This document shows positions 1 to 64,000 of a DNA stretch of 64,000 nucleotides, in pieces. This DNA comes from Paracoccaceae bacterium. Lineage in GTDB: Bacteria > Pseudomonadota > Alphaproteobacteria > Rhodobacterales > Rhodobacteraceae. The notes under the pieces are model-generated. The model saw only the letters and a list, made by a program, of their open reading frames with translations. It was not told the origin of the DNA and made no database searches. The translations under genes and the position numbers were made by a program. Position 1 is the stretch's first letter. Each line of letters starts with the position of its first letter. The stretch spans positions 2,521,983 to 2,585,982 of the forward strand of contig OZ244783.1 of the NCBI GenBank assembly GCA_965219635.1. The letters run 5' to 3'.

Positions 1-20
1 GACTGAATGAGGCGCCAATC

Positions 21-242
21 ATGAAGAACGGCATTCACCCAGAATACCACGAGATCGACGTCAAGCTCACGAATGGCGAGATCCTCAGAATGCGCTCGAC
101 CTACGGGTCAGAGGGCGACACGCTCTCCCTGGATATTGATCCGTCCGTGCATCCTGCCTGGACCGGTGGCAGCACCCACCTCATGGACACTGGCGGCCGG
201 GTTTCCAAGTTCAAGAAGAAGTACCAAGGATTTGGTTTCTGA
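21..242 (+). CDS. rpmE: 50S ribosomal protein L31 (cysteine-free form)
   Basis: 73-aa [15 protein letters not shown]... with the L31 N-terminal IHPxY signature and a basic C-terminus KFKKKY. GAGG lies a few nt upstream of the ATG. Confidence 0.93.
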
Positions 243-547
243 ATTGGTGGGGCCTATCCTACCACCACCAGCTCGCAGTTTGATTCAGACTTGAGGCTTC
301 AATTCCTGGGGTCTTGGCAGCCTCGTTTCCGCCACGCTACGAGGTTCGCTGACCCTTCGCTCCGGCACAGCAATCGATCTGTTGCCACCTCCCAATGCGG
401 ACGCTCCCATCTTGATGATGGTTGAGTTGGCTGAAGACCCGTGGATTCATCTCCGGAAACTAAATTCACGACACCATCAATCCAACTTGCGGTTGAGCAA
501 ACAGGATCCGGTGCACGCAACCAACCAAATCCCTGGGCGCCCGATAC

Positions 548-561
548 TACAAACGTTTGTA
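548..561. promoter_or_regulatory. Perfect 14-bp palindrome TACAAACGTTTGTA, candidate LacI-family operator upstream of the sugar ABC operon
   Basis: Read directly from the sequence; CG-centred palindrome about 73 nt upstream of the SBP start codon. A one-mismatch copy lies at 9376-9389 next to the lacI-family gene. Confidence 0.6.
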
Positions 562-633
562 TTGACTCTTGGGCCTCATCTGGCTTTGGTGAGGGCAGAT
601 TATTCGTTGGTCAAATGTAGGAGGACATGAACA

Positions 634-1659
634 ATGAAACGTGTCGGATTCACATTCAGGCAAGCCGCCCTGGCGATGGCCGCGGTGCCATTGCTTGCAG
701 TACAATCACTTGCCCAGTCATGCCTTGGCACTGCCAAGGCTCTTAACCTCAGCGACGCACAGCGGGAAGAAATCCGCCAGAGCGACCTGACTTTCGGGTT
801 CCTCACCAACAACATTTCTGATGATTTCAGCCGCACATTGATCGCAGGTGGCGAGGCTTTCGCCGCCGAACTTGGTGTCAATCTTCTTGTCAACAGCGCT
901 GATTTCGACGCCAATACCCAACTCAGTCAGTTTGACGCATTGGTGCAACAACAGGTCGATGGCATTTTCCTGACCGCCGTCGATGCAGCCTCGATCGGCC
1001 AGGCGGTGCGCAGAGCCAATGACGCCAATATTCCCGTTTTCATCGTCGGAGGAGCTCCAACCCGGGGAGAGGTCATCTCGGTCATGAATGCGGCTTCGTA
1101 CCAAGGCAGCTTTGATGCCGGAAACGCTCTGATGAATGCCATTGGCGAGTCCAATGCCAAGATCGCGGTCCTCGGTATTCCCTTCGCTTTGCAAACCATT
1201 CGGGACCGGGAAAAGGGTATCCTGGACGCCATTGGAGCAAATGGCGGGCAGATGATTTCGCTGCAATCCGATTTCAGCCAGGATGTGCTGCTGCAACTGG
1301 CCCAAAATGTTATCCAGGCAAACCCGGATCTGGGCGGTATCTTTGCGACCTGGAGCCTCGCAGTCAACGCTGCGACCGAGGCGGTGAAGCAATCTGGAAG
1401 GGACATCCCGATTGCCGGCTATGACTCGGAAGCGGCCGGGTATCTGGAGTTCGCTGGTGGCGATACAAACATCGTCGCGCTCTCGGGCCAGCAAGCGGCA
1501 CTGCAGGGCCGCGCCGCGATTGAAGGCCTGAGCCAGTCGATCCTCGGCGCCGAACTTTGCGAGGAGATTATCACTCCAAACCTCCTGGTCACGGCGGACA
1601 ACTACGAGAGCATGTGGGATATACAGTATCCCGGCGTATCGCCCCCTTGGGTGCAATAG
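634..1659 (+). CDS. Sugar ABC transporter periplasmic substrate-binding protein (PBP1 / RbsB-like, CUT2 type)
   Basis: 341 aa. N-terminal signal peptide (AAVPLLAVQSLAQS), then a typical PBP1 layout (GFLTNNISDDF..., VDGIFLTAVD, IPVFIVGG). First gene of the SBP-ATPase-permease-permease operon; AGGAGG lies upstream. Confidence 0.85.
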   Translation: MKRVGFTFRQAALAMAAVPLLAVQSLAQSCLGTAKALNLSDAQREEIRQSDLTFGFLTNNISDDFSRTLIAGGEAFAAELGVNLLVNSADFDANTQLSQFDALVQQQVDGIFLTAVDAASIGQAVRRANDANIPVFIVGGAPTRGEVISVMNAASYQGSFDAGNALMNAIGESNAKIAVLGIPFALQTIRDREKGILDAIGANGGQMISLQSDFSQDVLLQLAQNVIQANPDLGGIFATWSLAVNAATEAVKQSGRDIPIAGYDSEAAGYLEFAGGDTNIVALSGQQAALQGRAAIEGLSQSILGAELCEEIITPNLLVTADNYESMWDIQYPGVSPPWVQ

Positions 1660-3188
1660 ACACAAACAACCCGGGAGCGCACAGCGCTCCCGCTCCCCTT
1701 CTTCGACTTTCCGGAATCTCGAAGTCATTCCCCGGCGTAACGGCGCTTGACGACGTATCCTTCGACATTCAAGCCGGAGAAATCCACGCATTGATGGGTG
1801 AGAACGGGGCCGGCAAATCCACACTCATGAAGATTGCAGCCGGTGTCTACCAACCCGACACCGGTAAGCTTGAAATTGCCGGTAAGCAGGTCTTGTCAAG
1901 GGGGCCGAAGGACGCCACCGGCCACGGAATTCAAACGGTCTTTCAGGAACTGACGGCGTTTGAGAATCTGGATGTCGGACGCAACGTCATGATCGGCAGG
2001 GAGCCCGTCACGCTGGGCGGCCTGTGGCTGGACCATTCCCGACTCTACAGCCAGGCTCGACAGGTGCTGAATCGGCTTGAGATCGCTCTGGATGCGCGTG
2101 CGCCGATGGCACAACTGTCAACCGGTCAGCGGCAAATGGTGGAGATCGCTCGCGCCTGCGCGGTGACACCGCGTGTGCTTGTTCTGGACGAACCAACTTC
2201 ATCGCTGGGGCGCTTCGAAGAGGAATTGCTGTTCCAGTTGATAGGCCGGCTCAAGAAATTGGGTGTTGGCATCGTATATATCACTCACCGCATGTCAGAG
2301 GTCTTTCGCATTGCAGACCGGATCACCGTGCTTCGAGACGGACGCCATGTGGTTACTGGCCCGGTATCGGAGTTCGAACGCTCAAGCCTGGTACGCGCCA
2401 TGGTCGGACGGGATATTGACGAAGCCCGGCACGGAGTTGATCCTGAAAGCCTGCCAGTTGCCGTGCGAGTCCGTGGACTGACAAGGCAAAGCAAGGTCAA
2501 GGGCGTCGATCTCGACTTGCACGCAGGCGAGGTGTTGGGACTGGCCGGACTGATGGGAGCAGGGCGGACCGAATTCGCCCGCCTGCTTGCTGGAGCCGAA
2601 AAGCCTGAAAGTGGATCGGTCGAGTTGTTTGGCAATCCCTACGACCCCCCCACTGTGGCATCAGCGGTACGCGCGGGCGTCACCTATGTGCCTGAGGATC
2701 GCAAGAAGGAGGGGTTGGTACTTTCCCTGCCGGTCGGCGACAATATCGCTCTGCCCAGCCTGCGGCGGTTTGCTCGTGCAGGAATCCTCGCAACACCGAA
2801 ACTGCAGGCATTGATACTCGACTGGATGAAGCGGATGGACATAAGGGCTACATCTGAGCAGGCGCAGGTCGAGACTCTCTCAGGTGGCAACCAACAAAAG
2901 GTCGTCATCGCCAAATGGCTTTCGGTTTCGCCCAGGGTCATCTTGCTGGATGAGCCGACACGCGGTGTTGATGTGGGGGCGAAGGCAGAGATTCACAGAC
3001 TTATCCGCAAACTGGCCAGTGATGGCACCGCGGTGCTGGTGATATCGTCCGAGTTGCCGGAACTGCTGGCGGTCAGCGACCGGATTGCCGTGATGGCGCA
3101 AGGGCTCATTGTGGGCACACTCGCTGCCGCGGACGCAAACGAGGAGAATCTTCTCAGGCTTGCCTTGACTGAAGGCGGTACGGCATGA
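1557..3188 (+). CDS. Sugar ABC transporter ATP-binding protein, tandem-ATPase RbsA/XylG type
   Basis: Two ABC modules: Walker A GENGAGKST, signatures LSTGQRQ and LSGGNQQK, Walker B LVLDEPT and ILLDEPT. The start is uncertain. ATG 1557 overlaps the SBP gene by 103 nt; in-frame GTG 1614 or TTG 1647 are alternatives. No ATG follows the SBP stop. Confidence 0.85.
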   Translation: MRGDYHSKPPGHGGQLREHVGYTVSRRIAPLGAIDTNNPGAHSAPAPLLRLSGISKSFPGVTALDDVSFDIQAGEIHALMGENGAGKSTLMKIAAGVYQPDTGKLEIAGKQVLSRGPKDATGHGIQTVFQELTAFENLDVGRNVMIGREPVTLGGLWLDHSRLYSQARQVLNRLEIALDARAPMAQLSTGQRQMVEIARACAVTPRVLVLDEPTSSLGRFEEELLFQLIGRLKKLGVGIVYITHRMSEVFRIADRITVLRDGRHVVTGPVSEFERSSLVRAMVGRDIDEARHGVDPESLPVAVRVRGLTRQSKVKGVDLDLHAGEVLGLAGLMGAGRTEFARLLAGAEKPESGSVELFGNPYDPPTVASAVRAGVTYVPEDRKKEGLVLSLPVGDNIALPSLRRFARAGILATPKLQALILDWMKRMDIRATSEQAQVETLSGGNQQKVVIAKWLSVSPRVILLDEPTRGVDVGAKAEIHRLIRKLASDGTAVLVISSELPELLAVSDRIAVMAQGLIVGTLAAADANEENLLRLALTEGGTA

Positions 3189-4135
3189 GCGCGGTGGGTC
3201 CGATAGTCCTCATCCGCAACCTGTTGCCCTATGCAGGGCTCATTGGTCTTGTGGTCTTCTTCTCAATCTCAAGCGACTACTTCCTCAATGCGCGCAATTT
3301 CGAGCGGCTGATTACAGATAGTGCAACCCTGATCATCGTCTCCATGGGAATGACCCTAGTAATTCTCCTGGGCGAAATCGATCTGAGCGTTGGAGCAGTT
3401 GTAGCGTTGCTCTCGGTGGTCCTTGCACAGATGATGGCTGCCGGGTTGGGCTGGCCTGTTGCGGTTTTGCTGACCGTCTTGTTTGCCGCCGGGATCGGCT
3501 TTGCGAACGGAGCGATTACGGTAATCGGCCAGATCCCGTCATTCATCGTAACGCTTGGCACGCTTGCGATTGCAACCGGCCTTGCATTCATTTTCACCGG
3601 CTCAATCTCGGTTGCGATCCATGACGAGGTTTTTCTGGACCTGTTCTATTCCGATTCAATCCTCGGTTTGCCAGTGCCACTTTGGCTTTGCATACTGGCA
3701 TTTTGCGCATCAATCCTATTGCTGCACAGGACTCCCTTCGGGCGCGAGCTTTTTGCTATTGGCGCCAACATGGAAGCGGCGCGGCTTTCTGGCGTGCCAG
3801 TCCAGCGCGACAAGATCCTCGTGTTTGTATTGATGGGCGTTCTGGTCGGCATTGGCGCCATACTGTCAGCATGCCGCCTTGGCAGCGGTGCGCCCGGGTC
3901 CGCGCCTTCGCTGACGCTTGACGCCATTGCCGCAGTCATCATCGGTGGCGCCAGCCTGTTCGGTGGCCATGCCTCCGTGTTGCGCACACTGCTCGGAGCG
4001 TTGCTCATCGCTACGCTGAGCAATGGGATGGTGCTTCTGAACATCAATGTGGATGCCCAGTATATCGTAAAGGGGGCAATTATCCTAATCGCGGTCGTAC
4101 TGGAACGACTGTCTTTCCTGAGGCGCTCCCCGTGA
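3185..4135 (+). CDS. Sugar ABC transporter permease (RbsC/XylH family)
   Basis: 316 aa, multi-TM, with a GEIDLSVGA motif. ATGA overlap with the upstream ATPase stop. Confidence 0.85.
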   Translation: MSAVGPIVLIRNLLPYAGLIGLVVFFSISSDYFLNARNFERLITDSATLIIVSMGMTLVILLGEIDLSVGAVVALLSVVLAQMMAAGLGWPVAVLLTVLFAAGIGFANGAITVIGQIPSFIVTLGTLAIATGLAFIFTGSISVAIHDEVFLDLFYSDSILGLPVPLWLCILAFCASILLLHRTPFGRELFAIGANMEAARLSGVPVQRDKILVFVLMGVLVGIGAILSACRLGSGAPGSAPSLTLDAIAAVIIGGASLFGGHASVLRTLLGALLIATLSNGMVLLNINVDAQYIVKGAIILIAVVLERLSFLRRSP

Positions 4136-5085
4136 CCCGGGCGCGCTTGGCAGCATCCGGCATCTACCTTGCCTTTGCGGCTCTTGTCGTCGCACTCATG
4201 ATCCTCAGCCCGGCATTCCGCGACCCGGCAAACCTCGTCAATATCGGCCGGCAGACTGCGATCCTCGGAATAGCCGCATTTGCGATGACATTCGTAATCA
4301 TTCTGGGGGAGATCGACCTCAGCGTCGGCGCCGTGGCCTCGGCTGCTGGCGTTCTGACAGCCATGGCGTTTGCCGCAGGATTTGGCCCCCTGGCGGTACC
4401 CATCGGTCTTGCCGTTGGTGCAGGCTTCGGGTTGATGAACGGACTTCTGATTGTCTATGCGGCGGTTCCATCTTTCATTGCAACGCTGGTGACATACTTT
4501 GTCGCACAGGGTCTGGCACTGACCCTGACGACAGGACAGACGGTCTTGTTCTCGGCGGACTGGTTCAGGCTAGCCTTTGCGACTGGCGGCTCTGGCGGAT
4601 TTCGAACAGCGTTTCTCTGGATGCTCGCCACGTTCTTTTGCCTTTGGTGGGTGCTGGTACGAACCAGGTTTGGCGCCAATGTCCATGCCATAGGCGGCAG
4701 CCAGGAGAATGCCAGAATGCTCGGGCTACCGGTCGATCGGGCGAAGCTCTGGATATTCACAATGACAGGTGGGTTGATGGGCCTTGCCGGGATGATCCTT
4801 ATTGCGCGGATCGGCAACGCTCGCAGCGACGGCGCAATCGGCCTCGAATTCGATGCAATTGCTGCGGTGGTACTTGGCGGAACGCGGCTCGGAGGTGGCT
4901 ACGGATCGCTGCTCAGGACATTTGCGGGCGTCTTGCTCATAGGTGTTCTGAACAACGGGCTGGCAATCATGAATGTCGACTTCAACAGCCAGCAGGTCAT
5001 CAAGGGCATCCTTGTGATCACCGTTGTCCTCGTCGACCGGTGGACGCCCAGGCGAAAGGTAATGGAACATGGTTCAACTGGTTGA
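4132..5085 (+). CDS. Sugar ABC transporter permease (RbsC/XylH family), second copy
   Basis: 317 aa paralogue of the preceding permease (GEIDLSVGAV motif). 4-nt overlap with the upstream gene. Confidence 0.85.
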   Translation: MTRARLAASGIYLAFAALVVALMILSPAFRDPANLVNIGRQTAILGIAAFAMTFVIILGEIDLSVGAVASAAGVLTAMAFAAGFGPLAVPIGLAVGAGFGLMNGLLIVYAAVPSFIATLVTYFVAQGLALTLTTGQTVLFSADWFRLAFATGGSGGFRTAFLWMLATFFCLWWVLVRTRFGANVHAIGGSQENARMLGLPVDRAKLWIFTMTGGLMGLAGMILIARIGNARSDGAIGLEFDAIAAVVLGGTRLGGGYGSLLRTFAGVLLIGVLNNGLAIMNVDFNSQQVIKGILVITVVLVDRWTPRRKVMEHGSTG

Positions 5086-5950
5086 AGGTCCGGTCAAACG
5101 GCTGGCTACAGGACTTGGCTTCACGGAAGGCCCGGTCTGGCTCTCCGATCAAGGTGCACTACTCTTCACCGACATTCCGGCCAACGTCATTCTCCGCTGG
5201 CAGGACGGTAGCCTGTCAACCTGGATTGACAATTCACACTTTGCGATCGGGCTTTGCCGCGGGCCTGGAGGACGAATTCTGGCCTGTGAGCACTCGACCC
5301 GGATACTGGCAGCAATCGAAGTCAACGAAGACGGTTCTGCAGGCCGACGCCATGTCCTGGCCGAAGGATATCAGGGCTGCGTGCTGAATTCGACCAACGA
5401 CGTGATCACAACTTCGGATGGAAATGTGTTGTTCACCGACCCTCCCTTTGGAGTTCGAGCGCTTGATGGAGGGCTGCACGGCTATCAGCAAGCGAGCGAG
5501 CTTGCTGCCTGTCATGTCTTCCGCACGACCGGTGACCCTAAGGCTCCGGTCTCACTGACAAGTGAGGTGTATCGTCCGAACGGGCTGTGCCTTTCTCCTG
5601 ACGAGAAGACCCTCTACGTCAGCGACAGTTCCGAGACACATCACAAGGTTGTCGCATTCGAAGTGGGTCAGGACTGGACGCTTTCGCGGATGCGGGATTT
5701 TGCGGTGATGCCGGTCGGAGTTCCAGACGGAATGCGGGTTGATGCCAAGGGTAACCTCTGGGTCGCCGGCGGAGACGGTGTATATGTGTACAACCCGGGC
5801 GGAGAGAATATCGGGCATGTCCCGGTGCCCGAGATGGTCACCAATATCGAATTCGGATCTGCCGATCACCGCTCGCTATTCATAACGGCGACGAGTTCAC
5901 TCTACCTGGTTCGAACCAGGATCCCCGGTGGACGGGCATCAGAATTGTAG
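5069..5950 (+). CDS. SMP-30/gluconolactonase/LRE-family sugar lactonase
   Basis: 293 aa. FTEGPVW..., FTDIP, NDVITTSDGNVLFTDPPFG, RPNGLCLSPDEKTLYVSD and DGMRVDAKGNLWVA are typical six-bladed propeller lactonase motifs. Confidence 0.8.
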   Translation: MVQLVEGPVKRLATGLGFTEGPVWLSDQGALLFTDIPANVILRWQDGSLSTWIDNSHFAIGLCRGPGGRILACEHSTRILAAIEVNEDGSAGRRHVLAEGYQGCVLNSTNDVITTSDGNVLFTDPPFGVRALDGGLHGYQQASELAACHVFRTTGDPKAPVSLTSEVYRPNGLCLSPDEKTLYVSDSSETHHKVVAFEVGQDWTLSRMRDFAVMPVGVPDGMRVDAKGNLWVAGGDGVYVYNPGGENIGHVPVPEMVTNIEFGSADHRSLFITATSSLYLVRTRIPGGRASEL

Positions 5951-6128
5951 AAACGGGACTGCGGGTTTGCCATCATGGACAATGTGGCCATAAGGGAAGT
6001 GCTGGTCTGGATTGGTGCCGGTTCTGGTGAGCACAATCTGGATAACGGTTTCAAGACCGTCCATTCCCAGAATGAGCCAGCGGCGAAGGGCATGTAGAGT
6101 CCACATCAATGCGGCGTGAGCGCCAGAC

Positions 6129-8234
6129 TCATCCCCTCCGTGGTGTCGATGAGAGGCCATCCAGTTGATCGAATACATCGCAAACGTCGTCAATATAGTC
6201 CTCCCGCGCAAAGACAGGGCACTCTCCGAATGGACAAGCGACTTCAGCATCGGTTCCGCCTTCATGAACTGTCCCCGTCCAGACATGATGCCAGCGCGGC
6301 CCTTCAGGGAGGCTGACCCGGTAAGTGCTCACGCCCGGATCCAGCACAGGCGCCACGAGAAGCGCCCGGCCAAGCATGTATGCGCGCCCTTCTCCGTGCA
6401 GCCCTGATTGATCCGGAAAGTGATAGAACAATGGCGCCATTACCGGATCGCCAGTATTGGAATAATGCGCGAAGGTTCTCTCCAGATACGGCCTCAGCGC
6501 CTCGCGTATCGAAAGCAGTCGCGTCAGTACGCCTTCAACCATGGGACCAAACGACCATACCTCGTTCGGTCCACCAGTGCTCGTAAAGAGGCTGAAAGTA
6601 TCCCGGCCATAAGACACCGGCTCACCCTTCCCGGGTGGCGGCACCCCTTCCGGCACCCGGAATCCATGCATCCGGCAAATTGGCGCAAAGACCCCGAATT
6701 CGAACCAGCGGATCAACAGTTCGCGGAAGTCCTCACTGCCACCATGGCCGTCATAGAATCCGCCGATGTCCGTAGTCCACCAGCCCATCCCCGCAATCCC
6801 GGCATGAAGGCCGGCAGGGATTTGCGCCCGGAACCAGTCCCAATCCGACCAGACATCTCCTGACCACAGGATCACACCATGACGCTGCGAGCCCGCCCAG
6901 GCCGAGCGGCAGAGCAGGACGCTGTTGCGTTCGGCAGCATTGAGGCCCTCGCGGTAGCACTCCTCATGCAACAGCGGGTAGGCGCACAACATTTCGGCTC
7001 CGTTGCCCAGCGCGGTGCGCACGTTTTCGGGGTGAGCAGGACGCATCTCGGGTTCGCACGCGTCCAGCCAGAAATGGTCGATGCCGTGATCGACGTAGTT
7101 CTCCTTGACGACCTCCCAGTGACGCTCGCGGGCTTCCGGGTTGAATGCATCATAATAGGTGAAAAAGCCGGGACCGAACGGGTCCTTGTCGGGAAATGGA
7201 ATGACTACCGGAACGCCGCGCTCGGTTGTCAGTAGTTGGCCGGAATCGATCATCTCGCGGTAGTGTTCGGAAGATGCCGATACGGTTGGCCAGACCGAGA
7301 CCATTGTCTCGATGCCCATACTGCGCAGTTCGCACACCATCCCTGTGGGGTCAGGCCAGTCCTCCGGATCAAACTTCCATTCGCCCTGCCGAGTCCAGTG
7401 GAAGAAATCAATGACAATGCAGGAAATCGGCAACTTGCGCCGCTTGTACTCGCGAGCAATCTCAAGCAGTTCGTCCTGCGTGCGATAGCGCAGCTTGCTT
7501 TGCCAGTAACCAAGCGCCCAAGACGGGATTTCCGGTGATTTGCCAGTGGCTCCGACATAGGCGCGGACGATATCAGCTGGACTGTCGCCAGCGACAATCC
7601 AGTAATCCAGCCCGCCAGTCGCATCGGCTGTCCAGCGGGTGATGTTATTGGCAAATTCTGCGCGCCCGGTTGCCGGATTGTTCCAGAGAAATCCGTAGCC
7701 GCGGGATGACAGCACGAACGGGATCACCACATGAGCGTTCTGTTGCAGCAGTGTAGTTGAAACGCCCTTGAGATCCATTTGCCCATGCTGTGGCTGGCCA
7801 AGTCCGTGCAGATGCTCGTCTGCGTATGCCTTGAATAGCTGCTCAAGTTGCCAGGACGTCGAAGCAATGCCCTTGAATCTGCGCGGCTTCGGGCCAGCAA
7901 AGTGCGATCGCGTTTCAGCCAGAAGTTCTGTTCCGGTGCCAGCGCGAACATGCCGGATGACAACCTCCCGCCGCACGTCCGCGCCGTAGCGCTCCGCGAC
8001 ATTGAGTTCCGTGCGGAGGCGACCGTTGGTCAGGCTTGCAGATAGCGCACCGAGTTCAATCTCCGGCTCCCCGCCTGCAGCCGGAAGCAAAGCATCAACA
8101 AATGGAGAAACGACATGACGGCCAGGCCGGGCCCTTACCCGGTTTGCGTCTGTGCCCCAGGCTTCGACCCGGATTGTCTCACCGCCAAACCTGCAAACGA
8201 GTGCGCCATCTTCTAAGGAAAAAATAGAAGCCAT
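6129..8234 (-). CDS. Glycoside hydrolase family 31 alpha-glycosidase (alpha-xylosidase/alpha-glucosidase-like)
   Basis: 701 aa. GYWQSKLRY, IVIDFFHW...KFDPEDWPDP and the nucleophile-region motif HFWLDACEPE are GH31-type. Last gene of the tightly packed EthD-SDR-GH31 operon. Confidence 0.8.
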   Translation of the reverse strand: MASIFSLEDGALVCRFGGETIRVEAWGTDANRVRARPGRHVVSPFVDALLPAAGGEPEIELGALSASLTNGRLRTELNVAERYGADVRREVVIRHVRAGTGTELLAETRSHFAGPKPRRFKGIASTSWQLEQLFKAYADEHLHGLGQPQHGQMDLKGVSTTLLQQNAHVVIPFVLSSRGYGFLWNNPATGRAEFANNITRWTADATGGLDYWIVAGDSPADIVRAYVGATGKSPEIPSWALGYWQSKLRYRTQDELLEIAREYKRRKLPISCIVIDFFHWTRQGEWKFDPEDWPDPTGMVCELRSMGIETMVSVWPTVSASSEHYREMIDSGQLLTTERGVPVVIPFPDKDPFGPGFFTYYDAFNPEARERHWEVVKENYVDHGIDHFWLDACEPEMRPAHPENVRTALGNGAEMLCAYPLLHEECYREGLNAAERNSVLLCRSAWAGSQRHGVILWSGDVWSDWDWFRAQIPAGLHAGIAGMGWWTTDIGGFYDGHGGSEDFRELLIRWFEFGVFAPICRMHGFRVPEGVPPPGKGEPVSYGRDTFSLFTSTGGPNEVWSFGPMVEGVLTRLLSIREALRPYLERTFAHYSNTGDPVMAPLFYHFPDQSGLHGEGRAYMLGRALLVAPVLDPGVSTYRVSLPEGPRWHHVWTGTVHEGGTDAEVACPFGECPVFAREDYIDDVCDVFDQLDGLSSTPRRG

Positions 8235-8236
8235 GA

Positions 8237-8992
8237 CTAGCCGATCGCCAGGTAGGCGCCGTCGAGTATGACAGCAGTACCTGACATGTAGTTCGCCTCG
8301 TCCGACGCAATGAAAGCTGCAAGAGATGCCACCTCTCTCGGATCTGCGCCCCGCCCGGCAGGAATGCCAGCCAATACGTCCTGCATCACGTCTTCCGGAA
8401 TGCCTTCGACTGCACGGGTCAATATGAGGCCCGGAGCAATTGCAACTGAGCGAATATCGGGAGCGTGATCACGCGCCAGCGACCTTGTCATGGCGAGCAC
8501 GGCACCCTTGGTGGCCTGGTAGGCGGAGAATCCCTTTTCGCCGACAAAACTCTGAACGCTCGCCGTATTGAGGATGACGCCCTTGCCACCCTGCGCCCGC
8601 ATCTGCTCTACAGCCACTTTGGCCCCCATCCAGTAGCCGCGGATGCCGACTGCCGTAATGGCGTCGAATTCGTCCAGGGACTGCTCGTGGATTGGCTTGA
8701 AGACGGCCGAAAACGCGTTGTTGTGCCAGATGTCGATGCGGCCAAAACGCTTGACCGTTGCACCGGCCAAACTCCTGACCTGTTCGGGGTCGGACATGTC
8801 TGTCAGGTGAAACGCACAACCGATATTCTTTGAAACCTCGGCTCCCGCCGGATTGATATCGGCAATCATTACATGAGCGCCCTCTTCGGCAAATCGTTCG
8901 GCACAAGCCCGACCAATGCCTTCGGCACCGCCAGTGATCACATAGACACGGTCCTTGTGGCGGTCAGGCACAGGGAAGTATCTTGCCGTCAT
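8237..8992 (-). CDS. Classical short-chain dehydrogenase/reductase (possible sugar 1-dehydrogenase)
   Basis: 251 aa. Cofactor motif TGGAEGIG, NNAF, and catalytic YQATK (YxxxK). ATGA overlap with the upstream EthD gene; 2-nt gap to GH31. Confidence 0.85.
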   Translation of the reverse strand: MTARYFPVPDRHKDRVYVITGGAEGIGRACAERFAEEGAHVMIADINPAGAEVSKNIGCAFHLTDMSDPEQVRSLAGATVKRFGRIDIWHNNAFSAVFKPIHEQSLDEFDAITAVGIRGYWMGAKVAVEQMRAQGGKGVILNTASVQSFVGEKGFSAYQATKGAVLAMTRSLARDHAPDIRSVAIAPGLILTRAVEGIPEDVMQDVLAGIPAGRGADPREVASLAAFIASDEANYMSGTAVILDGAYLAIG

Positions 8993-9318
8993 TGCGAAGA
9001 TCCCGGAATCACGACCGTTTCTTCGGTAACAAGGAATTCTATCCCATCAGCGAAGTTCCCGGTATCGTTGCCTGCAAGCACACCTTGCGGTGAGGCCAGG
9101 CCGGCCTCCATCATTGCCCGGTCGCTGAACCAGATTTCTGCTGAGCCGTGGTAGGGTGCCGGATGCATTTCGCCAGGTTCAGCTGCGACATTGATCCTGT
9201 AGCCAAGCATTCCTGGAATTTTCGATGCAATCGGTGCATGAACTCCAAGCCAGTAGTCGCGAAACTCTGCCTGCGACAAGCCAGCCTTCCGGGTTACCAG
9301 CGCCACAAGTTTGATCAT
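8989..9318 (-). CDS. EthD-domain protein
   Basis: The ORF track gives 8989-9345. I prefer the internal ATG at 9318 (MIKLVALVTRKAGLSQAEFRDYW...), a typical EthD N-terminus of about 109 aa. Confidence 0.65.
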   Translation of the reverse strand: MIKLVALVTRKAGLSQAEFRDYWLGVHAPIASKIPGMLGYRINVAAEPGEMHPAPYHGSAEIWFSDRAMMEAGLASPQGVLAGNDTGNFADGIEFLVTEETVVIPGSSQ

Positions 9319-9375
9319 GGGTTGACGTCTCTTTGCCCGTTGCAAGGCAGAAACCTATTCTTGAGGCATGGACAT

Positions 9376-9389
9376 TACAATCGTTTGTA
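9376..9389. promoter_or_regulatory. Near-palindrome TACAATCGTTTGTA, candidate LacI-family operator in the divergent EthD / lacI promoter region
   Basis: One mismatch from the perfect palindrome at 548-561. Lies about 58 nt from the EthD start and about 50 nt from the LacI start. Confidence 0.55.
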
Positions 9390-9438
9390 TGGACAACGCG
9401 GATCGCCTGATCATCGGTGAACCAGCTGTAGGACTGGA

Positions 9439-10458
9439 ATGGACATGCACAAGCGGGTTGGACTCCGGGAAATCTCCCAGGAACTCGGACTTGATGTCTC
9501 CACGGTATCGCGCGCCTTGCGAGACGACCCTCGGGTGAGGGCCAGAACATCGGAATTGGTCCGGCGCAAGGCACAAGAACTCAACTATCGCCCAAATCCA
9601 AATGCCCGGGCATTGCGCGGCGGTAAGACAGGCCGCGTAGCTGTCCTGCTGTCCCCGCCGCAGGTACGCTTCGCAAGCCCGATTTTTCTTGAGCTCCTGG
9701 CCACGCTTGACCAGCGATTGAGGGACCTGCGAATGACGCTCGCGGTATTCGCTGCGCGGCACCGCAATGAAGAATACGAAATCGTGAGGTCCATAGTCGA
9801 GGACCGCCTGGCTGATGCTGTGGTGATTGGCCGAACTCGGGAAAACGACACCCGGGTGAGTTATCTCATTGAGACCGGCTTCCCGTTCGTCACTTTCGGC
9901 CGCACTGACTGGCCGGACCAGCATCCGTGGGTTGAGATCGACTATACAGTGGCCGGCCGGCTTGCCATCGAGGCGCTGGCACCGAGCGGCCCGGAGCAAG
10001 TGTTCGTTCTGGCGGCGCCCATGGGCCTGAAATTTGCCGATAACTACGTTACGGGCGCGCAACAGGCTGCAGCGGAACTTGGCGTACCGGAACCAGTGGT
10101 CCAGCGATCCGAAATGACCGAAGAGGCAGGTGAGAGCATCGCCGGCAAGTTATTTGCTTCCGGCAGGCGGCATGCGATTGCGTGCATTCAGGATGCACTT
10201 GCCTTCGGCCTCTACCGCGCAGCAGCGCAAAACGGACGAATTGTCGGCCGCGACATGTCGATATTTGGTGGCCAGAACTTCCCGGGGTCGGAGCACACTG
10301 CGCCGCCTCTCTCGACATTTTCCACCGAAGACAGGATGGTGGCAGAAAGACTATCTGAGGTCATGATTGCCCGTCTCGGGCAGACTGCCAACGGACCGTT
10401 CGAGACCTGCGTGCTCCATCCTGAGCCGATCTTGAGAAAGTCACATATCTTGAAATGA
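9439..10458 (+). CDS. LacI-family transcriptional regulator
   Basis: 339 aa. N-terminal HTH (LREISQELGLDVSTVSRALRDDPRV...RELNYRPN) followed by a PBP1-like effector domain. Confidence 0.9.
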   Translation: MDMHKRVGLREISQELGLDVSTVSRALRDDPRVRARTSELVRRKAQELNYRPNPNARALRGGKTGRVAVLLSPPQVRFASPIFLELLATLDQRLRDLRMTLAVFAARHRNEEYEIVRSIVEDRLADAVVIGRTRENDTRVSYLIETGFPFVTFGRTDWPDQHPWVEIDYTVAGRLAIEALAPSGPEQVFVLAAPMGLKFADNYVTGAQQAAAELGVPEPVVQRSEMTEEAGESIAGKLFASGRRHAIACIQDALAFGLYRAAAQNGRIVGRDMSIFGGQNFPGSEHTAPPLSTFSTEDRMVAERLSEVMIARLGQTANGPFETCVLHPEPILRKSHILK

Positions 10459-10679
10459 ACGACGCCTGCGGCCCGGGTATCCCCCGGTCACTTGCCGGCA
10501 TTCGCAATCATGAAGCCGCCTGCTGGTGGGAGGCTGCGTAGCGGCCGCCGATGTTTGCCATGACGCGCCGCCAGACAGTGAGCAGTTCCACTCCCAGCAG
10601 TACAATAAGATCACTGGTCCAAGAAACTTGCGCTACGGGACCGGGAGTACCATTCGTACAGGACAGGTTTAGGATCAGA

Positions 10680-10756
10680 TGGCGCGCTGGGGAGGATTCG
10701 AACCCCCGACCCCTTGATTCGTAGTCAAGTACTCTATCCAGCTGAGCTACCAGCGC
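10680..10756 (-). tRNA. tRNA-Arg (anticodon ACG), CCA encoded
   Basis: The reverse complement folds as a cloverleaf: acceptor GCGCTGG/CCAGCGC, anticodon stem CTTGA/TCAAG with loop CTACGAA, T-loop TTCGAAT, 3' GCCA. Confidence 0.93.
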
Positions 10757-11362
10757 CGAAGCGGTGGGTTAATCCCAAGCAGGTCGGAATGCAAGAAGCC
10801 TTGTGTCTGGAAACGGGCGGGAACACCGTTGCCAGCTGTGATTTAACAATTGGCTTGAAGAACCGACAGCGTTTGGCAAATGGTACCGTGTCGCATCGCA
10901 TACGGAGCCTAGTTCCGCGGCTGGCAACGCTAGCTGACACGTTTGGTCATCTGCGACCCGCTCAAGTCACTTCATCCAGCACAGGCAGGCTTGCGTTGTG
11001 TTAGCAATGTTCGATGCCTCGAAAACTATCAGGAGCACGGCCGAGTTGACGGGAACAGCCAACCATTTCGGCATTCTCCGGCCGGACCCCACATGGATGG
11101 CAAAGGCTTGCAGGTTCATTCCATATGGGAATTCGGCGAACCGATATTCGCTTAGGCCATGACGACTGACTGAATGGCAGCGGGCGTCCGGGATGTCAGT
11201 CTCTTTCTGACAATTGCCTTGCGAACGCTGCAGCCCGACCAACTCCAATGACGCCATCTTACCCGCACAACAACAACATTACTAAAACAAGAGAGCTTTT
11301 ACCGCACAACAAGTCTCAATTTGTAAGCAACACTGGAACGCGAGCTAAACCCACTATCAACT

Positions 11363-13315
11363 CTATGCTTTGGACATCCGCTTAGCAGCCTCCGCGGTTG
11401 CAGGCAAAGTGAATATGACTTCGGCTCCGGCGGTGTCGGAACCTTTAGGTGGAATGGGATTCTTGGCAATTCTCATCGTACCGCCCATCGTATGAATCCT
11501 GTGCTTGGTCATCTGCAAGCCAACCCCCCAGCTGCGAATCTTCGATTTCTTCGATTTGGATCCCGAACTACGGCTACGATTGGACGTCTCCTTGAGCCCT
11601 CGACCGTTGTCCCTGACCGACACCGAAACTACGCCGTCTTCCTGTCGAGCGTGGATTTCCAGGAATTTGTTCTGCCAAGTTCTCCCGGGCTCCCCCTTCC
11701 TCAACTCACTGACTGAATTTCTGACCAAATTGGAAATAATACTGCGCAAAAGGGCCTTGTTCAAATATACTCGCAGTTCCTCTGGAACACTTAGAACCGC
11801 CTTGAGGACAATGAACTTCTCAGTTACATCACCCCTGGGTTCGTAGTCAGCAAATCTGATGTAACCATTATTGTCAAGCAGGGTCCAACAAAACTTGCGC
11901 AATTCAATAATCTTAGCCCCGTCACAGGGATCTTCCATCGACACAAATTGGAAGAAATCATACATAAAGACCAGCGTATCATCCTGCAATTCGATGAGTA
12001 AGTCTCCCAACTCTTGGAGTTCACGCACGTCAGAGTCGACAGTACTAGCAGTCTCTTTGGCGGTAGCATTAAACTCCTTTGGGTTTGCATGCTGCATGTC
12101 TTTGAACTGGGCCGCCTGGTCTTTGAGGTACTTTCCACTCTTCTTGACACCCTCTATAAGTACTTTTGCGATTTCGCTATGGGTTACCAATTCGTCCTTT
12201 ATGTCATGCTCGACGCCGCTCCTGTCTTCCAACAGTTTTCGAAATTCACCCCTCAAAATATCCATGTTGGCGTTTGCCTCATGAAACTCCCGGAGGCTAC
12301 TCCCATTACTTGACTTTGTTTCGGATCGCCCAATCGGGTCCTTCACAAAATGGGCAGTCCTCTTGATAAAATTTTCGATTTGACCTGTTACTAGCCGGCT
12401 TCCGATGAAGTACATTAGCAACGGCACCACAAGCAAAACTACCGCAGCCTGGATTAGAAATGTCCCGACAAAGTCAACCGTATCGCTGCGGAGTTTGGAC
12501 CCGTTGAGAGTAACCGTCTCAATCGCAACACTGATATCACATTCCTCTACGCTCTCAGGGGGCATGGCTCTGATATTTGTGAGTTGGACGATGCCCCCTT
12601 CTCCCGGCCATAGCAGCCGTCTTGAGGCATTTAGGAAATAGTCGTACAGTTCTAGGTTTTCTAACTCAATTGTATCGCTTCGCGTAGTCGGTTCGACACT
12701 CGAGTTAACAAATCTCGCAAAAACTATTCTATCATCCGGAGGGTCCACTCGATATCTGGATGGCTCGACCCCGTAACGGTCCCAAAGCAACAGGCGTGTT
12801 TCTTCGACCATATTGGTAATTTCTTCCTTGAGCTTCTCGCTTATGCCGCTCGAACTCCCTTCTTCTTTGTTAGCGTCAGCTCTTTGTGTTTCGCCAGTTT
12901 CTTCTTGACAATCAGCCTCCCCTTGTTCACCAGTTTCTTCTTGACCATCAATTCTCTGTTGGTCGTCGGTCTCCTTTTTGCCTCCAGTTTCCCCTTGGTC
13001 GGCAGTTGTCGACTTAACGCCTGTTTCCTCTTGGTCGTCAGTGCTGATGTACAAAATCTTGACGGCAAATTGCCCAGCCAGATCGGCGCTTGCAACAGCA
13101 TTCTGCAGCTGAAAGCGTTCAAATATCGATAGCAGCATGACAAACAGCAGTACCTGGGCAAACAATACAAATTGAAACGTCCGGATAAATAATCCACGAC
13201 CAACAGATGACAGTTCTCGTTTGGAACCATTATTGCTGGTCGAACGGTCAGGATTCCCACCGCTTTGCCGACTTCTTCCTTTTGCAAGAAAATGCGTTCT
13301 GATCTTGGTAAACAA
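11363..13315 (-). CDS. Orphan membrane sensor histidine-kinase-like protein with an acidic repeat in the periplasmic loop
   Basis: 650 aa with two TM segments (about aa 42-65 and 283-306). C-terminal HATPase_c motifs: N-box LRSIISNLVRNSV, G1 VRDNGRGL, G2 WGVGLQMT. Possible H-box VEHDIKDEL. Clearly lower GC than its flanks. No response regulator nearby. Confidence 0.6.
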   Translation of the reverse strand: MFTKIRTHFLAKGRSRQSGGNPDRSTSNNGSKRELSSVGRGLFIRTFQFVLFAQVLLFVMLLSIFERFQLQNAVASADLAGQFAVKILYISTDDQEETGVKSTTADQGETGGKKETDDQQRIDGQEETGEQGEADCQEETGETQRADANKEEGSSSGISEKLKEEITNMVEETRLLLWDRYGVEPSRYRVDPPDDRIVFARFVNSSVEPTTRSDTIELENLELYDYFLNASRRLLWPGEGGIVQLTNIRAMPPESVEECDISVAIETVTLNGSKLRSDTVDFVGTFLIQAAVVLLVVPLLMYFIGSRLVTGQIENFIKRTAHFVKDPIGRSETKSSNGSSLREFHEANANMDILRGEFRKLLEDRSGVEHDIKDELVTHSEIAKVLIEGVKKSGKYLKDQAAQFKDMQHANPKEFNATAKETASTVDSDVRELQELGDLLIELQDDTLVFMYDFFQFVSMEDPCDGAKIIELRKFCWTLLDNNGYIRFADYEPRGDVTEKFIVLKAVLSVPEELRVYLNKALLRSIISNLVRNSVSELRKGEPGRTWQNKFLEIHARQEDGVVSVSVRDNGRGLKETSNRSRSSGSKSKKSKIRSWGVGLQMTKHRIHTMGGTMRIAKNPIPPKGSDTAGAEVIFTLPATAEAAKRMSKA

Positions 13316-13690
13316 CCTGACCTCCCTATCACCTTACCCGGACTGACAATTCTGGATCGGATTGCCCGCCGCACGGCTAGATTTGCTCGATGTGGCCGCC
13401 AACTGGATCAATTCAGGAAAGATCCAGTAGAAAACTCGGCTTGCCTTGGCATTTACACACAGGCCGGAGTGTCACTTCCTTCAATATGCCCAGCTAAGGC
13501 ATCTGCCGCGATACCACAATCTGGCTTCCCTTCCAACAGTTCGTGTTAGCCAACTGCCAATGTCTCAAACGCTAGCAGTATTTGGCGCAAGGGTAAGTCG
13601 ACCAACCGCATGGCCTTGGACACTCGACGGCAAGTCGAGGTGCAGCCGGGTTTGCTCCATCGAACCCTGATGCAAGGCTTCGGGCTGGCG

Positions 13691-14416
13691 TTACCGGGTT
13701 CGCCGCGCCAGCCTGATCACGATCGGCAATGCTGCCAAGGCACACAAGGCAAGGATTGGTCCGAGAATATTCCACTGCCAGATGATTCCGAAGTCGGGCA
13801 CCCCGCCTGCCTCAAGCACCTCTCCGAGGCCGACGCCGACCCAAGTATAGACCAGAGTGCCGGGAATGATGCCCAGAAACGTTGTTATGGCAAAGTTTCG
13901 GAAACCAACTCCTACAAGTGCTGGGAGCAGGTTGGCGACAAAGAACGGAACGGCCGGCACCAGCCGCAATAGGAACAGTACGCTGATTTCGTTCTCCCGC
14001 AGACCCTCCCGCAGTTTTTGCACCCGTCCGGAAGCTGAATCGACCTTGCCGGAAAGATAGTCGCCTAGCCCCATCTTGGCTGCGGCGAATATCGCTGATG
14101 CGCCAATCGTCGCAGCGACGACATTGTAGATTACCCCTGGAAACAGACCGAACAGGAACCCGCCTGTCAGGGTCGCCACGGTTGCTCCAGGCAGGGAGAA
14201 CGCGACAATGACCACATAGACAAGGATGAATACCAGTGAAGTTACAAGGAAGTTGGTGTCGCGAAAATCAAGCAGCAACTGCCGATTCTGGCTGAGAGCC
14301 TCAAAGGACAGGTTGTCCCTGAAGGCAACAAACACGACTAGGGCAACGAGGATGATGACAAGCAGTGGCAATAGCCGCTTGAAGCTGAGGCCTGGTCTTC
14401 CTGATTGATCGTTCAC
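13691..14416 (-). CDS. TVP38/TMEM64 (DedA-related, SNARE-associated) family membrane protein
   Basis: 241 aa, multi-TM. LPGATVATLTGGFLFG, FLLRLVPAVPFFVANL and FLGIIPGTLVYTWVG are typical of the family. Confidence 0.8.
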   Translation of the reverse strand: MNDQSGRPGLSFKRLLPLLVIILVALVVFVAFRDNLSFEALSQNRQLLLDFRDTNFLVTSLVFILVYVVIVAFSLPGATVATLTGGFLFGLFPGVIYNVVAATIGASAIFAAAKMGLGDYLSGKVDSASGRVQKLREGLRENEISVLFLLRLVPAVPFFVANLLPALVGVGFRNFAITTFLGIIPGTLVYTWVGVGLGEVLEAGGVPDFGIIWQWNILGPILALCALAALPIVIRLARRTR

Positions 14417-14934
14417 TTTACCAATTCCTGTTCAGAGTGATTGTTCCACCTGGTTGCTGACAGCAACTATCACAGATTCCGGCCGGGTTCATGCCAGGTT
14501 TCGGCGTAATTCTCTTTACCGCTGGCGCTTCATGGCTGGCCCTACATAATCTGCCCGGCAGCGCACCGCGCTTCACGAATTGCCAACGGGGTGGAATGAG
14601 GTGACCCCACTCTTTGGCCAAGTCGTTGGGTCGGACTCCGATGCCGATAGGAGACAATGGGACTGCAATAGTGAGACGGCGCATTGCAAAGGATTCCCGG
14701 AGGCGGGTGGTGCTGGAGATGCTTCGGTTGGGTAGATCAATTCAGCCGAATTCAGTCACGGAAATCTGCCTGTCCAAAACACTGATACCAATGCAGGTCA
14801 TGGACGCAGCGCCAACTGGCGTGATGCACCCCAAAGTTGGGATTGATTACGCCTGGTTGCCGGCAGTGCGCATCTGGCATGAAGCATGCAGCCCATGTCT
14901 CAAGCATTGACACGATCATAAGTCGGCATGCATG

Positions 14935-16040
14935 GCCACGAACTCTCCTGCGACCACCCTGTTGGAAGAACACCTCGCTGGATCGCTTCACGGCTGTTTC
15001 GAACCTCATCAAACTGCCGCCGGGAGAGCTTGAGGTATGCAGTTCATCCCTTTTGCCCGCTATCGCCCAAAATAGTGGACGAAGCCCTCTGGCTTTCTGG
15101 TTTACTGGCCATCAGGCATCGGATCGAAAAAGAAAATTGAGCAAACTGTCTGCCATAGGGAGGTTGCTGCTCGGCAATGCTGATCCCAATATCCGCAGAT
15201 TAGCAACTGGACGACCAGGCTTTGTCGGCAGCGGTGATGCAGAGCATCATTCCGACGATGGCGAAATCGAGAGGGCTGGCCTGTCCATCACGGCCGCATC
15301 GGTTGGCACGAGTTGGGCGGTCGCACAGCAGGGGCAGGTGACGCTGTCGGTGCCGGTCAAGGCGGAAGTTGTTCAGCTCAAGACCGATGGAGACGGAACA
15401 ACAGCGATCGGAGGCCTTTCGATCAAGAGCTGGCGAGCAAGCAGCGGCCTCGAAGCGGCCCATTCCGGTCTCGCGTTGGACGCCGGTTGGGTTCTCATAC
15501 CACGCGGCTCAGTGCCATTCCGCTGCGATGGCGGCGACGGTGTCACGGGCAAGGGCATTGAAGATTGCGACGGTTTCGGCCTGCACGCGCCGGACTCCCG
15601 ATTGAGCCTGAATGCCAGCGGCCGTTGGCTTGCTACACACTCGGCCGCCGCTCAGTGCGGATGGGGCGCCAGCATTGGTGTGCAGGTTGCACCGACCCCC
15701 GGGGCAGCGGCCGGTCGGCTTCTCTTCGCCAGGAAAGGGGGTTGCAGCAAGGATACGCCCTGCCGGACGACACTCTATTGCAGAGAAGCACTGGCGGACC
15801 TGCATCGACGCTTGGCTCTCTGGCAGTGAGAGCCGGCTACGGATTTGGCATGATGGAGGACATGATGACGCTCTCTGCCTATGCGAGATTGGCGCAACTG
15901 ACGAAGAGGATGTGCCCCATTTCGGAGCTGGCATGGAATTTGCACTGCCGCGTGGTCTCGCCGCAAAATTGAGAGCAGAGCATATTGATGCAATCGATCC
16001 CGATACCCTCACTGGTACAGGCGTCCATCTGCGCTTCTGA
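14935..16040 (+). pseudogene. Decayed autotransporter translocator domain (third paralogue), passenger deleted
   Basis: Pieces in three or more frames align to the C-termini of the 21074-23677 and 50709-64000 proteins. Examples: ...IERAGLSITAAS...VTLSVPVKAEVVQLKT...DGGDGVTGKGIE...; then SASLRQERGLQ...AGYGFGMM; then EEDVPHFGAGMEFALP...GVHLRF*. Frameshifts near about 15700 and about 15895. The 5' part (14935-15220) is much more degraded. No signal peptide or passenger. Confidence 0.75.
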
Positions 16041-16175
16041 TCGTTGATGCCGGTTTAGCGTTGAGCAAATAGTCAGGAATTTGTTGACAGTGTTTATGGC
16101 AACCTGTAGGTGCCGCCGTTCCGATCGTGTGGTATTGCGCGGCAGATCGGGACTTCGAATATTGCGGGGTGAACC

Positions 16176-16310
16176 ATGAAACGGACATTTCAACCAAGCA
16201 ACAGGGTGCGGAAGCGCCGTCATGGATTCCGTGCAAGAATGTCCGATCGCGCTGGCCGAAGGATACTCAACCGACGGCGCGCCCGGGGACGCAAGACACT
16301 CAGCGCCTAG
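16176..16310 (+). CDS. rpmH: 50S ribosomal protein L34
   Basis: 44-aa ORF absent from the ORF track (below its length cutoff): [44 protein letters not shown]. Canonical position upstream of rnpA. Confidence 0.93.
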
Positions 16311-16350
16311 CAGCCTGCCTCCGTCTGCCGGGCAAGCGGATGTCGGCAAG

Positions 16351-16761
16351 ATGCAGAACTCACAACCGGGCAATAACCCCGCCAAAATTGTTGCGATCAA
16401 GCATCGGCGAGACTTTCTTAGGGCGGCGCGTGGCCAAAAGAGCGCCAAACCAACCTTGCTGCTGCAGGCTCGAAGGCGGGAAGGCAGCGGACCTCAAGAC
16501 GAAATCCGGCTCGGTTTGACCTGCTCCAGGAAAGTCGGTGGCGCCGTGGTTCGAAACCGGGCACGAAGAAGATTGCGCGAGGCAGCCCGGTCAATCCTTC
16601 CAAACCATGGCAAGGGAGGCTGGGACTATGTCCTGGTAGGAAGGTTCAAGGCAACCGCCGAACGTCCGTTCCTGGAGTTGACCAGCGACCTGAAGGCGGC
16701 CCTTGCCGGAGTGCATCGGCCATTCAGCGGTCGCGATACGAAAAAACGAGGCCCCTGTTGA
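16351..16761 (+). CDS. rnpA: Ribonuclease P protein component
   Basis: The ORF track starts at 16222, inside rpmH. ATG 16351 gives a 136-aa basic protein (...[26 protein letters not shown]...DYVLV) in the rpmH-rnpA-yidD-yidC order. Confidence 0.85.
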
Positions 16762-16979
16762 CCCCCCTGGCATTCGTAGTTTCGATTCCAGTCCGCATCT
16801 ACAGGCTGTTTGGAAGCCCCTTTCTTGGCATGCACTGCCGATTTCAACCGACTTGCTCAGCATATGCCATGGAGGCACTCCAGCGCCATGGCGCAGCCAA
16901 GGGATCATGGCTAACCATCAGGCGACTGGCCCGCTGTCACCCATGGGGAGGGTCAGGAGTGGATCCGGTACCAGACTGA
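16758..16979 (+). CDS. yidD: Membrane protein insertion efficiency factor YidD
   Basis: 73 aa, TTG start overlapping the rnpA stop. Motifs [18 protein letters not shown] and [12 protein letters not shown] are YidD hallmarks. Confidence 0.9.
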
Positions 16980-17397
16980 AACGGGCTGCTGTTCTCATGG
17001 CATCCACTAGCGCGCGAATGTCCTTTCCTGATTGGGCAGTTGCGCGGCCGCAAGATCCGCAACTGCAATCTTGTCCGCAACCGCTCCGGAAATTCGGCAG
17101 GACTTCATGGACGCCAATGAATGAAAAACCAGGACTGCTTCCTTGACCGCCAAACAGGATGGGCTGCACCTGTGGTTTCGCTTGCTGGCTGGATTGCGTT
17201 CATCAGCATTCCGCCATGCCGGCCGGCGCGACGCTGCCTCAATTCGCGGCTGGCGCAGAGATCGCTGTCATGCAAACAGCAAATTCATTAGAACCCGGCC
17301 ATTAGATTGCTGAACCAATGGTCAATTCCCTTGACCTTCAATGCCCATCTTCTATTGAACGGGCCGGCGTTAGAACAGCCAAGGGCAGCCCAATAAG

Positions 17398-19335
17398 ATG
17401 GACGAGCAGAACAGGAACCTCATTCTTGCAACCGCGCTCAGCTTTCTGGTCGTGCTCGCATGGTTCTTCATTTTTCCGCCTGAAGAACCACAGGTCGAGC
17501 AAGCGGTGCAGACGCAGCCCCAGGAGACTGCCCAGGTAACGGGCGATTTTGCTGCCGCCCCCCCGATGGCTGAGGATCTGCCGGTAACCCAAGCCGGCCC
17601 GGCAACGCCAACGGCAGCAGAGTCGGAGCCTGAAACCGGTGCCCGCCGGCTACCCATTGAGACACCGAGCCTGGTCGGTTCGATACTTCTCACTGGTGGT
17701 AGGCTCGACGATCTTTCACTCAGCCAATACCGGTCAACGGTGGACCCTAACTCCGAGATTGTCAGGCTGCTGTCTCCCTCAGGAACTGCGGAGCCATATT
17801 ATGCCCTGTTCGGCTGGGCGCCTGCCGGTTCGCTCGAATATGCCGATGTTCCTGGCGCAACGACACCTTGGGACCTCGAAAGCGGCGTAGAATTGTCGCC
17901 GGACAATCCGGTCACGCTTGTCTGGAAAAACGGAAGCGGCCTCGAATTCCGTCGGAGGATCGAGGTTGACGAAAGGTACATGTTCTCGATTACCCAGAGC
18001 GTCGTGAATTCCTCCAACGACCCGGTCAGGATGGCGCCCTACGGCATTATTGCCCGCCACGGCGAGCCGGACGGCTACAATTTCTTCATCTTGCACGAAG
18101 GCGTGATCCAAATGGCCGACGGCCAACTCAAGGAATCCGACTACGGCGATGTTGAGGATTTCCCATCCGATGCGCGTGAGGGTGCAAATGCAGACTTCAC
18201 GGAAATCCAACAGAATGGATGGATTGGATTCACCGACAAATACTGGATGACAACCCTGATCCCTGCTCCGGGCCAATCATTCAATGCAGTTTCCAAATAT
18301 ACCGCCCGCCACGACATCTATCAGACGGAAACCCGCTTGCCGACATTGGAGATTGCGCCCGGTTCGAGTGTTTCTGTCGAGTCGCGTCTGTTCGCCGGTG
18401 CAAAGGAATGGGAAGCAATCCGGGCCTATGAGCAAGATCACTCCATCGATCGGTTTGTAGACTCCATCGACTGGGGATGGTTCTTTTTCCTGACCAAGCC
18501 GATCTTCATGCTGCTCCACTGGATCAACTCCATTATCGGCAACATGGGTTGGTCAATCATCTGCCTGACGGTTGTCATCAAGGCCGTCTTGTTTCCGCTT
18601 GCCTTCAAGTCCTACGTCTCGATTGCCAAGATGAAAGAACTCCAGCCGGAGATGATGAAGATCAAGGAAATGGCCGGGGACGACAGGAAGCTCATGCAGG
18701 CCAAGACCATGGAGCTTTACAAGACCAGGAAGATCAATCCTGCAGCCGGTTGCCTGCCAATCCTGCCACAGATCCCGATCTTTTTCTCGCTCTACAAGGT
18801 CATATTCGTCACGATCGAGTTACGGCACGCACCGTTCATGTTGTGGATCAACGATCTTTCGGCGCCCGACCCGACTTCCATACTCAATCTGTTTGGGCTT
18901 CTGCCTTGGGGAACACCAGACCCCAGTTCTCTGTTCTCAATTGTCTCGCTGGGCGTTCTGCCAATTCTGCTGGGCATCTCGATGTGGCTTCAGCAGAAAC
19001 TTAACCCAGCGCCGACGGATCCAACCCAGGCGGCGGTATTTGCATGGATGCCATGGATTTTCATGTTCATGCTTGGACAGTTTGCCAGCGGATTGATCAT
19101 TTACTGGATCGCCAACAATGTGATCACCTTCGCCCAGCAGTATATCATCATGCGCAGCCAGGGGGTGAAACCGGACATAATTGGCAATATCGCCGAAGGC
19201 ATGAGCAAGACAGCCGGCATGATCCGCGGTAAACCGAAGGAAGAAAAGTCGGAAAAGGATCCGCCTCCCAAGCCCGATCCCAAACCACCTGAAGCGCGCC
19301 GCAAGTCAGGCAAGCCCCGTCGGCGCCGGAAGTAA
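17398..19335 (+). CDS. yidC: Membrane protein insertase YidC
   Basis: 645 aa. N-terminal TM, large periplasmic domain, C-terminal 5-TM core (KMKELQPEM, NPAAGCLPILPQIPIFFSLY) and a basic tail. Confidence 0.93.
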   Translation: MDEQNRNLILATALSFLVVLAWFFIFPPEEPQVEQAVQTQPQETAQVTGDFAAAPPMAEDLPVTQAGPATPTAAESEPETGARRLPIETPSLVGSILLTGGRLDDLSLSQYRSTVDPNSEIVRLLSPSGTAEPYYALFGWAPAGSLEYADVPGATTPWDLESGVELSPDNPVTLVWKNGSGLEFRRRIEVDERYMFSITQSVVNSSNDPVRMAPYGIIARHGEPDGYNFFILHEGVIQMADGQLKESDYGDVEDFPSDAREGANADFTEIQQNGWIGFTDKYWMTTLIPAPGQSFNAVSKYTARHDIYQTETRLPTLEIAPGSSVSVESRLFAGAKEWEAIRAYEQDHSIDRFVDSIDWGWFFFLTKPIFMLLHWINSIIGNMGWSIICLTVVIKAVLFPLAFKSYVSIAKMKELQPEMMKIKEMAGDDRKLMQAKTMELYKTRKINPAAGCLPILPQIPIFFSLYKVIFVTIELRHAPFMLWINDLSAPDPTSILNLFGLLPWGTPDPSSLFSIVSLGVLPILLGISMWLQQKLNPAPTDPTQAAVFAWMPWIFMFMLGQFASGLIIYWIANNVITFAQQYIIMRSQGVKPDIIGNIAEGMSKTAGMIRGKPKEEKSEKDPPPKPDPKPPEARRKSGKPRRRRK

Positions 19336-19415
19336 CCTGGACGCATTGCGGTAGCAAACCGCCGGAAGCGCAAGTAGGGTCTGACCCTTTCCATGCGTCA
19401 ATCGCAGGTCGGCAA

Positions 19416-20051
19416 ATGAGCACAGCTGTCGAAACGTCGTTCGGGACTTGCGAATTCCTCCGTGGCAGTGCCGACCCCGGTGACTATCCTGCAACCAACC
19501 TCCCCGAGATCGGGTTTGCCGGTCGCTCGAATGTCGGAAAATCATCACTGATCAACGCCTTGACCAGGCGCAAGAAGCTAGCGCGCACCTCAAACACTCC
19601 CGGTAGAACCCGGGAAATCAACTTCTTTACTGTCGGCAGCAGCCATATTCTGGCCGATCTGCCGGGTTATGGCTACGCCCGAATGCCGAAGGCGGAGCTG
19701 CGGCGATGCAGCCTGTTGATCGATGACTATCTGCGCAATCGGGCGGTGCTGCGGCGGCTGTTCCTTCTCATTGATGCCCGCAGGGGGATTATGCCTGTCG
19801 ACCAGGAGTTCATGGGAAAACTCGGCCAAGTGGCGGTGGCCTTCCAGATCGTTCTGACGAAGACAGACAAGCTGCACCGTGATGAACTGAGCGAGGCACA
19901 ATTTCAGGTCGCTGAGCGGCTGGCCGAACACCCTGCGGCACTGCCAACACTGATCGCAACCTCATCAGTCACGCGAGCGGGACTGGACCAATTGGCAAAT
20001 GAAATCGCTGCAATCGACAGCCTCCTGCCCGCCGGGGATGTTTGCAAATGA
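19416..20051 (+). CDS. engB: Ribosome-biogenesis GTPase EngB/YihA
   Basis: 211 aa. G1 GRSNVGKSS, G3 DLPGYG, G4 TKTDK. Confidence 0.9.
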   Translation: MSTAVETSFGTCEFLRGSADPGDYPATNLPEIGFAGRSNVGKSSLINALTRRKKLARTSNTPGRTREINFFTVGSSHILADLPGYGYARMPKAELRRCSLLIDDYLRNRAVLRRLFLLIDARRGIMPVDQEFMGKLGQVAVAFQIVLTKTDKLHRDELSEAQFQVAERLAEHPAALPTLIATSSVTRAGLDQLANEIAAIDSLLPAGDVCK

Positions 20052-20754
20052 GGCATAGGCTTACAATTGGCTTAGCGGCAGCGTTTCAGGGTTGAGGCGC
20101 CATATCCCTGCGGCACCGCCAGTCCTCGGCAAGTCCTGAGCGCCTGCAACTCCGGGACAGCTCCTGGAGGGAATTCCGAATGCCGCTCGGGGCATATCGC
20201 AGGCAACTATTGCTCAGGTAGCGGTCCAGTTTGGTAGCAGAACAGGCATTGCAGCCGCCTACAGAATTGCCTCGAAGCCGACCAAGCCTCAATCAGCTTG
20301 CTTGCCCTTTCTGTCAAACGGGTGCCGAACACGATCAAACATGGCGGATGATGTTTAGCAGCCGCCGGGTCATACGCCCGCCCGTGTTCAAGGCACTGAC
20401 AACTCGTGCCGCGGGTCAATGACTGCCGGTTCTGCCAAGCGTTGCTCGTCCATGTGGCAATGAGTTGAAACGCCAGACCACAACCTCGCTCCCTGCAAAG
20501 CGCGAGTGCCCTCAGCCCGGGATCTCAGACTCACCGTATGAACAGAGGACAGCAAATTTGAGCCCCACATTCGCACGATATAGAGTTCGTGCATATATGT
20601 TGTTTACTTCGCATTAGTATTATGCAGTATGCGGTCCATGTTACAGTGCATTTCCGCAGCCGCCGACCGGCAAGCGAGGGTTCAGCGGCAAGAACAAGAC
20701 GAGCGCTGCTGGACTGACGAAGTCCTCGCTCGGACTATTCTCGAGACCGCCACC

Positions 20755-20852
20755 GGTCAAGAGCGCAGGCAACGCTCCTCGGTTCCCCGATACGGGTTCC
20801 GGACAGCACATTGCGGTCAAGTGTCAGTCAATAGGGTCAAGACGGTCAAGAG
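20755..20852 (+). repeat. Four direct copies of GGTCAAG (two as GGTCAAGAG) upstream of the mini-autotransporter gene
   Basis: Heptamers at 20755, 20815, 20835 and 20844, read directly from the sequence. They lie 220-320 nt upstream of the probable start at 21074, downstream of an AT-rich stretch at about 20575-20630. Function unknown. Confidence 0.3.
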
Positions 20853-21073
20853 TGTTGAACTACTCGACCCCGATTCAATCTTCACCAATCAGAGTGTTTC
20901 ACAAGATGAATAGTACAGGCTCATTCCGTAACACCAGCCTTGCCGCGACCAGCACCACAGCCCTTGCCCTCTTTACCCGCTACCTCTCCTTGAACACAGG
21001 TCAGGTTACATCTGCCATTGGCAAGGCGATCCCTACAGTTCACCACAAACCCAAAATTGCTGCTGGCATTAAA

Positions 21074-23677
21074 ATGCAAGAAAGCGACTCGCCTTTCCTC
21101 CTGAGAGTTGCTGGCCGGATCAGGAAGTTCATCTCATGGTCCGGTTCGGCTCTGGCGCTCGGCACGGCGGTGCTGTTGGTAGGATCACCGGCCACCGAGG
21201 CGGGAACGCTGACTTTTACCTTTACCGATGACGGCACAACCATCACCATCACCGCATCGGGAAGTTTGGATATCGAGAATATACCCAGCAGAGCAGGCCT
21301 CGAGCCCAATATTGGTTCAAGCTTAGTCGGGATCGGTTTCGATTTGCCGGAAGGGCAAGGAATTGCGTCCGCAATCTTTCCTTCTCGGCACATGTCCTAC
21401 TCTAGGTATTTGCCCATTAGTGCTACTGTCAGCGGTCTGAACACTTTCACCGGGGACGATGTTGTAAACAATGTGCCCTCATTCGAGGGAGGATTCTATG
21501 TTTGGGTTGAAGCAGGCGCTCTTGAGCTTGATAACGAGCACATCAACGATGCCGGAACGACTTACGATCCTACCGGCGAGGAGGTCACCCTCACGGGCAC
21601 ACTGACCACTGTCTTTGAAGACAATGACTTCCATGTAGAGCACGCGTTCGGCAACCAAAAGATTGTATTCCGAACGCCGCCACTTGCCAAGCCGACCGGC
21701 TTGACAGCAACGCCTGGCGACGGCCAGATAACCTTAGACTGGACGAACCCGATCAACAGTTCAATTTCAAAATATCAGTACCAACTGAAGGCCGGGAGCG
21801 GCGAATACGGAAACTGGGAGGACATAGATAGTGATGCCTTCACCACCAGTTTCACCGTTGAAGGCCTGACAAACGGAACAGCATATACATTCAAGATCCG
21901 CTCAGCCAAAGAAGCCGAATTCAGCGAAGAATCGGACGAAGTCACGGCCGCGCCGGGGACACCTGAAGCTGCATTGCTGAGCGCTACCCGGTCTGAAGAC
22001 ACCCCGCAGGTTGCCCTGTCATGGACGCTCGCCGAAAATCCTACCATCACCAAGTGGCAATACCAGCAGCGCGAGGGTGAAGAGGCATTCGGTGATGAAT
22101 GGGAAGACATTCCAGGAAGCGGCGCGAAAACACGCAGCCATTCGGTCACCATACCGAATGAAGATGCCACATATGGCTTCCGCGTCCGGGCTGTGAACGT
22201 TGTCGGCAACGGAGCGGCATCGAAAGAGGCAACGGTGGAACCATTGGCGGAAGATCCTCCGGAATTGTCGCTTGAGAATGAACGGAAGGTTCTCAGGACC
22301 GCGCTTGCGAGTATAGGTCAGGCAACGATTGCCGGAACAAGTGATGCGATTGATGAGCGGCTGAAATCGCAACCGGCCACAAGTGCCTTGAGTTTGGGCG
22401 GGCACGAAGTGGCCAGCGAAGCATCCTTGAAGGACTCATTTGTTGATACGGAAACAGGAGACTGGTGGACGAGCAACCGCTCCTTGAACAAATACCAACG
22501 TACGATTGGCGATGCCGAGATGCTGGACGGCTCCGCCTTTACCCTGTCCTTGAGCGGAGAGGATGCCGACGACAGCAACAATGGTTGGACAATCTGGAGC
22601 CGCAGCGAGTTTCGGAGTTTCGAAGGGAAGACAGGGCAGAATGGCTGGGACGGCTCAATCAGGTCAACATGGCTCGGATTTGACACTTGGGCAGACGAGC
22701 GCCTGCTTGCCGGTCTTGCCGTATCCAGGAACCGCGGCAAGACTGACCTCGTTTCGGATCAAGTGACCAGCCTTGTTGAAACTTCCCTGACAGCCGCTTG
22801 GCCGTACTTTCAGATGACCATGCCGAACGGGACCGGGACAGTTCGGGCCGTGCTCGGAGTAGGCAGCGGCGAAGCAAAGCATCATGCTGCCGAAGGCAAG
22901 ACCGAAAGAGCCGGCCTGTCAATGAAGGCAGCATCAATCGCCGCCCGCTGGGCCGTGTCGAGGCAAGGGAAAGTGACGCTGTCGGTACCGATTGAAGCGG
23001 AAGTGGTGCAACTCAAGACCCAGGGTGATTCAGCGACGGTGATTGGGGGACACTCGGTGAAGAGTTGGCGAGCGAGCAGTGGTGTGGAATTTGCTCATGC
23101 TGGCGTCCCGCTTTCAGACTCCGGTTGGACTCTCTTGCCACGCGGCTCAATGTTGTTCCGGTGGGATGGCGGCAACGGGGTGACAGGCAAGGGTATTGAG
23201 GTGAGCGGCGGTTTTGGTCTGCATGCTCCACACTCCCGCCTGAGCCTGGATGCCAGTGGACATTGGTTGGCTACCCACTCGGACAGTAGCCAGCGCGAAT
23301 GGGGAGCCAGCATCGGCGTACTGCTTGCGCCGGACTCCCGAGGCCGCGGATGGTCGGCCTCGCTTCGCCAGGAATGGGGCTTGCAGGAGGAGGACGCACT
23401 GTCAAGCTACACGCTGTTTCAGCATGACGCCGCCGGGTCGGCTCCGGCTCACGGTTCTCTGGCGGCTCGGGCAGGCTACGGATTCGGGATGATGAAGGGA
23501 TTGCTCACAGTATCTGCCGATGCCAGACTGGCAACGGGCGAGGAGGAAGTTCCTCACTATGGTGCCGGTGTCGAATTCGCACTACCGGGCGGCTTGTCTG
23601 CCTCACTGAGGGGCGAGCATATTGATGACACAGACCCCGATGCCCGCATTGAGGCAGGCGTGCACTTTCGATTCTGA
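21074..23677 (+). CDS. Autotransporter outer-membrane protein: N-terminal head domain + 2 FN3 modules + C-terminal beta-barrel ('mini' paralogue of the giant adhesin)
   Basis: The ORF track starts at 20852 (GTG). ATG 21074 gives MQESDSPFLLRVAGRIRKFISWSGSALALGTAVLLVGSPATEA, a plausible signal peptide. Two FN3-like modules (LDWTNP...YQYQLK...YTFKIRS; LSWT...WQYQQR...YGFRVRAVN). The C-terminal ~365 aa has alternating strands and ends GVHFRF. Confidence 0.85.
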   Translation: MQESDSPFLLRVAGRIRKFISWSGSALALGTAVLLVGSPATEAGTLTFTFTDDGTTITITASGSLDIENIPSRAGLEPNIGSSLVGIGFDLPEGQGIASAIFPSRHMSYSRYLPISATVSGLNTFTGDDVVNNVPSFEGGFYVWVEAGALELDNEHINDAGTTYDPTGEEVTLTGTLTTVFEDNDFHVEHAFGNQKIVFRTPPLAKPTGLTATPGDGQITLDWTNPINSSISKYQYQLKAGSGEYGNWEDIDSDAFTTSFTVEGLTNGTAYTFKIRSAKEAEFSEESDEVTAAPGTPEAALLSATRSEDTPQVALSWTLAENPTITKWQYQQREGEEAFGDEWEDIPGSGAKTRSHSVTIPNEDATYGFRVRAVNVVGNGAASKEATVEPLAEDPPELSLENERKVLRTALASIGQATIAGTSDAIDERLKSQPATSALSLGGHEVASEASLKDSFVDTETGDWWTSNRSLNKYQRTIGDAEMLDGSAFTLSLSGEDADDSNNGWTIWSRSEFRSFEGKTGQNGWDGSIRSTWLGFDTWADERLLAGLAVSRNRGKTDLVSDQVTSLVETSLTAAWPYFQMTMPNGTGTVRAVLGVGSGEAKHHAAEGKTERAGLSMKAASIAARWAVSRQGKVTLSVPIEAEVVQLKTQGDSATVIGGHSVKSWRASSGVEFAHAGVPLSDSGWTLLPRGSMLFRWDGGNGVTGKGIEVSGGFGLHAPHSRLSLDASGHWLATHSDSSQREWGASIGVLLAPDSRGRGWSASLRQEWGLQEEDALSSYTLFQHDAAGSAPAHGSLAARAGYGFGMMKGLLTVSADARLATGEEEVPHYGAGVEFALPGGLSASLRGEHIDDTDPDARIEAGVHFRF

Positions 23678-23987
23678 CAAGCGGACAGACCTGCGGCTCG
23701 GAGCAGTTGCAGCAGTCCACGGGCTTGGGTTCTCCTGCACCCTTGAACCGCTGAAGCGGTTGCCAGAGCACTTGCGACTGTAAGCACAGTTTTTCTCCTC
23801 GCCGACTTGTTGCGCTTGTTGTTCGCCGCTGGCTCTGCTTCTGACACTCTTCTGGCGGAACCAGTTCCTGGGCATCTGCCCTCGTTGCGACCTGGTCAGC
23901 AAATGACAATACGGCCCCGCGGAAGCAATCTGGGATGCATTCGCCGGCGATGGCGGATAGAAGGGACATCTTTCTGTAGCGACCCAA

Positions 23988-24851
23988 ATGATAAAGCAGC
24001 CCACCGTGAAGAAGCACTGGTTAGCCACTGCCCGGACGCTGTCCGAGGCCCTGCCCTATCTTCAGAGATATGACGGCGCCATCGTCGTCATCAAGATGGG
24101 CGGAAACGCCATGAATGACAGTTCCGTGCTCGAGGGGTTCGCGCGCGACATTGTTCTCATGAAACAGGTCGGTGTGAACCCGGTGATTGTTCATGGCGGC
24201 GGTCCCATGATCAATCGCACTCTTGAGCGGCTAGGCATCCAGTCGAGCTTTGTGGATGGCAGGCGGGTGACGGATAGCAGCACAGTTGAAGTGGTCGAGA
24301 TGGTGCTATCGGGCCTCATCAACAAACGCATAGTTCAAGCCGTCAACAGCCAGGGGGGAAGAGCCGTTGGCCTCTCCGGCAAGGACGCCAACCTGATGGT
24401 CTGCGATCTGGCATCACCGGAACTGGGTTTCGTCGGCATTCCCTCCCAGGTCAATCCTGGTGTCCTGAAGACGCTGTTCGACTCCGATTTCATTCCGATT
24501 GTTGCTCCATTGGGCGCAGGGCGGGATGGCACCACCTTGAATGTCAATGGCGATACGGCCGCAGGAGCAATAGCGTCTTCACTGAAGGCCGACCGCCTCA
24601 TGCTGCTGACTGATGTCGATGGCGTCAAGGACAAGAACGGCAACCTGATCACCCGCCTGACGCCGGAGGACATCAAGACGCTTCGGGAGGACGGAACCTT
24701 GCAAGGCGGCATGCTGCCAAAGACAGATACAGCGGTCGAGGCAGTCAAGAATGGCGTTCGGGCAGCTGTGATCCTCAATGGCACGATACCCAGCACTGTA
24801 TTGCTCGAACTGTTCACCGATCATGGAGTCGGGAGCCTCATCAGGGCATGA
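23988..24851 (+). CDS. argB: Acetylglutamate kinase
   Basis: 287 aa. [15 protein letters not shown] and [12 protein letters not shown] motifs of the amino-acid kinase family, ArgB type. Confidence 0.92.
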
Positions 24852-25549
24852 ACTGTGAGTGCCGCGCAACTGGGAGCGTCCAATGCCCCGGCCATGACGA
24901 AATCCAGGCGGCCGTAGAGGCAGCCGGACTACGGATCTATGGTGGATTTCATGCGGAAGCGGGCGACAACCTTCCCGGCGGGGGGCAGACGCTAATCATG
25001 CTTGGCCCGAACGAACCTGGTTTCTGGGGGAAGGTATCCCGGCAGCCGGAGTTTACTGACGGGCAGCCTCATCCGCTCGACCGATGGTCCCGGCGGGTCA
25101 TCGACAGGATTGCGACCGAATTCGGTGCCACGGCCTGCTACCCGTTCGGCGGGCCTCCCTGGCTTCCGTTCTTCAGTTGGGCACTTCGTACGGGACGGTG
25201 CTGGCAGTCTCCTGTTCGCTTCCTTGTGCACGAGGTCGCCGGATTGCATGTTTCTTTCAGGGGCGCTCTCTCTTTTGGCTCGAAGATCAATCTGCCGTTG
25301 GCAAATTCCACTTCACCATGCCTCGACTGCGCCGACCAGCCTTGCCTAGACTCCTGCCCTGTCGGCGCAATTGACGGGCAAAACTATGACTCTGCCTCCT
25401 GCAAGACACATGTTTCGAGCAAGGAAGGGCAGGACTGCCTTGATCGCGGTTGTATCGTGCGCCGGAAGTGCCCGGTCAGCGCTGCATTCGGGCGTTCAAC
25501 AGCCCAGTCCCGCTTTCACCAGCTTGCATTTATCAGAGGGGTGAACTGA
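24848..25549 (+). CDS. Cys-rich ferredoxin-like (putative Fe-S) protein
   Basis: 233 aa, ATGA overlap with argB. The C-terminal part carries [14 protein letters not shown] and [13 protein letters not shown] cysteine clusters resembling 4Fe-4S binding motifs. The N-terminal part is uncharacterised. Confidence 0.55.
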
Positions 25550-25550
25550 C

Positions 25551-26048
25551 ATGCGCCTCATTGTCGTCCGGCATGCAAAATCCAGTTGGTCGCAACCGGC
25601 GCTGTCCGACCATGACCGGCCGCTTGCCCCGAGAGGAATTCGATCTGCCAACCTTATCGGCGCCTGGCTGGCCGAAAAAGGATACATGCCGCGCCACGTC
25701 ATGTGTTCCTCAGCCAGGAGAACGCAGGAAACCTGGAAGGGCATCAGCCGGCATGCCGAGGATCCTCCGATCCTGGACATCATGCCGAAACTTTATCATG
25801 CCGGCTTGAGAGGGCTGATTGGGATTGCCGCCACTGCCAAGGCTTCACCGGTCATGCTCATCGGCCACAATCCCGGAATAGGCGAATTTGCCAACTGGGT
25901 GTGTTCAGAGCCTCCTGGCCACATCGACTTCCGCCGCTATCCTACGGGTGCAACACTTGTCTGCGATATTGATCCTGCGGGCCTGTCCGAATTGACCCAA
26001 GCCACTGGCCTAGCTGTGGCGTTTACGGTTCCGCGCGACCTGGACTGA
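25551..26048 (+). CDS. Histidine phosphatase family protein (SixA-like)
   Basis: 165 aa. N-terminal LIVVRHAKS (RHx catalytic motif) and SSARRTQET, typical of the SixA/PGM branch. Confidence 0.75.
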   Translation: MRLIVVRHAKSSWSQPALSDHDRPLAPRGIRSANLIGAWLAEKGYMPRHVMCSSARRTQETWKGISRHAEDPPILDIMPKLYHAGLRGLIGIAATAKASPVMLIGHNPGIGEFANWVCSEPPGHIDFRRYPTGATLVCDIDPAGLSELTQATGLAVAFTVPRDLD

Positions 26049-26070
26049 AACACCGGCTCCCAGGCAAATG

Positions 26071-26856
26071 TCAGTGCCCGAGGATCTGGCTTAGAAACAG
26101 CTTGGTGCGATCGTTCTGCGGATTGTCGAAGAACTCCGCAGGTATGTTCTCCTCCACGATCTGCCCCTCATCCATGAAGATCACACGATTGGCGACCTGG
26201 CGGGCGAAGCCCATTTCATGAGTCACGCAGAGCATGGTCATGCCGTCTTCGGCGAGTTCAATCATGGTGTCGAGGACTTCCTTGATCATCTCGGGGTCAA
26301 GGGCTGATGTCGGTTCGTCGAACAGCATGATCTTGGGGCGCATGCAAAGAGATCTGGCGATCGCCACCCGCTGCTGCTGTCCACCGGACAACTGGCCGGG
26401 AAACTTGTAGGCCTGCTCCGGAATCTTCACCTTCTCAAGGAAGTACATTGCCGTTTCCTCGGCCTCCGACCGCGGCACCTTGCGCACCCAGATCGGCGCC
26501 AGGGTGCAATTCTCCATGATTGAAAGGTGCGGAAACAGGTTGAAGTGCTGAAAGCACATTCCGACTTCGGACCTGATGCGGTCGATATTCTTGAGATCCG
26601 ACGTCAGTTCCGTGCCCTCAACCATGATCCTGCCCTCCTGGTGCTCCTCGAGCCGGTTGATGCACCGGATGAGAGTGGATTTGCCGGATCCGGACGGCCC
26701 GCAAATGACGATGCGTTCGCCTTCGAATACCCTGAGATTTATGTCGCGCAGAACATGGAATGACCCGAACCACTTGTTCATGCCGGTGATTTCCACCGCG
26801 ATTGATTGCGAGTGGTCCGAGGGTTCGGTCTGCACAGCAGATGCGGCTTGCTGCAA
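26071..26856 (-). CDS. aapP: General L-amino-acid ABC transporter ATP-binding protein
   Basis: 261 aa. [32 protein letters not shown]. Last gene of the aapJQMP-like operon. Confidence 0.85.
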
Positions 26857-26867
26857 TTGAATCCTCC

Positions 26868-28169
26868 TCAGTGATTTTCCGTCTGAAGTTTGCGCTCAAG
26901 ATACATGGAGTATCTCGACATCGAGAAGCAGCACAGGAAGAAGAGCACCGCCACAAAGATGTAAAGTTCCCAGACGATGCCGTTCCAGGCGGTGTCGGAC
27001 CTGATTGTATTCGTAAGGCCAAGCGGGTCCAGCAATCCGATTATCGAGACCAGCGTCGTATCCTTGAACAGGCCGATGAAGGTTGAAACGATCCCCGGGA
27101 TCGAGATTTTCAATGCCTGTGGCAGGATGACAAGCCGCATCGACTTCCAGTAGTCAAGCCCGAGCGCATCGCCTGCTTCGTACTGGCCTCTCGGCAACGC
27201 CGCCAACCCTCCCCTGATGACTTCCGCCAGATAGGCAGCGGAAAACAGCGTCACCATGATGACGACCCTGAGGATGATGTCGAAGTTGGTACCGGGCGGC
27301 ATGAAGATGTTCAGGAGCGTGGAAGCGACAAACAGGAGCGTGATGAGCGGCACGCCGCGGATAAGCTCAATGAACCCCACGCAAAGCGACTTCACGATCA
27401 GCAGGTCTGACTTGCGGCCCAGAGCAAGTAGAATGCCCAGTGGAAGGGAACAGACAATGCCTGTCACGCCGATGGTGACCGAAAGCATGAAGCCGCCAAA
27501 CCGCGCGCTTTCAACCGCCTCGATACCCATCGGAAGCACTGCGTGCGCCGTTTGTGCGAACCAGCCCGCAACGAAGATCCAGTAGAGCAGCGTCCCGGCT
27601 ACACCGCAGATCAAGGCGGCGAGCAGGCCCGCCCTGCTGGAGAGCGCTGCGATCAGGACATAGCCGACGACAAATCCGAGTATGACCGAAACGGGAAACC
27701 AGATGGTGCCTCCCCAGAGCAGCCAGTATCCGAGAAACGGGTAGATGGCGGAGAACCAGAGCAACTGGCGCGGCACGTTTGCGAACAGTACCGGAGACAG
27801 CGCCACCAGCATCAGGAGAAAACAGAGATTAGGACGCCAGTAGAGTTCTGCAGGATAGAATGCGTAGAGCATCTGCAGATAGCGTTCCCGGATGACGGCC
27901 CAACAGGCACCATGAGTGCCCTCGCCATAGGCTTCGGCAATAACCGTCCGGCATTCGGCCAGGGATACGGCAGTCCAGGAGGACTGAAAGATCCACGGAA
28001 CGATCCCGATCAGGACAAGCAGGATGCACAGCACCGAGACGATGGTGAGAGCGGAATTGAACCACCCGCTGAAGAGGTTTGCCCGCATCCAGCCGACAAC
28101 ACCAACGTCTGACAGCGGCGGTGGCCGTTCCGCCACCAGTTCCGTACGTACAAATCCTTGCCCTGCCAC
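26868..28169 (-). CDS. aapM: General L-amino-acid ABC transporter permease
   Basis: 433 aa, long N-terminal multi-TM extension plus a HisM/GlnP-type core (EAGDALGL...LPQALK). Confidence 0.8.
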
Positions 28170-28170
28170 C

Positions 28171-29424
28171 TCAGCGCTCCTTCAGTTTCACGCTGTTGTT
28201 GTACCAGTTGAGCACTGCCGATACGCTGAGAGAAATGGCCAGATAACAGGCCATCAGGAGAATGATCGCCTCCAGCGACCGTCCTGTCTGGTTCAACGTG
28301 ATACCGCCCAGTGTCCCGGTGACATCCATGTAGCCAACGGCAATGGCAAGCGAAGAGTTCTTGGTCAGATTCAGATACTGCGAAATTAGCGGTGGGATGA
28401 TGACACGCAGGGCCTGAGGCAAAATGACGAGGCTCATGGTGCGTCCTGGACGCAATCCGAGCGAATAGGCCGCTTCCGTCTGCCCCTTTGACACCGCCAT
28501 GATCCCGGCACGTACATTCTCGGCGATAAAGGCCGCCGTGTAGAGTGACAGGGCCAGCCACAGAGCAATGAGCGAATTGCGCATGTGAATGCCGCCCCGG
28601 AAATTGAATCCCCGCAATTCGGGATAGCCAAGCGTGAAACCCAGCAGGAACAGCAGCACGGCCACCGGCCCGGCGATAAGCAGCAACCGAAAGTGCCAGG
28701 TGGTGGGCCGGTCGCCGGTTGCTTCCTGAATCCGGTCCGCACGCTGCTTGACTAGCCTGGCGCCCCAGATGCCCGCCGCAAGCACGATCAGTATGGCCAG
28801 AAGATCAAGGCTGATTTCGAACAGGCCGAAGATCGACAAATCACCGAGGCCATTGGTAAATAATGGTTCCGGGACGTAAACGCCCCGATTTGTTATTGCG
28901 ACGCTGTCGCCAAGCAGCATTGAGGCGGCAGGGTCATCGCCTCTGAAGTCCGACGGCCTTGGCAGGGTGTCGATCAGTATCGCCATGAAGAACACGATCC
29001 AGAGGAGCACCGGCACGTTCCGGAACGCTTCGATATAGGCAGTCATCAGCCGCGAGACGATCCAGTTGCGCGAAAGCCGCAATATCCCGACAAAGACGCC
29101 GACGACCGTCGCCAATACACACCCCATCACCGCCACCAGAATGGTGTTCATCAACCCAACGACAGAAGCTCGCAGGTGTGTTGACCGGGACGTGTAGTCG
29201 ATCAGCCGCTGGTTGATGTCATAGCTCGCCGGCTGCGTCAGGAAGGAAAAACTCACGCCCTGCCCGAGCGCATTGAGATTCTGGATCGTGTTCGAGATCA
29301 GCCATGCAACCAGGAACATGAAGCCAACCAGCGCCACGACCTGAATCGTGATGGCGCGATAGCGCGTATCGGAGAGCAGCATGCCAAGGCGGAAGCCCTG
29401 TGCCGGCGGCGTCTTCTCAATCAT
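28171..29424 (-). CDS. aapQ: General L-amino-acid ABC transporter permease
   Basis: 417 aa, polar-amino-acid permease core (GQTEAAYSLGLRPG...LPQALRVIIPPL). 1-nt gap to aapM. Confidence 0.8.
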   Translation of the reverse strand: MIEKTPPAQGFRLGMLLSDTRYRAITIQVVALVGFMFLVAWLISNTIQNLNALGQGVSFSFLTQPASYDINQRLIDYTSRSTHLRASVVGLMNTILVAVMGCVLATVVGVFVGILRLSRNWIVSRLMTAYIEAFRNVPVLLWIVFFMAILIDTLPRPSDFRGDDPAASMLLGDSVAITNRGVYVPEPLFTNGLGDLSIFGLFEISLDLLAILIVLAAGIWGARLVKQRADRIQEATGDRPTTWHFRLLLIAGPVAVLLFLLGFTLGYPELRGFNFRGGIHMRNSLIALWLALSLYTAAFIAENVRAGIMAVSKGQTEAAYSLGLRPGRTMSLVILPQALRVIIPPLISQYLNLTKNSSLAIAVGYMDVTGTLGGITLNQTGRSLEAIILLMACYLAISLSVSAVLNWYNNSVKLKER

Positions 29425-29557
29425 GGCGTGCCGTTAGAGAACGCTTGTCAAAAAGGAAGCCGCGTGTCGCATCCGACAGCGGCTTCCACAACTTGTAATT
29501 GATCCTGATGTGATGACCAGGCATCGCACTGGCAGTGCCCAGTCATTCACCTGATGA

Positions 29558-30571
29558 TCAACGGAAGGGCGGCGAGTAGATCAGCCCGCCATTGGTCCAC
29601 AGTTCATTGACGCCACGTACCAACTGGACTGGCGTATTGACACCGATGTTGCGTTCGAAAATCTCGCCATAGTTGCCTACAGCCGAGATGACGTGAACAG
29701 CCCAGTCTTGCTCGAGTCCGATCATCGCCCCAAACTCGCCTTCCGTGCCCAACAGCCGGTTGATTTCCGGGTCGTTGGTGCCTTCAGCCATTGAAGCAAC
29801 GTTCTCCTGCGTGAGACCCTTTTCCTCGGCTATGATCAGGGCGTTGAGCACCCAACGGGCGATGTCGGCCCACTGATCGTCGCCATGCCTTACCAGCGGT
29901 CCAAGCGGCTCCTTGGAGATGATCTCGGGAAGAACGATGTGCGCTTCCGGATCCTCGGCGGCAACCCGGGTCGCGGCCAGTCCAGAACGGTCAGTCGTAT
30001 ACACATCGCAAGCCTCGGCGAAATACTGTTCCTTGGCTTCGGCGTTCGTTTCGATCGGCACCGGTTCGTAGGTCATGTCATTGGCGCGGAAGAAATCGGC
30101 CAGGTTCAACTCTGTGGTCGTGCCGGTCTGAATGCAGATCGTCGCGCCGTCGAGATCATAGGCAGACTCGACACCGAGCGAGGCGTGGATCATGAAACCC
30201 TGCCCGTCATAGTAGTTGATCCCGGCAAATGTCTGCTTCAGGTCCGTATCGCGCGAGAAGGTCCAGGTCGTATTCCTTGCCAGAACATCGATCTCACCTG
30301 ATGCCAGCGCGGGGAAACGGGTCTTTCCGGTTGTGTTGGTGAACTTGACCGCCTGACCGTCGCCGAAAATGGCCGCAGCCATCGCCCGGCAATAGTCTAC
30401 GTCGAACCCATGCCAGTTGCCGTCAGCATCTGTATAGGCGAACCCAACCAGGCCCGTGTTGATGCCGCACTGGACATGGCCCTTGGCCTTGACGTCGTCG
30501 AGCGTGGCAGCAGCGGACATGCCTGCAATGCCGGCAAGGGCAGCCGCGGCAACCATAATCCTCTTTATCAT
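29558..30571 (-). CDS. aapJ: General L-amino-acid ABC transporter substrate-binding protein
   Basis: 337 aa. Signal peptide MIKRIMVAAAALAGIAGMSAAA, then a PBP3-type fold (LDDVKAKGHVQCGIN...). Confidence 0.82.
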   Translation of the reverse strand: MIKRIMVAAAALAGIAGMSAAATLDDVKAKGHVQCGINTGLVGFAYTDADGNWHGFDVDYCRAMAAAIFGDGQAVKFTNTTGKTRFPALASGEIDVLARNTTWTFSRDTDLKQTFAGINYYDGQGFMIHASLGVESAYDLDGATICIQTGTTTELNLADFFRANDMTYEPVPIETNAEAKEQYFAEACDVYTTDRSGLAATRVAAEDPEAHIVLPEIISKEPLGPLVRHGDDQWADIARWVLNALIIAEEKGLTQENVASMAEGTNDPEINRLLGTEGEFGAMIGLEQDWAVHVISAVGNYGEIFERNIGVNTPVQLVRGVNELWTNGGLIYSPPFR

Positions 30572-31080
30572 CGGTAGCTCCTATCTGGAATTTGGGGACC
30601 GGGTCAGTTCAGAACCCGTCCGTTATTGCTAACTAGAATACCCGGATGCCGGGGTCAAGATAGCTTCCTGCCGTAAACCACTGGCAGCTGTGCGTGCGGC
30701 GGCCGACAGCGATCGCATGAACCCCTGCCAATTCCGTTGTCCGGACCCAGAATTCAGGACTTTAGGCAACTTGGCGAAGGCACTTCCGGCCTTTGACAGA
30801 ATGCGCTGATCAAGGCACAAAGTCCGTACAACAACACTTTACCTCAAAGCCTGGTGCCGGGGTCTTCCCTGTCAAGACCAGGCGGCAGGTCCAAAAAGAC
30901 ATCGACCGCTCCTGACAAGCAGCAGGTCTACCGGCCATTGCCACCAACTGGTGCGATCCATTCAACTCTACCAGCCAAGTCTACCATTACAGCGGCGCGG
31001 CCGGGTGATCCAAGCTCGAGTTACCGTCCCCAGGGGCACATGAAGATTTGATGAATATTGGCCTTGCCTGCTGTCCGGCA

Positions 31081-31815
31081 TCAGCGCTCCACTGAGGAGA
31101 GATCAGGCGCCTGCGCAGCAAATGCGAAATCGCAAGCGGAAAGAAACGACTGCTTGCGTCGCTGACGAACTGATGCAGCTTCTTCGTCAACTCCCCACTT
31201 CCCGGCTTGCCAGTCTTCGTCAATCATCGAGTGGTTCCAACCTGTTTGCGGCGCAATCCGGCCGTGCAGGACAGCCAATCCGAGGAGAATGGACCCCGTA
31301 AGGCCCACCATTTCCGAGAGTCCGGCCAGGATGAAGCGATCCTGACGCTCAATCTCGGCCTCCAGCAATCCGCAGACCTCAGCCTCCTGGCCAAGCGGCA
31401 TGACACCGGTGCCGACCTTCAACCGGGCTCCGAACCTGCTGGCCGCCCATTCGATCACCGGATCCCAAGCGTTGCTCTGCCGGACAACCAGGCCTGCTGG
31501 TTCCGTTGCCCGGAAACACAACAGGTCGCTAGAGGCGTAGTTCGAGATTGCGGTGACGACTTCATGCCGCGCCGGTCCGATCCTGTCCAGCGCCGTATTG
31601 GCAAGCAGAGTATAGGGCATTGCGGCGGGATTGACCTCGTCCTCAAGCAGTGCCCATTCTCCTGAGACAATTTCAGCCAGCTGGCGGCACGGGAACAACA
31701 GTTGATTTCCTGCTGGTGTCCGCGCCGGCTGTTCATCCAGCATCACAGCGTATCCGTCTGCTGTTGCGGCAACATCCGCCCGCGACCAGTGGCGCACTTT
31801 TCGCCATTCGCTCAT
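31081..31815 (-). CDS. ATP12-family F1-ATPase assembly chaperone
   Basis: 244 aa. The layout ...DGYAVMLDEQPARTPAGNQLLFPCRQLAEIVSGEW...MPYTLLANTALD matches alphaproteobacterial ATP12 proteins. Confidence 0.75.
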   Translation of the reverse strand: MSEWRKVRHWSRADVAATADGYAVMLDEQPARTPAGNQLLFPCRQLAEIVSGEWALLEDEVNPAAMPYTLLANTALDRIGPARHEVVTAISNYASSDLLCFRATEPAGLVVRQSNAWDPVIEWAASRFGARLKVGTGVMPLGQEAEVCGLLEAEIERQDRFILAGLSEMVGLTGSILLGLAVLHGRIAPQTGWNHSMIDEDWQAGKWGVDEEAASVRQRRKQSFLSACDFAFAAQAPDLSSVER

Positions 31816-32843
31816 GCAAATTCCTCAAACAGATCGGAAGGCGCAAGGGCTTCAGGTCTCCAGCCAAGCAGGCGGAAGGCATCCGCCATGTGCGGCGGCG
31901 GCGGTGCCGCAATTTCGAGCCTTTTGCCCGTGAAGGGATGCTCCATGCATATGGCCCGCGCATGCAAATGCAGCCTGTTCTGAAACAACCCGCTGCGCTT
32001 GGCTGCGGTGTTGCTGCCGTATTTCCGATCGCCGACAATCGGAGTTCCGAGTTCGGCCATATGGATGCGTAGCTGGTGGGAACGGCCCGTTACCGGGTTG
32101 AGAGCAACCAGCGCAAACTGGTTGCCCACGCGATCAACAACCGTGAATCTGGTCAGCGCTGGATGGTTCCTGACCTGCTTTCCTGCCGATGCGTCCTGCC
32201 GCCGTTCCATCTCCGAACGAATGTCGCCGCTGTCTTCTGCCGGTGCCCCGCAAACAACCGCCCAGTAGAGCTTGTGCACGCGGCGTAGCCGAAACAACTC
32301 CGCAAGGGCAGCTGATGCCCTTCTGGTCCGTGCCATGACCAGCACGCCTGAGGTATCCTTGTCGAGGCGATGAACCAGCCTGAGGGTCTCCTCCTCGCCG
32401 AGGCCCAGTTCAGGCGCCATGCGGTCGATATGCCGGTTCTGACCAGTGCCGCCCTGCACGGCCAGACCGGCCGGCTTGTCCACTGCAATCAGGAATTCGT
32501 CAGCAAAGAGTATCCTGCCTGACAGCGAGCCGGCTTTGCCACCGGCGTTCTGCCCGGAAACTGCGGCCTCACGCCTTCCCTCGTCGATTGCAGGAACTTC
32601 AATAGTCTGTCCTTCCCGCAGCCTAGTTGAGGGCTTTGTTTTACTGCCATCGACCCGGATGCGTCCTTTCCGGCACAACCCTTCTATCCGGGATTGGACA
32701 AGTCCCTTGAATCTTCGCCTCATCCAACGGTCCAGGCGCTGGTCGGCGTCCTCCCAACCTACGCTGAACTTCTGCGGGGCACTCAACTCAATACCTGCCT
32801 TGCCAGCATGATGCCGATTAACAGAGCCGCAATCGAAGCGCAT
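31812..32843 (-). CDS. RluA-family 23S rRNA pseudouridine synthase (RluC-like, with S4 domain)
   Basis: The 434-aa track ORF runs through crcB, so I trimmed it to ATG 32843. An alternative TTG at 32786 forms a TTGA overlap with the crcB stop. S4-like RLDRWMRRRFKGL...GRIRVDG and catalytic HRLDKDTSGVLVMAR. Confidence 0.85.
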   Translation of the reverse strand: MRFDCGSVNRHHAGKAGIELSAPQKFSVGWEDADQRLDRWMRRRFKGLVQSRIEGLCRKGRIRVDGSKTKPSTRLREGQTIEVPAIDEGRREAAVSGQNAGGKAGSLSGRILFADEFLIAVDKPAGLAVQGGTGQNRHIDRMAPELGLGEEETLRLVHRLDKDTSGVLVMARTRRASAALAELFRLRRVHKLYWAVVCGAPAEDSGDIRSEMERRQDASAGKQVRNHPALTRFTVVDRVGNQFALVALNPVTGRSHQLRIHMAELGTPIVGDRKYGSNTAAKRSGLFQNRLHLHARAICMEHPFTGKRLEIAAPPPPHMADAFRLLGWRPEALAPSDLFEEFA

Positions 32844-33166
32844 GCGCTGCCAGCCGCATAGAGTACTGCCGCGCCAGCCCGTCCGCTGTTCAACAATTGC
32901 CAGAAGTCCAGAGAAAACGCCGAGAAAGTGGTGTAGCCACCCAGAAATCCGGTGAGAACAAGCGGGCCGGCCCTCGAAAGCACTCCGCCGCTGCCTGCGA
33001 CCACAACAAAAAGCGCCCCCATCGCAAAGCATCCAACGACATTGACCATCAGTGTTCCATAGGGGAATCCGGCGCCAAGCAGCCGCGCTGTTCCGAGCAC
33101 GGTCAGATAACGGCATACAGCGCCCAGCGCACCGCCAGCGCCAATCTGGACAAGCAACCAGGTCAA
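32783..33166 (-). CDS. crcB: Fluoride channel CrcB/FluC
   Basis: The track ORF (to 33262) overlaps rarA. TTG 33166 gives about 127 aa starting (M)TWLLVQIGAGGALGAVCRY..., with FPYGTLMVNVVGCF and GFLGGYTTFSAF typical CrcB motifs. Confidence 0.85.
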   Translation of the reverse strand: MTWLLVQIGAGGALGAVCRYLTVLGTARLLGAGFPYGTLMVNVVGCFAMGALFVVVAGSGGVLSRAGPLVLTGFLGGYTTFSAFSLDFWQLLNSGRAGAAVLYAAGSACASIAALLIGIMLARQVLS

Positions 33167-33218
33167 GAGCCTTCGCCTTCCGGCAAAGATCCAGAATCCA
33201 TCGCTGCTGGCCGGCTCA

Positions 33219-34622
33219 TCAGCCTGACCCGCCGGTTCCGGCCCTGTGCCGCAGCTTGGCAAAATACTCCATCCGCTTTTTCATCTCGCGTTCGAAACCC
33301 CGCTCGACAGGCGAATAGAAGCTGCTGCGTTCCATTCCATCCGGAAAGTAGTTCTGTCCTGAAAAGGCATTGCGTTCGTCGTGATCATATTTGTAGCCAG
33401 CGGAGTAGCCAATGTCCTTCATCAGTCCAGTCGGCGAATTAAGAATGTGCTTGGGAGGGGGCTCCGAGCCGCTTCGGCGGGCGGATGAAGTTGCTTCCTT
33501 GTATGCGAGGTAGGCAGCGTTGGATTTGGGAGCCAGAGACAGGTAGATCGTTGCCTGAGCCAGCGCCAGTTCGCCCTCAGGGCTGCCAAGGCGCTCGTAG
33601 GCCTCCCAGGCGGCAAGGCAGACCTGCAAGGCATCCGGATCGGCCAGTCCGACATCCTCACTTGCCATCCGGGTCAGCCGCCGCGCCACAAATCTTGCAT
33701 CCTCCCCCGCATTGAGCATGCGGGCGAGCCAATAGAGCGACGCGTCGGGGTCGGAACCGCGCACCGACTTGTGAAGCGCCGAAATCAGGTTGTAGTGCCA
33801 GTCTCCGGACTTGTCATGGATGGCTGCGCGTTGCGATACCCGCCGCAGCAATGAACTGCTGTCCATCTGCTCACCGGCATCGACGGCGGCCAACTGCTCA
33901 ACCAGGTTCAGCAGCGCCCTGGCATCGCCATCAGCCAAGTCCAACAGCGTGTGGCGCGCCTCCGGGGTCAGCGGCAGAGTTGCGCCAAGGTGCGTCTCCG
34001 CCCGCGAGAGCAGTTGTCCAAGCGCCTCCCTGTCCAGCCGCTCAAGCACGAGAACCCGGGTTCTCGACATAAGCGCAGCATTCAGCTCAAAGGATGGGTT
34101 CTCCGTGGTGGCTCCGACAAGCACGATCGTGCCATCTTCGATATAGGGAAGAAATCCGTCCTGCTGAGCCTTGTTGAACCGGTGAATCTCGTCAACGAAG
34201 AGCACCGTGCCTCTGCCGTTCAGCCGCCGGTCCCGGGCAGCCGCGACTATTCGCCTGATTTCAGCGGTGTTCGAGTAGACGGCGCTGACCTGGACGAACT
34301 CATGACCGGTCTTCTGCGCAATCAGCCGGGCAATCGTAGTCTTGCCAACGCCTGGCGGCCCCCAGAGTATGGTCGAAGGCAACGGGCCGGCATCCAGTTC
34401 TGTGCCCAATGGGCCATCAGGTCCGAGAAGATGTCTCTGCCCCAGAACCTCGTTGAGGGAAGCAGGCCTCATCCTGTCGGCCAGCGGGCGCAGCGGCTGC
34501 GCCTCTGCTGCCTCACCAGGCAGCATACCTCGCCCTTCGTCAATCATGCCCTTACCAAGGTCCATGGGCCGGTCTGCCGGATCGCCGGCATTCTTGAGTG
34601 GCAGTGTTTCGGTGCCGCTCAT
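33219..34622 (-). CDS. rarA: Replication-associated recombination protein A (AAA+ ATPase)
   Basis: 467 aa. Walker A GPPGVGKTT, Walker B LFVDEIHRFNK, and the MgsA C-terminal domain (HYNLISALHKSVRGSDPDASLYW). Confidence 0.92.
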   Translation of the reverse strand: MSGTETLPLKNAGDPADRPMDLGKGMIDEGRGMLPGEAAEAQPLRPLADRMRPASLNEVLGQRHLLGPDGPLGTELDAGPLPSTILWGPPGVGKTTIARLIAQKTGHEFVQVSAVYSNTAEIRRIVAAARDRRLNGRGTVLFVDEIHRFNKAQQDGFLPYIEDGTIVLVGATTENPSFELNAALMSRTRVLVLERLDREALGQLLSRAETHLGATLPLTPEARHTLLDLADGDARALLNLVEQLAAVDAGEQMDSSSLLRRVSQRAAIHDKSGDWHYNLISALHKSVRGSDPDASLYWLARMLNAGEDARFVARRLTRMASEDVGLADPDALQVCLAAWEAYERLGSPEGELALAQATIYLSLAPKSNAAYLAYKEATSSARRSGSEPPPKHILNSPTGLMKDIGYSAGYKYDHDERNAFSGQNYFPDGMERSSFYSPVERGFEREMKKRMEYFAKLRHRAGTGGSG

Positions 34623-34674
34623 TCAATCAGCTGGCGCTGGATCATGCCTGTTATGCCGTCGCGCCGGCAAGCGC

Positions 34675-35103
34675 TCAGGCGTCGGCTTCGTCCTCCGGGG
34701 AAGCTTCAGCAGCAGCCTCCCTGTCGGCCAACCCTTTCGCATCAGGGTCGCGGTCAACCAATTCGATTAACGCCATTGGCGCCATGTCTCCATACCGGTT
34801 GCCTGCGCGGAGAATGCGCACATAACCTCCGTTGCGTTCGCTGTAGCGGGGACCCAGCACGCTGAACAGTTTGGCCAAGTGCTTGTTCTGTTTAAGCCGG
34901 GATGCAGCCTGGCGCCGGGCATGAAGGTCTCCGCGCTTTCCGAGCGTGATCAGTTTTTCGACAATCGGGCGCAGTTCCTTTGCCTTTGGCAGTGTCGTGC
35001 GGACCTGCTCATGCTCAATGAGTGACCCGGCCATGTTTGCGAACATCGCCTTCCTGTGCTCACTGGTTCTGTTCAAGCGGCGATAGCTTTTTCCGTGCCG
35101 CAT
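34675..35103 (-). CDS. rplQ: 50S ribosomal protein L17, extra copy (copy 1)
   Basis: 142 aa [33 protein letters not shown]... Five substitutions versus copy 2 over the first ~130 aa, plus a divergent acidic tail. Intact frame. Not preceded by an intact rpoA. Confidence 0.9.
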
Positions 35104-35189
35104 TTTCCTGTTCCCTCTTGGCAGTTCCCCAGCCGGGGCCGCAGATATTGAATGGACCTGTGCCTGTAGAATTGCCGGCGGGCCGAGTC

Positions 35190-35400
35190 AATGCGTGAAG
35201 GGCCACAGCGCCGCCAATGCCTTTGCGCTTCCTTGCCGGTTCCCCGGTATTCTACAGTTACCGGCACTGAATTCCCCCGGGTGGATGATCATTGCTGCCC
35301 TGGCATCGCGGAATTTGCTCTGCGGCTTTCTGCCAATGCTGGGCGTCCTGGTCGCTACCGGTCTGGATTGCCGGCGTGGCCGGGTTGCTGCTGGCCAGCC
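35190..35400 (-). pseudogene. Decayed remnant of the rpoA 3' end (alpha-CTD) plus the rpoA-rplQ spacer
   Basis: The translation ...RTPSIGRKPQSKFRDARAAMIIHPGE... aligns with RpoA ...[27 protein letters not shown]... The spacer upstream of rplQ copy 1 also resembles the true rpoA-rplQ spacer (shared ATTGCCGGC and TCCTGTT.(T/C)CCTCTT). No intact ORF with alpha-subunit properties. Confidence 0.5.
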
Positions 35401-35445
35401 TGCCAAAACATGATGCCTCCCCGTGTCTGGCTTGCTGATTGAAGC

Positions 35446-37035
35446 CTACAGAAGACGGACACCATCCCGCAGCCGGGAATAGGGAATCTCGCCGAGCTGG
35501 CACGGATTGTATCCGGGCGCCTTCACCGGGATGATCTCGGCAGCAAGCTCCTCGAAATCCGCCCTGAAATGAACTGTGCTTTTCACGACCAAGAGCGCCA
35601 TTTCCGCCGGTTCGATACCGAGATGGCTGAACAACGCCCGATCTAGACATTGAACCCTTTCCCCGGTGACAACGATCCGGACGTCGCACCGCGAACCGGC
35701 AAGACAGACTGCTGCAGTCGGACCCAGATTGGCATGCACGCCCCTCATCATCTCGCCACGCCAGGGGAAACGTCCGCCGCTGATCGAAGTGACAATGAAC
35801 CGGCCGTGAAAGGGCGGGTTTCTGGCGCCACCTGTCTTGCCGCCCAGCCGGGCCTCGAATTCCGCTCCCAAACCCGCCGCGTGCGCCAGCGCGACGAATT
35901 CGGGATCGCAAATGGCGGCCAAGGCGGCGTTTTGAACCCCGGCTGCAACCAGTCCAGACAGGATCCCCGTCGTGTCGGAACTGGCGCCGGCGCCCGAATT
36001 GTCCTGTACATCGGCAAGCACAACCGGACGGCCGGGCCGGCCAACCTTTACAGCCCTTGCGATCGCCTCGGATGGCGATGCCAGCGCCACCGGGAACCGT
36101 GCTTCAGCCTCAAGACACTGGCTTAGGAGAGCGTCAGCCGCCGCCTCGGCGGCCTCGCGTGAATTGTTGGTGGCAATGACCGCCGGTCCGCACATGGCAA
36201 TGTCTCCTGGAGGAAAGCCCATGGCGATTTCTGCATTGCCGTTGGCACAGGAGCCGCCTTCTGGAAGGCTCCCATAAAGCGTTTGGACCGGATCAGTCTT
36301 CGTATGCTGCGCTTGCAGTGGAATCATGAAGGGCAGTTTCCGGAATGCCGTATGCGGTTTGCAGCCGCTATCGATGATCTCCAGCAAGAGGCTGGCAGCT
36401 CGAGCCCCGGTTTCCGCCATGTCGAGATGCGGGTAGGTCCTGAAAATCGTTGCCGCGTTGGCTAGTTCCGCCATTTCCTGCGTGACATTGGCATGAAGAT
36501 CAAGGCTCATGGCGACCGGAACATCGGAGCCAATGAGATGCCTGATCCTGGCCAGGAGTTCGCCCTCGCCATCTTCATGGTCTTCAGTGATCATGGCTCC
36601 GTGAAGATCGAGATAAACCCCATCCAGAGGCGTTGCAGCTGCCAAACCGTCCAGGATCCTGCCTGAAATCGTCTCAAAAGCCTCTCTCTGCACAAGGTAT
36701 CCCGGTTCAGCGTTCGCCCAGAGTATGGGAACCACCTCCGCCCGGCCCTCGAGGTGGCCAATGCACCCGCCGATCGGGATGTTGACGTCCCGAAACGTCT
36801 CAACCAAATCCGCTGGCCCGGTCAGGCCCGGCCATCCGTCCATCCTGATGAAATCGGCAAGCGTCGTCGGAATGGGCGAGAAACTGTTGGTTTCATGCTG
36901 AAACCCTGCGATCGCAACTTTCGGCCTCGGCCGTCTTGCGAATAGGCCGCTTTCCGGCACGATGCGCGTCATTGATTTCCCTTCGCCTGTTCGGAGCATG
37001 GCTGCGGCGGATGCCAGCGTCAACCTTGCCAGCAA
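35446..37035 (-). CDS. M81-family metallopeptidase (MlrC / microcystinase-C-like)
   Basis: 529 aa; VAIAGFQHETNSFSP at the N-terminus is the DUF1485/MlrC signature. The start may be the internal ATG at 36972 (MTRIV...). Confidence 0.75.
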   Translation of the reverse strand: MLARLTLASAAAMLRTGEGKSMTRIVPESGLFARRPRPKVAIAGFQHETNSFSPIPTTLADFIRMDGWPGLTGPADLVETFRDVNIPIGGCIGHLEGRAEVVPILWANAEPGYLVQREAFETISGRILDGLAAATPLDGVYLDLHGAMITEDHEDGEGELLARIRHLIGSDVPVAMSLDLHANVTQEMAELANAATIFRTYPHLDMAETGARAASLLLEIIDSGCKPHTAFRKLPFMIPLQAQHTKTDPVQTLYGSLPEGGSCANGNAEIAMGFPPGDIAMCGPAVIATNNSREAAEAAADALLSQCLEAEARFPVALASPSEAIARAVKVGRPGRPVVLADVQDNSGAGASSDTTGILSGLVAAGVQNAALAAICDPEFVALAHAAGLGAEFEARLGGKTGGARNPPFHGRFIVTSISGGRFPWRGEMMRGVHANLGPTAAVCLAGSRCDVRIVVTGERVQCLDRALFSHLGIEPAEMALLVVKSTVHFRADFEELAAEIIPVKAPGYNPCQLGEIPYSRLRDGVRLL

Positions 37036-37158
37036 TTGTGGACGGCTTTACGCAACGGAATAGCACCACGGCAGGCTCACCCGGGCCCGGTAATGCCAAG
37101 GCTATAACATGTCGATGTCATTGTCCTCATCCGCGGTTCCCTTCGGAAGGGCACCGGA

Positions 37159-37914
37159 TCACTCAGGCTTGTGTCGCGGCATGAAGTCTTCGACCCCGAG
37201 GTAACTGCGCAGATCCGGAGACTCCGGACTGCCAAGGACGGCGCCGGTCCGCCCGAACGCCTGAATCTGGCCCTCGTGCATGAAGGCCGTGAATCCGGCG
37301 ATACGCTGCGCATCTGCCGGGTCATGGGTCACCATGATGACCGTCATTCCCGTATCTTCACTCAATCTGCAAACAAGATCCAGCATGGTCCGTCTCAGCG
37401 CAGGCCCCAGCCCTGCGAACGGTTCGTCAAGCACAAGGAGCGGCCTGCGCATGACCAGGGCGCGTGCAATTGCAACCCTCTGGCGTTCGCCGCCCGATAG
37501 GTCCCGCGGCAACCGATCCTGCAGGCCCGTAAGGCCGACACGATTGAGAGCATCATCAATATCGGCCCGTTGTTCGGCCGTCAGTTTCAGGCCCGGTTCA
37601 AGGCCAAGACCGACATTCATCGAAGCCGAGAGATGGGCAAACAGGTTGTGTTCCTGAAAGACGGTTGTGATTGGACGCCTCGCTGGCGGCAGTGCGGTGA
37701 TGTTGCGCCCGCCGACGAAGATCTCACCAGATTCAGGTTGCTCAAAGCCGCAAATGAGAGCCAGAAGTGTGCTCTTGCCGGCCCCGCTTGCCCCGAGGAT
37801 CGCTGTCACGACACCCGGCGGCGCCTCGAGACTGGCCTGGATGGAGAATCCGCCGATCCTGAACCGCAGGTCTCGAATTTCAAGTCCGGCGGCCAACGCG
37901 ACCAACTCCCTCAA
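37159..37914 (-). CDS. thiQ: Thiamine ABC transporter ATP-binding protein
   Basis: 251 aa. GASGAGKST, LSGGERQRVAIARA, LVLDEPF. The TTG start at 37914 overlaps the thiP end; later in-frame TTGs (37905, 37896) are possible. Confidence 0.8.
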   Translation of the reverse strand: MRELVALAAGLEIRDLRFRIGGFSIQASLEAPPGVVTAILGASGAGKSTLLALICGFEQPESGEIFVGGRNITALPPARRPITTVFQEHNLFAHLSASMNVGLGLEPGLKLTAEQRADIDDALNRVGLTGLQDRLPRDLSGGERQRVAIARALVMRRPLLVLDEPFAGLGPALRRTMLDLVCRLSEDTGMTVIMVTHDPADAQRIAGFTAFMHEGQIQAFGRTGAVLGSPESPDLRSYLGVEDFMPRHKPE

Positions 37915-39517
37915 TTAGCAGAAAGACCGCAAGGCAGGTTGCGGTCAGCAACAGGGCCAGGACAGCAGCTTCGTCCATTCGGTACGTCCCAAGTGAATTG
38001 AACAACAGTTTTGCCAGTGTGTCGGACTGGCCAGCGCCGAAAAGGACGATTGCTGTAAGGTCGCCAGTTGCAAGAGCTGCTGCAATTGCAGTGGCAGTCG
38101 TTGCCGGGCCCGCAAGCGCCGGCCATTCAACCAGAGCCACCCGCTTCCACCCCAAAACGCCAAGGCTGGCGCACAAGCGGTCATGATGCTCGGCATTCCT
38201 GCGGATGACCGGGCTCACAAACCGGATGACAAAGGGGATGGCAATCAATCCGTTCAGTACGATCGCCAGGGGGAGCGCCCAGTCGAATACAGCAACATGA
38301 GGAAACAGGAGGACAAAAAGTCCGGCTCCGAGCACAACCGGCGAGACAATCAGCGTCTGGCTGCCCAGGATTTCAATCCAGTTGCCCGCACCAGGCCGCC
38401 GCGCCCGAACAGCCAGATCCCTGGACGTTACTGACAACATGACTCCGAATACGAGGGCAATGAAGCCAGCGGATATTCCGATGGCCACACTGCGCGCTGC
38501 TGCAGCCCAGACTTCACCGCGAGCCAGGACTTCAGGAAAGGGTCCCGTGATGCCGGCCACGACGACTGCCGCCAACGGAGCTCCCACCCAGAAGATTCCC
38601 GCGCCCAGCCAGAAGACGTCGTTGAGGCGGCCCATGAAGGACAGCGTGTCAGGGCGGCTGATACGGCGCTCTTCAGTTGGAGCAGTGGGAGCAGAACCGG
38701 GCAGCATGTAAAACACCACGCCGATGACCAGACACGCCGCCACTTGCAGTCCGGCCAGTGCGACGGCGGTCGGGATATCAAAATCCAGCCGCAATGCCTG
38801 CCAGATCGCAACTTCCAGCGTGGTCGCCCTTGGGCCGCCCCCAAGCACCAGAACAATCGAAAAGCTGGAAAAACACAGCAGCAAGATGAGCAAGGCCAGA
38901 CCGGGAAGCGCAGATATGATCCGTGGAAGCTCAATCAGCCGGAAGATCTGCCAGGAAGACATTCCCAACTGACTTGCCAGCCTCCAGGATTCTCCCGGAA
39001 TAGACTCCCACACCGGTAGCAGCATTCTCACGCCCAACGGCAGATTGAAGAAGGTATGAGCAATCAGGATGCCGCTCAGACCGTATAGCGGAGCCAATCC
39101 GGGCAGCCCGGCGTTGAGCAGAGAACGGCTGATGATGCCGTTGTGGCCCCAGATCGCGACGATCCCGAAGACTGCAACAATCACCGGCAGCACAAGAGGC
39201 AATCCAAACAGCCGGATGATTATTGCCCGGCCCGGGAAACGGCGACGTCGCGCCAGCGCGCGGGTGATCGGCAAGGCAAACAGCAGCGACAGAACAGTCG
39301 AAAGGGTTGCCTGATAAGCTGTGAAACGCAGCACATGCCATGTGTAGCTGTCAAATGAAGCGGCTGCATCGGGCGGGCTGGCGCCTGCCAGAAGCGCCAC
39401 CATGGCGGTGATGGCCAGTCCGGGCGATGCGATCAGTGCGATGGCGCCCGGCCAGAGCGCCAGCCGCTGGCCAACGATCATCGGGCGCCGACGGCCTCCA
39501 ACCACTCCCTGATCCAC
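37880..39517 (-). CDS. thiP: Thiamine/thiamine-pyrophosphate ABC transporter permease (duplicated 6+6 TM)
   Basis: 545 aa, internally duplicated permease typical of ThiP. Sits between thiB and thiQ. Confidence 0.8.
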   Translation of the reverse strand: MDQGVVGGRRRPMIVGQRLALWPGAIALIASPGLAITAMVALLAGASPPDAAASFDSYTWHVLRFTAYQATLSTVLSLLFALPITRALARRRRFPGRAIIIRLFGLPLVLPVIVAVFGIVAIWGHNGIISRSLLNAGLPGLAPLYGLSGILIAHTFFNLPLGVRMLLPVWESIPGESWRLASQLGMSSWQIFRLIELPRIISALPGLALLILLLCFSSFSIVLVLGGGPRATTLEVAIWQALRLDFDIPTAVALAGLQVAACLVIGVVFYMLPGSAPTAPTEERRISRPDTLSFMGRLNDVFWLGAGIFWVGAPLAAVVVAGITGPFPEVLARGEVWAAAARSVAIGISAGFIALVFGVMLSVTSRDLAVRARRPGAGNWIEILGSQTLIVSPVVLGAGLFVLLFPHVAVFDWALPLAIVLNGLIAIPFVIRFVSPVIRRNAEHHDRLCASLGVLGWKRVALVEWPALAGPATTATAIAAALATGDLTAIVLFGAGQSDTLAKLLFNSLGTYRMDEAAVLALLLTATCLAVFLLIEGVGRVGRRT

Positions 39518-40473
39518 GCCTTGCGGTTGGCTGCAACTTCCTCCGGCGGCAGCAACAGCGTCACATCGGGCTTCGGTAGGTCGCGAAACACCTCTGGCAG
39601 TTCGCTTCCGATGTCTCTCGCAGGATACATCCAGTTCGTGGCCGGAATGACCTCAGCGAACTCGCGGGACGCAACGAATGACAGGAATTCCCGGGCAAGT
39701 TCCGGCTGGTCAGTCGATGCCGCAACGGCCGCAACCTCCACTTGCATATAGTGGCCTTCAGGGAACATCGCCGCCTTGTATCTGGGCTCATTCTCGGCCA
39801 GCAGGTGATACGCTGGCGATGTGGTATAGCTCAGGACCATGGGAGCTTCGCCGGCCGTGAACAATCCGTAGGCTTCGCTCCATCCCTTCGTGACAGTCAG
39901 CAGGCGAGCCGAGAGGTCGCTCCAGGCGCTCGCTGCCTGGTCTCCATAGACCGCCTTGATCCACAAAAGCAGTCCAAGACCCGGAGTGCTGGTTCTCGGA
40001 TCCTGGATGATCAGATCCTTGCCGCTGGCGCCAGACAAGAGTTCGGAAAGGGAAGAAGGCGGTTCTTGCAGTACAGCGCTATCGTAGATGATGGCGAAGT
40101 ATCCATAATCGAACGGAACAAAAACGGGATCATCCCACGCCAGAGGCAGGTCGAACGCAAGGCTGCCGAGTTCGTGTTCGACAACAACACCGGCATCGAC
40201 GGCTTCGGCCATCAGGTTGGTATCGAGACCAAGTACGACATCCGCCCGCCCTGACGCGCCTTCAAGGCGCAGAGCCGTCAGCAGGGTGGCAGCGTCGCCT
40301 TCCGCCACCCACCTGATTGTACATCCGCACTCGCCTTCAAATCGTTTCTTAACTTCGGGACCAGGTCCCCAGTCACTCACAAAGGAGTCATAAGTGTAGA
40401 CGGTCAACTCTTCCGCAAACACGGACGGCGCGGCAATTGAGAATGCAAAGCAGGCAAGGATGGCAGGTTTCAC
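39478..40473 (-). CDS. thiB: Thiamine ABC transporter substrate-binding protein
   Basis: The track ORF starts at TTG 40539, directly abutting the riboswitch. GTG 40473 is preceded by AAGGAGG with 6-nt spacing and gives VKPAILACFAFSIAAPSVFAEELTVYTYDSFVSDWGPGP, a signal peptide plus ThiB motif. Confidence 0.85.
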   Translation of the reverse strand: MKPAILACFAFSIAAPSVFAEELTVYTYDSFVSDWGPGPEVKKRFEGECGCTIRWVAEGDAATLLTALRLEGASGRADVVLGLDTNLMAEAVDAGVVVEHELGSLAFDLPLAWDDPVFVPFDYGYFAIIYDSAVLQEPPSSLSELLSGASGKDLIIQDPRTSTPGLGLLLWIKAVYGDQAASAWSDLSARLLTVTKGWSEAYGLFTAGEAPMVLSYTTSPAYHLLAENEPRYKAAMFPEGHYMQVEVAAVAASTDQPELAREFLSFVASREFAEVIPATNWMYPARDIGSELPEVFRDLPKPDVTLLLPPEEVAANRKAWIREWLEAVGAR

Positions 40474-40475
40474 GA

Positions 40476-40640
40476 ATTCCCTCCTTTTGAGGCGAGGGAA
40501 TCGGAATGGCAATCGGTGTAATGCAGTCCATCTTCTCAATCCCTACGCCGGCATGATCCGGATCAGGTTCAACGGGTCAACGCATTCTGCGCTTCTCAGT
40601 TTCGAAAGAAACTCCCCGTGAGCATTGGCAGGGAGAGTAG
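40476..40640 (-). promoter_or_regulatory. TPP (THI-box) riboswitch with SD-sequestering helix
   Basis: The minus strand reads ...CACGGGGAG...CTGAGAAGCGCAGAATGCGTTGACCCGTTGAACCTGATCCGGATCATGCCGGCGTAGGGA, matching the conserved CUGAGA and ACCUGAUCCGGnUnAUGCCGGCGnAGGGA cores. Downstream, ATTCCCTC (40494-40501) can pair with GAGGGAAT (40476-40483), which covers the thiB Shine-Dalgarno. Confidence 0.85.
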
Positions 40641-40875
40641 TGTGTGTTCAGCCCGATGGCAAGAGTGGCGATCGCCATCGCCAGGCTGGCGTGGTTCGGC
40701 GGGTGCAGGAGACAGCGCATTCGCCGGGATTGGAGGCGGAACAAATTGCCTCCATGTGATCATGCGGTCTATTGCCGGATCAATGCTTGCTTAAAAAGAC
40801 CATGCTGCGGCTTGCCTGCAAACAGGGCATCGCCAGGTGCTTCCCGGTCTGCCCTGCTTCAGCAATCGGCAAATT

Positions 40876-41304
40876 CTATTCCTCGGCTTCGTCCCCAACG
40901 GCCTCGGTAGCAGCGGCTTCCCTGTCGGCGAGCCCCTTGGCATCCGGGTCGCGATCAACCAGTTCGATGATCGCCATTGGCGCCATGTCGCCATACCGGT
41001 TGCCTGCTCGGAGAATGCGCACATAGCCACCGTTGCGATCACTGTATCGGGGCCCCAACACACTGAACAGCTTGGCCAGATGCTTGTTCTGCTTGAGCCT
41101 CGACGCAGCCTGGCGCCTGGCATGCAGGTCTCCGCGCTTACCAAGCGTGATCAGCTTTTCGACGACCGGGCGGAGTTCCTTCGCCTTTGGCAGGGTCGTG
41201 CGGACCTGTTCATGTTCAATGAGCGATCCGGCCATGTTTGCAAACATCGCCTTCCGGTGCTCACTCGTCCTGTTCAAACGGCGATAACCATTTCCGTGCC
41301 GCAT
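40876..41304 (-). CDS. rplQ: 50S ribosomal protein L17, canonical copy (copy 2, downstream of rpoA)
   Basis: 142 aa [33 protein letters not shown]... Sits 93 nt downstream of rpoA, as in the standard alpha operon. Confidence 0.93.
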
Positions 41305-41397
41305 CGTCCTGTTATCCTCTTTCAGATCCCGGGTTGGGGCGGAACAAGGCGGAATAGCCCATGCCGGCAGGATTGCCGGCAGCGCCAGGCCGGCCCG

Positions 41398-42414
41398 TCA
41401 AAAGTCGCCTTCATGCTTCTTGGCCAGTTCCTCGATATTCTCCGGCGGCCAACCCTTCGTTTCCATGCCGAGATGGAGTTGCATGCTCGCCAGAACTTCC
41501 TTGATTTCGTTCAGTGACTTTCGGCCGAAGTTCGGGGTCCGGAGCATTTCCGGCTCGGACTTCTGCACGAGGTCGCCAATATAGACGATATTGTCGTTCT
41601 TGAGGCAATTCGCCGAACGGACCGAGAGCTCGAGTTCATCGACCTTCTTGAGGAACTTGGGATTGAATTCGAACTCTTCCTCTTCCTCAGTCACCTCGAC
41701 CACCGGCGGTTCGCGGAAGTTGACGAAGGTCTGCAACTGATCCTGAATGATCCTGGCTGCCAGGGCCACTGCGTCCTCGGGCGTTATCGACCCGTCGGTA
41801 TCGACCTTGATCGTGAGCTTGTCATAATCGAGGCTCTGCCCTTCCCTCGTCGGTTGGACATCGTATGACACCCGGCGTATCGGCGAATAGATGGCATCAA
41901 TTGGAATATAGCCGATAGCGGACTCATCCGGCTGGTTGCGCTCCGCCGAGACATAACCCTTGCCCGTATTGACGTTCATCTCCATGCGCAGCGATGCGCC
42001 ATCGTCCAGATGACAGATCACGTGACGCTTGTTCAGAATCTCGATGCCCGCGGGCGCGGTAATGTCGCCTGCAACAACAGCCCCGGCCTTGCTGGCCTTC
42101 AGCGTCAGCCGGCGCGGGCCCTCGATCTCCATGCGCAGAAAGACGTCCTTGAGGTTCAACACGATGTCGGTGACGTCTTCGCGGACGCCAGGAATTGAGG
42201 AAAACTCGTGCAGAACGCCATCGATCTGCACACTCGTAATTGCTGCACCCTGCAGTGACGACATCAGCACTCGCCGCAAGGCGTTGCCCAGTGTCAGGCC
42301 GAAACCTCTTTCGAGCGGCTCAACGACAATGGTCGCTTGCCGAAGCCGGTTGCTGCCAGGTACGACATCGTACTTCCTGGGTTTGATAAGCGCGTTCCAG
42401 TTTTGGTGGATCAT
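41398..42414 (-). CDS. rpoA: DNA-directed RNA polymerase subunit alpha
   Basis: The track ORF starts at 42429. I prefer ATG 42414 ([14 protein letters not shown]...), the usual alphaproteobacterial N-terminus, with GGAG upstream. About 338 aa including the alpha-CTD. Confidence 0.93.
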
Positions 42415-42507
42415 CAGGTCAATCTCCATTCCTGCTCCCGGCCGGATCCACGGCCGGGAACTGCCCGAGAAAAAAGCTGAATTGCCGGAGTCCGGCGGGT
42501 TCGACAG

Positions 42508-42897
42508 TCAGACCCGGCGCCGCTTCGGCGGCCGGCATCCGTTGTGAGCGATGGGTGTCACATCCCGAATTGCTGTTATTGTGAAGCCAGCGGCGGCAAG
42601 AGCCCTGAGAGCGCTTTCCCTGCCGGAACCAGGCCCCTGGACCTGAACCTCCAGTGTCCTCACCCCGTGCTCCATCGCCTTTCTGGCAGCGTCCTCGGCC
42701 GCAAGCTGGGCGGCATAGGGCGTCGATTTGCGCGATCCCTTGAACCCCATTGTTCCTGCCGACGACCAGGCAATTGCATTGCCCTGCACATCGGAGATCA
42801 GGATCTTCGTGTTGTTGAACGAGGAACTGACGTGAGCAACCCCCGTAGCAATGTTCTTGCGCTCCCTTCTGCGAACGCGCGACCTGTCAACTGCCAA
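42508..42897 (-). CDS. rpsK: 30S ribosomal protein S11
   Basis: The track ORF (171 aa) runs through the rpsM end. TTG 42897 gives 129 aa: (M)[35 protein letters not shown]... Confidence 0.9.
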
Positions 42898-42908
42898 TTT
42901 GAGCTCCG

Positions 42909-43277
42909 CTACTTCTTCTTGCCGGCAATCGGCTTCGCTGGCCCCTTCCGGGTCCTCCCATTGGTATGGGTCCGTTGTCCCCTTGTCGGCAGACCGCGCC
43001 GATGCCGCAATCCCCTGTAGCAACCGAGGTCCATCATGCGCTTGATGTTCATCTGAACCTCCCGCCGCAAATCTCCCTCAACCACAAAGTTCCGGTCCAC
43101 ATGTTCGCGGAGGCTAACCACCTCCATGTCGTTGAGTTCGTTCACACGACGGGACTGGTCAATTCCGACCGCGTCACAAATCTGTTTTGCCGATGTGGAG
43201 CCGATTCCGTGAATGCTGGTCAACGCAATCGGAACCCGCTTCCGGGTCGGTATGTTCACGCCTGCAATCCGCGCCAA
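42909..43277 (-). CDS. rpsM: 30S ribosomal protein S13
   Basis: 122 aa [26 protein letters not shown]... Confidence 0.93.
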
Positions 43278-43641
43278 CTTTCCTTCCTTTCAATATGTTC
43301 GTTCCGCAAACACCACTCGGCGCCCTCCGGACTTGCCGTCAGGCGCAATGTGCCCGCTTGGGCGGGTTTCTTCTCAAGAACAGGTGACTGCGGAATCGAA
43401 ATTGATGCATCCGATGACTGGGACGCGTTCACATAGTGATTCATTGGCGGGCGGTCAACACCTGGCAGCGGCAAGTCCGCATTTTTCTGGCGACAATCTT
43501 GAGTTGCCGCAGGAATGCCCCGGCCTCTACGCCCGCTACTGCTTGTGGCGCAACAGCAATTCGCCGCGGTTGAGCCCAGAGGATGGCCCGACCGCAGGCC
43601 CTATTGTGGCATGACGCGCGCTCGTGCAGGCTACCCGAAGG

Positions 43642-44448
43642 TTACAGGCAAAGCGAAAGCCAGCCATCGTCTGAAACTTCCATGCTGATCGGATCCGAAA
43701 TCGCGCCGACAAAACTCCCGTCGGGCTCATCATGCAGGAAGCCCAGCACTACAGGCCGTCCCGACAAGAAGACCACCCGGCAGGCATAGAGTTCGGTCTC
43801 GCTCGCGCTCGTCAGGAAGGGACCGGGCGCCAGTTGCCAGGGACCATCGAAGCTGTCGGCAACGAGATAGTGCGTGCCGCGAACGGCAGGGTGGCCGAAA
43901 CCCTCCCGCATTGACTTGGACCAGTGTTCAGGCCCTACACAGAACAGGCAATACCAGCGCCTGCCAATCCTGAAGATCTGCGGAACCTCCAGTTGGCCAA
44001 ACCCGCCCGAGAAAAGCGGATCAATGGATGTCCACTCGTTCAGGTCTCCCGAAACCGCCAACCCGATTGCGCCTGCATCGTTGGGCTCATCGGCACCCGC
44101 CATTCTTGCAGTGTAGGCCATCAACCAGCCAGTGCCGCAAGGGTGAGGCATGACCCACGGATCCCTGAGCGCCCGATCATGCCAGAAGCCTGGCCGGTAT
44201 TCCTCGTAACGCTCCGTGTCGAGGTCAAGCGCCAGGCCGCTTCCAACCCGCTGCCAGTTGTAAAGATCGGTGCCGATGGCGTGGCCGATCCTTTGCTTGA
44301 GCCCCTGTTCCGAGCGTTGCGTACCCGTGTAGAAATAGTGCCAGTCCCCGTTTGGCCCCTTGAGAACCGATCCCGTCCATGTCGTGTAATCATCCCATGC
44401 CGGGGCGGCCGCCGGGACAAAGCAGGTGCCGTGATAGGTCCAGTTCAC
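43642..44448 (-). CDS. GH32/GH68-clan (five-bladed propeller) beta-fructosidase-like protein; 5' end unresolved, possibly a pseudogene
   Basis: RDP motif (ALRDPWV) and an acid/base-like LEVPQIF lie inside the 268-aa ORF. The same frame stays open upstream to a stop at 44686-44688 and there encodes the nucleophile-type motif EKWIWDFWLAQ. That extension contains no ATG, GTG or TTG (only CTG at 44634 and 44616, and ATT at 44607). Confidence 0.55.
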   Translation of the reverse strand: MNWTYHGTCFVPAAAPAWDDYTTWTGSVLKGPNGDWHYFYTGTQRSEQGLKQRIGHAIGTDLYNWQRVGSGLALDLDTERYEEYRPGFWHDRALRDPWVMPHPCGTGWLMAYTARMAGADEPNDAGAIGLAVSGDLNEWTSIDPLFSGGFGQLEVPQIFRIGRRWYCLFCVGPEHWSKSMREGFGHPAVRGTHYLVADSFDGPWQLAPGPFLTSASETELYACRVVFLSGRPVVLGFLHDEPDGSFVGAISDPISMEVSDDGWLSLCL

Positions 44449-44630
44449 CAGGTCGAAGGATGAAGCATGCCCTTGCGTGACGTTGAAGTGCCTGAGTTCG
44501 GGCTCACCGAGCGACTTGTCCGCCTGAAGGAAATAGCAGTGCCAACGGGAGTCGTCTCCCTGGGCAAGCCAGAAGTCCCAAATCCACTTTTCGTCAAGAG
44601 CAAGAATGGCGGGCAGTCCGTCGTTGAATG

Positions 44631-45686
44631 TCAGGAAGCAGCAAGGCGCGGGCGGCTGAACGGGGAGGAGTCCCGCCGGACGATGTCACCGCAAATCTTC
44701 CGGACGGAGTGCGGGTAATGACCGGATTCCATGATCGCAAGCAGGCATTCCGCCACTGCGACGCCCATTTCGTAGTAGGGAAGGCTGATCGTGGAGAGCC
44801 GGGGAACAACCGATTCACAGATGGTAAGATCGTTGTCGAAGCCCCAGACCGCGATGTTTCGTCCCGCATTCAGGCCCTTCCGGGCCATAACAGGCAAGGC
44901 ACGCATGGCCATCAGATCGTTGCCAAAACAGATTGCTGTCGGTGGCCTTCCGCTCGAGGTGACCGCGTCGATTGCCTTTGGCAGCACATTGATCTCACGA
45001 ACGCCTTCCAGCTCCAACCCTTCTGCAAAATGGACGCACTCCCCGGAAAGGCCGGCTGCCCGGGCCTCGTCCAGGAATCCGCGATGACGCTGTTGTCCGG
45101 CTACCAGAGTCCGGGGCAACCCGATCATGGCAATCGATGAATGACCGTCTGCCAACATTTCGCGCACGACCAGGCGCTGCGCCGCCTCGTCGTCTGGAAC
45201 CACCGCAGGCGTGCCTGCGGCGTCGAAACAGTTCACAAGCACCAGCGGAAATGGAAGATTGAGATCAAGGGAAACTTCCTTGTGGTGATAGGTCGAATAG
45301 ACCAAGCCCTCCACGCGGTGCGCATGAAACGCCCTGACCAATTCAGCTATCTCATCGGGAGCCCCCTGCGCGTCAGCAAAGAGCAGCGTCTTGCCCGCAG
45401 TGCGGAAGGTCTTCTGGGCGCCATGCAGGATGGGGATCGATGTGAGACCAGTCCGGTACGGAATCCAGCCTTCGGCAAAAATGCCACTGGTGATCATGGC
45501 AACAAGCCCGCTGCGTTTCGACCGCATCGACCGCGCGCCGCCATGTGGCGTGTAATCCAGCACCTCCATGGCCTGCTCCACAGCCGCGCGCGTCTCCGGC
45601 CGCACCTGGCTCGATTTGTTAAGCACGCGCGAAACGGTCTTTATGGAAACTTCCGCCTGCCGGGCTACGTCGTGGATCGTTGCCAT
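44631..45686 (-). CDS. LacI-family transcriptional regulator
   Basis: Track ORF trimmed to ATG 45686: MATIHDVARQAEVSIKTVSRVLNKSSQVRPETR... is a typical HTH N-terminus. About 351 aa. Confidence 0.88.
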   Translation of the reverse strand: MATIHDVARQAEVSIKTVSRVLNKSSQVRPETRAAVEQAMEVLDYTPHGGARSMRSKRSGLVAMITSGIFAEGWIPYRTGLTSIPILHGAQKTFRTAGKTLLFADAQGAPDEIAELVRAFHAHRVEGLVYSTYHHKEVSLDLNLPFPLVLVNCFDAAGTPAVVPDDEAAQRLVVREMLADGHSSIAMIGLPRTLVAGQQRHRGFLDEARAAGLSGECVHFAEGLELEGVREINVLPKAIDAVTSSGRPPTAICFGNDLMAMRALPVMARKGLNAGRNIAVWGFDNDLTICESVVPRLSTISLPYYEMGVAVAECLLAIMESGHYPHSVRKICGDIVRRDSSPFSRPRLAAS

Positions 45687-45790
45687 TGTTTTTCCGCCTG
45701 CGAGCCGTGCAAGCCCATTCCCTTGCTGCATGCAGGAAATTGGCTGAGAGCGCACGACCCGAACTTGATTCTCCCGTGACTCATGATATT

Positions 45791-45804
45791 TGACAACATT
45801 GTCA
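45791..45804. promoter_or_regulatory. Inverted repeat TGACAAcaTTGTCA, candidate operator for the adjacent LacI regulator
   Basis: 6-bp perfect arms separated by 2 nt. Lies in the divergent lacI / SBP intergenic region, 36 nt upstream of the SBP start. Confidence 0.45.
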
Positions 45805-45839
45805 TCTTGCAACCAAAGGTAAAGGGAGAGGAACCCAAG

Positions 45840-47105
45840 ATGTTAATCAGCCATTTGAAACAAGTTCTGCTGGCGACCGGCGCGGCAACGCTGCTCGCTG
45901 CCGGCGCAGCGCAAGCGCAGACACAATTATCACTATGGTATCACGGTGCCGGCAACGAGGTCGAAAGAAGCCTGTTGCTGAACATCATCAACGATTTCAA
46001 TGCTTCACAGGGCGATTACGAGGTGGTTGTGGAGGAGTTTCCGCAGGAGTCCTACAATGACTCTGTGTCCGCTGCCGCCCTGGCAGGCAACTTGCCGGAC
46101 ATCATTGATGTGGACGGCCCAATCCTGCCGAACTGGGCCTGGGCAGGCTACATGCAACCGCTCGACATTGACCAGGCAGTGCTGGACCAGATGCTCCCGG
46201 GGGCGATCGGGGCCTGGAACGGCAATGTCTATGGTGTTGGTCTCTGGGATGCAGCCGTCGCGATCTATGCGCGCCGGAGCGTGCTTGAAGCCAATGGCGT
46301 CCGGATCCCGTCACTCTCTGATCCGTGGACACTGGCGGAATTCAACGACATCCTTGCGACGCTCCACGCAACCGGTGAATTCGAGTATGTGTTCGATGTA
46401 GGCATGGCCTGGACTGGCGAATGGTACCCCTATGCCTTCGGGCCGATGCTTCAATCGGCCGGAGGAGACCTCTTCAACACCGAAACAAACATGGCTGACG
46501 GAACACTTAATGGTGACGCCGGCCTAATGTTCGGCGAGTGGTGGCAGAGTCTCTTCACCAACGAATATGCGCCGGGAACCAGCCAGGACGGGGCCGACCG
46601 CGAAACCGGCTTCCTCGATGGCAGGTATGCCCTCCAACTGAACGGCAACTGGGCAGCGGTCACGGCTCTGGACTCGGTCGGAGACGACATGCTCTTCCTG
46701 CCTGCCGTCGACTTTGGAAACGGGCCGAAGATCGGCGCTGCCTCCTGGCAGTTCGGGGTATCGGCAACTTCCGAAAACAAGGAAGGCGCCAACGAGTTCA
46801 TCAGGTTCATGCTGCAGGACGAGTATTTTGCTGCATTCTCGGACGGTATCGGCCTGATCCCGCCCACAGTAGGATCCGCGGCGATGTCCGAAAAGTACCG
46901 TCCTGGCGGCCCGCTTGAAGTGTTCTTCGGACTTTCGGAAGCGCAGGCGACTCTGCGGGCGGTGACGCCGGGCTATGTCGTTGCATCGAAGGAATTCGAG
47001 AAGGCTATGGCCGATATCGCCAACGGCGCTGATGTGGCCGATGCGCTTGACGCAGCAGCCGACGCAATCGACGACGATGTTGAGAGGAACGGCGGGTACC
47101 AGTAG
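45840..47105 (+). CDS. Carbohydrate ABC transporter substrate-binding protein (CUT1, solute-binding family 1)
   Basis: Trimmed to ATG 45840, preceded by AAGGGAGAGG: MLISHLKQVLLATGAATLLAAGAAQAQ signal peptide; 421 aa. Confidence 0.85.
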   Translation: MLISHLKQVLLATGAATLLAAGAAQAQTQLSLWYHGAGNEVERSLLLNIINDFNASQGDYEVVVEEFPQESYNDSVSAAALAGNLPDIIDVDGPILPNWAWAGYMQPLDIDQAVLDQMLPGAIGAWNGNVYGVGLWDAAVAIYARRSVLEANGVRIPSLSDPWTLAEFNDILATLHATGEFEYVFDVGMAWTGEWYPYAFGPMLQSAGGDLFNTETNMADGTLNGDAGLMFGEWWQSLFTNEYAPGTSQDGADRETGFLDGRYALQLNGNWAAVTALDSVGDDMLFLPAVDFGNGPKIGAASWQFGVSATSENKEGANEFIRFMLQDEYFAAFSDGIGLIPPTVGSAAMSEKYRPGGPLEVFFGLSEAQATLRAVTPGYVVASKEFEKAMADIANGADVADALDAAADAIDDDVERNGGYQ

Positions 47106-47126
47106 CCCACCGGGCCCGATCAAAGC

Positions 47127-47155
47127 GCATGCCCGCCTGAACCGGGCGGGCATGC
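47127..47155 (+). other. GC-rich intra-operon hairpin (11-bp perfect stem, 7-nt loop) just after the SBP gene
   Basis: GCATGCCCGCC-tgaaccg-GGCGGGCATGC, 22 nt after the SBP stop, with no U-tract. Likely an mRNA-stabilising or attenuating structure that separates SBP expression from permease expression. Confidence 0.5.
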
Positions 47156-47341
47156 TGGAAGGGGGATGGCAGACCGGACAGCATAACCGGCCGGTTGCTG
47201 CTGCGAGACTGCCGGCTCGAGGACGGTAGCCACCGGCAACGGGATGGAACCAGGCCTCAGGCCGGGCCGACTGGACGGCACAGTGCCCTCTCGCAGATTC
47301 CCCCTCCAATGGCCGCATGATACACGCGGCGAGGGAGGCAA

Positions 47342-48427
47342 ATGGCAAGAGCTACCCGGCTTGAGCGGCGGCAAAACCTGACAGGCTGGCTGATGGCGGC
47401 GCCTGCGGTATTGCTGGTGTGCTTCTTTCTTGTCGCGCCGTTTCTCCTGGCATTCGCCTTTTCGTTCACCAATCAGAGGCTGTTCTCACCCAATCCTACC
47501 GAATTCGTAGGCCTTGAGAATTTCAAGCGCATGCTCGGGGTCTACACCTTGACGCTGGATGCCGAGCGCGACGACGACGGCAATCTGATCCTCGACGAAA
47601 ACGGCGAGTTGACCTACCCGCGGTTGCGCAACTTCACCAGAAACAACCCCGAATACCCGTCCCTTAACCGGACCCGGGAGTGGATGCACTTCAACCTGGA
47701 TGGTGAAAGGCGCCTCTATGTGTTGGCGCGCGACGTCATCTTCATGAAGGCTTTCGTCAACACGGTGTTGTTCGTGGCAATTGTGGCTCCGGTCCAGTCG
47801 GTATTGGCACTTTGCCTCGCGTTGCTGATCAACCAGCCTTGCCGCGGCATCAATCTGTTTCGTACGATATATTTCATGCCGGTCGTCATCTCGATGGTCG
47901 TCGTATCGATGCTCTGGCGTTTCATCTATGACGGTCAGAACGGGTTGCTGAATACCTTGCTTGGTTTCTTCAGCGCCGGTCTTATGCAGCCGGTCGACTG
48001 GCTTGGCCAGACATCCACTGCCCTGGGGTCAATCATCGCCATGTCGGTCTGGCAGGGCGTTGGATTCTTCATGGTGATCTGGCTTGCCGGCCTGCAGACG
48101 ATACCCGTCAGCCTCTACGAAGCATCTCGTATCGAAGGCGCAACCCGTTGGCAGAATTTCCGCTACATCACCTGGCCCGGCCTTCGCAACACTGCGGTCC
48201 TGGTCATGGTGATCATAACCATGCAGGCCTTCACTCTGTACCCGCAGGTGGCGATCATGACCAACGGAGGACCGCTGGACTCGACGCAGTCGCTTGTCTT
48301 CCAAATGGTGCAGAGAGGATATGGCAAGCAGGACATCGCCGCAGGCTCGTCCATATCGGTCTTCCTGTTCTTGTTCGTCCTGACAATCTCATTGATCCAG
48401 CGATATGTTTCGCGGGAGCGCGACTGA
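47342..48427 (+). CDS. Carbohydrate ABC transporter permease (MalF/UgpA-like, with an enlarged periplasmic loop)
   Basis: 361 aa. The EAA-type loop YEASRIEGATRWQNFRYITWPGL, plus a long hydrophilic insertion after TM1. Confidence 0.85.
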   Translation: MARATRLERRQNLTGWLMAAPAVLLVCFFLVAPFLLAFAFSFTNQRLFSPNPTEFVGLENFKRMLGVYTLTLDAERDDDGNLILDENGELTYPRLRNFTRNNPEYPSLNRTREWMHFNLDGERRLYVLARDVIFMKAFVNTVLFVAIVAPVQSVLALCLALLINQPCRGINLFRTIYFMPVVISMVVVSMLWRFIYDGQNGLLNTLLGFFSAGLMQPVDWLGQTSTALGSIIAMSVWQGVGFFMVIWLAGLQTIPVSLYEASRIEGATRWQNFRYITWPGLRNTAVLVMVIITMQAFTLYPQVAIMTNGGPLDSTQSLVFQMVQRGYGKQDIAAGSSISVFLFLFVLTISLIQRYVSRERD

Positions 48428-49302
48428 TGGATGGAATGAAAGCGACCATGGCCAGCCTCATGCTGCGCTACGTTCTGCTTTGCTGGATTGCCCTCGTATT
48501 CCTGTTTCCGATTGTATTCATGATTGTCTCGTCGCTGAAGCCTGACCTTCAGTTGCTCAGGGACAGTTCCTCATTTGCTGCATTCCTGCCTGTAGGCGAC
48601 ATTTCCCTCAACAATTACGCCAGCGCCTTCGAACGGGCGCCCATCCTGCGCTTCATCGGCAACTCGATATTCATCACTGCCGTGACCATGACCCTGTCAC
48701 TGTTCCTGTGTTCGCTGGCTGCATTCAGTTTCGTTTTCCTGACCTGGCGCGGACGAACCGTGGTGATGTCTGTGATACTAGCAACCTACATCGTTCCGTT
48801 CGAAGCGATCGCCATTCCGTTGCTTCTGATCGTCAACGAATTGCCCTGGCTGGGGTTTGACGGGTTCAGATGGGGTTGGCTGAACTCCTACCAGGTTCAG
48901 ATCATCCCCTGGATTGCTGATGCGCTGACGATCTTCCTGTTCGTCCAGTATTTCAAGGATCTGCCGCGCGAGCTGGTCGAGGCTGCGCGCGTGGATGGCG
49001 CGAAATGGTTCCAGATTTACCGCCGCGTGATCATTCCCCTATCCGGACCGATCTTTGCAACAGCAGCGATCCTGAAGTTCCTGATGATGTACAACAACCA
49101 GTTCATCTGGCCGGTCATGGTCGTGCAGCAGGAAGAACTGAGGCCCATCATGGTTGGGTTGTTGTACTTCTTTCAGCTGAATGTCGCCTGGGGGGAAGTG
49201 ATGGCCTACCTTTCGATCATCACAATACCCGTACTGGCCTTCTATCTGAGTCTGCAACGCGCCTTCATCGCGTCGGTAGCAAACACTGGAATCAAGGGAT
49301 AA
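48427..49302 (+). CDS. Carbohydrate ABC transporter permease (MalG/UgpE-like)
   Basis: Track ORF trimmed to ATG 48427 (ATGA overlap with the upstream stop): MDGMKATMASLMLRYVLLCWIALVFLFP...; EAARVDGAKWFQIYRRVIIPL loop; 291 aa. Confidence 0.85.
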   Translation: MDGMKATMASLMLRYVLLCWIALVFLFPIVFMIVSSLKPDLQLLRDSSSFAAFLPVGDISLNNYASAFERAPILRFIGNSIFITAVTMTLSLFLCSLAAFSFVFLTWRGRTVVMSVILATYIVPFEAIAIPLLLIVNELPWLGFDGFRWGWLNSYQVQIIPWIADALTIFLFVQYFKDLPRELVEAARVDGAKWFQIYRRVIIPLSGPIFATAAILKFLMMYNNQFIWPVMVVQQEELRPIMVGLLYFFQLNVAWGEVMAYLSIITIPVLAFYLSLQRAFIASVANTGIKG

Positions 49303-49308
49303 TCGAAG

Positions 49309-50304
49309 ATGGGCGAGGTCAAATTCGAAGGGGTGACCAAGTCCTTCGGGACGGTGCAGGTAGTCCCAAAACTCGACCTGAAAATCAAGGACGGCTCGTT
49401 TTCGGTGCTTGTTGGCCCCTCTGGCTGCGGCAAGTCAACGCTGTTGCGCATCGTATCGGGCCTGGAGACCGCAACATCCGGAAAGGTCTTTATCGGCGAT
49501 ACCGACGTCACCGACAGGGAGCCATCAGAGCGATCGATTGCAATGGTCTTTCAGTCCTACGCACTCTATCCACACATGACAGTAGCGGAGAATATCGGCT
49601 TCGGACTCATGCTGGCCAGGAGGCCAAAGGCTGAGATTGAGGAAGCCGTCAGGCAGGCTGCAGGCATCTTGCGGCTGGAACAGTTGCTCGACCGCAAACC
49701 GAAGGCCCTGTCAGGCGGCCAGCGGCAGCGGGTTGCCATCGGACGCGCAATCGTGAGGAAGCCCAAGGTCTTTCTGTTTGATGAACCCCTGTCAAACCTT
49801 GATGCGGCACTGCGCGCCGAAATGCGGGTTGAACTCTCAGAACTGCATGCGCGGATCGGAGCAACGATGATCTATGTGACACATGATCAGGTCGAGGCAA
49901 TGACGATGGCCGATGACATCATCAGCCTCAACGAGGGCAGGATTGAACAGCAGGGCCCGCCGATGGCGCTGTATCAGCAGCCACTCACGCCATTCGTTGC
50001 GGGCTTTATCGGCTCACCGAAGATGAACCTGAAAGAGGGCAAGCTGGCGCAGCAGCACAATTGCGAAGTTTACGGCATCCGCCCGGAGCACATCGAGTTT
50101 TCGGATGCGGAAGATGCTTGGGCGGTCCGGGTCAAACTGGTGGAGACACTGGGAGCCGAGTCCATCATCTATCTGCGATCCGAGGAATTCGGGGACCTTA
50201 CCATGCGTACCGACGGCTTGGTGACTCTTGAGGCAGGCGCCGAACTGAAGGTCAAGCCGAAGGCCGGGATGGAACACTGCTTCAAGGACGGACGCCGTAT
50301 CTGA
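49309..50304 (+). CDS. Carbohydrate ABC transporter ATP-binding protein (MalK/UgpC-like)
   Basis: 331 aa. GPSGCGKST, LSGGQRQRVAIGRA, FLFDEPLSNLD, and a C-terminal regulatory/TOBE-like domain. Confidence 0.88.
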   Translation: MGEVKFEGVTKSFGTVQVVPKLDLKIKDGSFSVLVGPSGCGKSTLLRIVSGLETATSGKVFIGDTDVTDREPSERSIAMVFQSYALYPHMTVAENIGFGLMLARRPKAEIEEAVRQAAGILRLEQLLDRKPKALSGGQRQRVAIGRAIVRKPKVFLFDEPLSNLDAALRAEMRVELSELHARIGATMIYVTHDQVEAMTMADDIISLNEGRIEQQGPPMALYQQPLTPFVAGFIGSPKMNLKEGKLAQQHNCEVYGIRPEHIEFSDAEDAWAVRVKLVETLGAESIIYLRSEEFGDLTMRTDGLVTLEAGAELKVKPKAGMEHCFKDGRRI

Positions 50305-50708
50305 AGTATTGCTGCCCAACCGGCTACTGGCAGCGAACGCGGCCAGCAGTCATGCCCGCGGTTAAGGCTTGAGGTGTCCGGGATCGCTTGCGCTGCTTAT
50401 ACGACGGGCTGACCCTATCCGTCCTATGCTCGAAGGTGAACCTCTGCCTTGAGTGAAGGCATCAGGTGGCAATGCGTGAGATCGAATTGCAGGGGATCAA
50501 ATCCCAAGCCCCAGAGCTTGGCCCATTGCTGCCGAGGACATCCACTTGGTCGCGGCGCCCTCCAAACCGGTCAGGAAACAGTTACTCCCGAACAGGTCGC
50601 CGGCATTGGCTGGCCGGCCCCGGAGTCGTTGCCGAACACCGGCCCTCAGCCAGAGAGTTTGACCGCAAAGCGGGTCGCAACGATCGCAAGTGCGTGCCGT
50701 CTCCCCGA

Positions 50709-53700
50709 TCAAAAGTCCCAATGCACCCCAACGCCAATACGGGTATCAGGGTCGACGGACTCAACATGCTCACCTCTAAATGTGGCAGCCAGACCGCCCG
50801 GCAGTTCAAATCCAACCCCTGCCCCATAGAGTGGGACTTCTTCCTCACCTGTCGTGAGCCTAGCGTCCGCAGACAGCGTCAGCAGACCCGACATCATACC
50901 GAAACCGTAGCCAGCTTGCGCCGCCAATGTACCTGGGGTCAGTTGTGAATTGCCGTTTCCTTGCTGGAATATCGTGTCATCGGACAAGACATCCTCTTGC
51001 TGCGTCCCCCATTCCTGGCGAAGCGACATAGACAACCCACGGCCACGAGCTTCTGGCGCAAGCCGCGCACTGATGCTCAACCCCCATTCGCGTTGGCCAT
51101 CTTCCGTGTGGGTTGCCAGCCAATTTCCGCTGGCATCAACGCTAAGCCGGGAGTGAGGCGCGTGCAGCCTAAGCCCGCCACCTACTTCAACTCCGGCGCC
51201 AGTTACTCCATCGCCACCATCCCAACGCAGCGACAGCGAGCCGCGCGGTGAAAGCATCCACCCGGAGTCCGGAAGCGCAACTCCAGCATGTACAGCTTCA
51301 ATGCCTCCAGTTGCCCGCCAGCTTGTTGCGTCGAGATTTCCGATTGCTGATGTCTCCGGCCCCTGGGTCTCCATCCGCGCCATTTCTACTCCAACGGGCA
51401 CCGAGAAAGTCACCAGGCCTTGCCTTGCCACGGCCCAACGGGCCCCCAGCGAAGCTGCCCTGAAGTCCAGGTCGGCAGTTGATACTTCACCATCCGCAGA
51501 ACGGTGCCTTGCCTCACCGCTACCGTACCCGACCACTGCCCGGACTGACCCGGAGCCATTCGGCAGTGTCAATTGCATATACGGCCAAGCAACTGTCAAC
51601 GAGGTGTCGAAACGAGCGTTTCCTGCCATTGTGAGGGAGTCAGTCTCGCCACGGCTCCTTGAAATCGCAACGCCAGCGAGCAGACGCTCACTCGCCCATG
51701 TGTCAAACCCAAGCCAAGCCGACTTTACAGTGCCGTCCAAACTGCCCAGTTCGGTTCTTCCCTGGAAGCGCCGGTAATCGCCCCGGCCCCAAACTGTCCA
51801 GCCTCCGTAATGTTCGCCTGCATCCTCCTCGCTCAGCGAAAGCGTGAAGGCGCTGCCGTCAAGCATCTCTGCATCTTCAATCGAACGGTAATACCCATCC
51901 GACGCCCGGCCTCCAGACCACCAGCCGCCAGTCTCCTGTCCGGGTGTCAAGTTCAAGTTCTTCAACGCTGTTGAGCCGTCGATCTGTCGGCCGCCTAACG
52001 TCAAGGAATTGGTTCCTGGCGTCGAGCCTAAACGCACATCGATGACACTGTTCATGCTTGCAAGCGTCACCCTGGCGACCTCGGATAGCACAACCCTTGC
52101 CGACTGCTTTTCATCTTCCAGCGATGCGGCCTCCACTGTGATGGCAAATGTCAAGCTGACTGCGTCGCCATCCGCATCAGTGGCTGTGTAGGTGTAAGTG
52201 GTTGCCGGCTGCGCAACTGTAGGCGTGCCCGAGAGTTCGCGTGTCCCGGCTTTGAATGCCAATCCTGCTGGCAGATCCGGTGCCAAACTGTAGGTGAACG
52301 GATTGTCGCCGCCTGCGGGCTCCGGCAATGCCTCTGCCTCAACCTCTGTGTTTACCGTGTATGTCTTGTCTTCGATCGATACTCCGGCAAATGACGGCAA
52401 CAGGTCGAGTCTCCCGCTGATCGTTTCGCTTGCAGCATTACCATTTCCTGCTGCATCCACTGCTACATCCGCCGCAACCGAAACGCTGTAGTTTGCCGTC
52501 GGTGTGATCGTCGCCGTCCACACCGTATTCGCCGTTGTCTCTTCGAAGTCGGTTACCGTTGCGCCAGTCAGCGTAATGTCGTCAATCTCAAATCCACTCA
52601 CCACCTTCGAAAAAGTGAAGGTCGCCGTGAATGCTTCACTTGCCGCCTCCGGCACGCCGGATATCTCCACGGTAGGCGGCGTGATATCGTAGATGCCACT
52701 AACCGCCTCCGCAGCCGTGTTGCCATTGCCCGCATCATCTGCGGCGACATACTCTGCAACCGATACACTGAAATTTTCTGTTGGTGTGACCGTTGCAGTC
52801 CACACCCTTCCCGCTGTCGTCTCAGTGAATTCGCTCACTGATCCTCCACTCACCGAAATATCACGGTCAACGAAGCCGTTCACCGTCTCGGAAAAAGTGA
52901 CCGTCACCGTAAACGGTCCATTCGTTGCCACGGGCACACCGGCAATCGTCACGCCTGGCCTTATCGCGTCAAAGGTGCCGCTGACCGCCTCCGCTGCCGT
53001 ATTGCCATTCCCTGCTACATCCGTCGCTGCATTTGCCGCAACCCATACGCTGTAGTTCGCCGTCGGCATTATTGTCGCCGTCCAGGTTGTGCCCGCCCTT
53101 GTCTCGGTGAAGTTGCTGGCGGTAGCCCCGCTCAGTCCGATGTCACCCACTTCAAAGCCATCTATTGCCTCAGAAAAGGCAAAGGTCGCCGTAAACGTAC
53201 CATTCGTCAGTGCCGGCACGCCTGTTATCGTTACCGTCGGTGATGCCGTGTCATAGACGCCGCTCGCCGTTGCCGATGCTGTGTTGCCGTTGCCCGCAGC
53301 ATCCATTGCGGCATCCGCCGCTACCGAAATGCTGTAGTCTGTCGATGGTGTGATCCTGGCTGTCCACACCCTCCCGAATGTGGTCTCCGTGAAGTTGCTC
53401 GCGGTGCCGCCGCTCACCGTGATGTCTCCGGCAACAAAGTCGTTAACCTCTTCAGTGAAGGTGAAGGTTGCAGTAAAGGCTCCGTTCGTCGCGGCCGGAA
53501 CGCCTGAAATCGACACGCCAGGCCTTGCAGTGTCATAAACTCCGCTTGCTGTGGCCGATGCCGTATTGTTATTGCCCGCATCATCCGTCGCAACATTCTC
53601 CGCAACCGAAACGCTGTAGTTCGCTGTCGGCGTGATCTCCGCCGTCCATACCTGTCCCGTCGTCGTCTCCGTGAACCGGCCGGCCGTGCCACCGCTCACC

Positions 53701-56700
53701 GTGATGTCGCCGACAACAAAGTCGTTAACCCTCTCCGTGAATGTGAAGGTCGCCGTAAACGGCCCGTTCGTGGCAGCTGGCACATCTGAAATCGTGACGC
53801 CCGGCCTTGCAGTATCATAAACTCCGCTTGCGGCGGCTGATGCCGTGTTGCGGTTGCCCGCATCATCCGTTGCAACATTCTCCGCAACCGAAACGCTGAA
53901 ATTCCTCGTCGGCGTGATCACCGCCGTCCAAGTCGTGTCCGCCCTTGTCTCCGTGAAGTTGCTCACCGAGCCTCCGTTCACCGAGATGTCGCTGGCAACA
54001 AATCCGTTAACTTTCTCCGTGAAGTTGAAGGTCGCGGTAAAGGCTCCGTTCGTCGCAGCCGGAACACCGGAAATCGTCACGCCAGGCCTATCGATGTCAA
54101 AGACGCCAGTGATCGCCGTCGCAGCTAAGTTGCCATTGCCCGCATCATCCGTTGCAACATTCTCCGCAACCGAAACGCTGAAATTCCTCGTCGGCGTGAT
54201 CACCGCCGTCCATACCCGTCCTGTCGTGGTCTCTCTGAAGTCGCCCGCCGTGCTTCCGCTCACCGAAATATCGCTAACAGCAAAATCGTTCACCTCCTCC
54301 GTAAAGGTGAAGGTCGCCGTAAACGGCCCGTTCGTGGCGGTCGGCACGCCGGAAATCGTGACGCCCGGCCTTTCGGTGTCATACACACCGCTTGCCGTGG
54401 CTGATGCCGTGTTGTTGTTGCCGGCATCATCCGTCGCAACATTCGCCGCTACCGAGACACTGTAGTCTGCTATCGGCGTGATCTGCGCCGTCCATACCTG
54501 TCCCGTCGTCGCCTCCGTGAACTGGCTGGCCGTGCCTCCACTCACCGTGATGTCACCGACAACAAAGTCGTTCACCTTCTCCGTAAAGGTGAAGGTCGCC
54601 GTAAACGGCCCGTTCGTCGTAGCCGGAACGCCGGAAATCGATACGCCTGGCCTTGCAGTGTCATAGACTCCGCTTGCCGTGGCTGATGCGGTGTTGCTGT
54701 TGCCGGCATCATCCGTCGCGACATTCTCCCCAACCGAAACGCTGAAATTCCTCGTCGGCGTGATCACCGCCGTCCAGGTCGTGTCCGCCCTTGTCTCCGT
54801 GAAGTTGCTCACCGAGCCTCCGTTCACCGAGATGTCGCTGGCAACAAATCCGTTAACTTCCTCCGTGAAGGTGAAGGTCGCGGTAAAGGCTCCGTTCGTC
54901 GCAGCCGGAACACCGGAAATCGTTACTCCTGGCCTTGCAGTGTCATAGACTCCGCTGACCGCTGTTGCTGCTGTGTTGCCATTGCCGGCATCATCCGTCG
55001 CAGCATTCGCCGCTACCGAAACGCTGAAATTCCTCGTCGGCGTGATCTCGGCCGTCCATACCCGTCCCGTCGTCGTCTCCTTGAAATCGCCCGCCGTGCC
55101 ACCGCTCACCGTGATGCCACGCACAACAAAGCCGTTCACTTTCTCCGTAAAGGTGAATGTCGCCGTAAACGGCCCGTTCGTCGCTGCCGGAACGCCCGAA
55201 ATCGTCACGCTAGGCCTACCGGTGTCATAGACGCCAGTGACCGCAGCAGCAGCTGTGTTGCCATTGCCCGCATCATCCGTTGCTACATTCTGCGCAACCG
55301 AAACGCTGTAGTTCGCTGTCGGCGTGATTTCCGCCGTCCATACCGTTCCCGTCGTTGTCTCCGTGAACCGGCCCGCCGTGCCTCCATTCACCGTGATGTC
55401 GCCGAGAACAAAGCCGTTCACCTTCTCCGTAAAGGTGAAGGTCGCCGTAAACGGTCCGTTCGTCGCAGCCGGAACACCCGAAATCGTCACGCCTGGCCTC
55501 GCAGTGTCATACACGCCGCTTGCCGTGGCTGATGCCGTGTTGCTGTTGCTCGCATCATCCGTCGCAACATTCTCCGCAACCGAAACGCTGTAATTCGCTG
55601 TCGGGGTGATCCTGGCCGTCCATACCGTTCCAGCCGTCACAACCGCGAAGTTGCTCACAGAAGCCCCGTTCACCGTGATGTCGCTGGAAACAAAGCCGTT
55701 CACCTTCTCCGTAAAGGTGAAGGTCACCGTAAAGGCCCCGTTCGTCGTAGCCGGAACGCCGGAAATCGACACCCTTGGCCTATCAGTGTCATACACTCCA
55801 GTGACCGCCGCCGCCGCAGTGTTGCCATTGCCCGCAGCATCTTCCGCAACATCCGCCGCAACCGATACACTGTAGTTCGCTGTCGGCGTGATTTCTGCCG
55901 TCCATACTCTTCCCGTCGTCGCCTCCGTGAAGTCGCCCGCCGTGCCTCCATCCACCGTGATGTCGCCGATAACAAAGCCGTTCACCTTTTCCGTAAAGGT
56001 AAAGGTCGCCGTAAACGGACCGTTCGTCGCTGCCGGCACGCCGGAAATCGTCACGCCTGGCCTTGCAGTGTCATACACGCCGCTTGCCGTGGCTGATGCC
56101 GTGTTGCTGTTGCCCGCATCATCCGTCGCAACATTCTCCGCAACCGAAACGCTGTAATTCGCCGTCGGTGTGATCCTGGCCGTCCATACCGTTCCAGCCG
56201 TCACAACCGCGAAGTTGCTCACAGAACCCCCGTTCACCGTGATGTCGCTGGAAACAAAGCCGTTCATCTTCTCCGTGAAGGTAAAGGTCGCCGTAAAGGC
56301 CCCGTTCGTCGTAGCCGGAACACCGGAAATCGTCACGCCTGGCCTACCGGTGTCATAGACGCCAGTGATCGCCGCCGCCGCAGTGTTGCCATTGCCCGCA
56401 GCATCTTCCGCAACATCCGCCGCAACCGATACACTGTAGTTCGTTGGGGGATTACCTGTGCCGCTCGGCGTAATTTCCGCAGTCCAGACAGTTCCCGCCG
56501 CCGCATTGCCATCCACCGCGAAGTTGCCCGCCGTGCCGCCGCCAACCGTGATGTCGCCAACCTCGAACCCTGTCACAGCCTCCGAAAAGGTAAAGGTCGC
56601 CGTGAACGCACCGTTCGCCGCAGCCGGAACGCCCGTGATGGTCACCGTCGGTGATGCCGTATCATAGACGCCACTTGACGTCGCCGATGCCGTGTTGCCA

Positions 56701-59700
56701 TTGCCCGCAGCATCTTCCGCAACACCCGCCGCAACCGAAACAGTATAGTCAGCCGTCGGCGTAATTTCCGCAGTCCAGACAGTTCCGGCCGCCGCATTGC
56801 CATCCACCGCGAAGTTGCCCGCCGTGCCGCCGCCAACCGTGATGTCGCCAACCTCGAACCCTGTCACAGCCTCCGAAAAGGTAAAGGTCGCCGTGAAGGC
56901 CACGTTCGTCACAGCCGGAACGCCGGAAATCGTCACGCCTGGCCTACCGGTGTCATAGACGCCACTTGACGTCGCCGATGCCGTGTTGCCATTGCCCGCA
57001 GCATCTTCCGCAACACCCGCCGCAACCGAAACAGTATAGTCAGCCGTCGGCGTGATTTCCGCAGTCCAGACAGTTCCAGCCTCCGCGTTGGCATCCACCG
57101 CGAAGTTGCCCGCCGTGCCGCCGCCAACCGTGATGTCGCCAACCTCAAACCCTGTCACCGCCTCTGAAAACGTAAAGGTCGCCGTGAACGCACCGTTCGC
57201 CGCCGCTGGGACACCCGTGATCGTCACCGTCGGCGCCACCGTTTCATAGACGCCTGTGACCGCCGTCGCAGCTGTGTTGCCATTGCCAGCGTCATCCGTT
57301 GCAACATTCTCCGCAACCGACACACTGTAGTTCGTTGGCGGATCTCCGGTGCCGCTCGGCGTAATCTCCGCCGTCCAGACAGTTCCGGCCGCCGCATTGC
57401 CATCCACCGCGAAGTTGCCCGCCGTGCCGCCGCCAACCGTGATGTCGCCAACCTCGAACCCTGTCACAGCCTCCGTGAAGGTAATGGTCGCGGTGAAGGC
57501 CCCATTCGTCGCAGCCGGAACGCCGGAAATCGTCACGCCTGGCCTACCGGTGTCATAGACGCCACTTGACGTCGCCGATGCCGTGTTGCCATTGCCCGCA
57601 GCATCTTCCGCAACACCCGCCGCAACCGACACGCTGTAGTCAGCCGTCGGCGTGATCTCCGCCGTCCAGACAGTTCCCGACGCCGCATTGCCATCCACCG
57701 CGAAGTTGCCCGCCGTGCCGCCGCCAACCGTGATGTCGCCAACCTCAAACCCTGTCATAGCCTCCGAAAAGGTAAAGGTCGCCGTGAACGCTCCATTCGC
57801 CGCCGCCGGAACGCCCGTGATGGTCACCGTCGGGGATGCCGTGTCAAAGACGCCACTTGACGTCGCCGATGCCGTGTTGCCATTACCCGCAGCATCTTCC
57901 GCAACATCCGCCGCAACTGAAACAGTATAGTCCGCTGTAGGTGTGATCTCCGCCGTCCAGACAGTTCCGGCTTCCGCATTGCCATCGACCGCGAAGTTGC
58001 CCGCCGTGCCACCGCCAACCGTGATGTCGCCAACCTCGAAGCCGGTTACCGCCTCCGAGAAGGTAAAGGTCGCCGTGAAGGCGCCGTTCGCTGCCGCTGG
58101 AACGCCCGTAATGGTCACCGTCGGGGATGCCGTGTCAAAGACGCCACTTGACGTCGCCGATGCCGTGTTGCCGTTGCCCGCAGCATCTTCCGCAACATCC
58201 GCCGCAACAGAAACAGTATAGTCCGCTGTCGGCGTGATTTCCGCACTCCAGGCCGTGCCCGCCGTCACAACCGCGAAGTTGCCCGCCGTGCCGCCGCCAA
58301 CCGTGATGTCGCCAACCTCGAAGCCGGTCACCGCCTCTGAAAACGTAAAGGTCGCCGTGAACACTCCATTCGCTGCCGCTGGAACGCCCGTGATCGTCAC
58401 CGTCGGGGATGCCGTGTCAAAGACGCCACTTGACGTCGCCGATGCCGTGTTGCCGTTGCCCGCAGCATCTTCCGCAACATCCGCCGCAACAGAAACAGTA
58501 TAGTCCGCTGTCGGCGTGATTTCCGCACTCCAGGCCGTGCCCGCCGTCACAACCGCGAAGTTGCCCGCCGTGCCGCCGCCAACCGTGATGTCGCCAACCT
58601 CGAAGCCGGTCACCGCCTCTGAAAACGTAAAGGTCGCCGTGAACACTCCATTCGCTGCCGCTGGAACGCCCGTGATCGTCACCGTCGGGGATGCCGTGTC
58701 AAAGACGCCACTTGACGTCGCCGATGCCGTGTTGCCGTTGCCGGCGGCATCTTCCGCAACATCCGTTGCGACCGACACGCTGTAGTCAGCCGTCGGCGTG
58801 ATCTCCGCCGTCCAGACAGTTCCGGCCGCCGCATTGTCATCCACCGCGAAGTTGCCCGCCGTGCCACCGCCAACCGTGATGTCGCCAACCTCGAAGCCGG
58901 TCACCGCCTCTGAAAACGTAAAGGTCGCCGTGAACACTCCATTCGCTGCCGCTGGAACGCCCGTGATGGTCACTGTCGGGGATGCCGTGTCAAAGACGCC
59001 ACTTGACGTCGCCGATGCCGTGTTGCCGTTGCCGGCGGCATCTTCAGCAACATCCGCCGCAACCGACACGCTGTAGTCAGCCGTCGGCGTGATCTCCGCA
59101 CTCCAGGCCGTGCCCGCCGTCACAACCGCGAAGTTGCCCGCCGTGCCGCCGCCAACCGTGATGTCGCCAACCTCAAAGCCGGTCACCGCCTCCGAAAACG
59201 TAAAGGTCGCGGTGAACGCTCCATTCGCCGCCGCCGGAACGCCCGTGATCGTCACCGTCGGTGATGCTGTGTCAAAGACGCCGCTCGCGTCTGTTGCCGC
59301 CGTGTTGCCGTTGCCCGCAGCATCTTCTGCAACATCCGCCGCAACCGACACGCTGTAGTCAGCCGTCGGCGTGATCTCAGCACTCCAGGCCGTGCCCGCC
59401 GTCACAACCGCGAAGTTGCCCGCAGTGCCTCCACTCACCGTGATGTCGCCAACCTCGAAGCCGGTCACCGCCTCCGAGAAGGTAAAGGTCGCCGTGAACG
59501 CGCCGTTCGTTGCGGCCGGAACGCCCGTGATCGTCACCGTCGGCGCCACCGTGTCATAGACGCCACTCTCCGTCGCCGATGCCGTGTTGCTGTTGCCCGT
59601 CGCATCCGCCGCAACATCGGCAGCCACCAAAACGCTGTAATTCGTTGGTGGATCGCCGTCGCCATCCGGAGTGATCAATGCCGTCCATACCGTTCCAGCC

Positions 59701-62700
59701 GTCACTACCGAGAGGTTGCCCGCAGTGCCGCCGCTCACCGTAATGTCGCCGATCTGGAAACCGGTCACGGTCTCCGAAAAAGTAAAGGTTGCCGTAAACG
59801 GTGCGTTGGTAGCATCGGGTACATCGGAAATCGTCACACTCGGCACAACATCAAACGTTCCGGTGATCGTGGTCGCTGCCGTATTACCGTTGCCTGCCGC
59901 ATCCTCGGCAACATTCGCCGCTACCGCCACGGTATAATCTGAAGGCGGATCTCCTGTACCGCTTGGAGTGATCTTGGCCGTCCACACAGTGCCAGGAGTT
60001 GCCTCCGTGAATTCACTCGCCGTTGCTCCAGTCAGAGTGATCTCGCCAACCTCAAATCCGGTCACAACCTCCGAAAAGGTAAAGGTCGCTGTGAATTCAG
60101 TATTCGCTGTCGCAAGTACGCCGGTAATCGTCACGCCAGGTTTCTGCGTGTCATACACGCCGCTCGCCGACGCCGCCGTACTGCCGTTCCCCGCTGCATC
60201 CGTTGCAGCATCCGCCGTTACCGACACGCTGTAGTTCGAAGGCGGATCGCCCGTGCCAGACGGTGTGATCGTTGCCGTCCACTCCGTTCCCGCCGACACC
60301 AGGGTGAAGTTGCCCGCAGACCCTCCACTCACCGAAATATCACCTGCCTCGAAACCGGTCACAGCCTCCGAGAATTCAAAGGTCGCCGTGAAAGGCAATG
60401 TGTTTGTCGCAGTTGGCACACCCTTGATCGTGACCGTCGGTGCCGTTGCGTCATAGTTGCCACTGACCGTTGTCGCGGCCGTGTTGCCGTTGCCCGCGGC
60501 ATCCGTTGCAACATCTGCAGCAACCGAAACGGTATAGTCCCCGCTTGGTGTGATCTCGACAGTCCAGACCGTCCCAGCCGTCGCCTCCGTGTCCGCCTCG
60601 AACTTGTCAGAAGCTGCATTGACCAAACCGATGTCACCCGCCTCGAAACCCATCACTGGCTCCGTGAATGTGAAGGTCGCCGTAAACGCTCCGTTCGTCA
60701 GCGTTGGCACACCGGAAATCGAAACGTCCGGTTTCGTCGCGTCATAGACACCAGTCGTCGAAGTGGCTGCCGTGTTGCCGTTGCCCGCGGCATCCGTCGC
60801 AATATCCGCAGCAACCGATACGGTATAGGCTCCGGTCGGTGTAATCTCGGCAGTCCAGACAGTTCCCGCCGTCGCCTCTGTGTCCTCCTCGAAGTCGTCC
60901 GACGTCGCATTGATCAGCCCAATGTCATCCTTCACGAAACCGGTCACCGGCTCCGTAAAGGTGAAGGTCGCGGTAAATGGGCCATTCGTTATAGCCGGCA
61001 CACCGGAAACCGTTACATCCGGTTTCGCTATGTCATAGTCGCCAGTCGCCGAAGTGGCCGCCGTGTTGCTGTTGCCAGCCGCATCCGTGGCAACGTCTGC
61101 TGCAACCGATACCGTGTAGTCTCCGCTCGGTGTGATCTCCGCCGTCCACACCGTTCCCGTCGTCTCTTCAGTGTCCTCCGCAAAATCGTCCGATGTGGCA
61201 TTCACCAGGCCAATGTCATCGTTCACGAAACCGGTCACCGGCTCCGTAAAGGTGAAGGTCGCGGTAAATGGGCCATTCGTTATAGCCGGCACGCCGGAAA
61301 TCGTCACATCCGGTTTCGCTATGTCATAGTCGCCAGTCGCCGAAGTGGCCGCCGTGTTGTTGTTGCCAGCCGCATCCGTGGCAACGTCTGCTGCAACCGA
61401 TACCGTGTAGTCTCCGCTCGGTGTGATCTCCGCCGTCCACACCGTTCCCGTCGTCTCTTCAGTGTCCTCCGCAAAATCGTCCGATGTGGCATTCACCAGG
61501 CCAATGTCATCGTTCACGAAACCAGTCACTGGCTCTGTGAAGGTAAAGGTCGCCGTAAACGGCCCATTTGTGACCGCTGGAACACCCGTAATCGTCACAT
61601 CGGGTTTCGTCGTATCATAGACGCCTGTCGCCGAAGTGGCCGCCGTGTTGCCATTGCCCGCGGCATCCGTGGCAACATCTGCTGCAACCGATACGGTATA
61701 GTCCCCGCTCGGTGTGATCTCCGCCGTCCAGACAGTTCCCGCAGTCGCTTCCGTGTCCTCCTCGAAGTCGTCCGATGTGGCATTCACCAGGCCGATGTCA
61801 TCCTTCACGAAACCCGTCACTGGCTCCGTGAAGGTAAAGGTCGCCGTAAACGGCCCATTCGTGACCGCTGGAGCACCCGTGATCGTCACATCCGGTTTCG
61901 TCGTGTCGAAGTCGCCTGTCGCCGAAGTGGCCGCCGTGTTGCCGTTGCCAGCCGCATCCGTGGCAACGCCTGACGCAACCGATACGGTATAATCTCCGCT
62001 CGGTGAAATCTTCGCTGTCCACACCGTTTCCGCCGTCGGGTCCTGGGTTTCCCGGAACTCGTCCGCCGTCGCATTGGTCAAGCCGATGTCACTCTCCTCA
62101 AAACCCGTTACCGGTTCGTCAAAGGTGAAGGTCGCCATAAACGGCCCGTTCGTTGTGGCAGGCACACCGGATATGGTTATGCTGGGAGCAACCGTATCGT
62201 AAGTGCCATTGGCATCCGCGGCTGTGTTGCCGTTACCAGTTGAATCCGTCGCAACACCCGCCGCAACCGATAAAGCATAGGCACCGGCCGGCGTGATCTC
62301 CGCCGTCCACACCGTTCCCGCCGTAGCATCCGTGTCTTCCTTGAAATCGTCCAATGTCGCATTGGTCAAGCCGATGTCACCGACCTCGAAACCCGTTACC
62401 GGTTCCGAGAAGGTGAACGTCGCCGTAAACGGCCCATTCGCCGCCGACGGCACGCCGGTAATCGTCAAAACAGGCGGCGGATCATGGATGCCACTCTCCA
62501 CACTTGAAGCCTCGTTGCCAACACCGTCCGCGTTCACCGCCACATTCGCCGCAACAGACAAACTGTAATCCAGAGACGGCGGCAAACCAGTCGGCGTAAT
62601 CGTTGCTGTCCAAACGGTTCCGGGCGTCGTCTCGGTGAAGTCGCCAAGTGTTGCTCCGCTCACCGTGATGTCGCCTTGCACAAATCCAGTGACGGCCTCA

Positions 62701-64000
62701 GAGAAGGTGAAAGTCGCCGTAAACGCCACTTTCGTAGTCGCCGGGACTCCCGTGATCGCCACCGTCAAAGGCGCTTTCGGCGTGGCTGTCGTAGTTGCTG
62801 CCTCGCCGTCGCCAGCGCTGTTGATTGCGCGGACGGCAAAGGTGTAGTCGACACGGTTGCTCAGGCCCTCCGCCTTGTAGGAGGTCGCTGTGGAATCAAG
62901 GTCAGTCCAAGTGTCGGTTGAACCGAATGGCAGATCTCTTGTGCGCTTCGAACGAACCTGAACCTTGCTGATAACGCTTGCGTTTGTCGGCAAGTCCCAA
63001 CTCAGATCCGCCTCGCCATCACCGCCGGTGGCGCTCAAATTCGTAGGCGCGCCGGGAACCGCAAGCACAGGCGAGGCCGTCACCTCGTCTGATGCCTCCC
63101 CGTTGCCGGAGGCATTCACCGCACGGATTTTGAATCCATAGGTGGTGCCGTTGGTCAAACCGGTAACCGCGTGAGTTGTGGAGCTTGCACCGCTGCCGGC
63201 GATTTCCGTCCAGTTGCCGAATTGGCCATCACCTTCCTTCTGTTGAATCCAGTATCTGGTGATGTTGGGATCTCCTGGGTCGTCCCAACTCAACGCAAGG
63301 TGAGTGTCTCCAACACTCTCTACTGCAAGTCCGGCCGGTTTTGCTGGAACACCGGTCGGTGTTGCTGATGATGTTGAAGAGCCCGTGCCGTCACCAAGTC
63401 CGCTCACCGCTCGCACCTGGAACACATATGATTGTCCGTTGATCAAACCGGTGACGGTATGGCCAGTGGTGCTGGCATCGCTGCCCGTTATGGCTGTCCA
63501 CAAGCCGCCATCGCCACTGTTGAAAACCGACTCATGCGACCCCTGTTTGTAACGCACATGGTAACCGGTAACGGCTGTGTCTTCGGTAGCATCCCAGGTC
63601 AGAGACACCCCGCCTGAGGAGCCGGTGTGCGTAGCCAATAGGCCGGTCGGAGCATCCGGCACCGTCGGAGCTGGCGGGTTTGGATGCCTTGTCGAGAAAA
63701 TGGCCTTTTGGCCGCCGAGTGTGAATTCGAGATGAAAGTCGTCATCGTTCAACGTCTGCTTCAAGGTACCGTTGAACGTGGCTCTTTTGCCTTCAATCGA
63801 GTAGATGCCGTTTTCGGTGTCTACGTTATCATCTCGTAACCCAAAATTTAAGCGATTAGAATGTGCAACAAAGGACAGATTTGTGCTGTATCCTTGCAGA
63901 CTAGGACGACTATGTCCGTCGTAGGCTTCAACCTCGCTAAAAACCAAAGGAGCACCTTGATAATAAGTCCACGGGCCCCTCTCCATGAGGCCGTACCTGT
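50709..64000 (-). CDS. Giant autotransporter-type adhesin, 5'-partial: head domain + 3 FN3 + 36 Ig-like repeats + He_PIG-like module + C-terminal beta-barrel
   Basis: Uninterrupted ORF of 4,425 codons from ATG 63986. The frame stays open to the window edge, no signal peptide is present, and the paralogue has about 140 more N-terminal residues, so the true start is probably beyond 64000. The C-terminal ~365 aa (about 50712-51806) starts at the GGWTVWGRGDYRRFQG strand and ends GVGVHWDF. Confidence 0.85.
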   Translation of the reverse strand, partial: RYGLMERGPWTYYQGAPLVFSEVEAYDGHSRPSLQGYSTNLSFVAHSNRLNFGLRDDNVDTENGIYSIEGKRATFNGTLKQTLNDDDFHLEFTLGGQKAIFSTRHPNPPAPTVPDAPTGLLATHTGSSGGVSLTWDATEDTAVTGYHVRYKQGSHESVFNSGDGGLWTAITGSDASTTGHTVTGLINGQSYVFQVRAVSGLGDGTGSSTSSATPTGVPAKPAGLAVESVGDTHLALSWDDPGDPNITRYWIQQKEGDGQFGNWTEIAGSGASSTTHAVTGLTNGTTYGFKIRAVNASGNGEASDEVTASPVLAVPGAPTNLSATGGDGEADLSWDLPTNASVISKVQVRSKRTRDLPFGSTDTWTDLDSTATSYKAEGLSNRVDYTFAVRAINSAGDGEAATTTATPKAPLTVAITGVPATTKVAFTATFTFSEAVTGFVQGDITVSGATLGDFTETTPGTVWTATITPTGLPPSLDYSLSVAANVAVNADGVGNEASSVESGIHDPPPVLTITGVPSAANGPFTATFTFSEPVTGFEVGDIGLTNATLDDFKEDTDATAGTVWTAEITPAGAYALSVAAGVATDSTGNGNTAADANGTYDTVAPSITISGVPATTNGPFMATFTFDEPVTGFEESDIGLTNATADEFRETQDPTAETVWTAKISPSGDYTVSVASGVATDAAGNGNTAATSATGDFDTTKPDVTITGAPAVTNGPFTATFTFTEPVTGFVKDDIGLVNATSDDFEEDTEATAGTVWTAEITPSGDYTVSVAADVATDAAGNGNTAATSATGVYDTTKPDVTITGVPAVTNGPFTATFTFTEPVTGFVNDDIGLVNATSDDFAEDTEETTGTVWTAEITPSGDYTVSVAADVATDAAGNNNTAATSATGDYDIAKPDVTISGVPAITNGPFTATFTFTEPVTGFVNDDIGLVNATSDDFAEDTEETTGTVWTAEITPSGDYTVSVAADVATDAAGNSNTAATSATGDYDIAKPDVTVSGVPAITNGPFTATFTFTEPVTGFVKDDIGLINATSDDFEEDTEATAGTVWTAEITPTGAYTVSVAADIATDAAGNGNTAATSTTGVYDATKPDVSISGVPTLTNGAFTATFTFTEPVMGFEAGDIGLVNAASDKFEADTEATAGTVWTVEITPSGDYTVSVAADVATDAAGNGNTAATTVSGNYDATAPTVTIKGVPTATNTLPFTATFEFSEAVTGFEAGDISVSGGSAGNFTLVSAGTEWTATITPSGTGDPPSNYSVSVTADAATDAAGNGSTAASASGVYDTQKPGVTITGVLATANTEFTATFTFSEVVTGFEVGEITLTGATASEFTEATPGTVWTAKITPSGTGDPPSDYTVAVAANVAEDAAGNGNTAATTITGTFDVVPSVTISDVPDATNAPFTATFTFSETVTGFQIGDITVSGGTAGNLSVVTAGTVWTALITPDGDGDPPTNYSVLVAADVAADATGNSNTASATESGVYDTVAPTVTITGVPAATNGAFTATFTFSEAVTGFEVGDITVSGGTAGNFAVVTAGTAWSAEITPTADYSVSVAADVAEDAAGNGNTAATDASGVFDTASPTVTITGVPAAANGAFTATFTFSEAVTGFEVGDITVGGGTAGNFAVVTAGTAWSAEITPTADYSVSVAADVAEDAAGNGNTASATSSGVFDTASPTVTITGVPAAANGVFTATFTFSEAVTGFEVGDITVGGGTAGNFAVDDNAAAGTVWTAEITPTADYSVSVATDVAEDAAGNGNTASATSSGVFDTASPTVTITGVPAAANGVFTATFTFSEAVTGFEVGDITVGGGTAGNFAVVTAGTAWSAEITPTADYTVSVAADVAEDAAGNGNTASATSSGVFDTASPTVTITGVPAAANGVFTATFTFSEAVTGFEVGDITVGGGTAGNFAVVTAGTAWSAEITPTADYTVSVAADVAEDAAGNGNTASATSSGVFDTASPTVTITGVPAAANGAFTATFTFSEAVTGFEVGDITVGGGTAGNFAVDGNAEAGTVWTAEITPTADYTVSVAADVAEDAAGNGNTASATSSGVFDTASPTVTITGVPAAANGAFTATFTFSEAMTGFEVGDITVGGGTAGNFAVDGNAASGTVWTAEITPTADYSVSVAAGVAEDAAGNGNTASATSSGVYDTGRPGVTISGVPAATNGAFTATITFTEAVTGFEVGDITVGGGTAGNFAVDGNAAAGTVWTAEITPSGTGDPPTNYSVSVAENVATDDAGNGNTAATAVTGVYETVAPTVTITGVPAAANGAFTATFTFSEAVTGFEVGDITVGGGTAGNFAVDANAEAGTVWTAEITPTADYTVSVAAGVAEDAAGNGNTASATSSGVYDTGRPGVTISGVPAVTNVAFTATFTFSEAVTGFEVGDITVGGGTAGNFAVDGNAAAGTVWTAEITPTADYTVSVAAGVAEDAAGNGNTASATSSGVYDTASPTVTITGVPAAANGAFTATFTFSEAVTGFEVGDITVGGGTAGNFAVDGNAAAGTVWTAEITPSGTGNPPTNYSVSVAADVAEDAAGNGNTAAAAITGVYDTGRPGVTISGVPATTNGAFTATFTFTEKMNGFVSSDITVNGGSVSNFAVVTAGTVWTARITPTANYSVSVAENVATDDAGNSNTASATASGVYDTARPGVTISGVPAATNGPFTATFTFTEKVNGFVIGDITVDGGTAGDFTEATTGRVWTAEITPTANYSVSVAADVAEDAAGNGNTAAAAVTGVYDTDRPRVSISGVPATTNGAFTVTFTFTEKVNGFVSSDITVNGASVSNFAVVTAGTVWTARITPTANYSVSVAENVATDDASNSNTASATASGVYDTARPGVTISGVPAATNGPFTATFTFTEKVNGFVLGDITVNGGTAGRFTETTTGTVWTAEITPTANYSVSVAQNVATDDAGNGNTAAAAVTGVYDTGRPSVTISGVPAATNGPFTATFTFTEKVNGFVVRGITVSGGTAGDFKETTTGRVWTAEITPTRNFSVSVAANAATDDAGNGNTAATAVSGVYDTARPGVTISGVPAATNGAFTATFTFTEEVNGFVASDISVNGGSVSNFTETRADTTWTAVITPTRNFSVSVGENVATDDAGNSNTASATASGVYDTARPGVSISGVPATTNGPFTATFTFTEKVNDFVVGDITVSGGTASQFTEATTGQVWTAQITPIADYSVSVAANVATDDAGNNNTASATASGVYDTERPGVTISGVPTATNGPFTATFTFTEEVNDFAVSDISVSGSTAGDFRETTTGRVWTAVITPTRNFSVSVAENVATDDAGNGNLAATAITGVFDIDRPGVTISGVPAATNGAFTATFNFTEKVNGFVASDISVNGGSVSNFTETRADTTWTAVITPTRNFSVSVAENVATDDAGNRNTASAAASGVYDTARPGVTISDVPAATNGPFTATFTFTERVNDFVVGDITVSGGTAGRFTETTTGQVWTAEITPTANYSVSVAENVATDDAGNNNTASATASGVYDTARPGVSISGVPAATNGAFTATFTFTEEVNDFVAGDITVSGGTASNFTETTFGRVWTARITPSTDYSISVAADAAMDAAGNGNTASATASGVYDTASPTVTITGVPALTNGTFTATFAFSEAIDGFEVGDIGLSGATASNFTETRAGTTWTATIMPTANYSVWVAANAATDVAGNGNTAAEAVSGTFDAIRPGVTIAGVPVATNGPFTVTVTFSETVNGFVDRDISVSGGSVSEFTETTAGRVWTATVTPTENFSVSVAEYVAADDAGNGNTAAEAVSGIYDITPPTVEISGVPEAASEAFTATFTFSKVVSGFEIDDITLTGATVTDFEETTANTVWTATITPTANYSVSVAADVAVDAAGNGNAASETISGRLDLLPSFAGVSIEDKTYTVNTEVEAEALPEPAGGDNPFTYSLAPDLPAGLAFKAGTRELSGTPTVAQPATTYTYTATDADGDAVSLTFAITVEAASLEDEKQSARVVLSEVARVTLASMNSVIDVRLGSTPGTNSLTLGGRQIDGSTALKNLNLTPGQETGGWWSGGRASDGYYRSIEDAEMLDGSAFTLSLSEEDAGEHYGGWTVWGRGDYRRFQGRTELGSLDGTVKSAWLGFDTWASERLLAGVAISRSRGETDSLTMAGNARFDTSLTVAWPYMQLTLPNGSGSVRAVVGYGSGEARHRSADGEVSTADLDFRAASLGARWAVARQGLVTFSVPVGVEMARMETQGPETSAIGNLDATSWRATGGIEAVHAGVALPDSGWMLSPRGSLSLRWDGGDGVTGAGVEVGGGLRLHAPHSRLSVDASGNWLATHTEDGQREWGLSISARLAPEARGRGLSMSLRQEWGTQQEDVLSDDTIFQQGNGNSQLTPGTLAAQAGYGFGMMSGLLTLSADARLTTGEEEVPLYGAGVGFELPGGLAATFRGEHVESVDPDTRIGVGVHWDF
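52395..62771 (-). repeat. Coding tandem array: 36 Ig-like modules of 93-103 aa (279-309 bp period)
   Basis: Counted in the translation. Every unit carries (V/I)(T/S)I(T/S)GVP...FTATFTFSE.V.GF...DI.V.G......WTA.ITP...Y.VSV....A.D.AGN.N. 405 aa + 3,459 aa + 561 aa = 4,425 aa. Confidence 0.9.

Follow-up and report, generated by a model that had tools for sequence, protein, structure and literature searches.

Two intact copies of rplQ, the gene for ribosomal protein L17, flank a thiamine-transporter cassette in an uncultured marine-type alphaproteobacterium. They are best explained, at a probability of roughly 60%, as true paralogues that arose by an old tandem segmental duplication followed by asymmetric loss (SNAP type). 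The pair lies in the genome of a Paracoccaceae bacterium (GCA_965219635.1), within a window of 64,000 nt (OZ244783.1:2521983-2585982) that was analyzed as a whole and from whose first nucleotide all positions are counted. The relevant features are as follows.

31081-31815, minus strand: ATP12, in the array downstream of copy 1
31812-32843, minus strand: rluC, same array
32783-33166, minus strand: crcB, same array
33219-34622, minus strand: rarA, starting 52 nt after copy 1
34675-35103, minus strand: rplQ copy 1 (c1), heading the rplQ-rarA-crcB-rluC-ATP12 array (ORF and family matches)
35104-35218, minus strand: duplicated rpoA-rplQ spacer before c1 (alignments and motif scan)
35219-35364, minus strand: decayed pseudogene fragment, the last ~147 nt of rpoA, and putative duplication end-point (nhmmer)
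35446-36972, minus strand: M81/MlrC-like peptidase gene (mlrC), 3' edge of the cassette (Pfam DUF1485 and MlrC_C)
37159-37896, minus strand: thiQ (ThiQ model the best match, just under cutoff)
37880-39481, minus strand: thiP (ThiP model the best match, just under cutoff)
39478-40473, minus strand: thiB (NCBIfam TIGR01276, 360 versus a cutoff of 317)
40522-40628, minus strand: TPP riboswitch, 5' edge of the cassette (Rfam RF00059, 80.5 bits versus a gathering score of 54.3)
40818-40860, minus strand: long hairpin resembling a terminator, with UUUGC after it, located 16 nt past the stop codon of c2 (folds)
40876-41304, minus strand: rplQ copy 2 (c2), at the canonical site after rpoA (ORF and family matches)
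41305-41397, minus strand: rpoA-rplQ spacer before c2 (alignments, motif scan, and fold)
41398-42429, minus strand: intact rpoA (ORF and Pfam families on a public contig)
42508-42897, minus strand: rpsK, upstream of rpoA
42909-43277, minus strand: rpsM, upstream of rpsK

Both rplQ ORFs, which a preliminary description of this DNA had reported as 142 codons each, proved to be full-length L17 genes, scoring 146.6 (c1) and 148.6 (c2) bits against TIGR00059 (cutoff, 70.05) and matching positions 1 to 97 of the 97 in Pfam PF01196. Public gene calls start c1 internally, which yields a 123-aa product; change across the N-terminal 19 codons of c1 is mostly synonymous. Copy c2 lies 93 nt downstream of the intact rpoA, whose product is 86 to 93% identical to those of relatives, while c1 lies across a gap of 5,772 nt, downstream of a decayed rpoA end and a copy of the spacer. 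The two genes differ at 66 of 429 nt (84.6% identity), with 13, 6, and 47 differences at first, second, and third codon positions, close to the earlier estimate by eye of one base in six or seven, with many differences at third positions. Twelve residues differ (92% protein identity). Five of these are in the core, residues 1 to 132 (K5N, S6G, I47V, E89D, and L112I; 96% identity), as had been described, and the other seven are in the acidic tail, residues 133 to 142, which had been noted to differ. Neither protein contains a cysteine, and there is no CxxC zinc-ribbon switch between the copies.

The source contig comes from a low-coverage (7.8x) long-read metagenome, and related Rhodobacterales share samples, so that fusion of two related genomes into a chimera during assembly or binning has to be considered. 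However, the layout, junctions included, is identical in four assemblies from different samples (contigs of ERZ26695579, ERZ25072670, and ERZ25072258 and a Logan contig of ERR13605531). Contigs from three independent runs tile c1 and c2 at equal depth (~204 versus 169 in X1), and a single 5,334-nt short contig, seen in three runs, bridges rarA-c1-mlrC-thiQ-thiP. No alternative joint at homologous positions was seen, and a second strain (98.6 to 98.8% identity) has the same two-rplQ layout. An artefact is vanishingly improbable, and the earlier judgment that this is not an assembly-type duplication stands. Two contigs carry frameshifts in c2; these come from indels of a single base in assemblies of 2x and 4.5x depth and are contradicted by locus L087 and by 200x contigs.

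Both L17 genes are under strong purifying selection. Over codons 1 to 132, dS is 0.72 and dN is 0.023, giving a dN/dS of 0.03 rather than a value near 1. Polymorphism between strains is likewise mostly synonymous, with six synonymous changes and one conservative change (M24L) in c1 and four synonymous changes and one tail change in c2. The copies were mutual nearest neighbors in 987 of 1,000 bootstraps and have in common seven derived residues that are missing from the 120 best database relatives. Because of this, a distant xenologue is excluded, on these alignments, for either copy; of the two origins that the preliminary description had left open for c1, paralogy is retained and distant xenology is not. 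Consistent with close kinship, dN between the copies is 0.023 versus 0.08 to 0.10 to the nearest relatives. The synonymous branch of c1 is the longer one (dS to related locus L088, 2.06 versus 1.17 for c2). Codon usage in c2 (GC3, 0.699; CAI, 0.728) resembles that of neighboring ribosomal genes and that of c1 resembles ordinary genes; the CAI difference is small, and preferred codons are evenly divided among the differing codons (20 versus 22).

The duplicated unit is larger than rplQ itself and consists of the 3' end of rpoA, the spacer, and rplQ. Homology between the copies runs upstream past the ORF, through the spacer copy, and into a degenerate rpoA 3' end as far as ~35364. This forms a direct, co-oriented repeat, a diverged segment of 0.68 kb that is the only repeat in the interval. 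The join of mlrC to the rpoA fragment falls at ~35364 to 35445, where 84 nt (35362-35445) separate the remnant from mlrC. An rpoA-plus-spacer profile matched the region 5' of c1 in nhmmer (E = 5e-13), and an rpoA-only profile searched against the whole window returned the remnant (E = 0.0028) without other match. Aligned with the real rpoA end, the remnant shows 58.7% identity with 18 gap columns and two indels; it has stops in all frames and no codon-position pattern, whereas functional rpoA orthologues, used as a control, are 98, 98, and 69% identical by codon position. Its JC distance (~0.60) is similar in size to the dS of rplQ, which indicates that the fragment was noncoding throughout the divergence of c1 and c2; it was co-duplicated with rplQ and then decayed neutrally. 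Since this fragment drifted to ~59% with indels while the adjacent c1 ORF remained intact, the duplication dates far back and occurred in place, and selection has acted on c1 and c2 alike, as the preliminary description had proposed for a non-recent event. The pair is found in one species-level lineage only, so its age rests on dS and on the 121-nt remnant alignment.

Between the copies lie only thiB, thiP, thiQ, and mlrC, all co-oriented. By family profiles, thiBPQ (37159-40473) encodes a thiamine ABC importer with the TPP riboswitch directly upstream of thiB, which agrees with the riboswitch-controlled operon and M81 peptidase gene described earlier; a microcystinase function for the mlrC product was rejected (189 bits versus a cutoff of 999). 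The riboswitch and the stop codon of mlrC are the exact limits of nucleotide homology to relatives (40627 to 35468 in locus L170 and 40622 to 35446 in locus L172). The GC and GC3 of the cargo equal those of the flanks, and the nearest ThiB homologues are found in an opp-thiBPQ-mlrC-pepX array at another locus in close relatives; the block does not appear obviously foreign. No integrase, transposase or insertion sequence, plasmid trace, or tRNA was found in the interval between c1 and c2. An integrative genomic island was rejected, as the interval has no integrase and no att repeats at the 3' end of a tRNA or other gene, only the diverged repeat. The preliminary description had suggested that the block landed on an old duplication or was acquired together with a second L17 gene. 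Because the cargo is native in composition and is kept elsewhere in close relatives, a single tandem segmental duplication is more economical than either reading.

Downstream of c1, rarA-crcB-rluC-ATP12 (31081-34622) corresponds to a conserved array 3' of rplQ in Paracoccaceae, as judged by synteny across 119 related loci; the gap between rplQ and rarA among related loci ranges from 80 to 5,738 nt. Folding found no terminator-like hairpin in the 52 nt between c1 and rarA, in keeping with what had been noted at first sight. L17 had been described as normally single-copy, and a second rplQ was present in 0 of the 163 related loci examined. Synteny of the rpoA-rplQ-rarA interval is informative in two of these relatives: L088 keeps rplQ and rarA uninterrupted, 104 nt apart, and the window is collinear with it 3' of rplQ, and L086 carries an mlrC/opp/pepX block directly 3' of rplQ.

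The ancestral order, seen today in L088, was rpoA, a spacer with a promoter-like motif, rplQ, and rarA-crcB-rluC-ATP12. We propose a tandem duplication with one end-point inside rpoA, ~150 nt short of its stop codon, and the other just 3' of mlrC in an opp-thiBPQ-mlrC-pepX array, two points that are joined in the present sequence; it would have placed mlrC against 'rpoA-spacer-rplQ-rarA. Asymmetric deletion in the left copy may then have removed everything from rplQ to the TPP riboswitch, with the net outcome rpoA-rplQ(c2)-(riboswitch-thiBPQ-mlrC)-'rpoA remnant-rplQ(c1)-rarA. At 85% identity and with a longest identical run of 18 nt, c1 and c2 should no longer recombine, and the cassette between them would from then on be stabilized. 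A SNAP-type history is suggested because the direct, co-oriented repeat includes a truncated rpoA and the native cargo is free of mobile-element hallmarks. Neither an intermediate with the large duplication nor the deletion junction 3' of c2 is visible in the present sequence, and no rarA remnant was found 3' of c2, where at a K of ~0.6 to 0.7 such remnants would be undetectable.

Long-ago integration of close-relative DNA would give the same structure. Circular DNA from the same or a very close species could have entered by a single Campbell-type crossover in the rpoA-rplQ region, carrying the rpoA 3' end, spacer, and rplQ beside riboswitch-thiBPQ-mlrC, so that exactly the homologous segment would end up in duplicate, once on each side of the cargo. 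Direct repeats, one of them after a truncated rpoA, with cargo between them are the product of such a crossover; L086 demonstrates that rplQ lies beside such genes in some relatives, and transfer from a close relative is given as an alternative in PMC8046335. However, the differences show no mosaic pattern but an even distribution (14, 19, and 16 by thirds of the gene), the cargo is native in composition, and the interval holds no plasmid, integrase, or IS traces. The seven shared derived residues would necessarily place the donor in the same narrow lineage, and an rpoA fragment that was noncoding for the whole divergence means that the event was not recent. We consider such an acquisition unlikely.

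Two further readings concern why both genes persist. One copy could be a redundant relic without a role of its own, heading for loss and still intact since it is expressed and a damaged L17 is harmful or since too little time has elapsed. The 96% identity of the cores, the internal start favored by gene callers for c1, and the ordinary codon usage and longer synonymous branch of c1 are compatible with this, but over a dS of 0.72 a dispensable gene should gain stops and indels, as the adjacent rpoA fragment did. Both ORFs are instead intact in two strains with synonymous-biased polymorphism, and c2 frameshifts are confined to the low-coverage contigs mentioned above, which makes a relic improbable. 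Alternatively, the copies might encode specialized isoforms, differing mainly in the acidic C-terminal tail and at residues 5 and 6, that would form distinct ribosome subpopulations by condition. Seven of the 10 tail positions differ (pN, 0.45) next to a nearly invariant core, and the transcriptional contexts of c1 and c2 differ; however, L17 tails vary freely across all relatives, so that such divergence is what neutral evolution would be expected to give, and there is neither an excess of core substitutions nor a zinc-motif switch. We regard specialization of this kind as highly improbable.

The spacers suggest a different basis for retention. The c1 spacer retains a ribosome-binding site and a promoter-like TTGACT (35186-35191)-N16-CTACAG (35164-35169), and nucleotide homology to L086 reaches 35192 within it. 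Only 4 of 158 spacers, those of c1, L086, L088, and L089, contain the motif TTGAC[TA]-N16-[CT]TAnAG, which is positioned between -82 and -88 relative to the ATG; a generic sigma-70 scan did not flag it. The c2 spacer lacks the ancestral TTGAC..CTAnAG motif and contains a GC-rich hairpin, GCCGGCAatccTGCCGGC, at 41363-41380. On the other side of c2, the terminator-like hairpin sits within a 247-nt spacer (40629-40875) with no homologue in the loci searched. A conserved structured RNA, the L17 ribosomal leader (Eckert & Weinberg 2020), is reportedly located upstream of rplQ; Rfam gave no match of any kind 5' of c1 or c2 at E ≤ 10. A covarying CCCCAAGG hairpin motif, found in 112 of 158 related spacers, is missing in c1, c2, L086, L088, and L089. 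Copy c2 no longer has the motif in its spacer, lies directly 3' of rpoA, and has the terminator-like hairpin on its own 3' side; its expression probably depends on read-through of the rpsM-rpsK-rpoA transcript. Copy c1, the first gene of the rarA operon, retains the ancestral motif and ribosome-binding site and is probably expressed from a predicted promoter of its own.

Essential, highly expressed translation genes with both copies under strong purifying selection are also seen in tufA/tufB. Gene conversion holds the two tuf genes close to identity, whereas the 47 evenly spread third-position differences in rplQ, with no identical run above 18 nt, indicate that no conversion is ongoing. The zinc-related C+/C- pairs (L31, L33, L36, S14, and S18; Makarova et al. 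2001, as cited in PMC3353972) resemble the rplQ pair in having two genes per ribosomal protein, one in and one outside the canonical operon context. Unlike those pairs, L17 has no zinc ribbon and no evident Zur-type regulation, and c1 and c2 are 92% identical, versus <50% for many C+/C- pairs. The closest parallel is the second alpha operon of Psychromonas ingrahamii (rpmJ2-rpsM2-rpsK2-rpsD2-rpoA2-rplQ2; Brandis 2021, PMC8046335), in which an extra rplQ likewise came from segmental duplication or very-close-relative transfer and the duplicates are each other's closest relatives. Here, in contrast, rplQ alone is doubled, the rpoA copy is a wreck of ~147 nt, the copies are old, and they flank a relocated cassette, so that the process appears to be seen here near its end, unlike a newly made duplicate of a whole operon.

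Ribosomal operon clusters have been described to acquire insertions through duplication and then asymmetric loss (Brandis 2021, PMC8046335), a route that accounts for nonribosomal genes in or beside the alpha operon without a mobile element. The two-rplQ state is unusual for L17, and the kind of rearrangement behind it is already known; the pair is probably the last remnant of the duplication that moved the thiamine-transporter cassette beside rpoA. As in duplication-degeneration-complementation, coding sequence is conserved and one copy has lost regulatory sequence upstream by decay (the c2 spacer motif), although the complementary loss in c1, that of rpoA read-through, would follow from the rearrangement itself. 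Both copies may have been kept through regulatory partition of one dosage-sensitive gene.

Two genes for ribosomal protein L17 (rplQ) lie close together in the window, one immediately before rarA (copy 1) and the other immediately after rpoA (copy 2), and they bracket a cassette of thiamine-import and peptidase genes.

34675-35103, minus strand: rplQ copy 1, an open reading frame (ORF) of 142 codons that matches the L17 equivalog model over its full length (146.6 bits; cutoff, 70)
40876-41304, minus strand: rplQ copy 2, an ORF of 142 codons located 93 nt after rpoA, which matches the same model over its full length (148.6 bits; cutoff, 70)
40522-40628, same strand as the cassette: TPP riboswitch (80.5 bits)
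Between copy 2 and copy 1, same strand as rplQ: thiB, thiP, thiQ, and an M81/MlrC-type peptidase gene (mlrC), identified by family matches

The preliminary description had reported two intact 142-codon genes with five substitutions in the first ~130 residues, different acidic tails, and about one base in six or seven changed, often at third positions. All of this holds: both ORFs pass the L17 model, the proteins differ at 12 residues (5 in positions 1 to 132 and 7 in the acidic tail; near the N terminus copy 1 reads HGK/SYR and copy 2 HGNGYR), and the genes differ at 66 of 429 nt, divided 13/6/47 by codon position. Its account of a riboswitch-controlled thiBPQ operon and an M81 gene between the copies is borne out by the riboswitch and family matches, as is its spacing of 52 nt from copy 1 to the rarA start, where we found no terminator-like hairpin. 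Public gene calls begin copy 1 at Met20, giving a protein of 123 amino acids (also at 16259-16630 of contig L081), and for this reason an exact-sequence database look-up of the full 142-residue protein returned zero matches. Those first 19 codons are nevertheless conserved, their changes being mostly synonymous, and the ATG at 35103 is preceded by a good ribosome-binding site. With the extra L17 mis-called in this way, such paralogues are easily overlooked. Small plus-strand ORFs in the copy 1 spacer were treated as spurious; they lack a family match and overlap a remnant of rpoA.

The two-copy layout is real rather than artefactual. A long-read metagenome contig of 1.4 Mb matches the window, the order rpoA-copy 2-thiBPQ-mlrC-copy 1-rarA recurs in contigs of two other samples, and a Logan contig of 5,334 nt covers rarA, copy 1, mlrC, thiQ, and thiP in one piece. 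The whole interval is tiled at equal depth by contigs of three independent runs (~204 versus 169 in X1, a run with DNA of this bacterium), which upholds the earlier view that this is not an assembly-type duplication. A second strain is represented by contigs L085 and L087 (98.6 to 98.8% identity); L085 repeats the two-copy layout, and L087, which runs from rpoA to mlrC, has copy 2 intact. Single-base frameshifts of copy 2 occur in two contigs from 2x and 4.5x assemblies, one of them within a GGGGCCCC run, and were rejected as real damage, copy 2 being intact in L087 from the same sample and in 200x contigs. At window positions 40700-41700, X1 and a further such run, X2, contain several other Rhodobacterales at comparable depth (33 to 331 in X1). 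Joints such as 35052->41418, considered as a deletion form or a third copy, were likewise rejected and represent cross-mapping rpoA-rplQ contigs of co-occurring Rhodobacterales.

The best L17 matches are from Paracoccaceae (Rhodobacterales) at no more than 88% identity, and scans of GTDB representatives and JGI metagenomes revealed no relative above 83% and no second two-copy case. The synteny of the rpoA-rplQ-rarA interval in relatives, to which the preliminary description had pointed, proved informative. A second rplQ within 10 kb was found in 0 of 163 related loci, and in 119 of these rarA lies 3' of rplQ in the same orientation, and crcB, rluC, and ATP12 usually come after it; the rplQ-rarA gap among related loci ranges from 80 to 5,738 nt. 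L088, a locus from among the nearest relatives, is collinear with the window 3' of rplQ and has 104 nt between rplQ and rarA. This is the uninterrupted state. In L086, a related locus whose L17 is 88% identical, a convergent pepX(S15)-amidohydrolase-mlrC-oppDFCBA block (10603-20360) directly follows the single rplQ, and rarA is not found within 10 kb; rearrangements drawing on these same genes thus recur downstream of rplQ. The rpsM-rpsK-rpoA-rplQ cluster of the window is itself separate from the spc operon (secY-adk), with a GH32-like gene, a LacI-type regulator, and a sugar ABC transporter upstream of rpsM (43300-50300). The L088 cluster is likewise detached, and the related locus L089 keeps adk nearby.

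The cassette resembles its surroundings in GC and GC3, and all genes between the copies are co-oriented with rplQ. The nearest ThiB homologues (79% and 77% identity) are encoded in an oppABCDF-thiB-thiP-thiQ-mlrC-pepX(S15)...recR-ybaB-dnaX array that, in those relatives, is located away from rplQ. Nucleotide homology to these loci (72 to 76% identity) begins at the 5' end of the riboswitch (40627) and ceases at the mlrC stop codon (35446). The interval between the two copies is free of integrase, transposase, and tRNA genes. The cassette is best read as native thiamine-import/peptidase genes that were relocated.

Evidence for how far the duplication extended comes from the 342-nt "spacer" 5' of copy 1, which aligns with the rpoA-rplQ spacer and the rpoA 3' end of copy 2, L088, L086, and L089. 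A profile of the rpoA 3' end plus spacer matches 35114-35361 (E = 5e-13), and a profile of rpoA coding sequence only, run against both strands of the whole window, matches only rpoA itself and 35219-35364 (E = 0.0028 for the latter). These matches therefore indicate that the duplicated unit comprises at least the last ~147 nt of rpoA, the spacer, and rplQ (~0.68 kb). Relative to the real rpoA end, the fragment keeps 58.7% identity; it has lost one block of 4 nt, gained one of 14 nt, and contains stops in every frame. Its identity by codon position (62/46/68%) has no pattern, compared with 98/98/69% in a functional control. A rarA remnant 3' of copy 2 was sought and none was found, and searches for homologues of the 247-nt and 84-nt junction spacers also found none.

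Divergence of the copies was estimated by the Nei-Gojobori method over codons 1 to 132. The values (dS = 0.72, dN = 0.023, dN/dS = 0.03) agree with the earlier suggestion that both copies are under purifying selection; the tail is nearly unconstrained between them (pN, 0.45). Against L088, L086, and L089, dS is saturated (1.2 to 3.9) and dN is 0.08 to 0.10. The rpoA remnant has a Jukes-Cantor (JC) distance (~0.60) similar to the dS of rplQ, so the fragment has been noncoding for practically the entire divergence of the copies. By this comparison it serves as an internal neutral control, beside which the copy 1 ORF stayed intact and conserved. Between the two strains, copy 1 has 6 synonymous changes and 1 conservative change (M24L) and copy 2 has 4 synonymous changes and 1 in the tail, a synonymous bias indicating that selection is also recent. 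Differences between the copies show an even distribution over the gene (14/19/16 by thirds), identical stretches reach at most 18 nt, and a search of rplQ for a mosaic (crossover) pattern was negative. The alignment shows nothing suggestive of gene conversion and offers little substrate for homologous recombination between the two genes.

The preliminary description had left a choice between an old segmental duplication and acquisition of a second L17. In a nearest-neighbor bootstrap, the copies were mutual nearest neighbors in 987 of 1,000 resamples, and both carry seven derived residues (V34, R35, N73, L76, S81, R99, and N102) seldom or never seen among the 120 best database relatives, which rules out a distant xenologue. 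Recent arrival of copy 1 from a diverged relative would predict an rpoA fragment that is ~85% identical with third-position-biased differences, which is not what we observed. The same structure as from segmental duplication would also arise if DNA of a very close relative had long ago been integrated by a single crossover. The L17 duplicate is real, old, and selectively maintained, and we best read the locus as what remains of a segmental duplication by which a native cassette was relocated. A tandem duplication with one end-point inside rpoA and the other just past mlrC would have created the join between mlrC and truncated rpoA, and subsequent loss, within the left copy, of everything between rplQ and the riboswitch would have produced the present gene order. 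Brandis proposed this route, duplication followed by asymmetric loss (SNAP), for insertions into ribosomal operon clusters (PMC8046335), and the same work describes Psychromonas ingrahamii as having a second alpha operon that contains rplQ2. The locus is an unusual instance of known processes.

Features of the two spacers suggest why both copies persist. The motif TTGAC[TA]-N16-[CT]TAnAG, located at -82 to -88 from the ATG, is present in only 4 of 158 rplQ spacers, those of copy 1, L088, L086, and L089, and conservation is higher in its hexamers than in the intervening sequence. It presumably resembles the alphaproteobacterial housekeeping promoter consensus; a generic sigma-70 scan did not report it, and sigma-70 and terminator scans were uninformative. 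The copy 2 spacer has lost both hexamers and has a GC-rich hairpin in their place (41363-41380), and a long terminator-like hairpin follows copy 2 (40818-40860). Copy 2 has a GC3 of 0.699 and a CAI of 0.728, like rpsM, rpsK, and rpoA; copy 1 (GC3, 0.664; CAI, 0.663) is like ordinary genes and has a longer synonymous branch. The reading we favor is that copy 2 would be expressed by read-through from the rpsM-rpsK-rpoA transcript and copy 1 from the retained spacer promoter at the head of the rarA operon, with neither copy alone reaching the ancestral L17 supply.

We regard it as quite unlikely that these expression programs generate two ribosome populations differing in the solvent-exposed acidic bL17 tail. 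Copy 2 would then be made alongside rpoA and ribosomal genes. Copy 1 would be made with rarA and rluC from a promoter of its own and, because the interval between mlrC and copy 1 has no evident terminator, perhaps also by read-through of the riboswitch-controlled thiBPQ-mlrC transcript. If true, ribosome composition would be tied to thiamine status or to DNA-repair and rRNA-modification demand.

Rfam searches at permissive thresholds found no leader or small RNA up- or downstream of either copy, and an L17 leader RNA is absent upstream of both. In 112 of 158 Paracoccaceae rpoA-rplQ spacers (L004, L006, L009, L013, and 108 others), a CCCCAAGGAGAGC-hairpin-GGACAAAGCAAAAC motif sits ~60 to 100 nt upstream of the rplQ ATG. 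Its hairpin covaries (GC/CG/AU/GU swaps at at least 5 pairs), and it has zero family matches in Rfam. This may be the L17 r-leader predicted by Eckert and Weinberg in 2020 (PMC7247131). The clade of the window lacks it and has the promoter-like motif instead.

Elsewhere in the window, a giant minus-strand ORF (50709-63986) encodes at least 4,425 amino acids (5,722 on the full contig) with fn3/Big_12 matches. It is made of ~30 tandem repeats of 282/291 nt with 60 to 95% identity (52.5 to 62 kb) and is probably a giant surface adhesin. An inverted repeat (23063-23424 and 50962-51323), with 362-nt arms that are 71% complementary and 27.5 kb apart, may be paralogous coding sequence.

The well-studied ribosomal-protein paralogue pairs are zinc related; the L17 pair is different, with a cysteine count of 0 in both proteins. 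A literature search turned up no earlier description of a diverged paralogue pair restricted to L17, and a PLSDB protein search for plasmid-borne L17 yielded mostly mislabelled chromosomes and chromids. Few genes in bacteria are duplicated less often than those of ribosomal proteins (~1.02 copies per protein), and the list of never-duplicated proteins does not include L17 (PMC3353972). The supplementary table of that census has 997 L17 mentions for 995 genomes, so extra L17 copies are very rare. Here, a non-zinc core large-subunit protein has been held in two copies for long, and the decayed rpoA fragment, as a built-in neutral control, shows that the extra L17 is preserved by selection and not by youth. 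The locus looks like a late stage of the duplication-loss route that sets foreign-looking cassettes beside conserved ribosomal operons, and it makes regulatory partition of a dosage-sensitive gene testable in a concrete case.

Follow-up and report, generated by a model that had tools for sequence, protein, structure and literature searches.

A giant protein of Ig-like and fibronectin type III repeats ending in a predicted, autotransporter-like outer-membrane β-barrel in a Paracoccaceae bacterium

Introduction

How does a protein of several thousand residues, built like beads on a string from Ig-like and fibronectin type III (FN3) domains, reach the cell surface when it ends in what looks like an outer-membrane β-barrel? 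Models of autotransporter secretion rest on 12-strand barrels and β-helical passengers, and EstA is a non-β-helical example among the classical autotransporters (PF03797). The published autotransporter passenger types 1-3 do not include a bead-string passenger (PMC9289746). The question is raised by a minus-strand reading frame at the edge of a 64,000-nucleotide stretch of contig OZ244783.1 from a Paracoccaceae bacterium; the whole stretch that was analysed is called the window here. An earlier note on this DNA had described the protein as a classical type Va translocator carrying a passenger of FN3 and Ig-like modules. We analysed the frame, its repeats, its C-terminal domain and its relatives.

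Results

The giant reading frame and its assembly

The minus-strand frame was read from 63998 to 50712 as 4,429 codons without a stop (13.3 kb), followed by a stop codon at 50709-50711, and the uninterrupted frame from the window edge to 50709 that had been described earlier is thus borne out. The list of open reading frames gives 63986 as its start because this is the first ATG there; the frame is nonetheless open to the edge. On the source contig, ctg120226 (1.40 Mb; ENA ERZ26695579), the predicted product of the gene (about 883,878-901,046) is 5,722 aa long, and therefore about 1,293 aa lie upstream, beyond the window. No signal peptide was detected at the first in-window residues, the true N-terminus being outside the window, and when window aa 1-420 served as a protein query for the missing N-terminus, only unrelated fn3 proteins of less than 740 aa were returned. 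The passenger is acidic (pI 4.05), and no cysteine occurs in the 4,429 aa. The following features were assigned.

50709-63998, minus strand: giant open reading frame, the C-terminal 4,429 codons and stop of the 5,722-aa gene, with the N-terminus beyond the window
63663-63998, minus strand: fragment of the head module (window aa 1-112 of a module of ~170 aa), without a Pfam match
62775-63662, minus strand: three FN3 domains (PF00041, three stretches, E=1.6e-38, 131 bits)
52392-62765, minus strand: 36 tandem Big_12 (PF19078) Ig-like repeats, units of 94-103 aa, counted by motif
52134-52367, minus strand: He_PIG putative Ig domain (PF05345, E=3.7e-13, 50 bits), the bead nearest the membrane
52026-52121, minus strand: predicted 32-residue α-helix (AF2, pLDDT >90), residues 11-42 of the C-terminal 480 aa
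51801-52025, minus strand: segment of ~75 aa from the helix to the first barrel strand, placed by the AF2 model and the family alignment
50712-51800, minus strand: predicted C-terminal outer-membrane β-barrel domain, ~363 aa, with 18 AF2-predicted strands

The 3' neighbour of the gene is an ABC sugar-uptake operon, and a terminator and promoter scan of the intergenic region between them found neither. No dedicated secretion genes flank the giant gene within the window. Recent horizontal acquisition was considered and set aside, as the composition shows no sign of it (GC of 0.599 in the gene and 0.579 in the rest of the window). The RpoA of the organism, an uncultured alphaproteobacterium, is closest to that of Rhodobacterales/Paracoccaceae. 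Judged from its sequence, the frame is a real gene, and its product would be a surface protein exposed outside the cell.

The window was 100% identical to the fetched part of ctg120226 (window 39309-60304). Two other low-coverage assemblies agreed with it at 99.96-99.99%, with a break in each at 53890, within the array. One contig only is seen to span the array (coverage label 7.78x). The length of the frame and the number of repeats could in principle be wrong if the tandem array had been collapsed or expanded in assembly; the single spanning contig, the two breaks at 53890 and the complete identity of repeat units 15 and 16 would speak for this. Against such an artefact, the repeats are mostly diverged from each other, the 13.3 kb contain no stop, and in relatives from many independent genomes the passenger exceeds 3,000 aa, with family representatives reaching 5,819 aa; the 1.40-Mb size and the name style of ctg120226 also suggest a long-read assembly. 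We consider the artefact very unlikely.

The bead array

The Pfam matches of Big_12, fn3 and He_PIG were all above the gathering score. The Big_12 profile was applied to two samples of three repeats each, with E values of 5e-43 and 3.5e-47 (146-159 bits), and tandem repeat analysis with TRF gave periods of 282 nt (22.6 copies) and 291 nt (6.9 copies) in the array. The mean DNA identity among the Big_12 repeats was 70%, and units 15 and 16 (58122-58685) were the sole identical pair. Pfam searches for fn3, He_PIG and the Big families, which the earlier note had proposed, thus matched all three, the Big family being Big_12. The domain order given there, namely a head fragment, three FN3, 36 Ig-like modules, He_PIG, a linker and an aromatic-ended C-terminal barrel, agrees with the Pfam, motif and model results, and the passenger is, as had been stated, not β-helical. 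Its coordinates held within a few bases except for the upper end of He_PIG, where the Pfam match reaches 52367 instead of 52322. The head module resembles the N-terminal module of a paralogue in the window (see below) and of 18 family ORFs (17 distinct loci), and a scan of genome contigs with the head fragment as query found no relative.

Sequence of the C-terminal domain

The protein terminates in GVGVHWDF, and thus has an aromatic C-terminal β-signal. The motifs of the barrel domain are a conserved WGRGD in the first strand, R-x-DGGDG-x-TG-x-G-x-E, and the terminal HWDF. When the C-terminal 480 aa were searched against Pfam, the sole match was OMP_b-brl (E=1.2e-6), over the last 174 aa; PF03797 gave no match in the C-terminal domain at E<=0.1, and NCBIfam gave none on the 480 aa. 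Searches of PDB sequences by phmmer and then by profile hmmsearch returned nothing relevant for the domain, and phmmer of the most PF03797-like homologue against PDB returned just a weak OmpX match. The assignment as a classical type Va translocator is therefore not supported in the form in which it was given, since neither PF03797 nor NCBIfam nor the PDB sequences gave a direct match. Among 33 homologues, on the other hand, 10 matched PF03797 (best E=1.3e-15), always at profile positions 1 to ~207 of 255 and in the N-terminal ~200 aa of the domain. These matches relate the barrel family to autotransporter barrels, by a transitive link that runs only through the homologues. Past the end of the alignment ~165 residues remain in the domain, as against ~50 profile positions, and the domain, at ~363 aa, exceeds the 255-position profile by ~110 aa.

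POTRA and Omp85 families were absent at E<=0.1 on the C-terminal 480 aa and from the 25 families listed for the 33 homologues, and a type Vb or Vd system (TpsB or PlpD-like, with POTRA and a 16-strand Omp85-type barrel) was rejected on this ground. Giant arrays of Ig repeats are typical both of type I-secreted (T1SS) RTX/Bap-like adhesins and of inverse (type Ve) autotransporters (PMC9289746 and established knowledge), and the protein could be assigned to one of these classes from its passenger. However, a motif scan of the giant protein found no GGxGxD, and its C-terminus is a predicted barrel with an aromatic end and not a T1SS signal, by which the T1SS adhesin was rejected; the inverse autotransporter was rejected by the domain order, in which the Ig array precedes the barrel (the last ~363 aa) instead of following an N-terminal one. 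We regard either assignment as extremely improbable.

Predicted structure of the C-terminal domain

The AF2 model of the domain (pLDDT 81, pTM 0.74; 80-98 over most of the barrel) contained a helix at residues 11-42 and 18 long strands. The model of a divergent homologue, P0020, had the same topology, with the equivalent helix and 18 long strands; the two models are not independent, because both were built on one shared alignment of 32-33 sequences. In the family alignment, hydrophobicity alternates in all 18 predicted strands. The barrel is thus predicted to be larger than the 12-strand autotransporter barrels, with a strand number of 18 according to the models, whereas a 12-strand barrel with a central helix had been expected in the earlier note. 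The 32-residue helix is a candidate for a pore-spanning linker helix. Unlike in classical autotransporters, it is placed ~75 residues ahead of the first barrel strand, and the segment between them, which comprises a small hairpin, a disordered stretch, a short helix and a conserved LLxGSAFxLxL strand, is a possible plug in the model.

A Foldseek search with the model of the window domain gave weak and generic barrel matches only. Hbp (3aeh), BrkA (3qq2), EspP and EstA were included, but the TM score against solved autotransporter barrels was 0.32 when normalised by the query and 0.5-0.6 when normalised by the target, and the similarity was no better than that to 22-strand TonB-dependent receptors. 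One explanation is that the domain is an ordinary but divergent 12-strand type Va barrel, whose ~110 additional residues make up long loops or a sheet added to the barrel, and for which AF2 errs in counting 18 strands. The PF03797 matches of the homologues, the four autotransporters among the Foldseek matches, the helix ahead of the barrel and the common alignment behind both models are in accord with this. It is opposed by the residues that follow the end of the PF03797 alignment at ~207, which exceed the remaining profile positions by far, match the transmembrane barrel profile OMP_b-brl and have a membrane-type alternation of hydrophobicity over nine more strands, as well as by the high pLDDT over most of the barrel and by TM scores that stay at 0.5-0.6 to 12-strand barrels even when target-normalised. 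From this balance, we think a 12-strand barrel unlikely.

Paralogues and the family of the barrel domain

Two further loci in the window are related to the giant protein.

21074-23677, plus strand: intact short paralogue of 867 aa, with a signal peptide, a head module, two FN3 domains, a linker and a related barrel
~15224-16037, plus strand: decayed paralogue, in which the last ~270 aa of the barrel are scattered over three reading frames with stops

Across the C-terminal 470 aa, the short paralogue shares 57% identity with the giant protein. The earlier note had counted two paralogous loci; this one is intact, and the other proved to be a frameshifted pseudogene remnant.

Beyond the window, the barrel-domain family comprises 4,492 cluster representatives with sizes of up to 5,819 aa, and the domain was at the C-terminus in all 150 of the representative matches listed. 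The last residue is F, W or Y in 72 of 75 family ORFs, and Sec-type signal peptides are present in most complete family ORFs and in the window paralogue. Nearly all of the 77 family loci are in metagenome-assembled genomes, several of which have sponge-derived bin names (Ca. Porisulfidus, Ca. Poriferihabitaceae), and more than 10 paralogues occur in a single genome. The family is large and, partly by bin name, found mostly in sponge-associated bacterial genomes. Passengers at the 77 loci contain fn3, He_PIG, cadherin, PKD or Calx-beta; examples are He_PIG x13 with fn3 x7, fn3 with cadherin, PKD, and Calx-beta. Neither Pfam nor NCBIfam has a name for the family, the only source annotation found for the giant protein's family was 'hypothetical protein', and no paper describing the architecture was found in the literature on autotransporters, sponge symbionts, FN3/He_PIG/cadherin passengers and 18-stranded barrels. 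The suggestion of an undescribed adhesin family is in line with the absence of a name or a paper, although the protein is not isolated and has thousands of relatives, many of giant size, with passengers of the bead type.

When widely differing passengers are all followed by a conserved helix and a C-terminal barrel, the arrangement is that typical of a translocator joined to its cargo. The alternative is that the barrel is a mere membrane anchor or porin-like module, and that the beads reach the surface by another route or not at all. The generic OMP_b-brl profile as the sole direct Pfam match fits this, as do a barrel of 18 strands far wider than the pore an unfolded chain needs and a ~75-aa segment that could plug it. 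In contrast, the extreme C-terminal position in 150 of the 150 matches listed, the cysteine-free passenger and the absence of dedicated secretion genes beside the giant gene within the window are what a self-translocating protein would have, and a rod of at least 40 beads is implausible inside the periplasm. An anchor alone is, in our judgement, improbable.

Discussion

We favour, with some confidence, the reading of the giant protein as a Sec/BAM-dependent, self-anchored surface fibre, an autotransporter-like variant that would translocate its own passenger, expose it at the surface and serve in adhesion. The protein would be exported by Sec, its own signal peptide presumably lying in the upstream part. 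BAM would then recognise the C-terminal domain through the terminal aromatic β-signal and insert the β-barrel, presumably descended from an autotransporter (type V) β-domain and enlarged to ~363 aa and 18 predicted strands, in the outer membrane. The passenger would be threaded outward from its C-terminus to its N-terminus and stay covalently attached by the long linker helix. Folding in the sequence He_PIG, 36 Big_12 and FN3 may drive and rectify the export; a similar role of sequential folding has been proposed for inverse autotransporters and their Ig arrays. The in-window part alone would form a rod of the order of 150 nm, and the distal FN3 and head modules would be held off the cell and could adhere to host matrix, host cells or other bacteria.

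The giant protein shares with type Va proteins (NalP, EspP, Hbp, BrkA, AIDA-I and EstA) a single polypeptide with an N-terminal passenger and a predicted C-terminal barrel, a predicted helix before the barrel, an aromatic C-terminal β-signal, a first strand of the W-x-R-G type and a cysteine-free passenger, and most of its relatives have signal peptides and some of its homologues PF03797 matches. It differs from them in the lack of a direct PF03797 match, in a domain that has ~110 aa more than the PF03797 profile and, by prediction, 18 strands where theirs has 12, in the ~75 residues between helix and strand 1, and in a modular passenger in which Ig, FN3 and He_PIG beads are strung together, neither a β-helix nor a single enzyme domain. 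With type Ve proteins (intimin, invasin, FdeC and SinH) it would have in common, from its domain content, a barrel-anchored surface rod made up of bacterial Ig-like domains in tandem and, by analogy, sequential domain folding as the likely drive of secretion and an adhesive role. However, its topology is opposite, with the barrel at the C-terminus, it has no LysM or periplasmic domain, its barrel is of another family, and its beads are Big_12 and He_PIG instead of Big_1. The giant T1SS adhesins (SiiE, LapA, MpIBP and BapA) are likewise acidic proteins of several thousand residues, in which dozens of near-identical Ig-like beads serve as an extender with putative ligand-binding modules at the distal end; they differ in having RTX repeats and a T1SS signal, and in retention in a TolC-like channel, where the giant protein has its own predicted barrel as anchor.

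FN3, cadherin and Ig-like domains are enriched in sponge microbiomes and are treated as attachment factors (PMC10947273). The same types occur in the family's sponge-named genome bins, which places the family beside the eukaryote-like repeat proteins of sponge symbionts; the literature consulted reports the enrichment, draws no link to a common C-terminal barrel and gives no route by which the domains arrive at the cell surface. The barrel family could be an export and anchor chassis for many of these proteins. As a tentative extension, possible though we would not lean on it, the C-terminal domain may represent a new type V secretion subtype: an 18-stranded, autotransporter-derived translocator and anchor with a helix-plus-plug linker. 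On this view the domain would provide a shared chassis for the export of eukaryote-like adhesion modules (FN3, cadherin, He_PIG, PKD, Calx-beta and Big_12), and would have spread and expanded, probably horizontally, among sponge symbionts of Alpha- and Gammaproteobacteria, Thermodesulfobacteriota, Nitrospinota and Spirochaetia.

If the barrel is truly enlarged and fused to bead arrays of up to ~5,800 aa, the family would be a test of the models of autotransporter secretion, raising the issues of pore width, of the identity of the plug, and of whether the folding of Ig domains alone pulls out a 40-bead chain. The family is invisible in present annotation, appearing as 'hypothetical protein' with no NCBIfam model, and a profile of the barrel would give a handle for cataloguing the surface adhesins of symbionts. 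A shared C-terminal barrel, in many copies per genome and across phyla, would offer a testable route by which eukaryote-like domains reach the symbiont surface.

The giant open reading frame and its array of beads

Translation of the minus strand from 63998 to 50712 gave 4,429 stop-free codons with the protein terminus ...GVGVHWDF*, and thus both the uninterrupted frame from the window edge to 50709 and the aromatic C-terminus (HWDF) described in the earlier note were found. The ORF list has the gene begin at its first ATG (50709–63986; 4,425 aa), but the frame remains open up to the window edge, and a signal peptide is absent from the first in-window residues. The same gene was called at 5,722 aa on contig ERZ26695579 ctg120226_7.78x_l, and therefore the in-window part is the C-terminal 77% of a larger protein. 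Pfam matched fn3 in three stretches (E=1.6e-38), Big_12 (PF19078; E=5e-43 and 3.5e-47 on two three-repeat samples) and He_PIG (E=3.7e-13), which agrees with the FN3, Ig-like and He_PIG beads read earlier from the sequence, as does the count of 36 units. The in-window protein has no cysteine and a pI of 4.05, and a motif scan of it detected no RTX motif. The parts of the gene referred to below are as follows.

63663–63998, minus strand: head module, internal in the giant protein
52392–62765, minus strand: 36 repeat units of 94–103 aa each, by motif count; TRF periods of 282 nt (22.6 copies) and 291 nt (6.9 copies)
50712–51800, minus strand: strand-rich C-terminal domain (barrel)

The source contig (ENA/NCBI; 1,404,425 bp) was traced via the adjoining ABC-ATPase gene (49309–50304), and the stretch fetched from it was 100% identical to window positions 39309–60304. 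The size and name style of this 1.40-Mb contig suggest, as our inference, a long-read origin. Because the repeat units have diverged (mean pairwise DNA identity, 70%), the array should be resolvable by accurate long reads. Units 15 and 16 (282 nt each; 58122–58685) are the only identical pair, with 100% DNA identity; they reflect a very recent duplication, or else mark the position at which the copy number is most vulnerable to misassembly. Two other low-coverage assemblies, which are independent and from the same strain (L002 and L003), matched the window at 99.96–99.99%. Both stop exactly at 53890, within repeat 31, and indels in one of them split its gene call. The array is therefore seen to be spanned by one contig only, and the exact unit count is provisional. 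The giant Ig-bead ORF is a real feature.

The C-terminal domain

The last 480 aa of the giant protein were used as the query. PF03797, the autotransporter translocator profile, gave no match at E<=0.1, and the sole Pfam match was OMP_b-brl (PF13505; E=1.2e-6, residues 307–480). NCBIfam gave no match to this region, and searches of the PDB sequences with phmmer, with a profile of 33 sequences and with the homologue P0020 as query gave no relevant match. On the other hand, 10 of the 33 homologues matched PF03797 (best E=1.3e-15), in nearly every case at profile positions 1 to about 207 of 255. This match takes up the initial ~200 residues, after which ~165 more remain in the domain, as compared with about 50 positions left in the profile. 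These partial matches indicate, at the level of sequence, that the domain is homologous to autotransporter beta-domains, yet about 110 aa longer than the profile. The PF03797 and OMP_b-brl matches tile the domain as about nine strands followed by about nine more.

AlphaFold2 modelled the domain with a pLDDT of 81 and a pTM of 0.74, most of the barrel having a pLDDT of 90–98. The predicted elements, numbered by residues of the last 480 aa, are listed here.

11–42: 32-residue helix
after this helix: small hairpin
60–91: disordered stretch
between 60–91 and the barrel: short helix and conserved strand LLxGSAFxLxL
118–478: 18 long strands, with a long disordered loop between strands 13 and 14

The 12-strand barrel with a central helix that had been expected was not obtained: the model has 18 strands, preceded in the sequence by the helix; both the strand count and the helix position are predictions. 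The divergent homologue P0020, which has the best PF03797 match, was modelled with the same helix, 18 strands and loop, from an alignment common to both, so that the two models are not independent. In the family alignment, hydrophobic positions alternate in each of the 18 strands, in a way that suggests an extension of the strand 1–8 hairpins well above the membrane. The 75-aa segment before the barrel is a possible plug. Foldseek against PDB detected generic barrel similarity only: TonB-dependent receptors gave TM 0.41–0.44, and the autotransporter barrels Hbp and BrkA gave 0.32 when query-normalised and 0.50–0.61 when target-normalised.

Two motifs are near-invariant across the family (alignments A1 and A2). 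One is WGRGD in strand 1, in which the RGD triplet is probably structural, and the other is R-x-DGGDG-x-TG-x-G-x-E at the strand 9/10 turn, which resembles a Ca-binding motif.

The barrel family

When 1.84 billion cluster representatives were searched exhaustively with phmmer, 4,492 proteins matched with E<=1e-3, of which 3,086 had E<=1e-10 and 219 had E<=1e-30. In 150/150 matches listed, the barrel was the extreme C-terminus, and the proteins were up to 5,819 aa long. A word-indexed search yielded only proteins below ~850 aa and missed the giant protein and its window paralogue; its passenger lengths are therefore biased short. Scanning of GTDB species-representative genomes gave 77 distinct loci, almost all in metagenome-assembled genomes. 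Several of the genome records have sponge-derived names (Ca. Porisulfidus, Ca. Poriferihabitaceae), and the bin prefixes RHO3 and COS4 are presumably from published sponge studies. The taxon labels are Alphaproteobacteria (Rhodobacterales, Rhodospirillales, Paracoccaceae), Gammaproteobacteria (Arenicellales), Thermodesulfobacteriota, Nitrospinota and Spirochaetia. One Alphaproteobacteria bin carries more than 10 loci, and in some bins (loci L016, L026, L027, L009 and L028) two or three barrels lie in tandem within 10 kb.

The family ORFs range from ~530 to >3,800 aa, with seven extending past the 10-kb flank examined. A Sec-type signal peptide is clear in most of the ORFs that are complete, and the C-terminal residue is F, W or Y in 72 of 75. 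The passengers are modular and varied: that of L019 consists of He_PIG x13 and fn3 x7, that of L059 of fn3 x4 and cadherin x3, and others contain PKD, Calx-beta, Big_9, bacterial cadherin-like domains or SWM repeats. "Hypothetical protein" was the sole source name found, and literature searches found no paper describing the family. The family is more widely spread, and its barrel more unusual, than was proposed earlier.

Paralogues, head module and genomic neighbourhood

Of the two paralogous loci reported earlier in the window, one is intact and the other is a frameshifted C-terminal remnant.

21074–23677, plus strand: intact paralogue of 867 aa, between engB and argB
about 15224–16037, plus strand: pseudogene remnant of a third family member, which retains ~270 aa from the C-terminal end of the barrel, in three frames with stops

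The intact paralogue comprises a signal peptide (…ALALGTAVLLVGSPATEA, followed by GTLTFTFTDDG), a ~170-aa head module, two fn3 domains and a barrel 57% identical to that of the giant protein; its ORF-list start at an upstream GTG (20852) is probably wrong. The head module has no Pfam match. It was found (TLTFTFSDDG…) close to the N-terminal end in 18 family ORFs at 17 distinct loci (among L007–L032), directly after the signal peptide in those checked. That of the giant protein lies ~1,350 aa past the called start, and further modules must therefore precede it, upstream of the window.

The neighbours are chromosomal housekeeping genes (yidC, engB, argB, rpoA and those for ribosomal proteins S13, S11 and L17) together with sugar ABC transporters, and the GC content of the giant gene is that of its surroundings. 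The window RpoA shares ~75% identity with named Rhodobacterales/Paracoccaceae sequences. A sugar-utilisation cluster at 43642–50304 faces the 3' end of the giant gene in convergent orientation; it encodes a LacI-type regulator, two permeases, an ABC ATPase and a solute-binding protein, and includes a weak GH32-like match. A GH31 glycosidase is located at 6129–8234.

Secretion type and proposed role

Type Va autotransporters have a PF03797 translocator with a 12-strand barrel, and their passengers are of three types, i.e., a beta-helix, a beta-helix with an enzyme, or an enzyme alone (EstA) (PMC9289746). The classical type Va layout assigned earlier holds for the overall logic of the giant protein. 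However, its barrel is predicted to have 18 strands, its PF03797 link is partial and through homologues only, and its bead passenger is outside the published set of three (PMC9289746). Other secretion types do not fit: the topology is wrong for type Ve, no POTRA was listed for the last 480 aa at E<=0.1 as type Vb/Vd would require, and the in-window protein has no RTX repeats of the kind found in a T1SS adhesin. We conclude that the giant protein is probably a variant of the autotransporter kind with an unusual barrel.

The evidence best fits an autotransporter-like surface fibre that anchors itself. The protein would cross the inner membrane by Sec, and BAM would insert the C-terminal barrel via the aromatic beta-signal. 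The unfolded, cysteine-free passenger would then be exported C-to-N, its beads folding one after another outside the cell, while the linker helix would keep it covalently attached. Each Ig-like domain measures roughly 4 nm, which would give the part within the window, with its 40 beads, a length on the order of 150 nm. On the basis of the domain types and of the sponge-microbiome literature that treats FN3 and cadherin domains (PMC10947273), we infer that the fibre may attach the bacterium to the matrix or the cells of a host.
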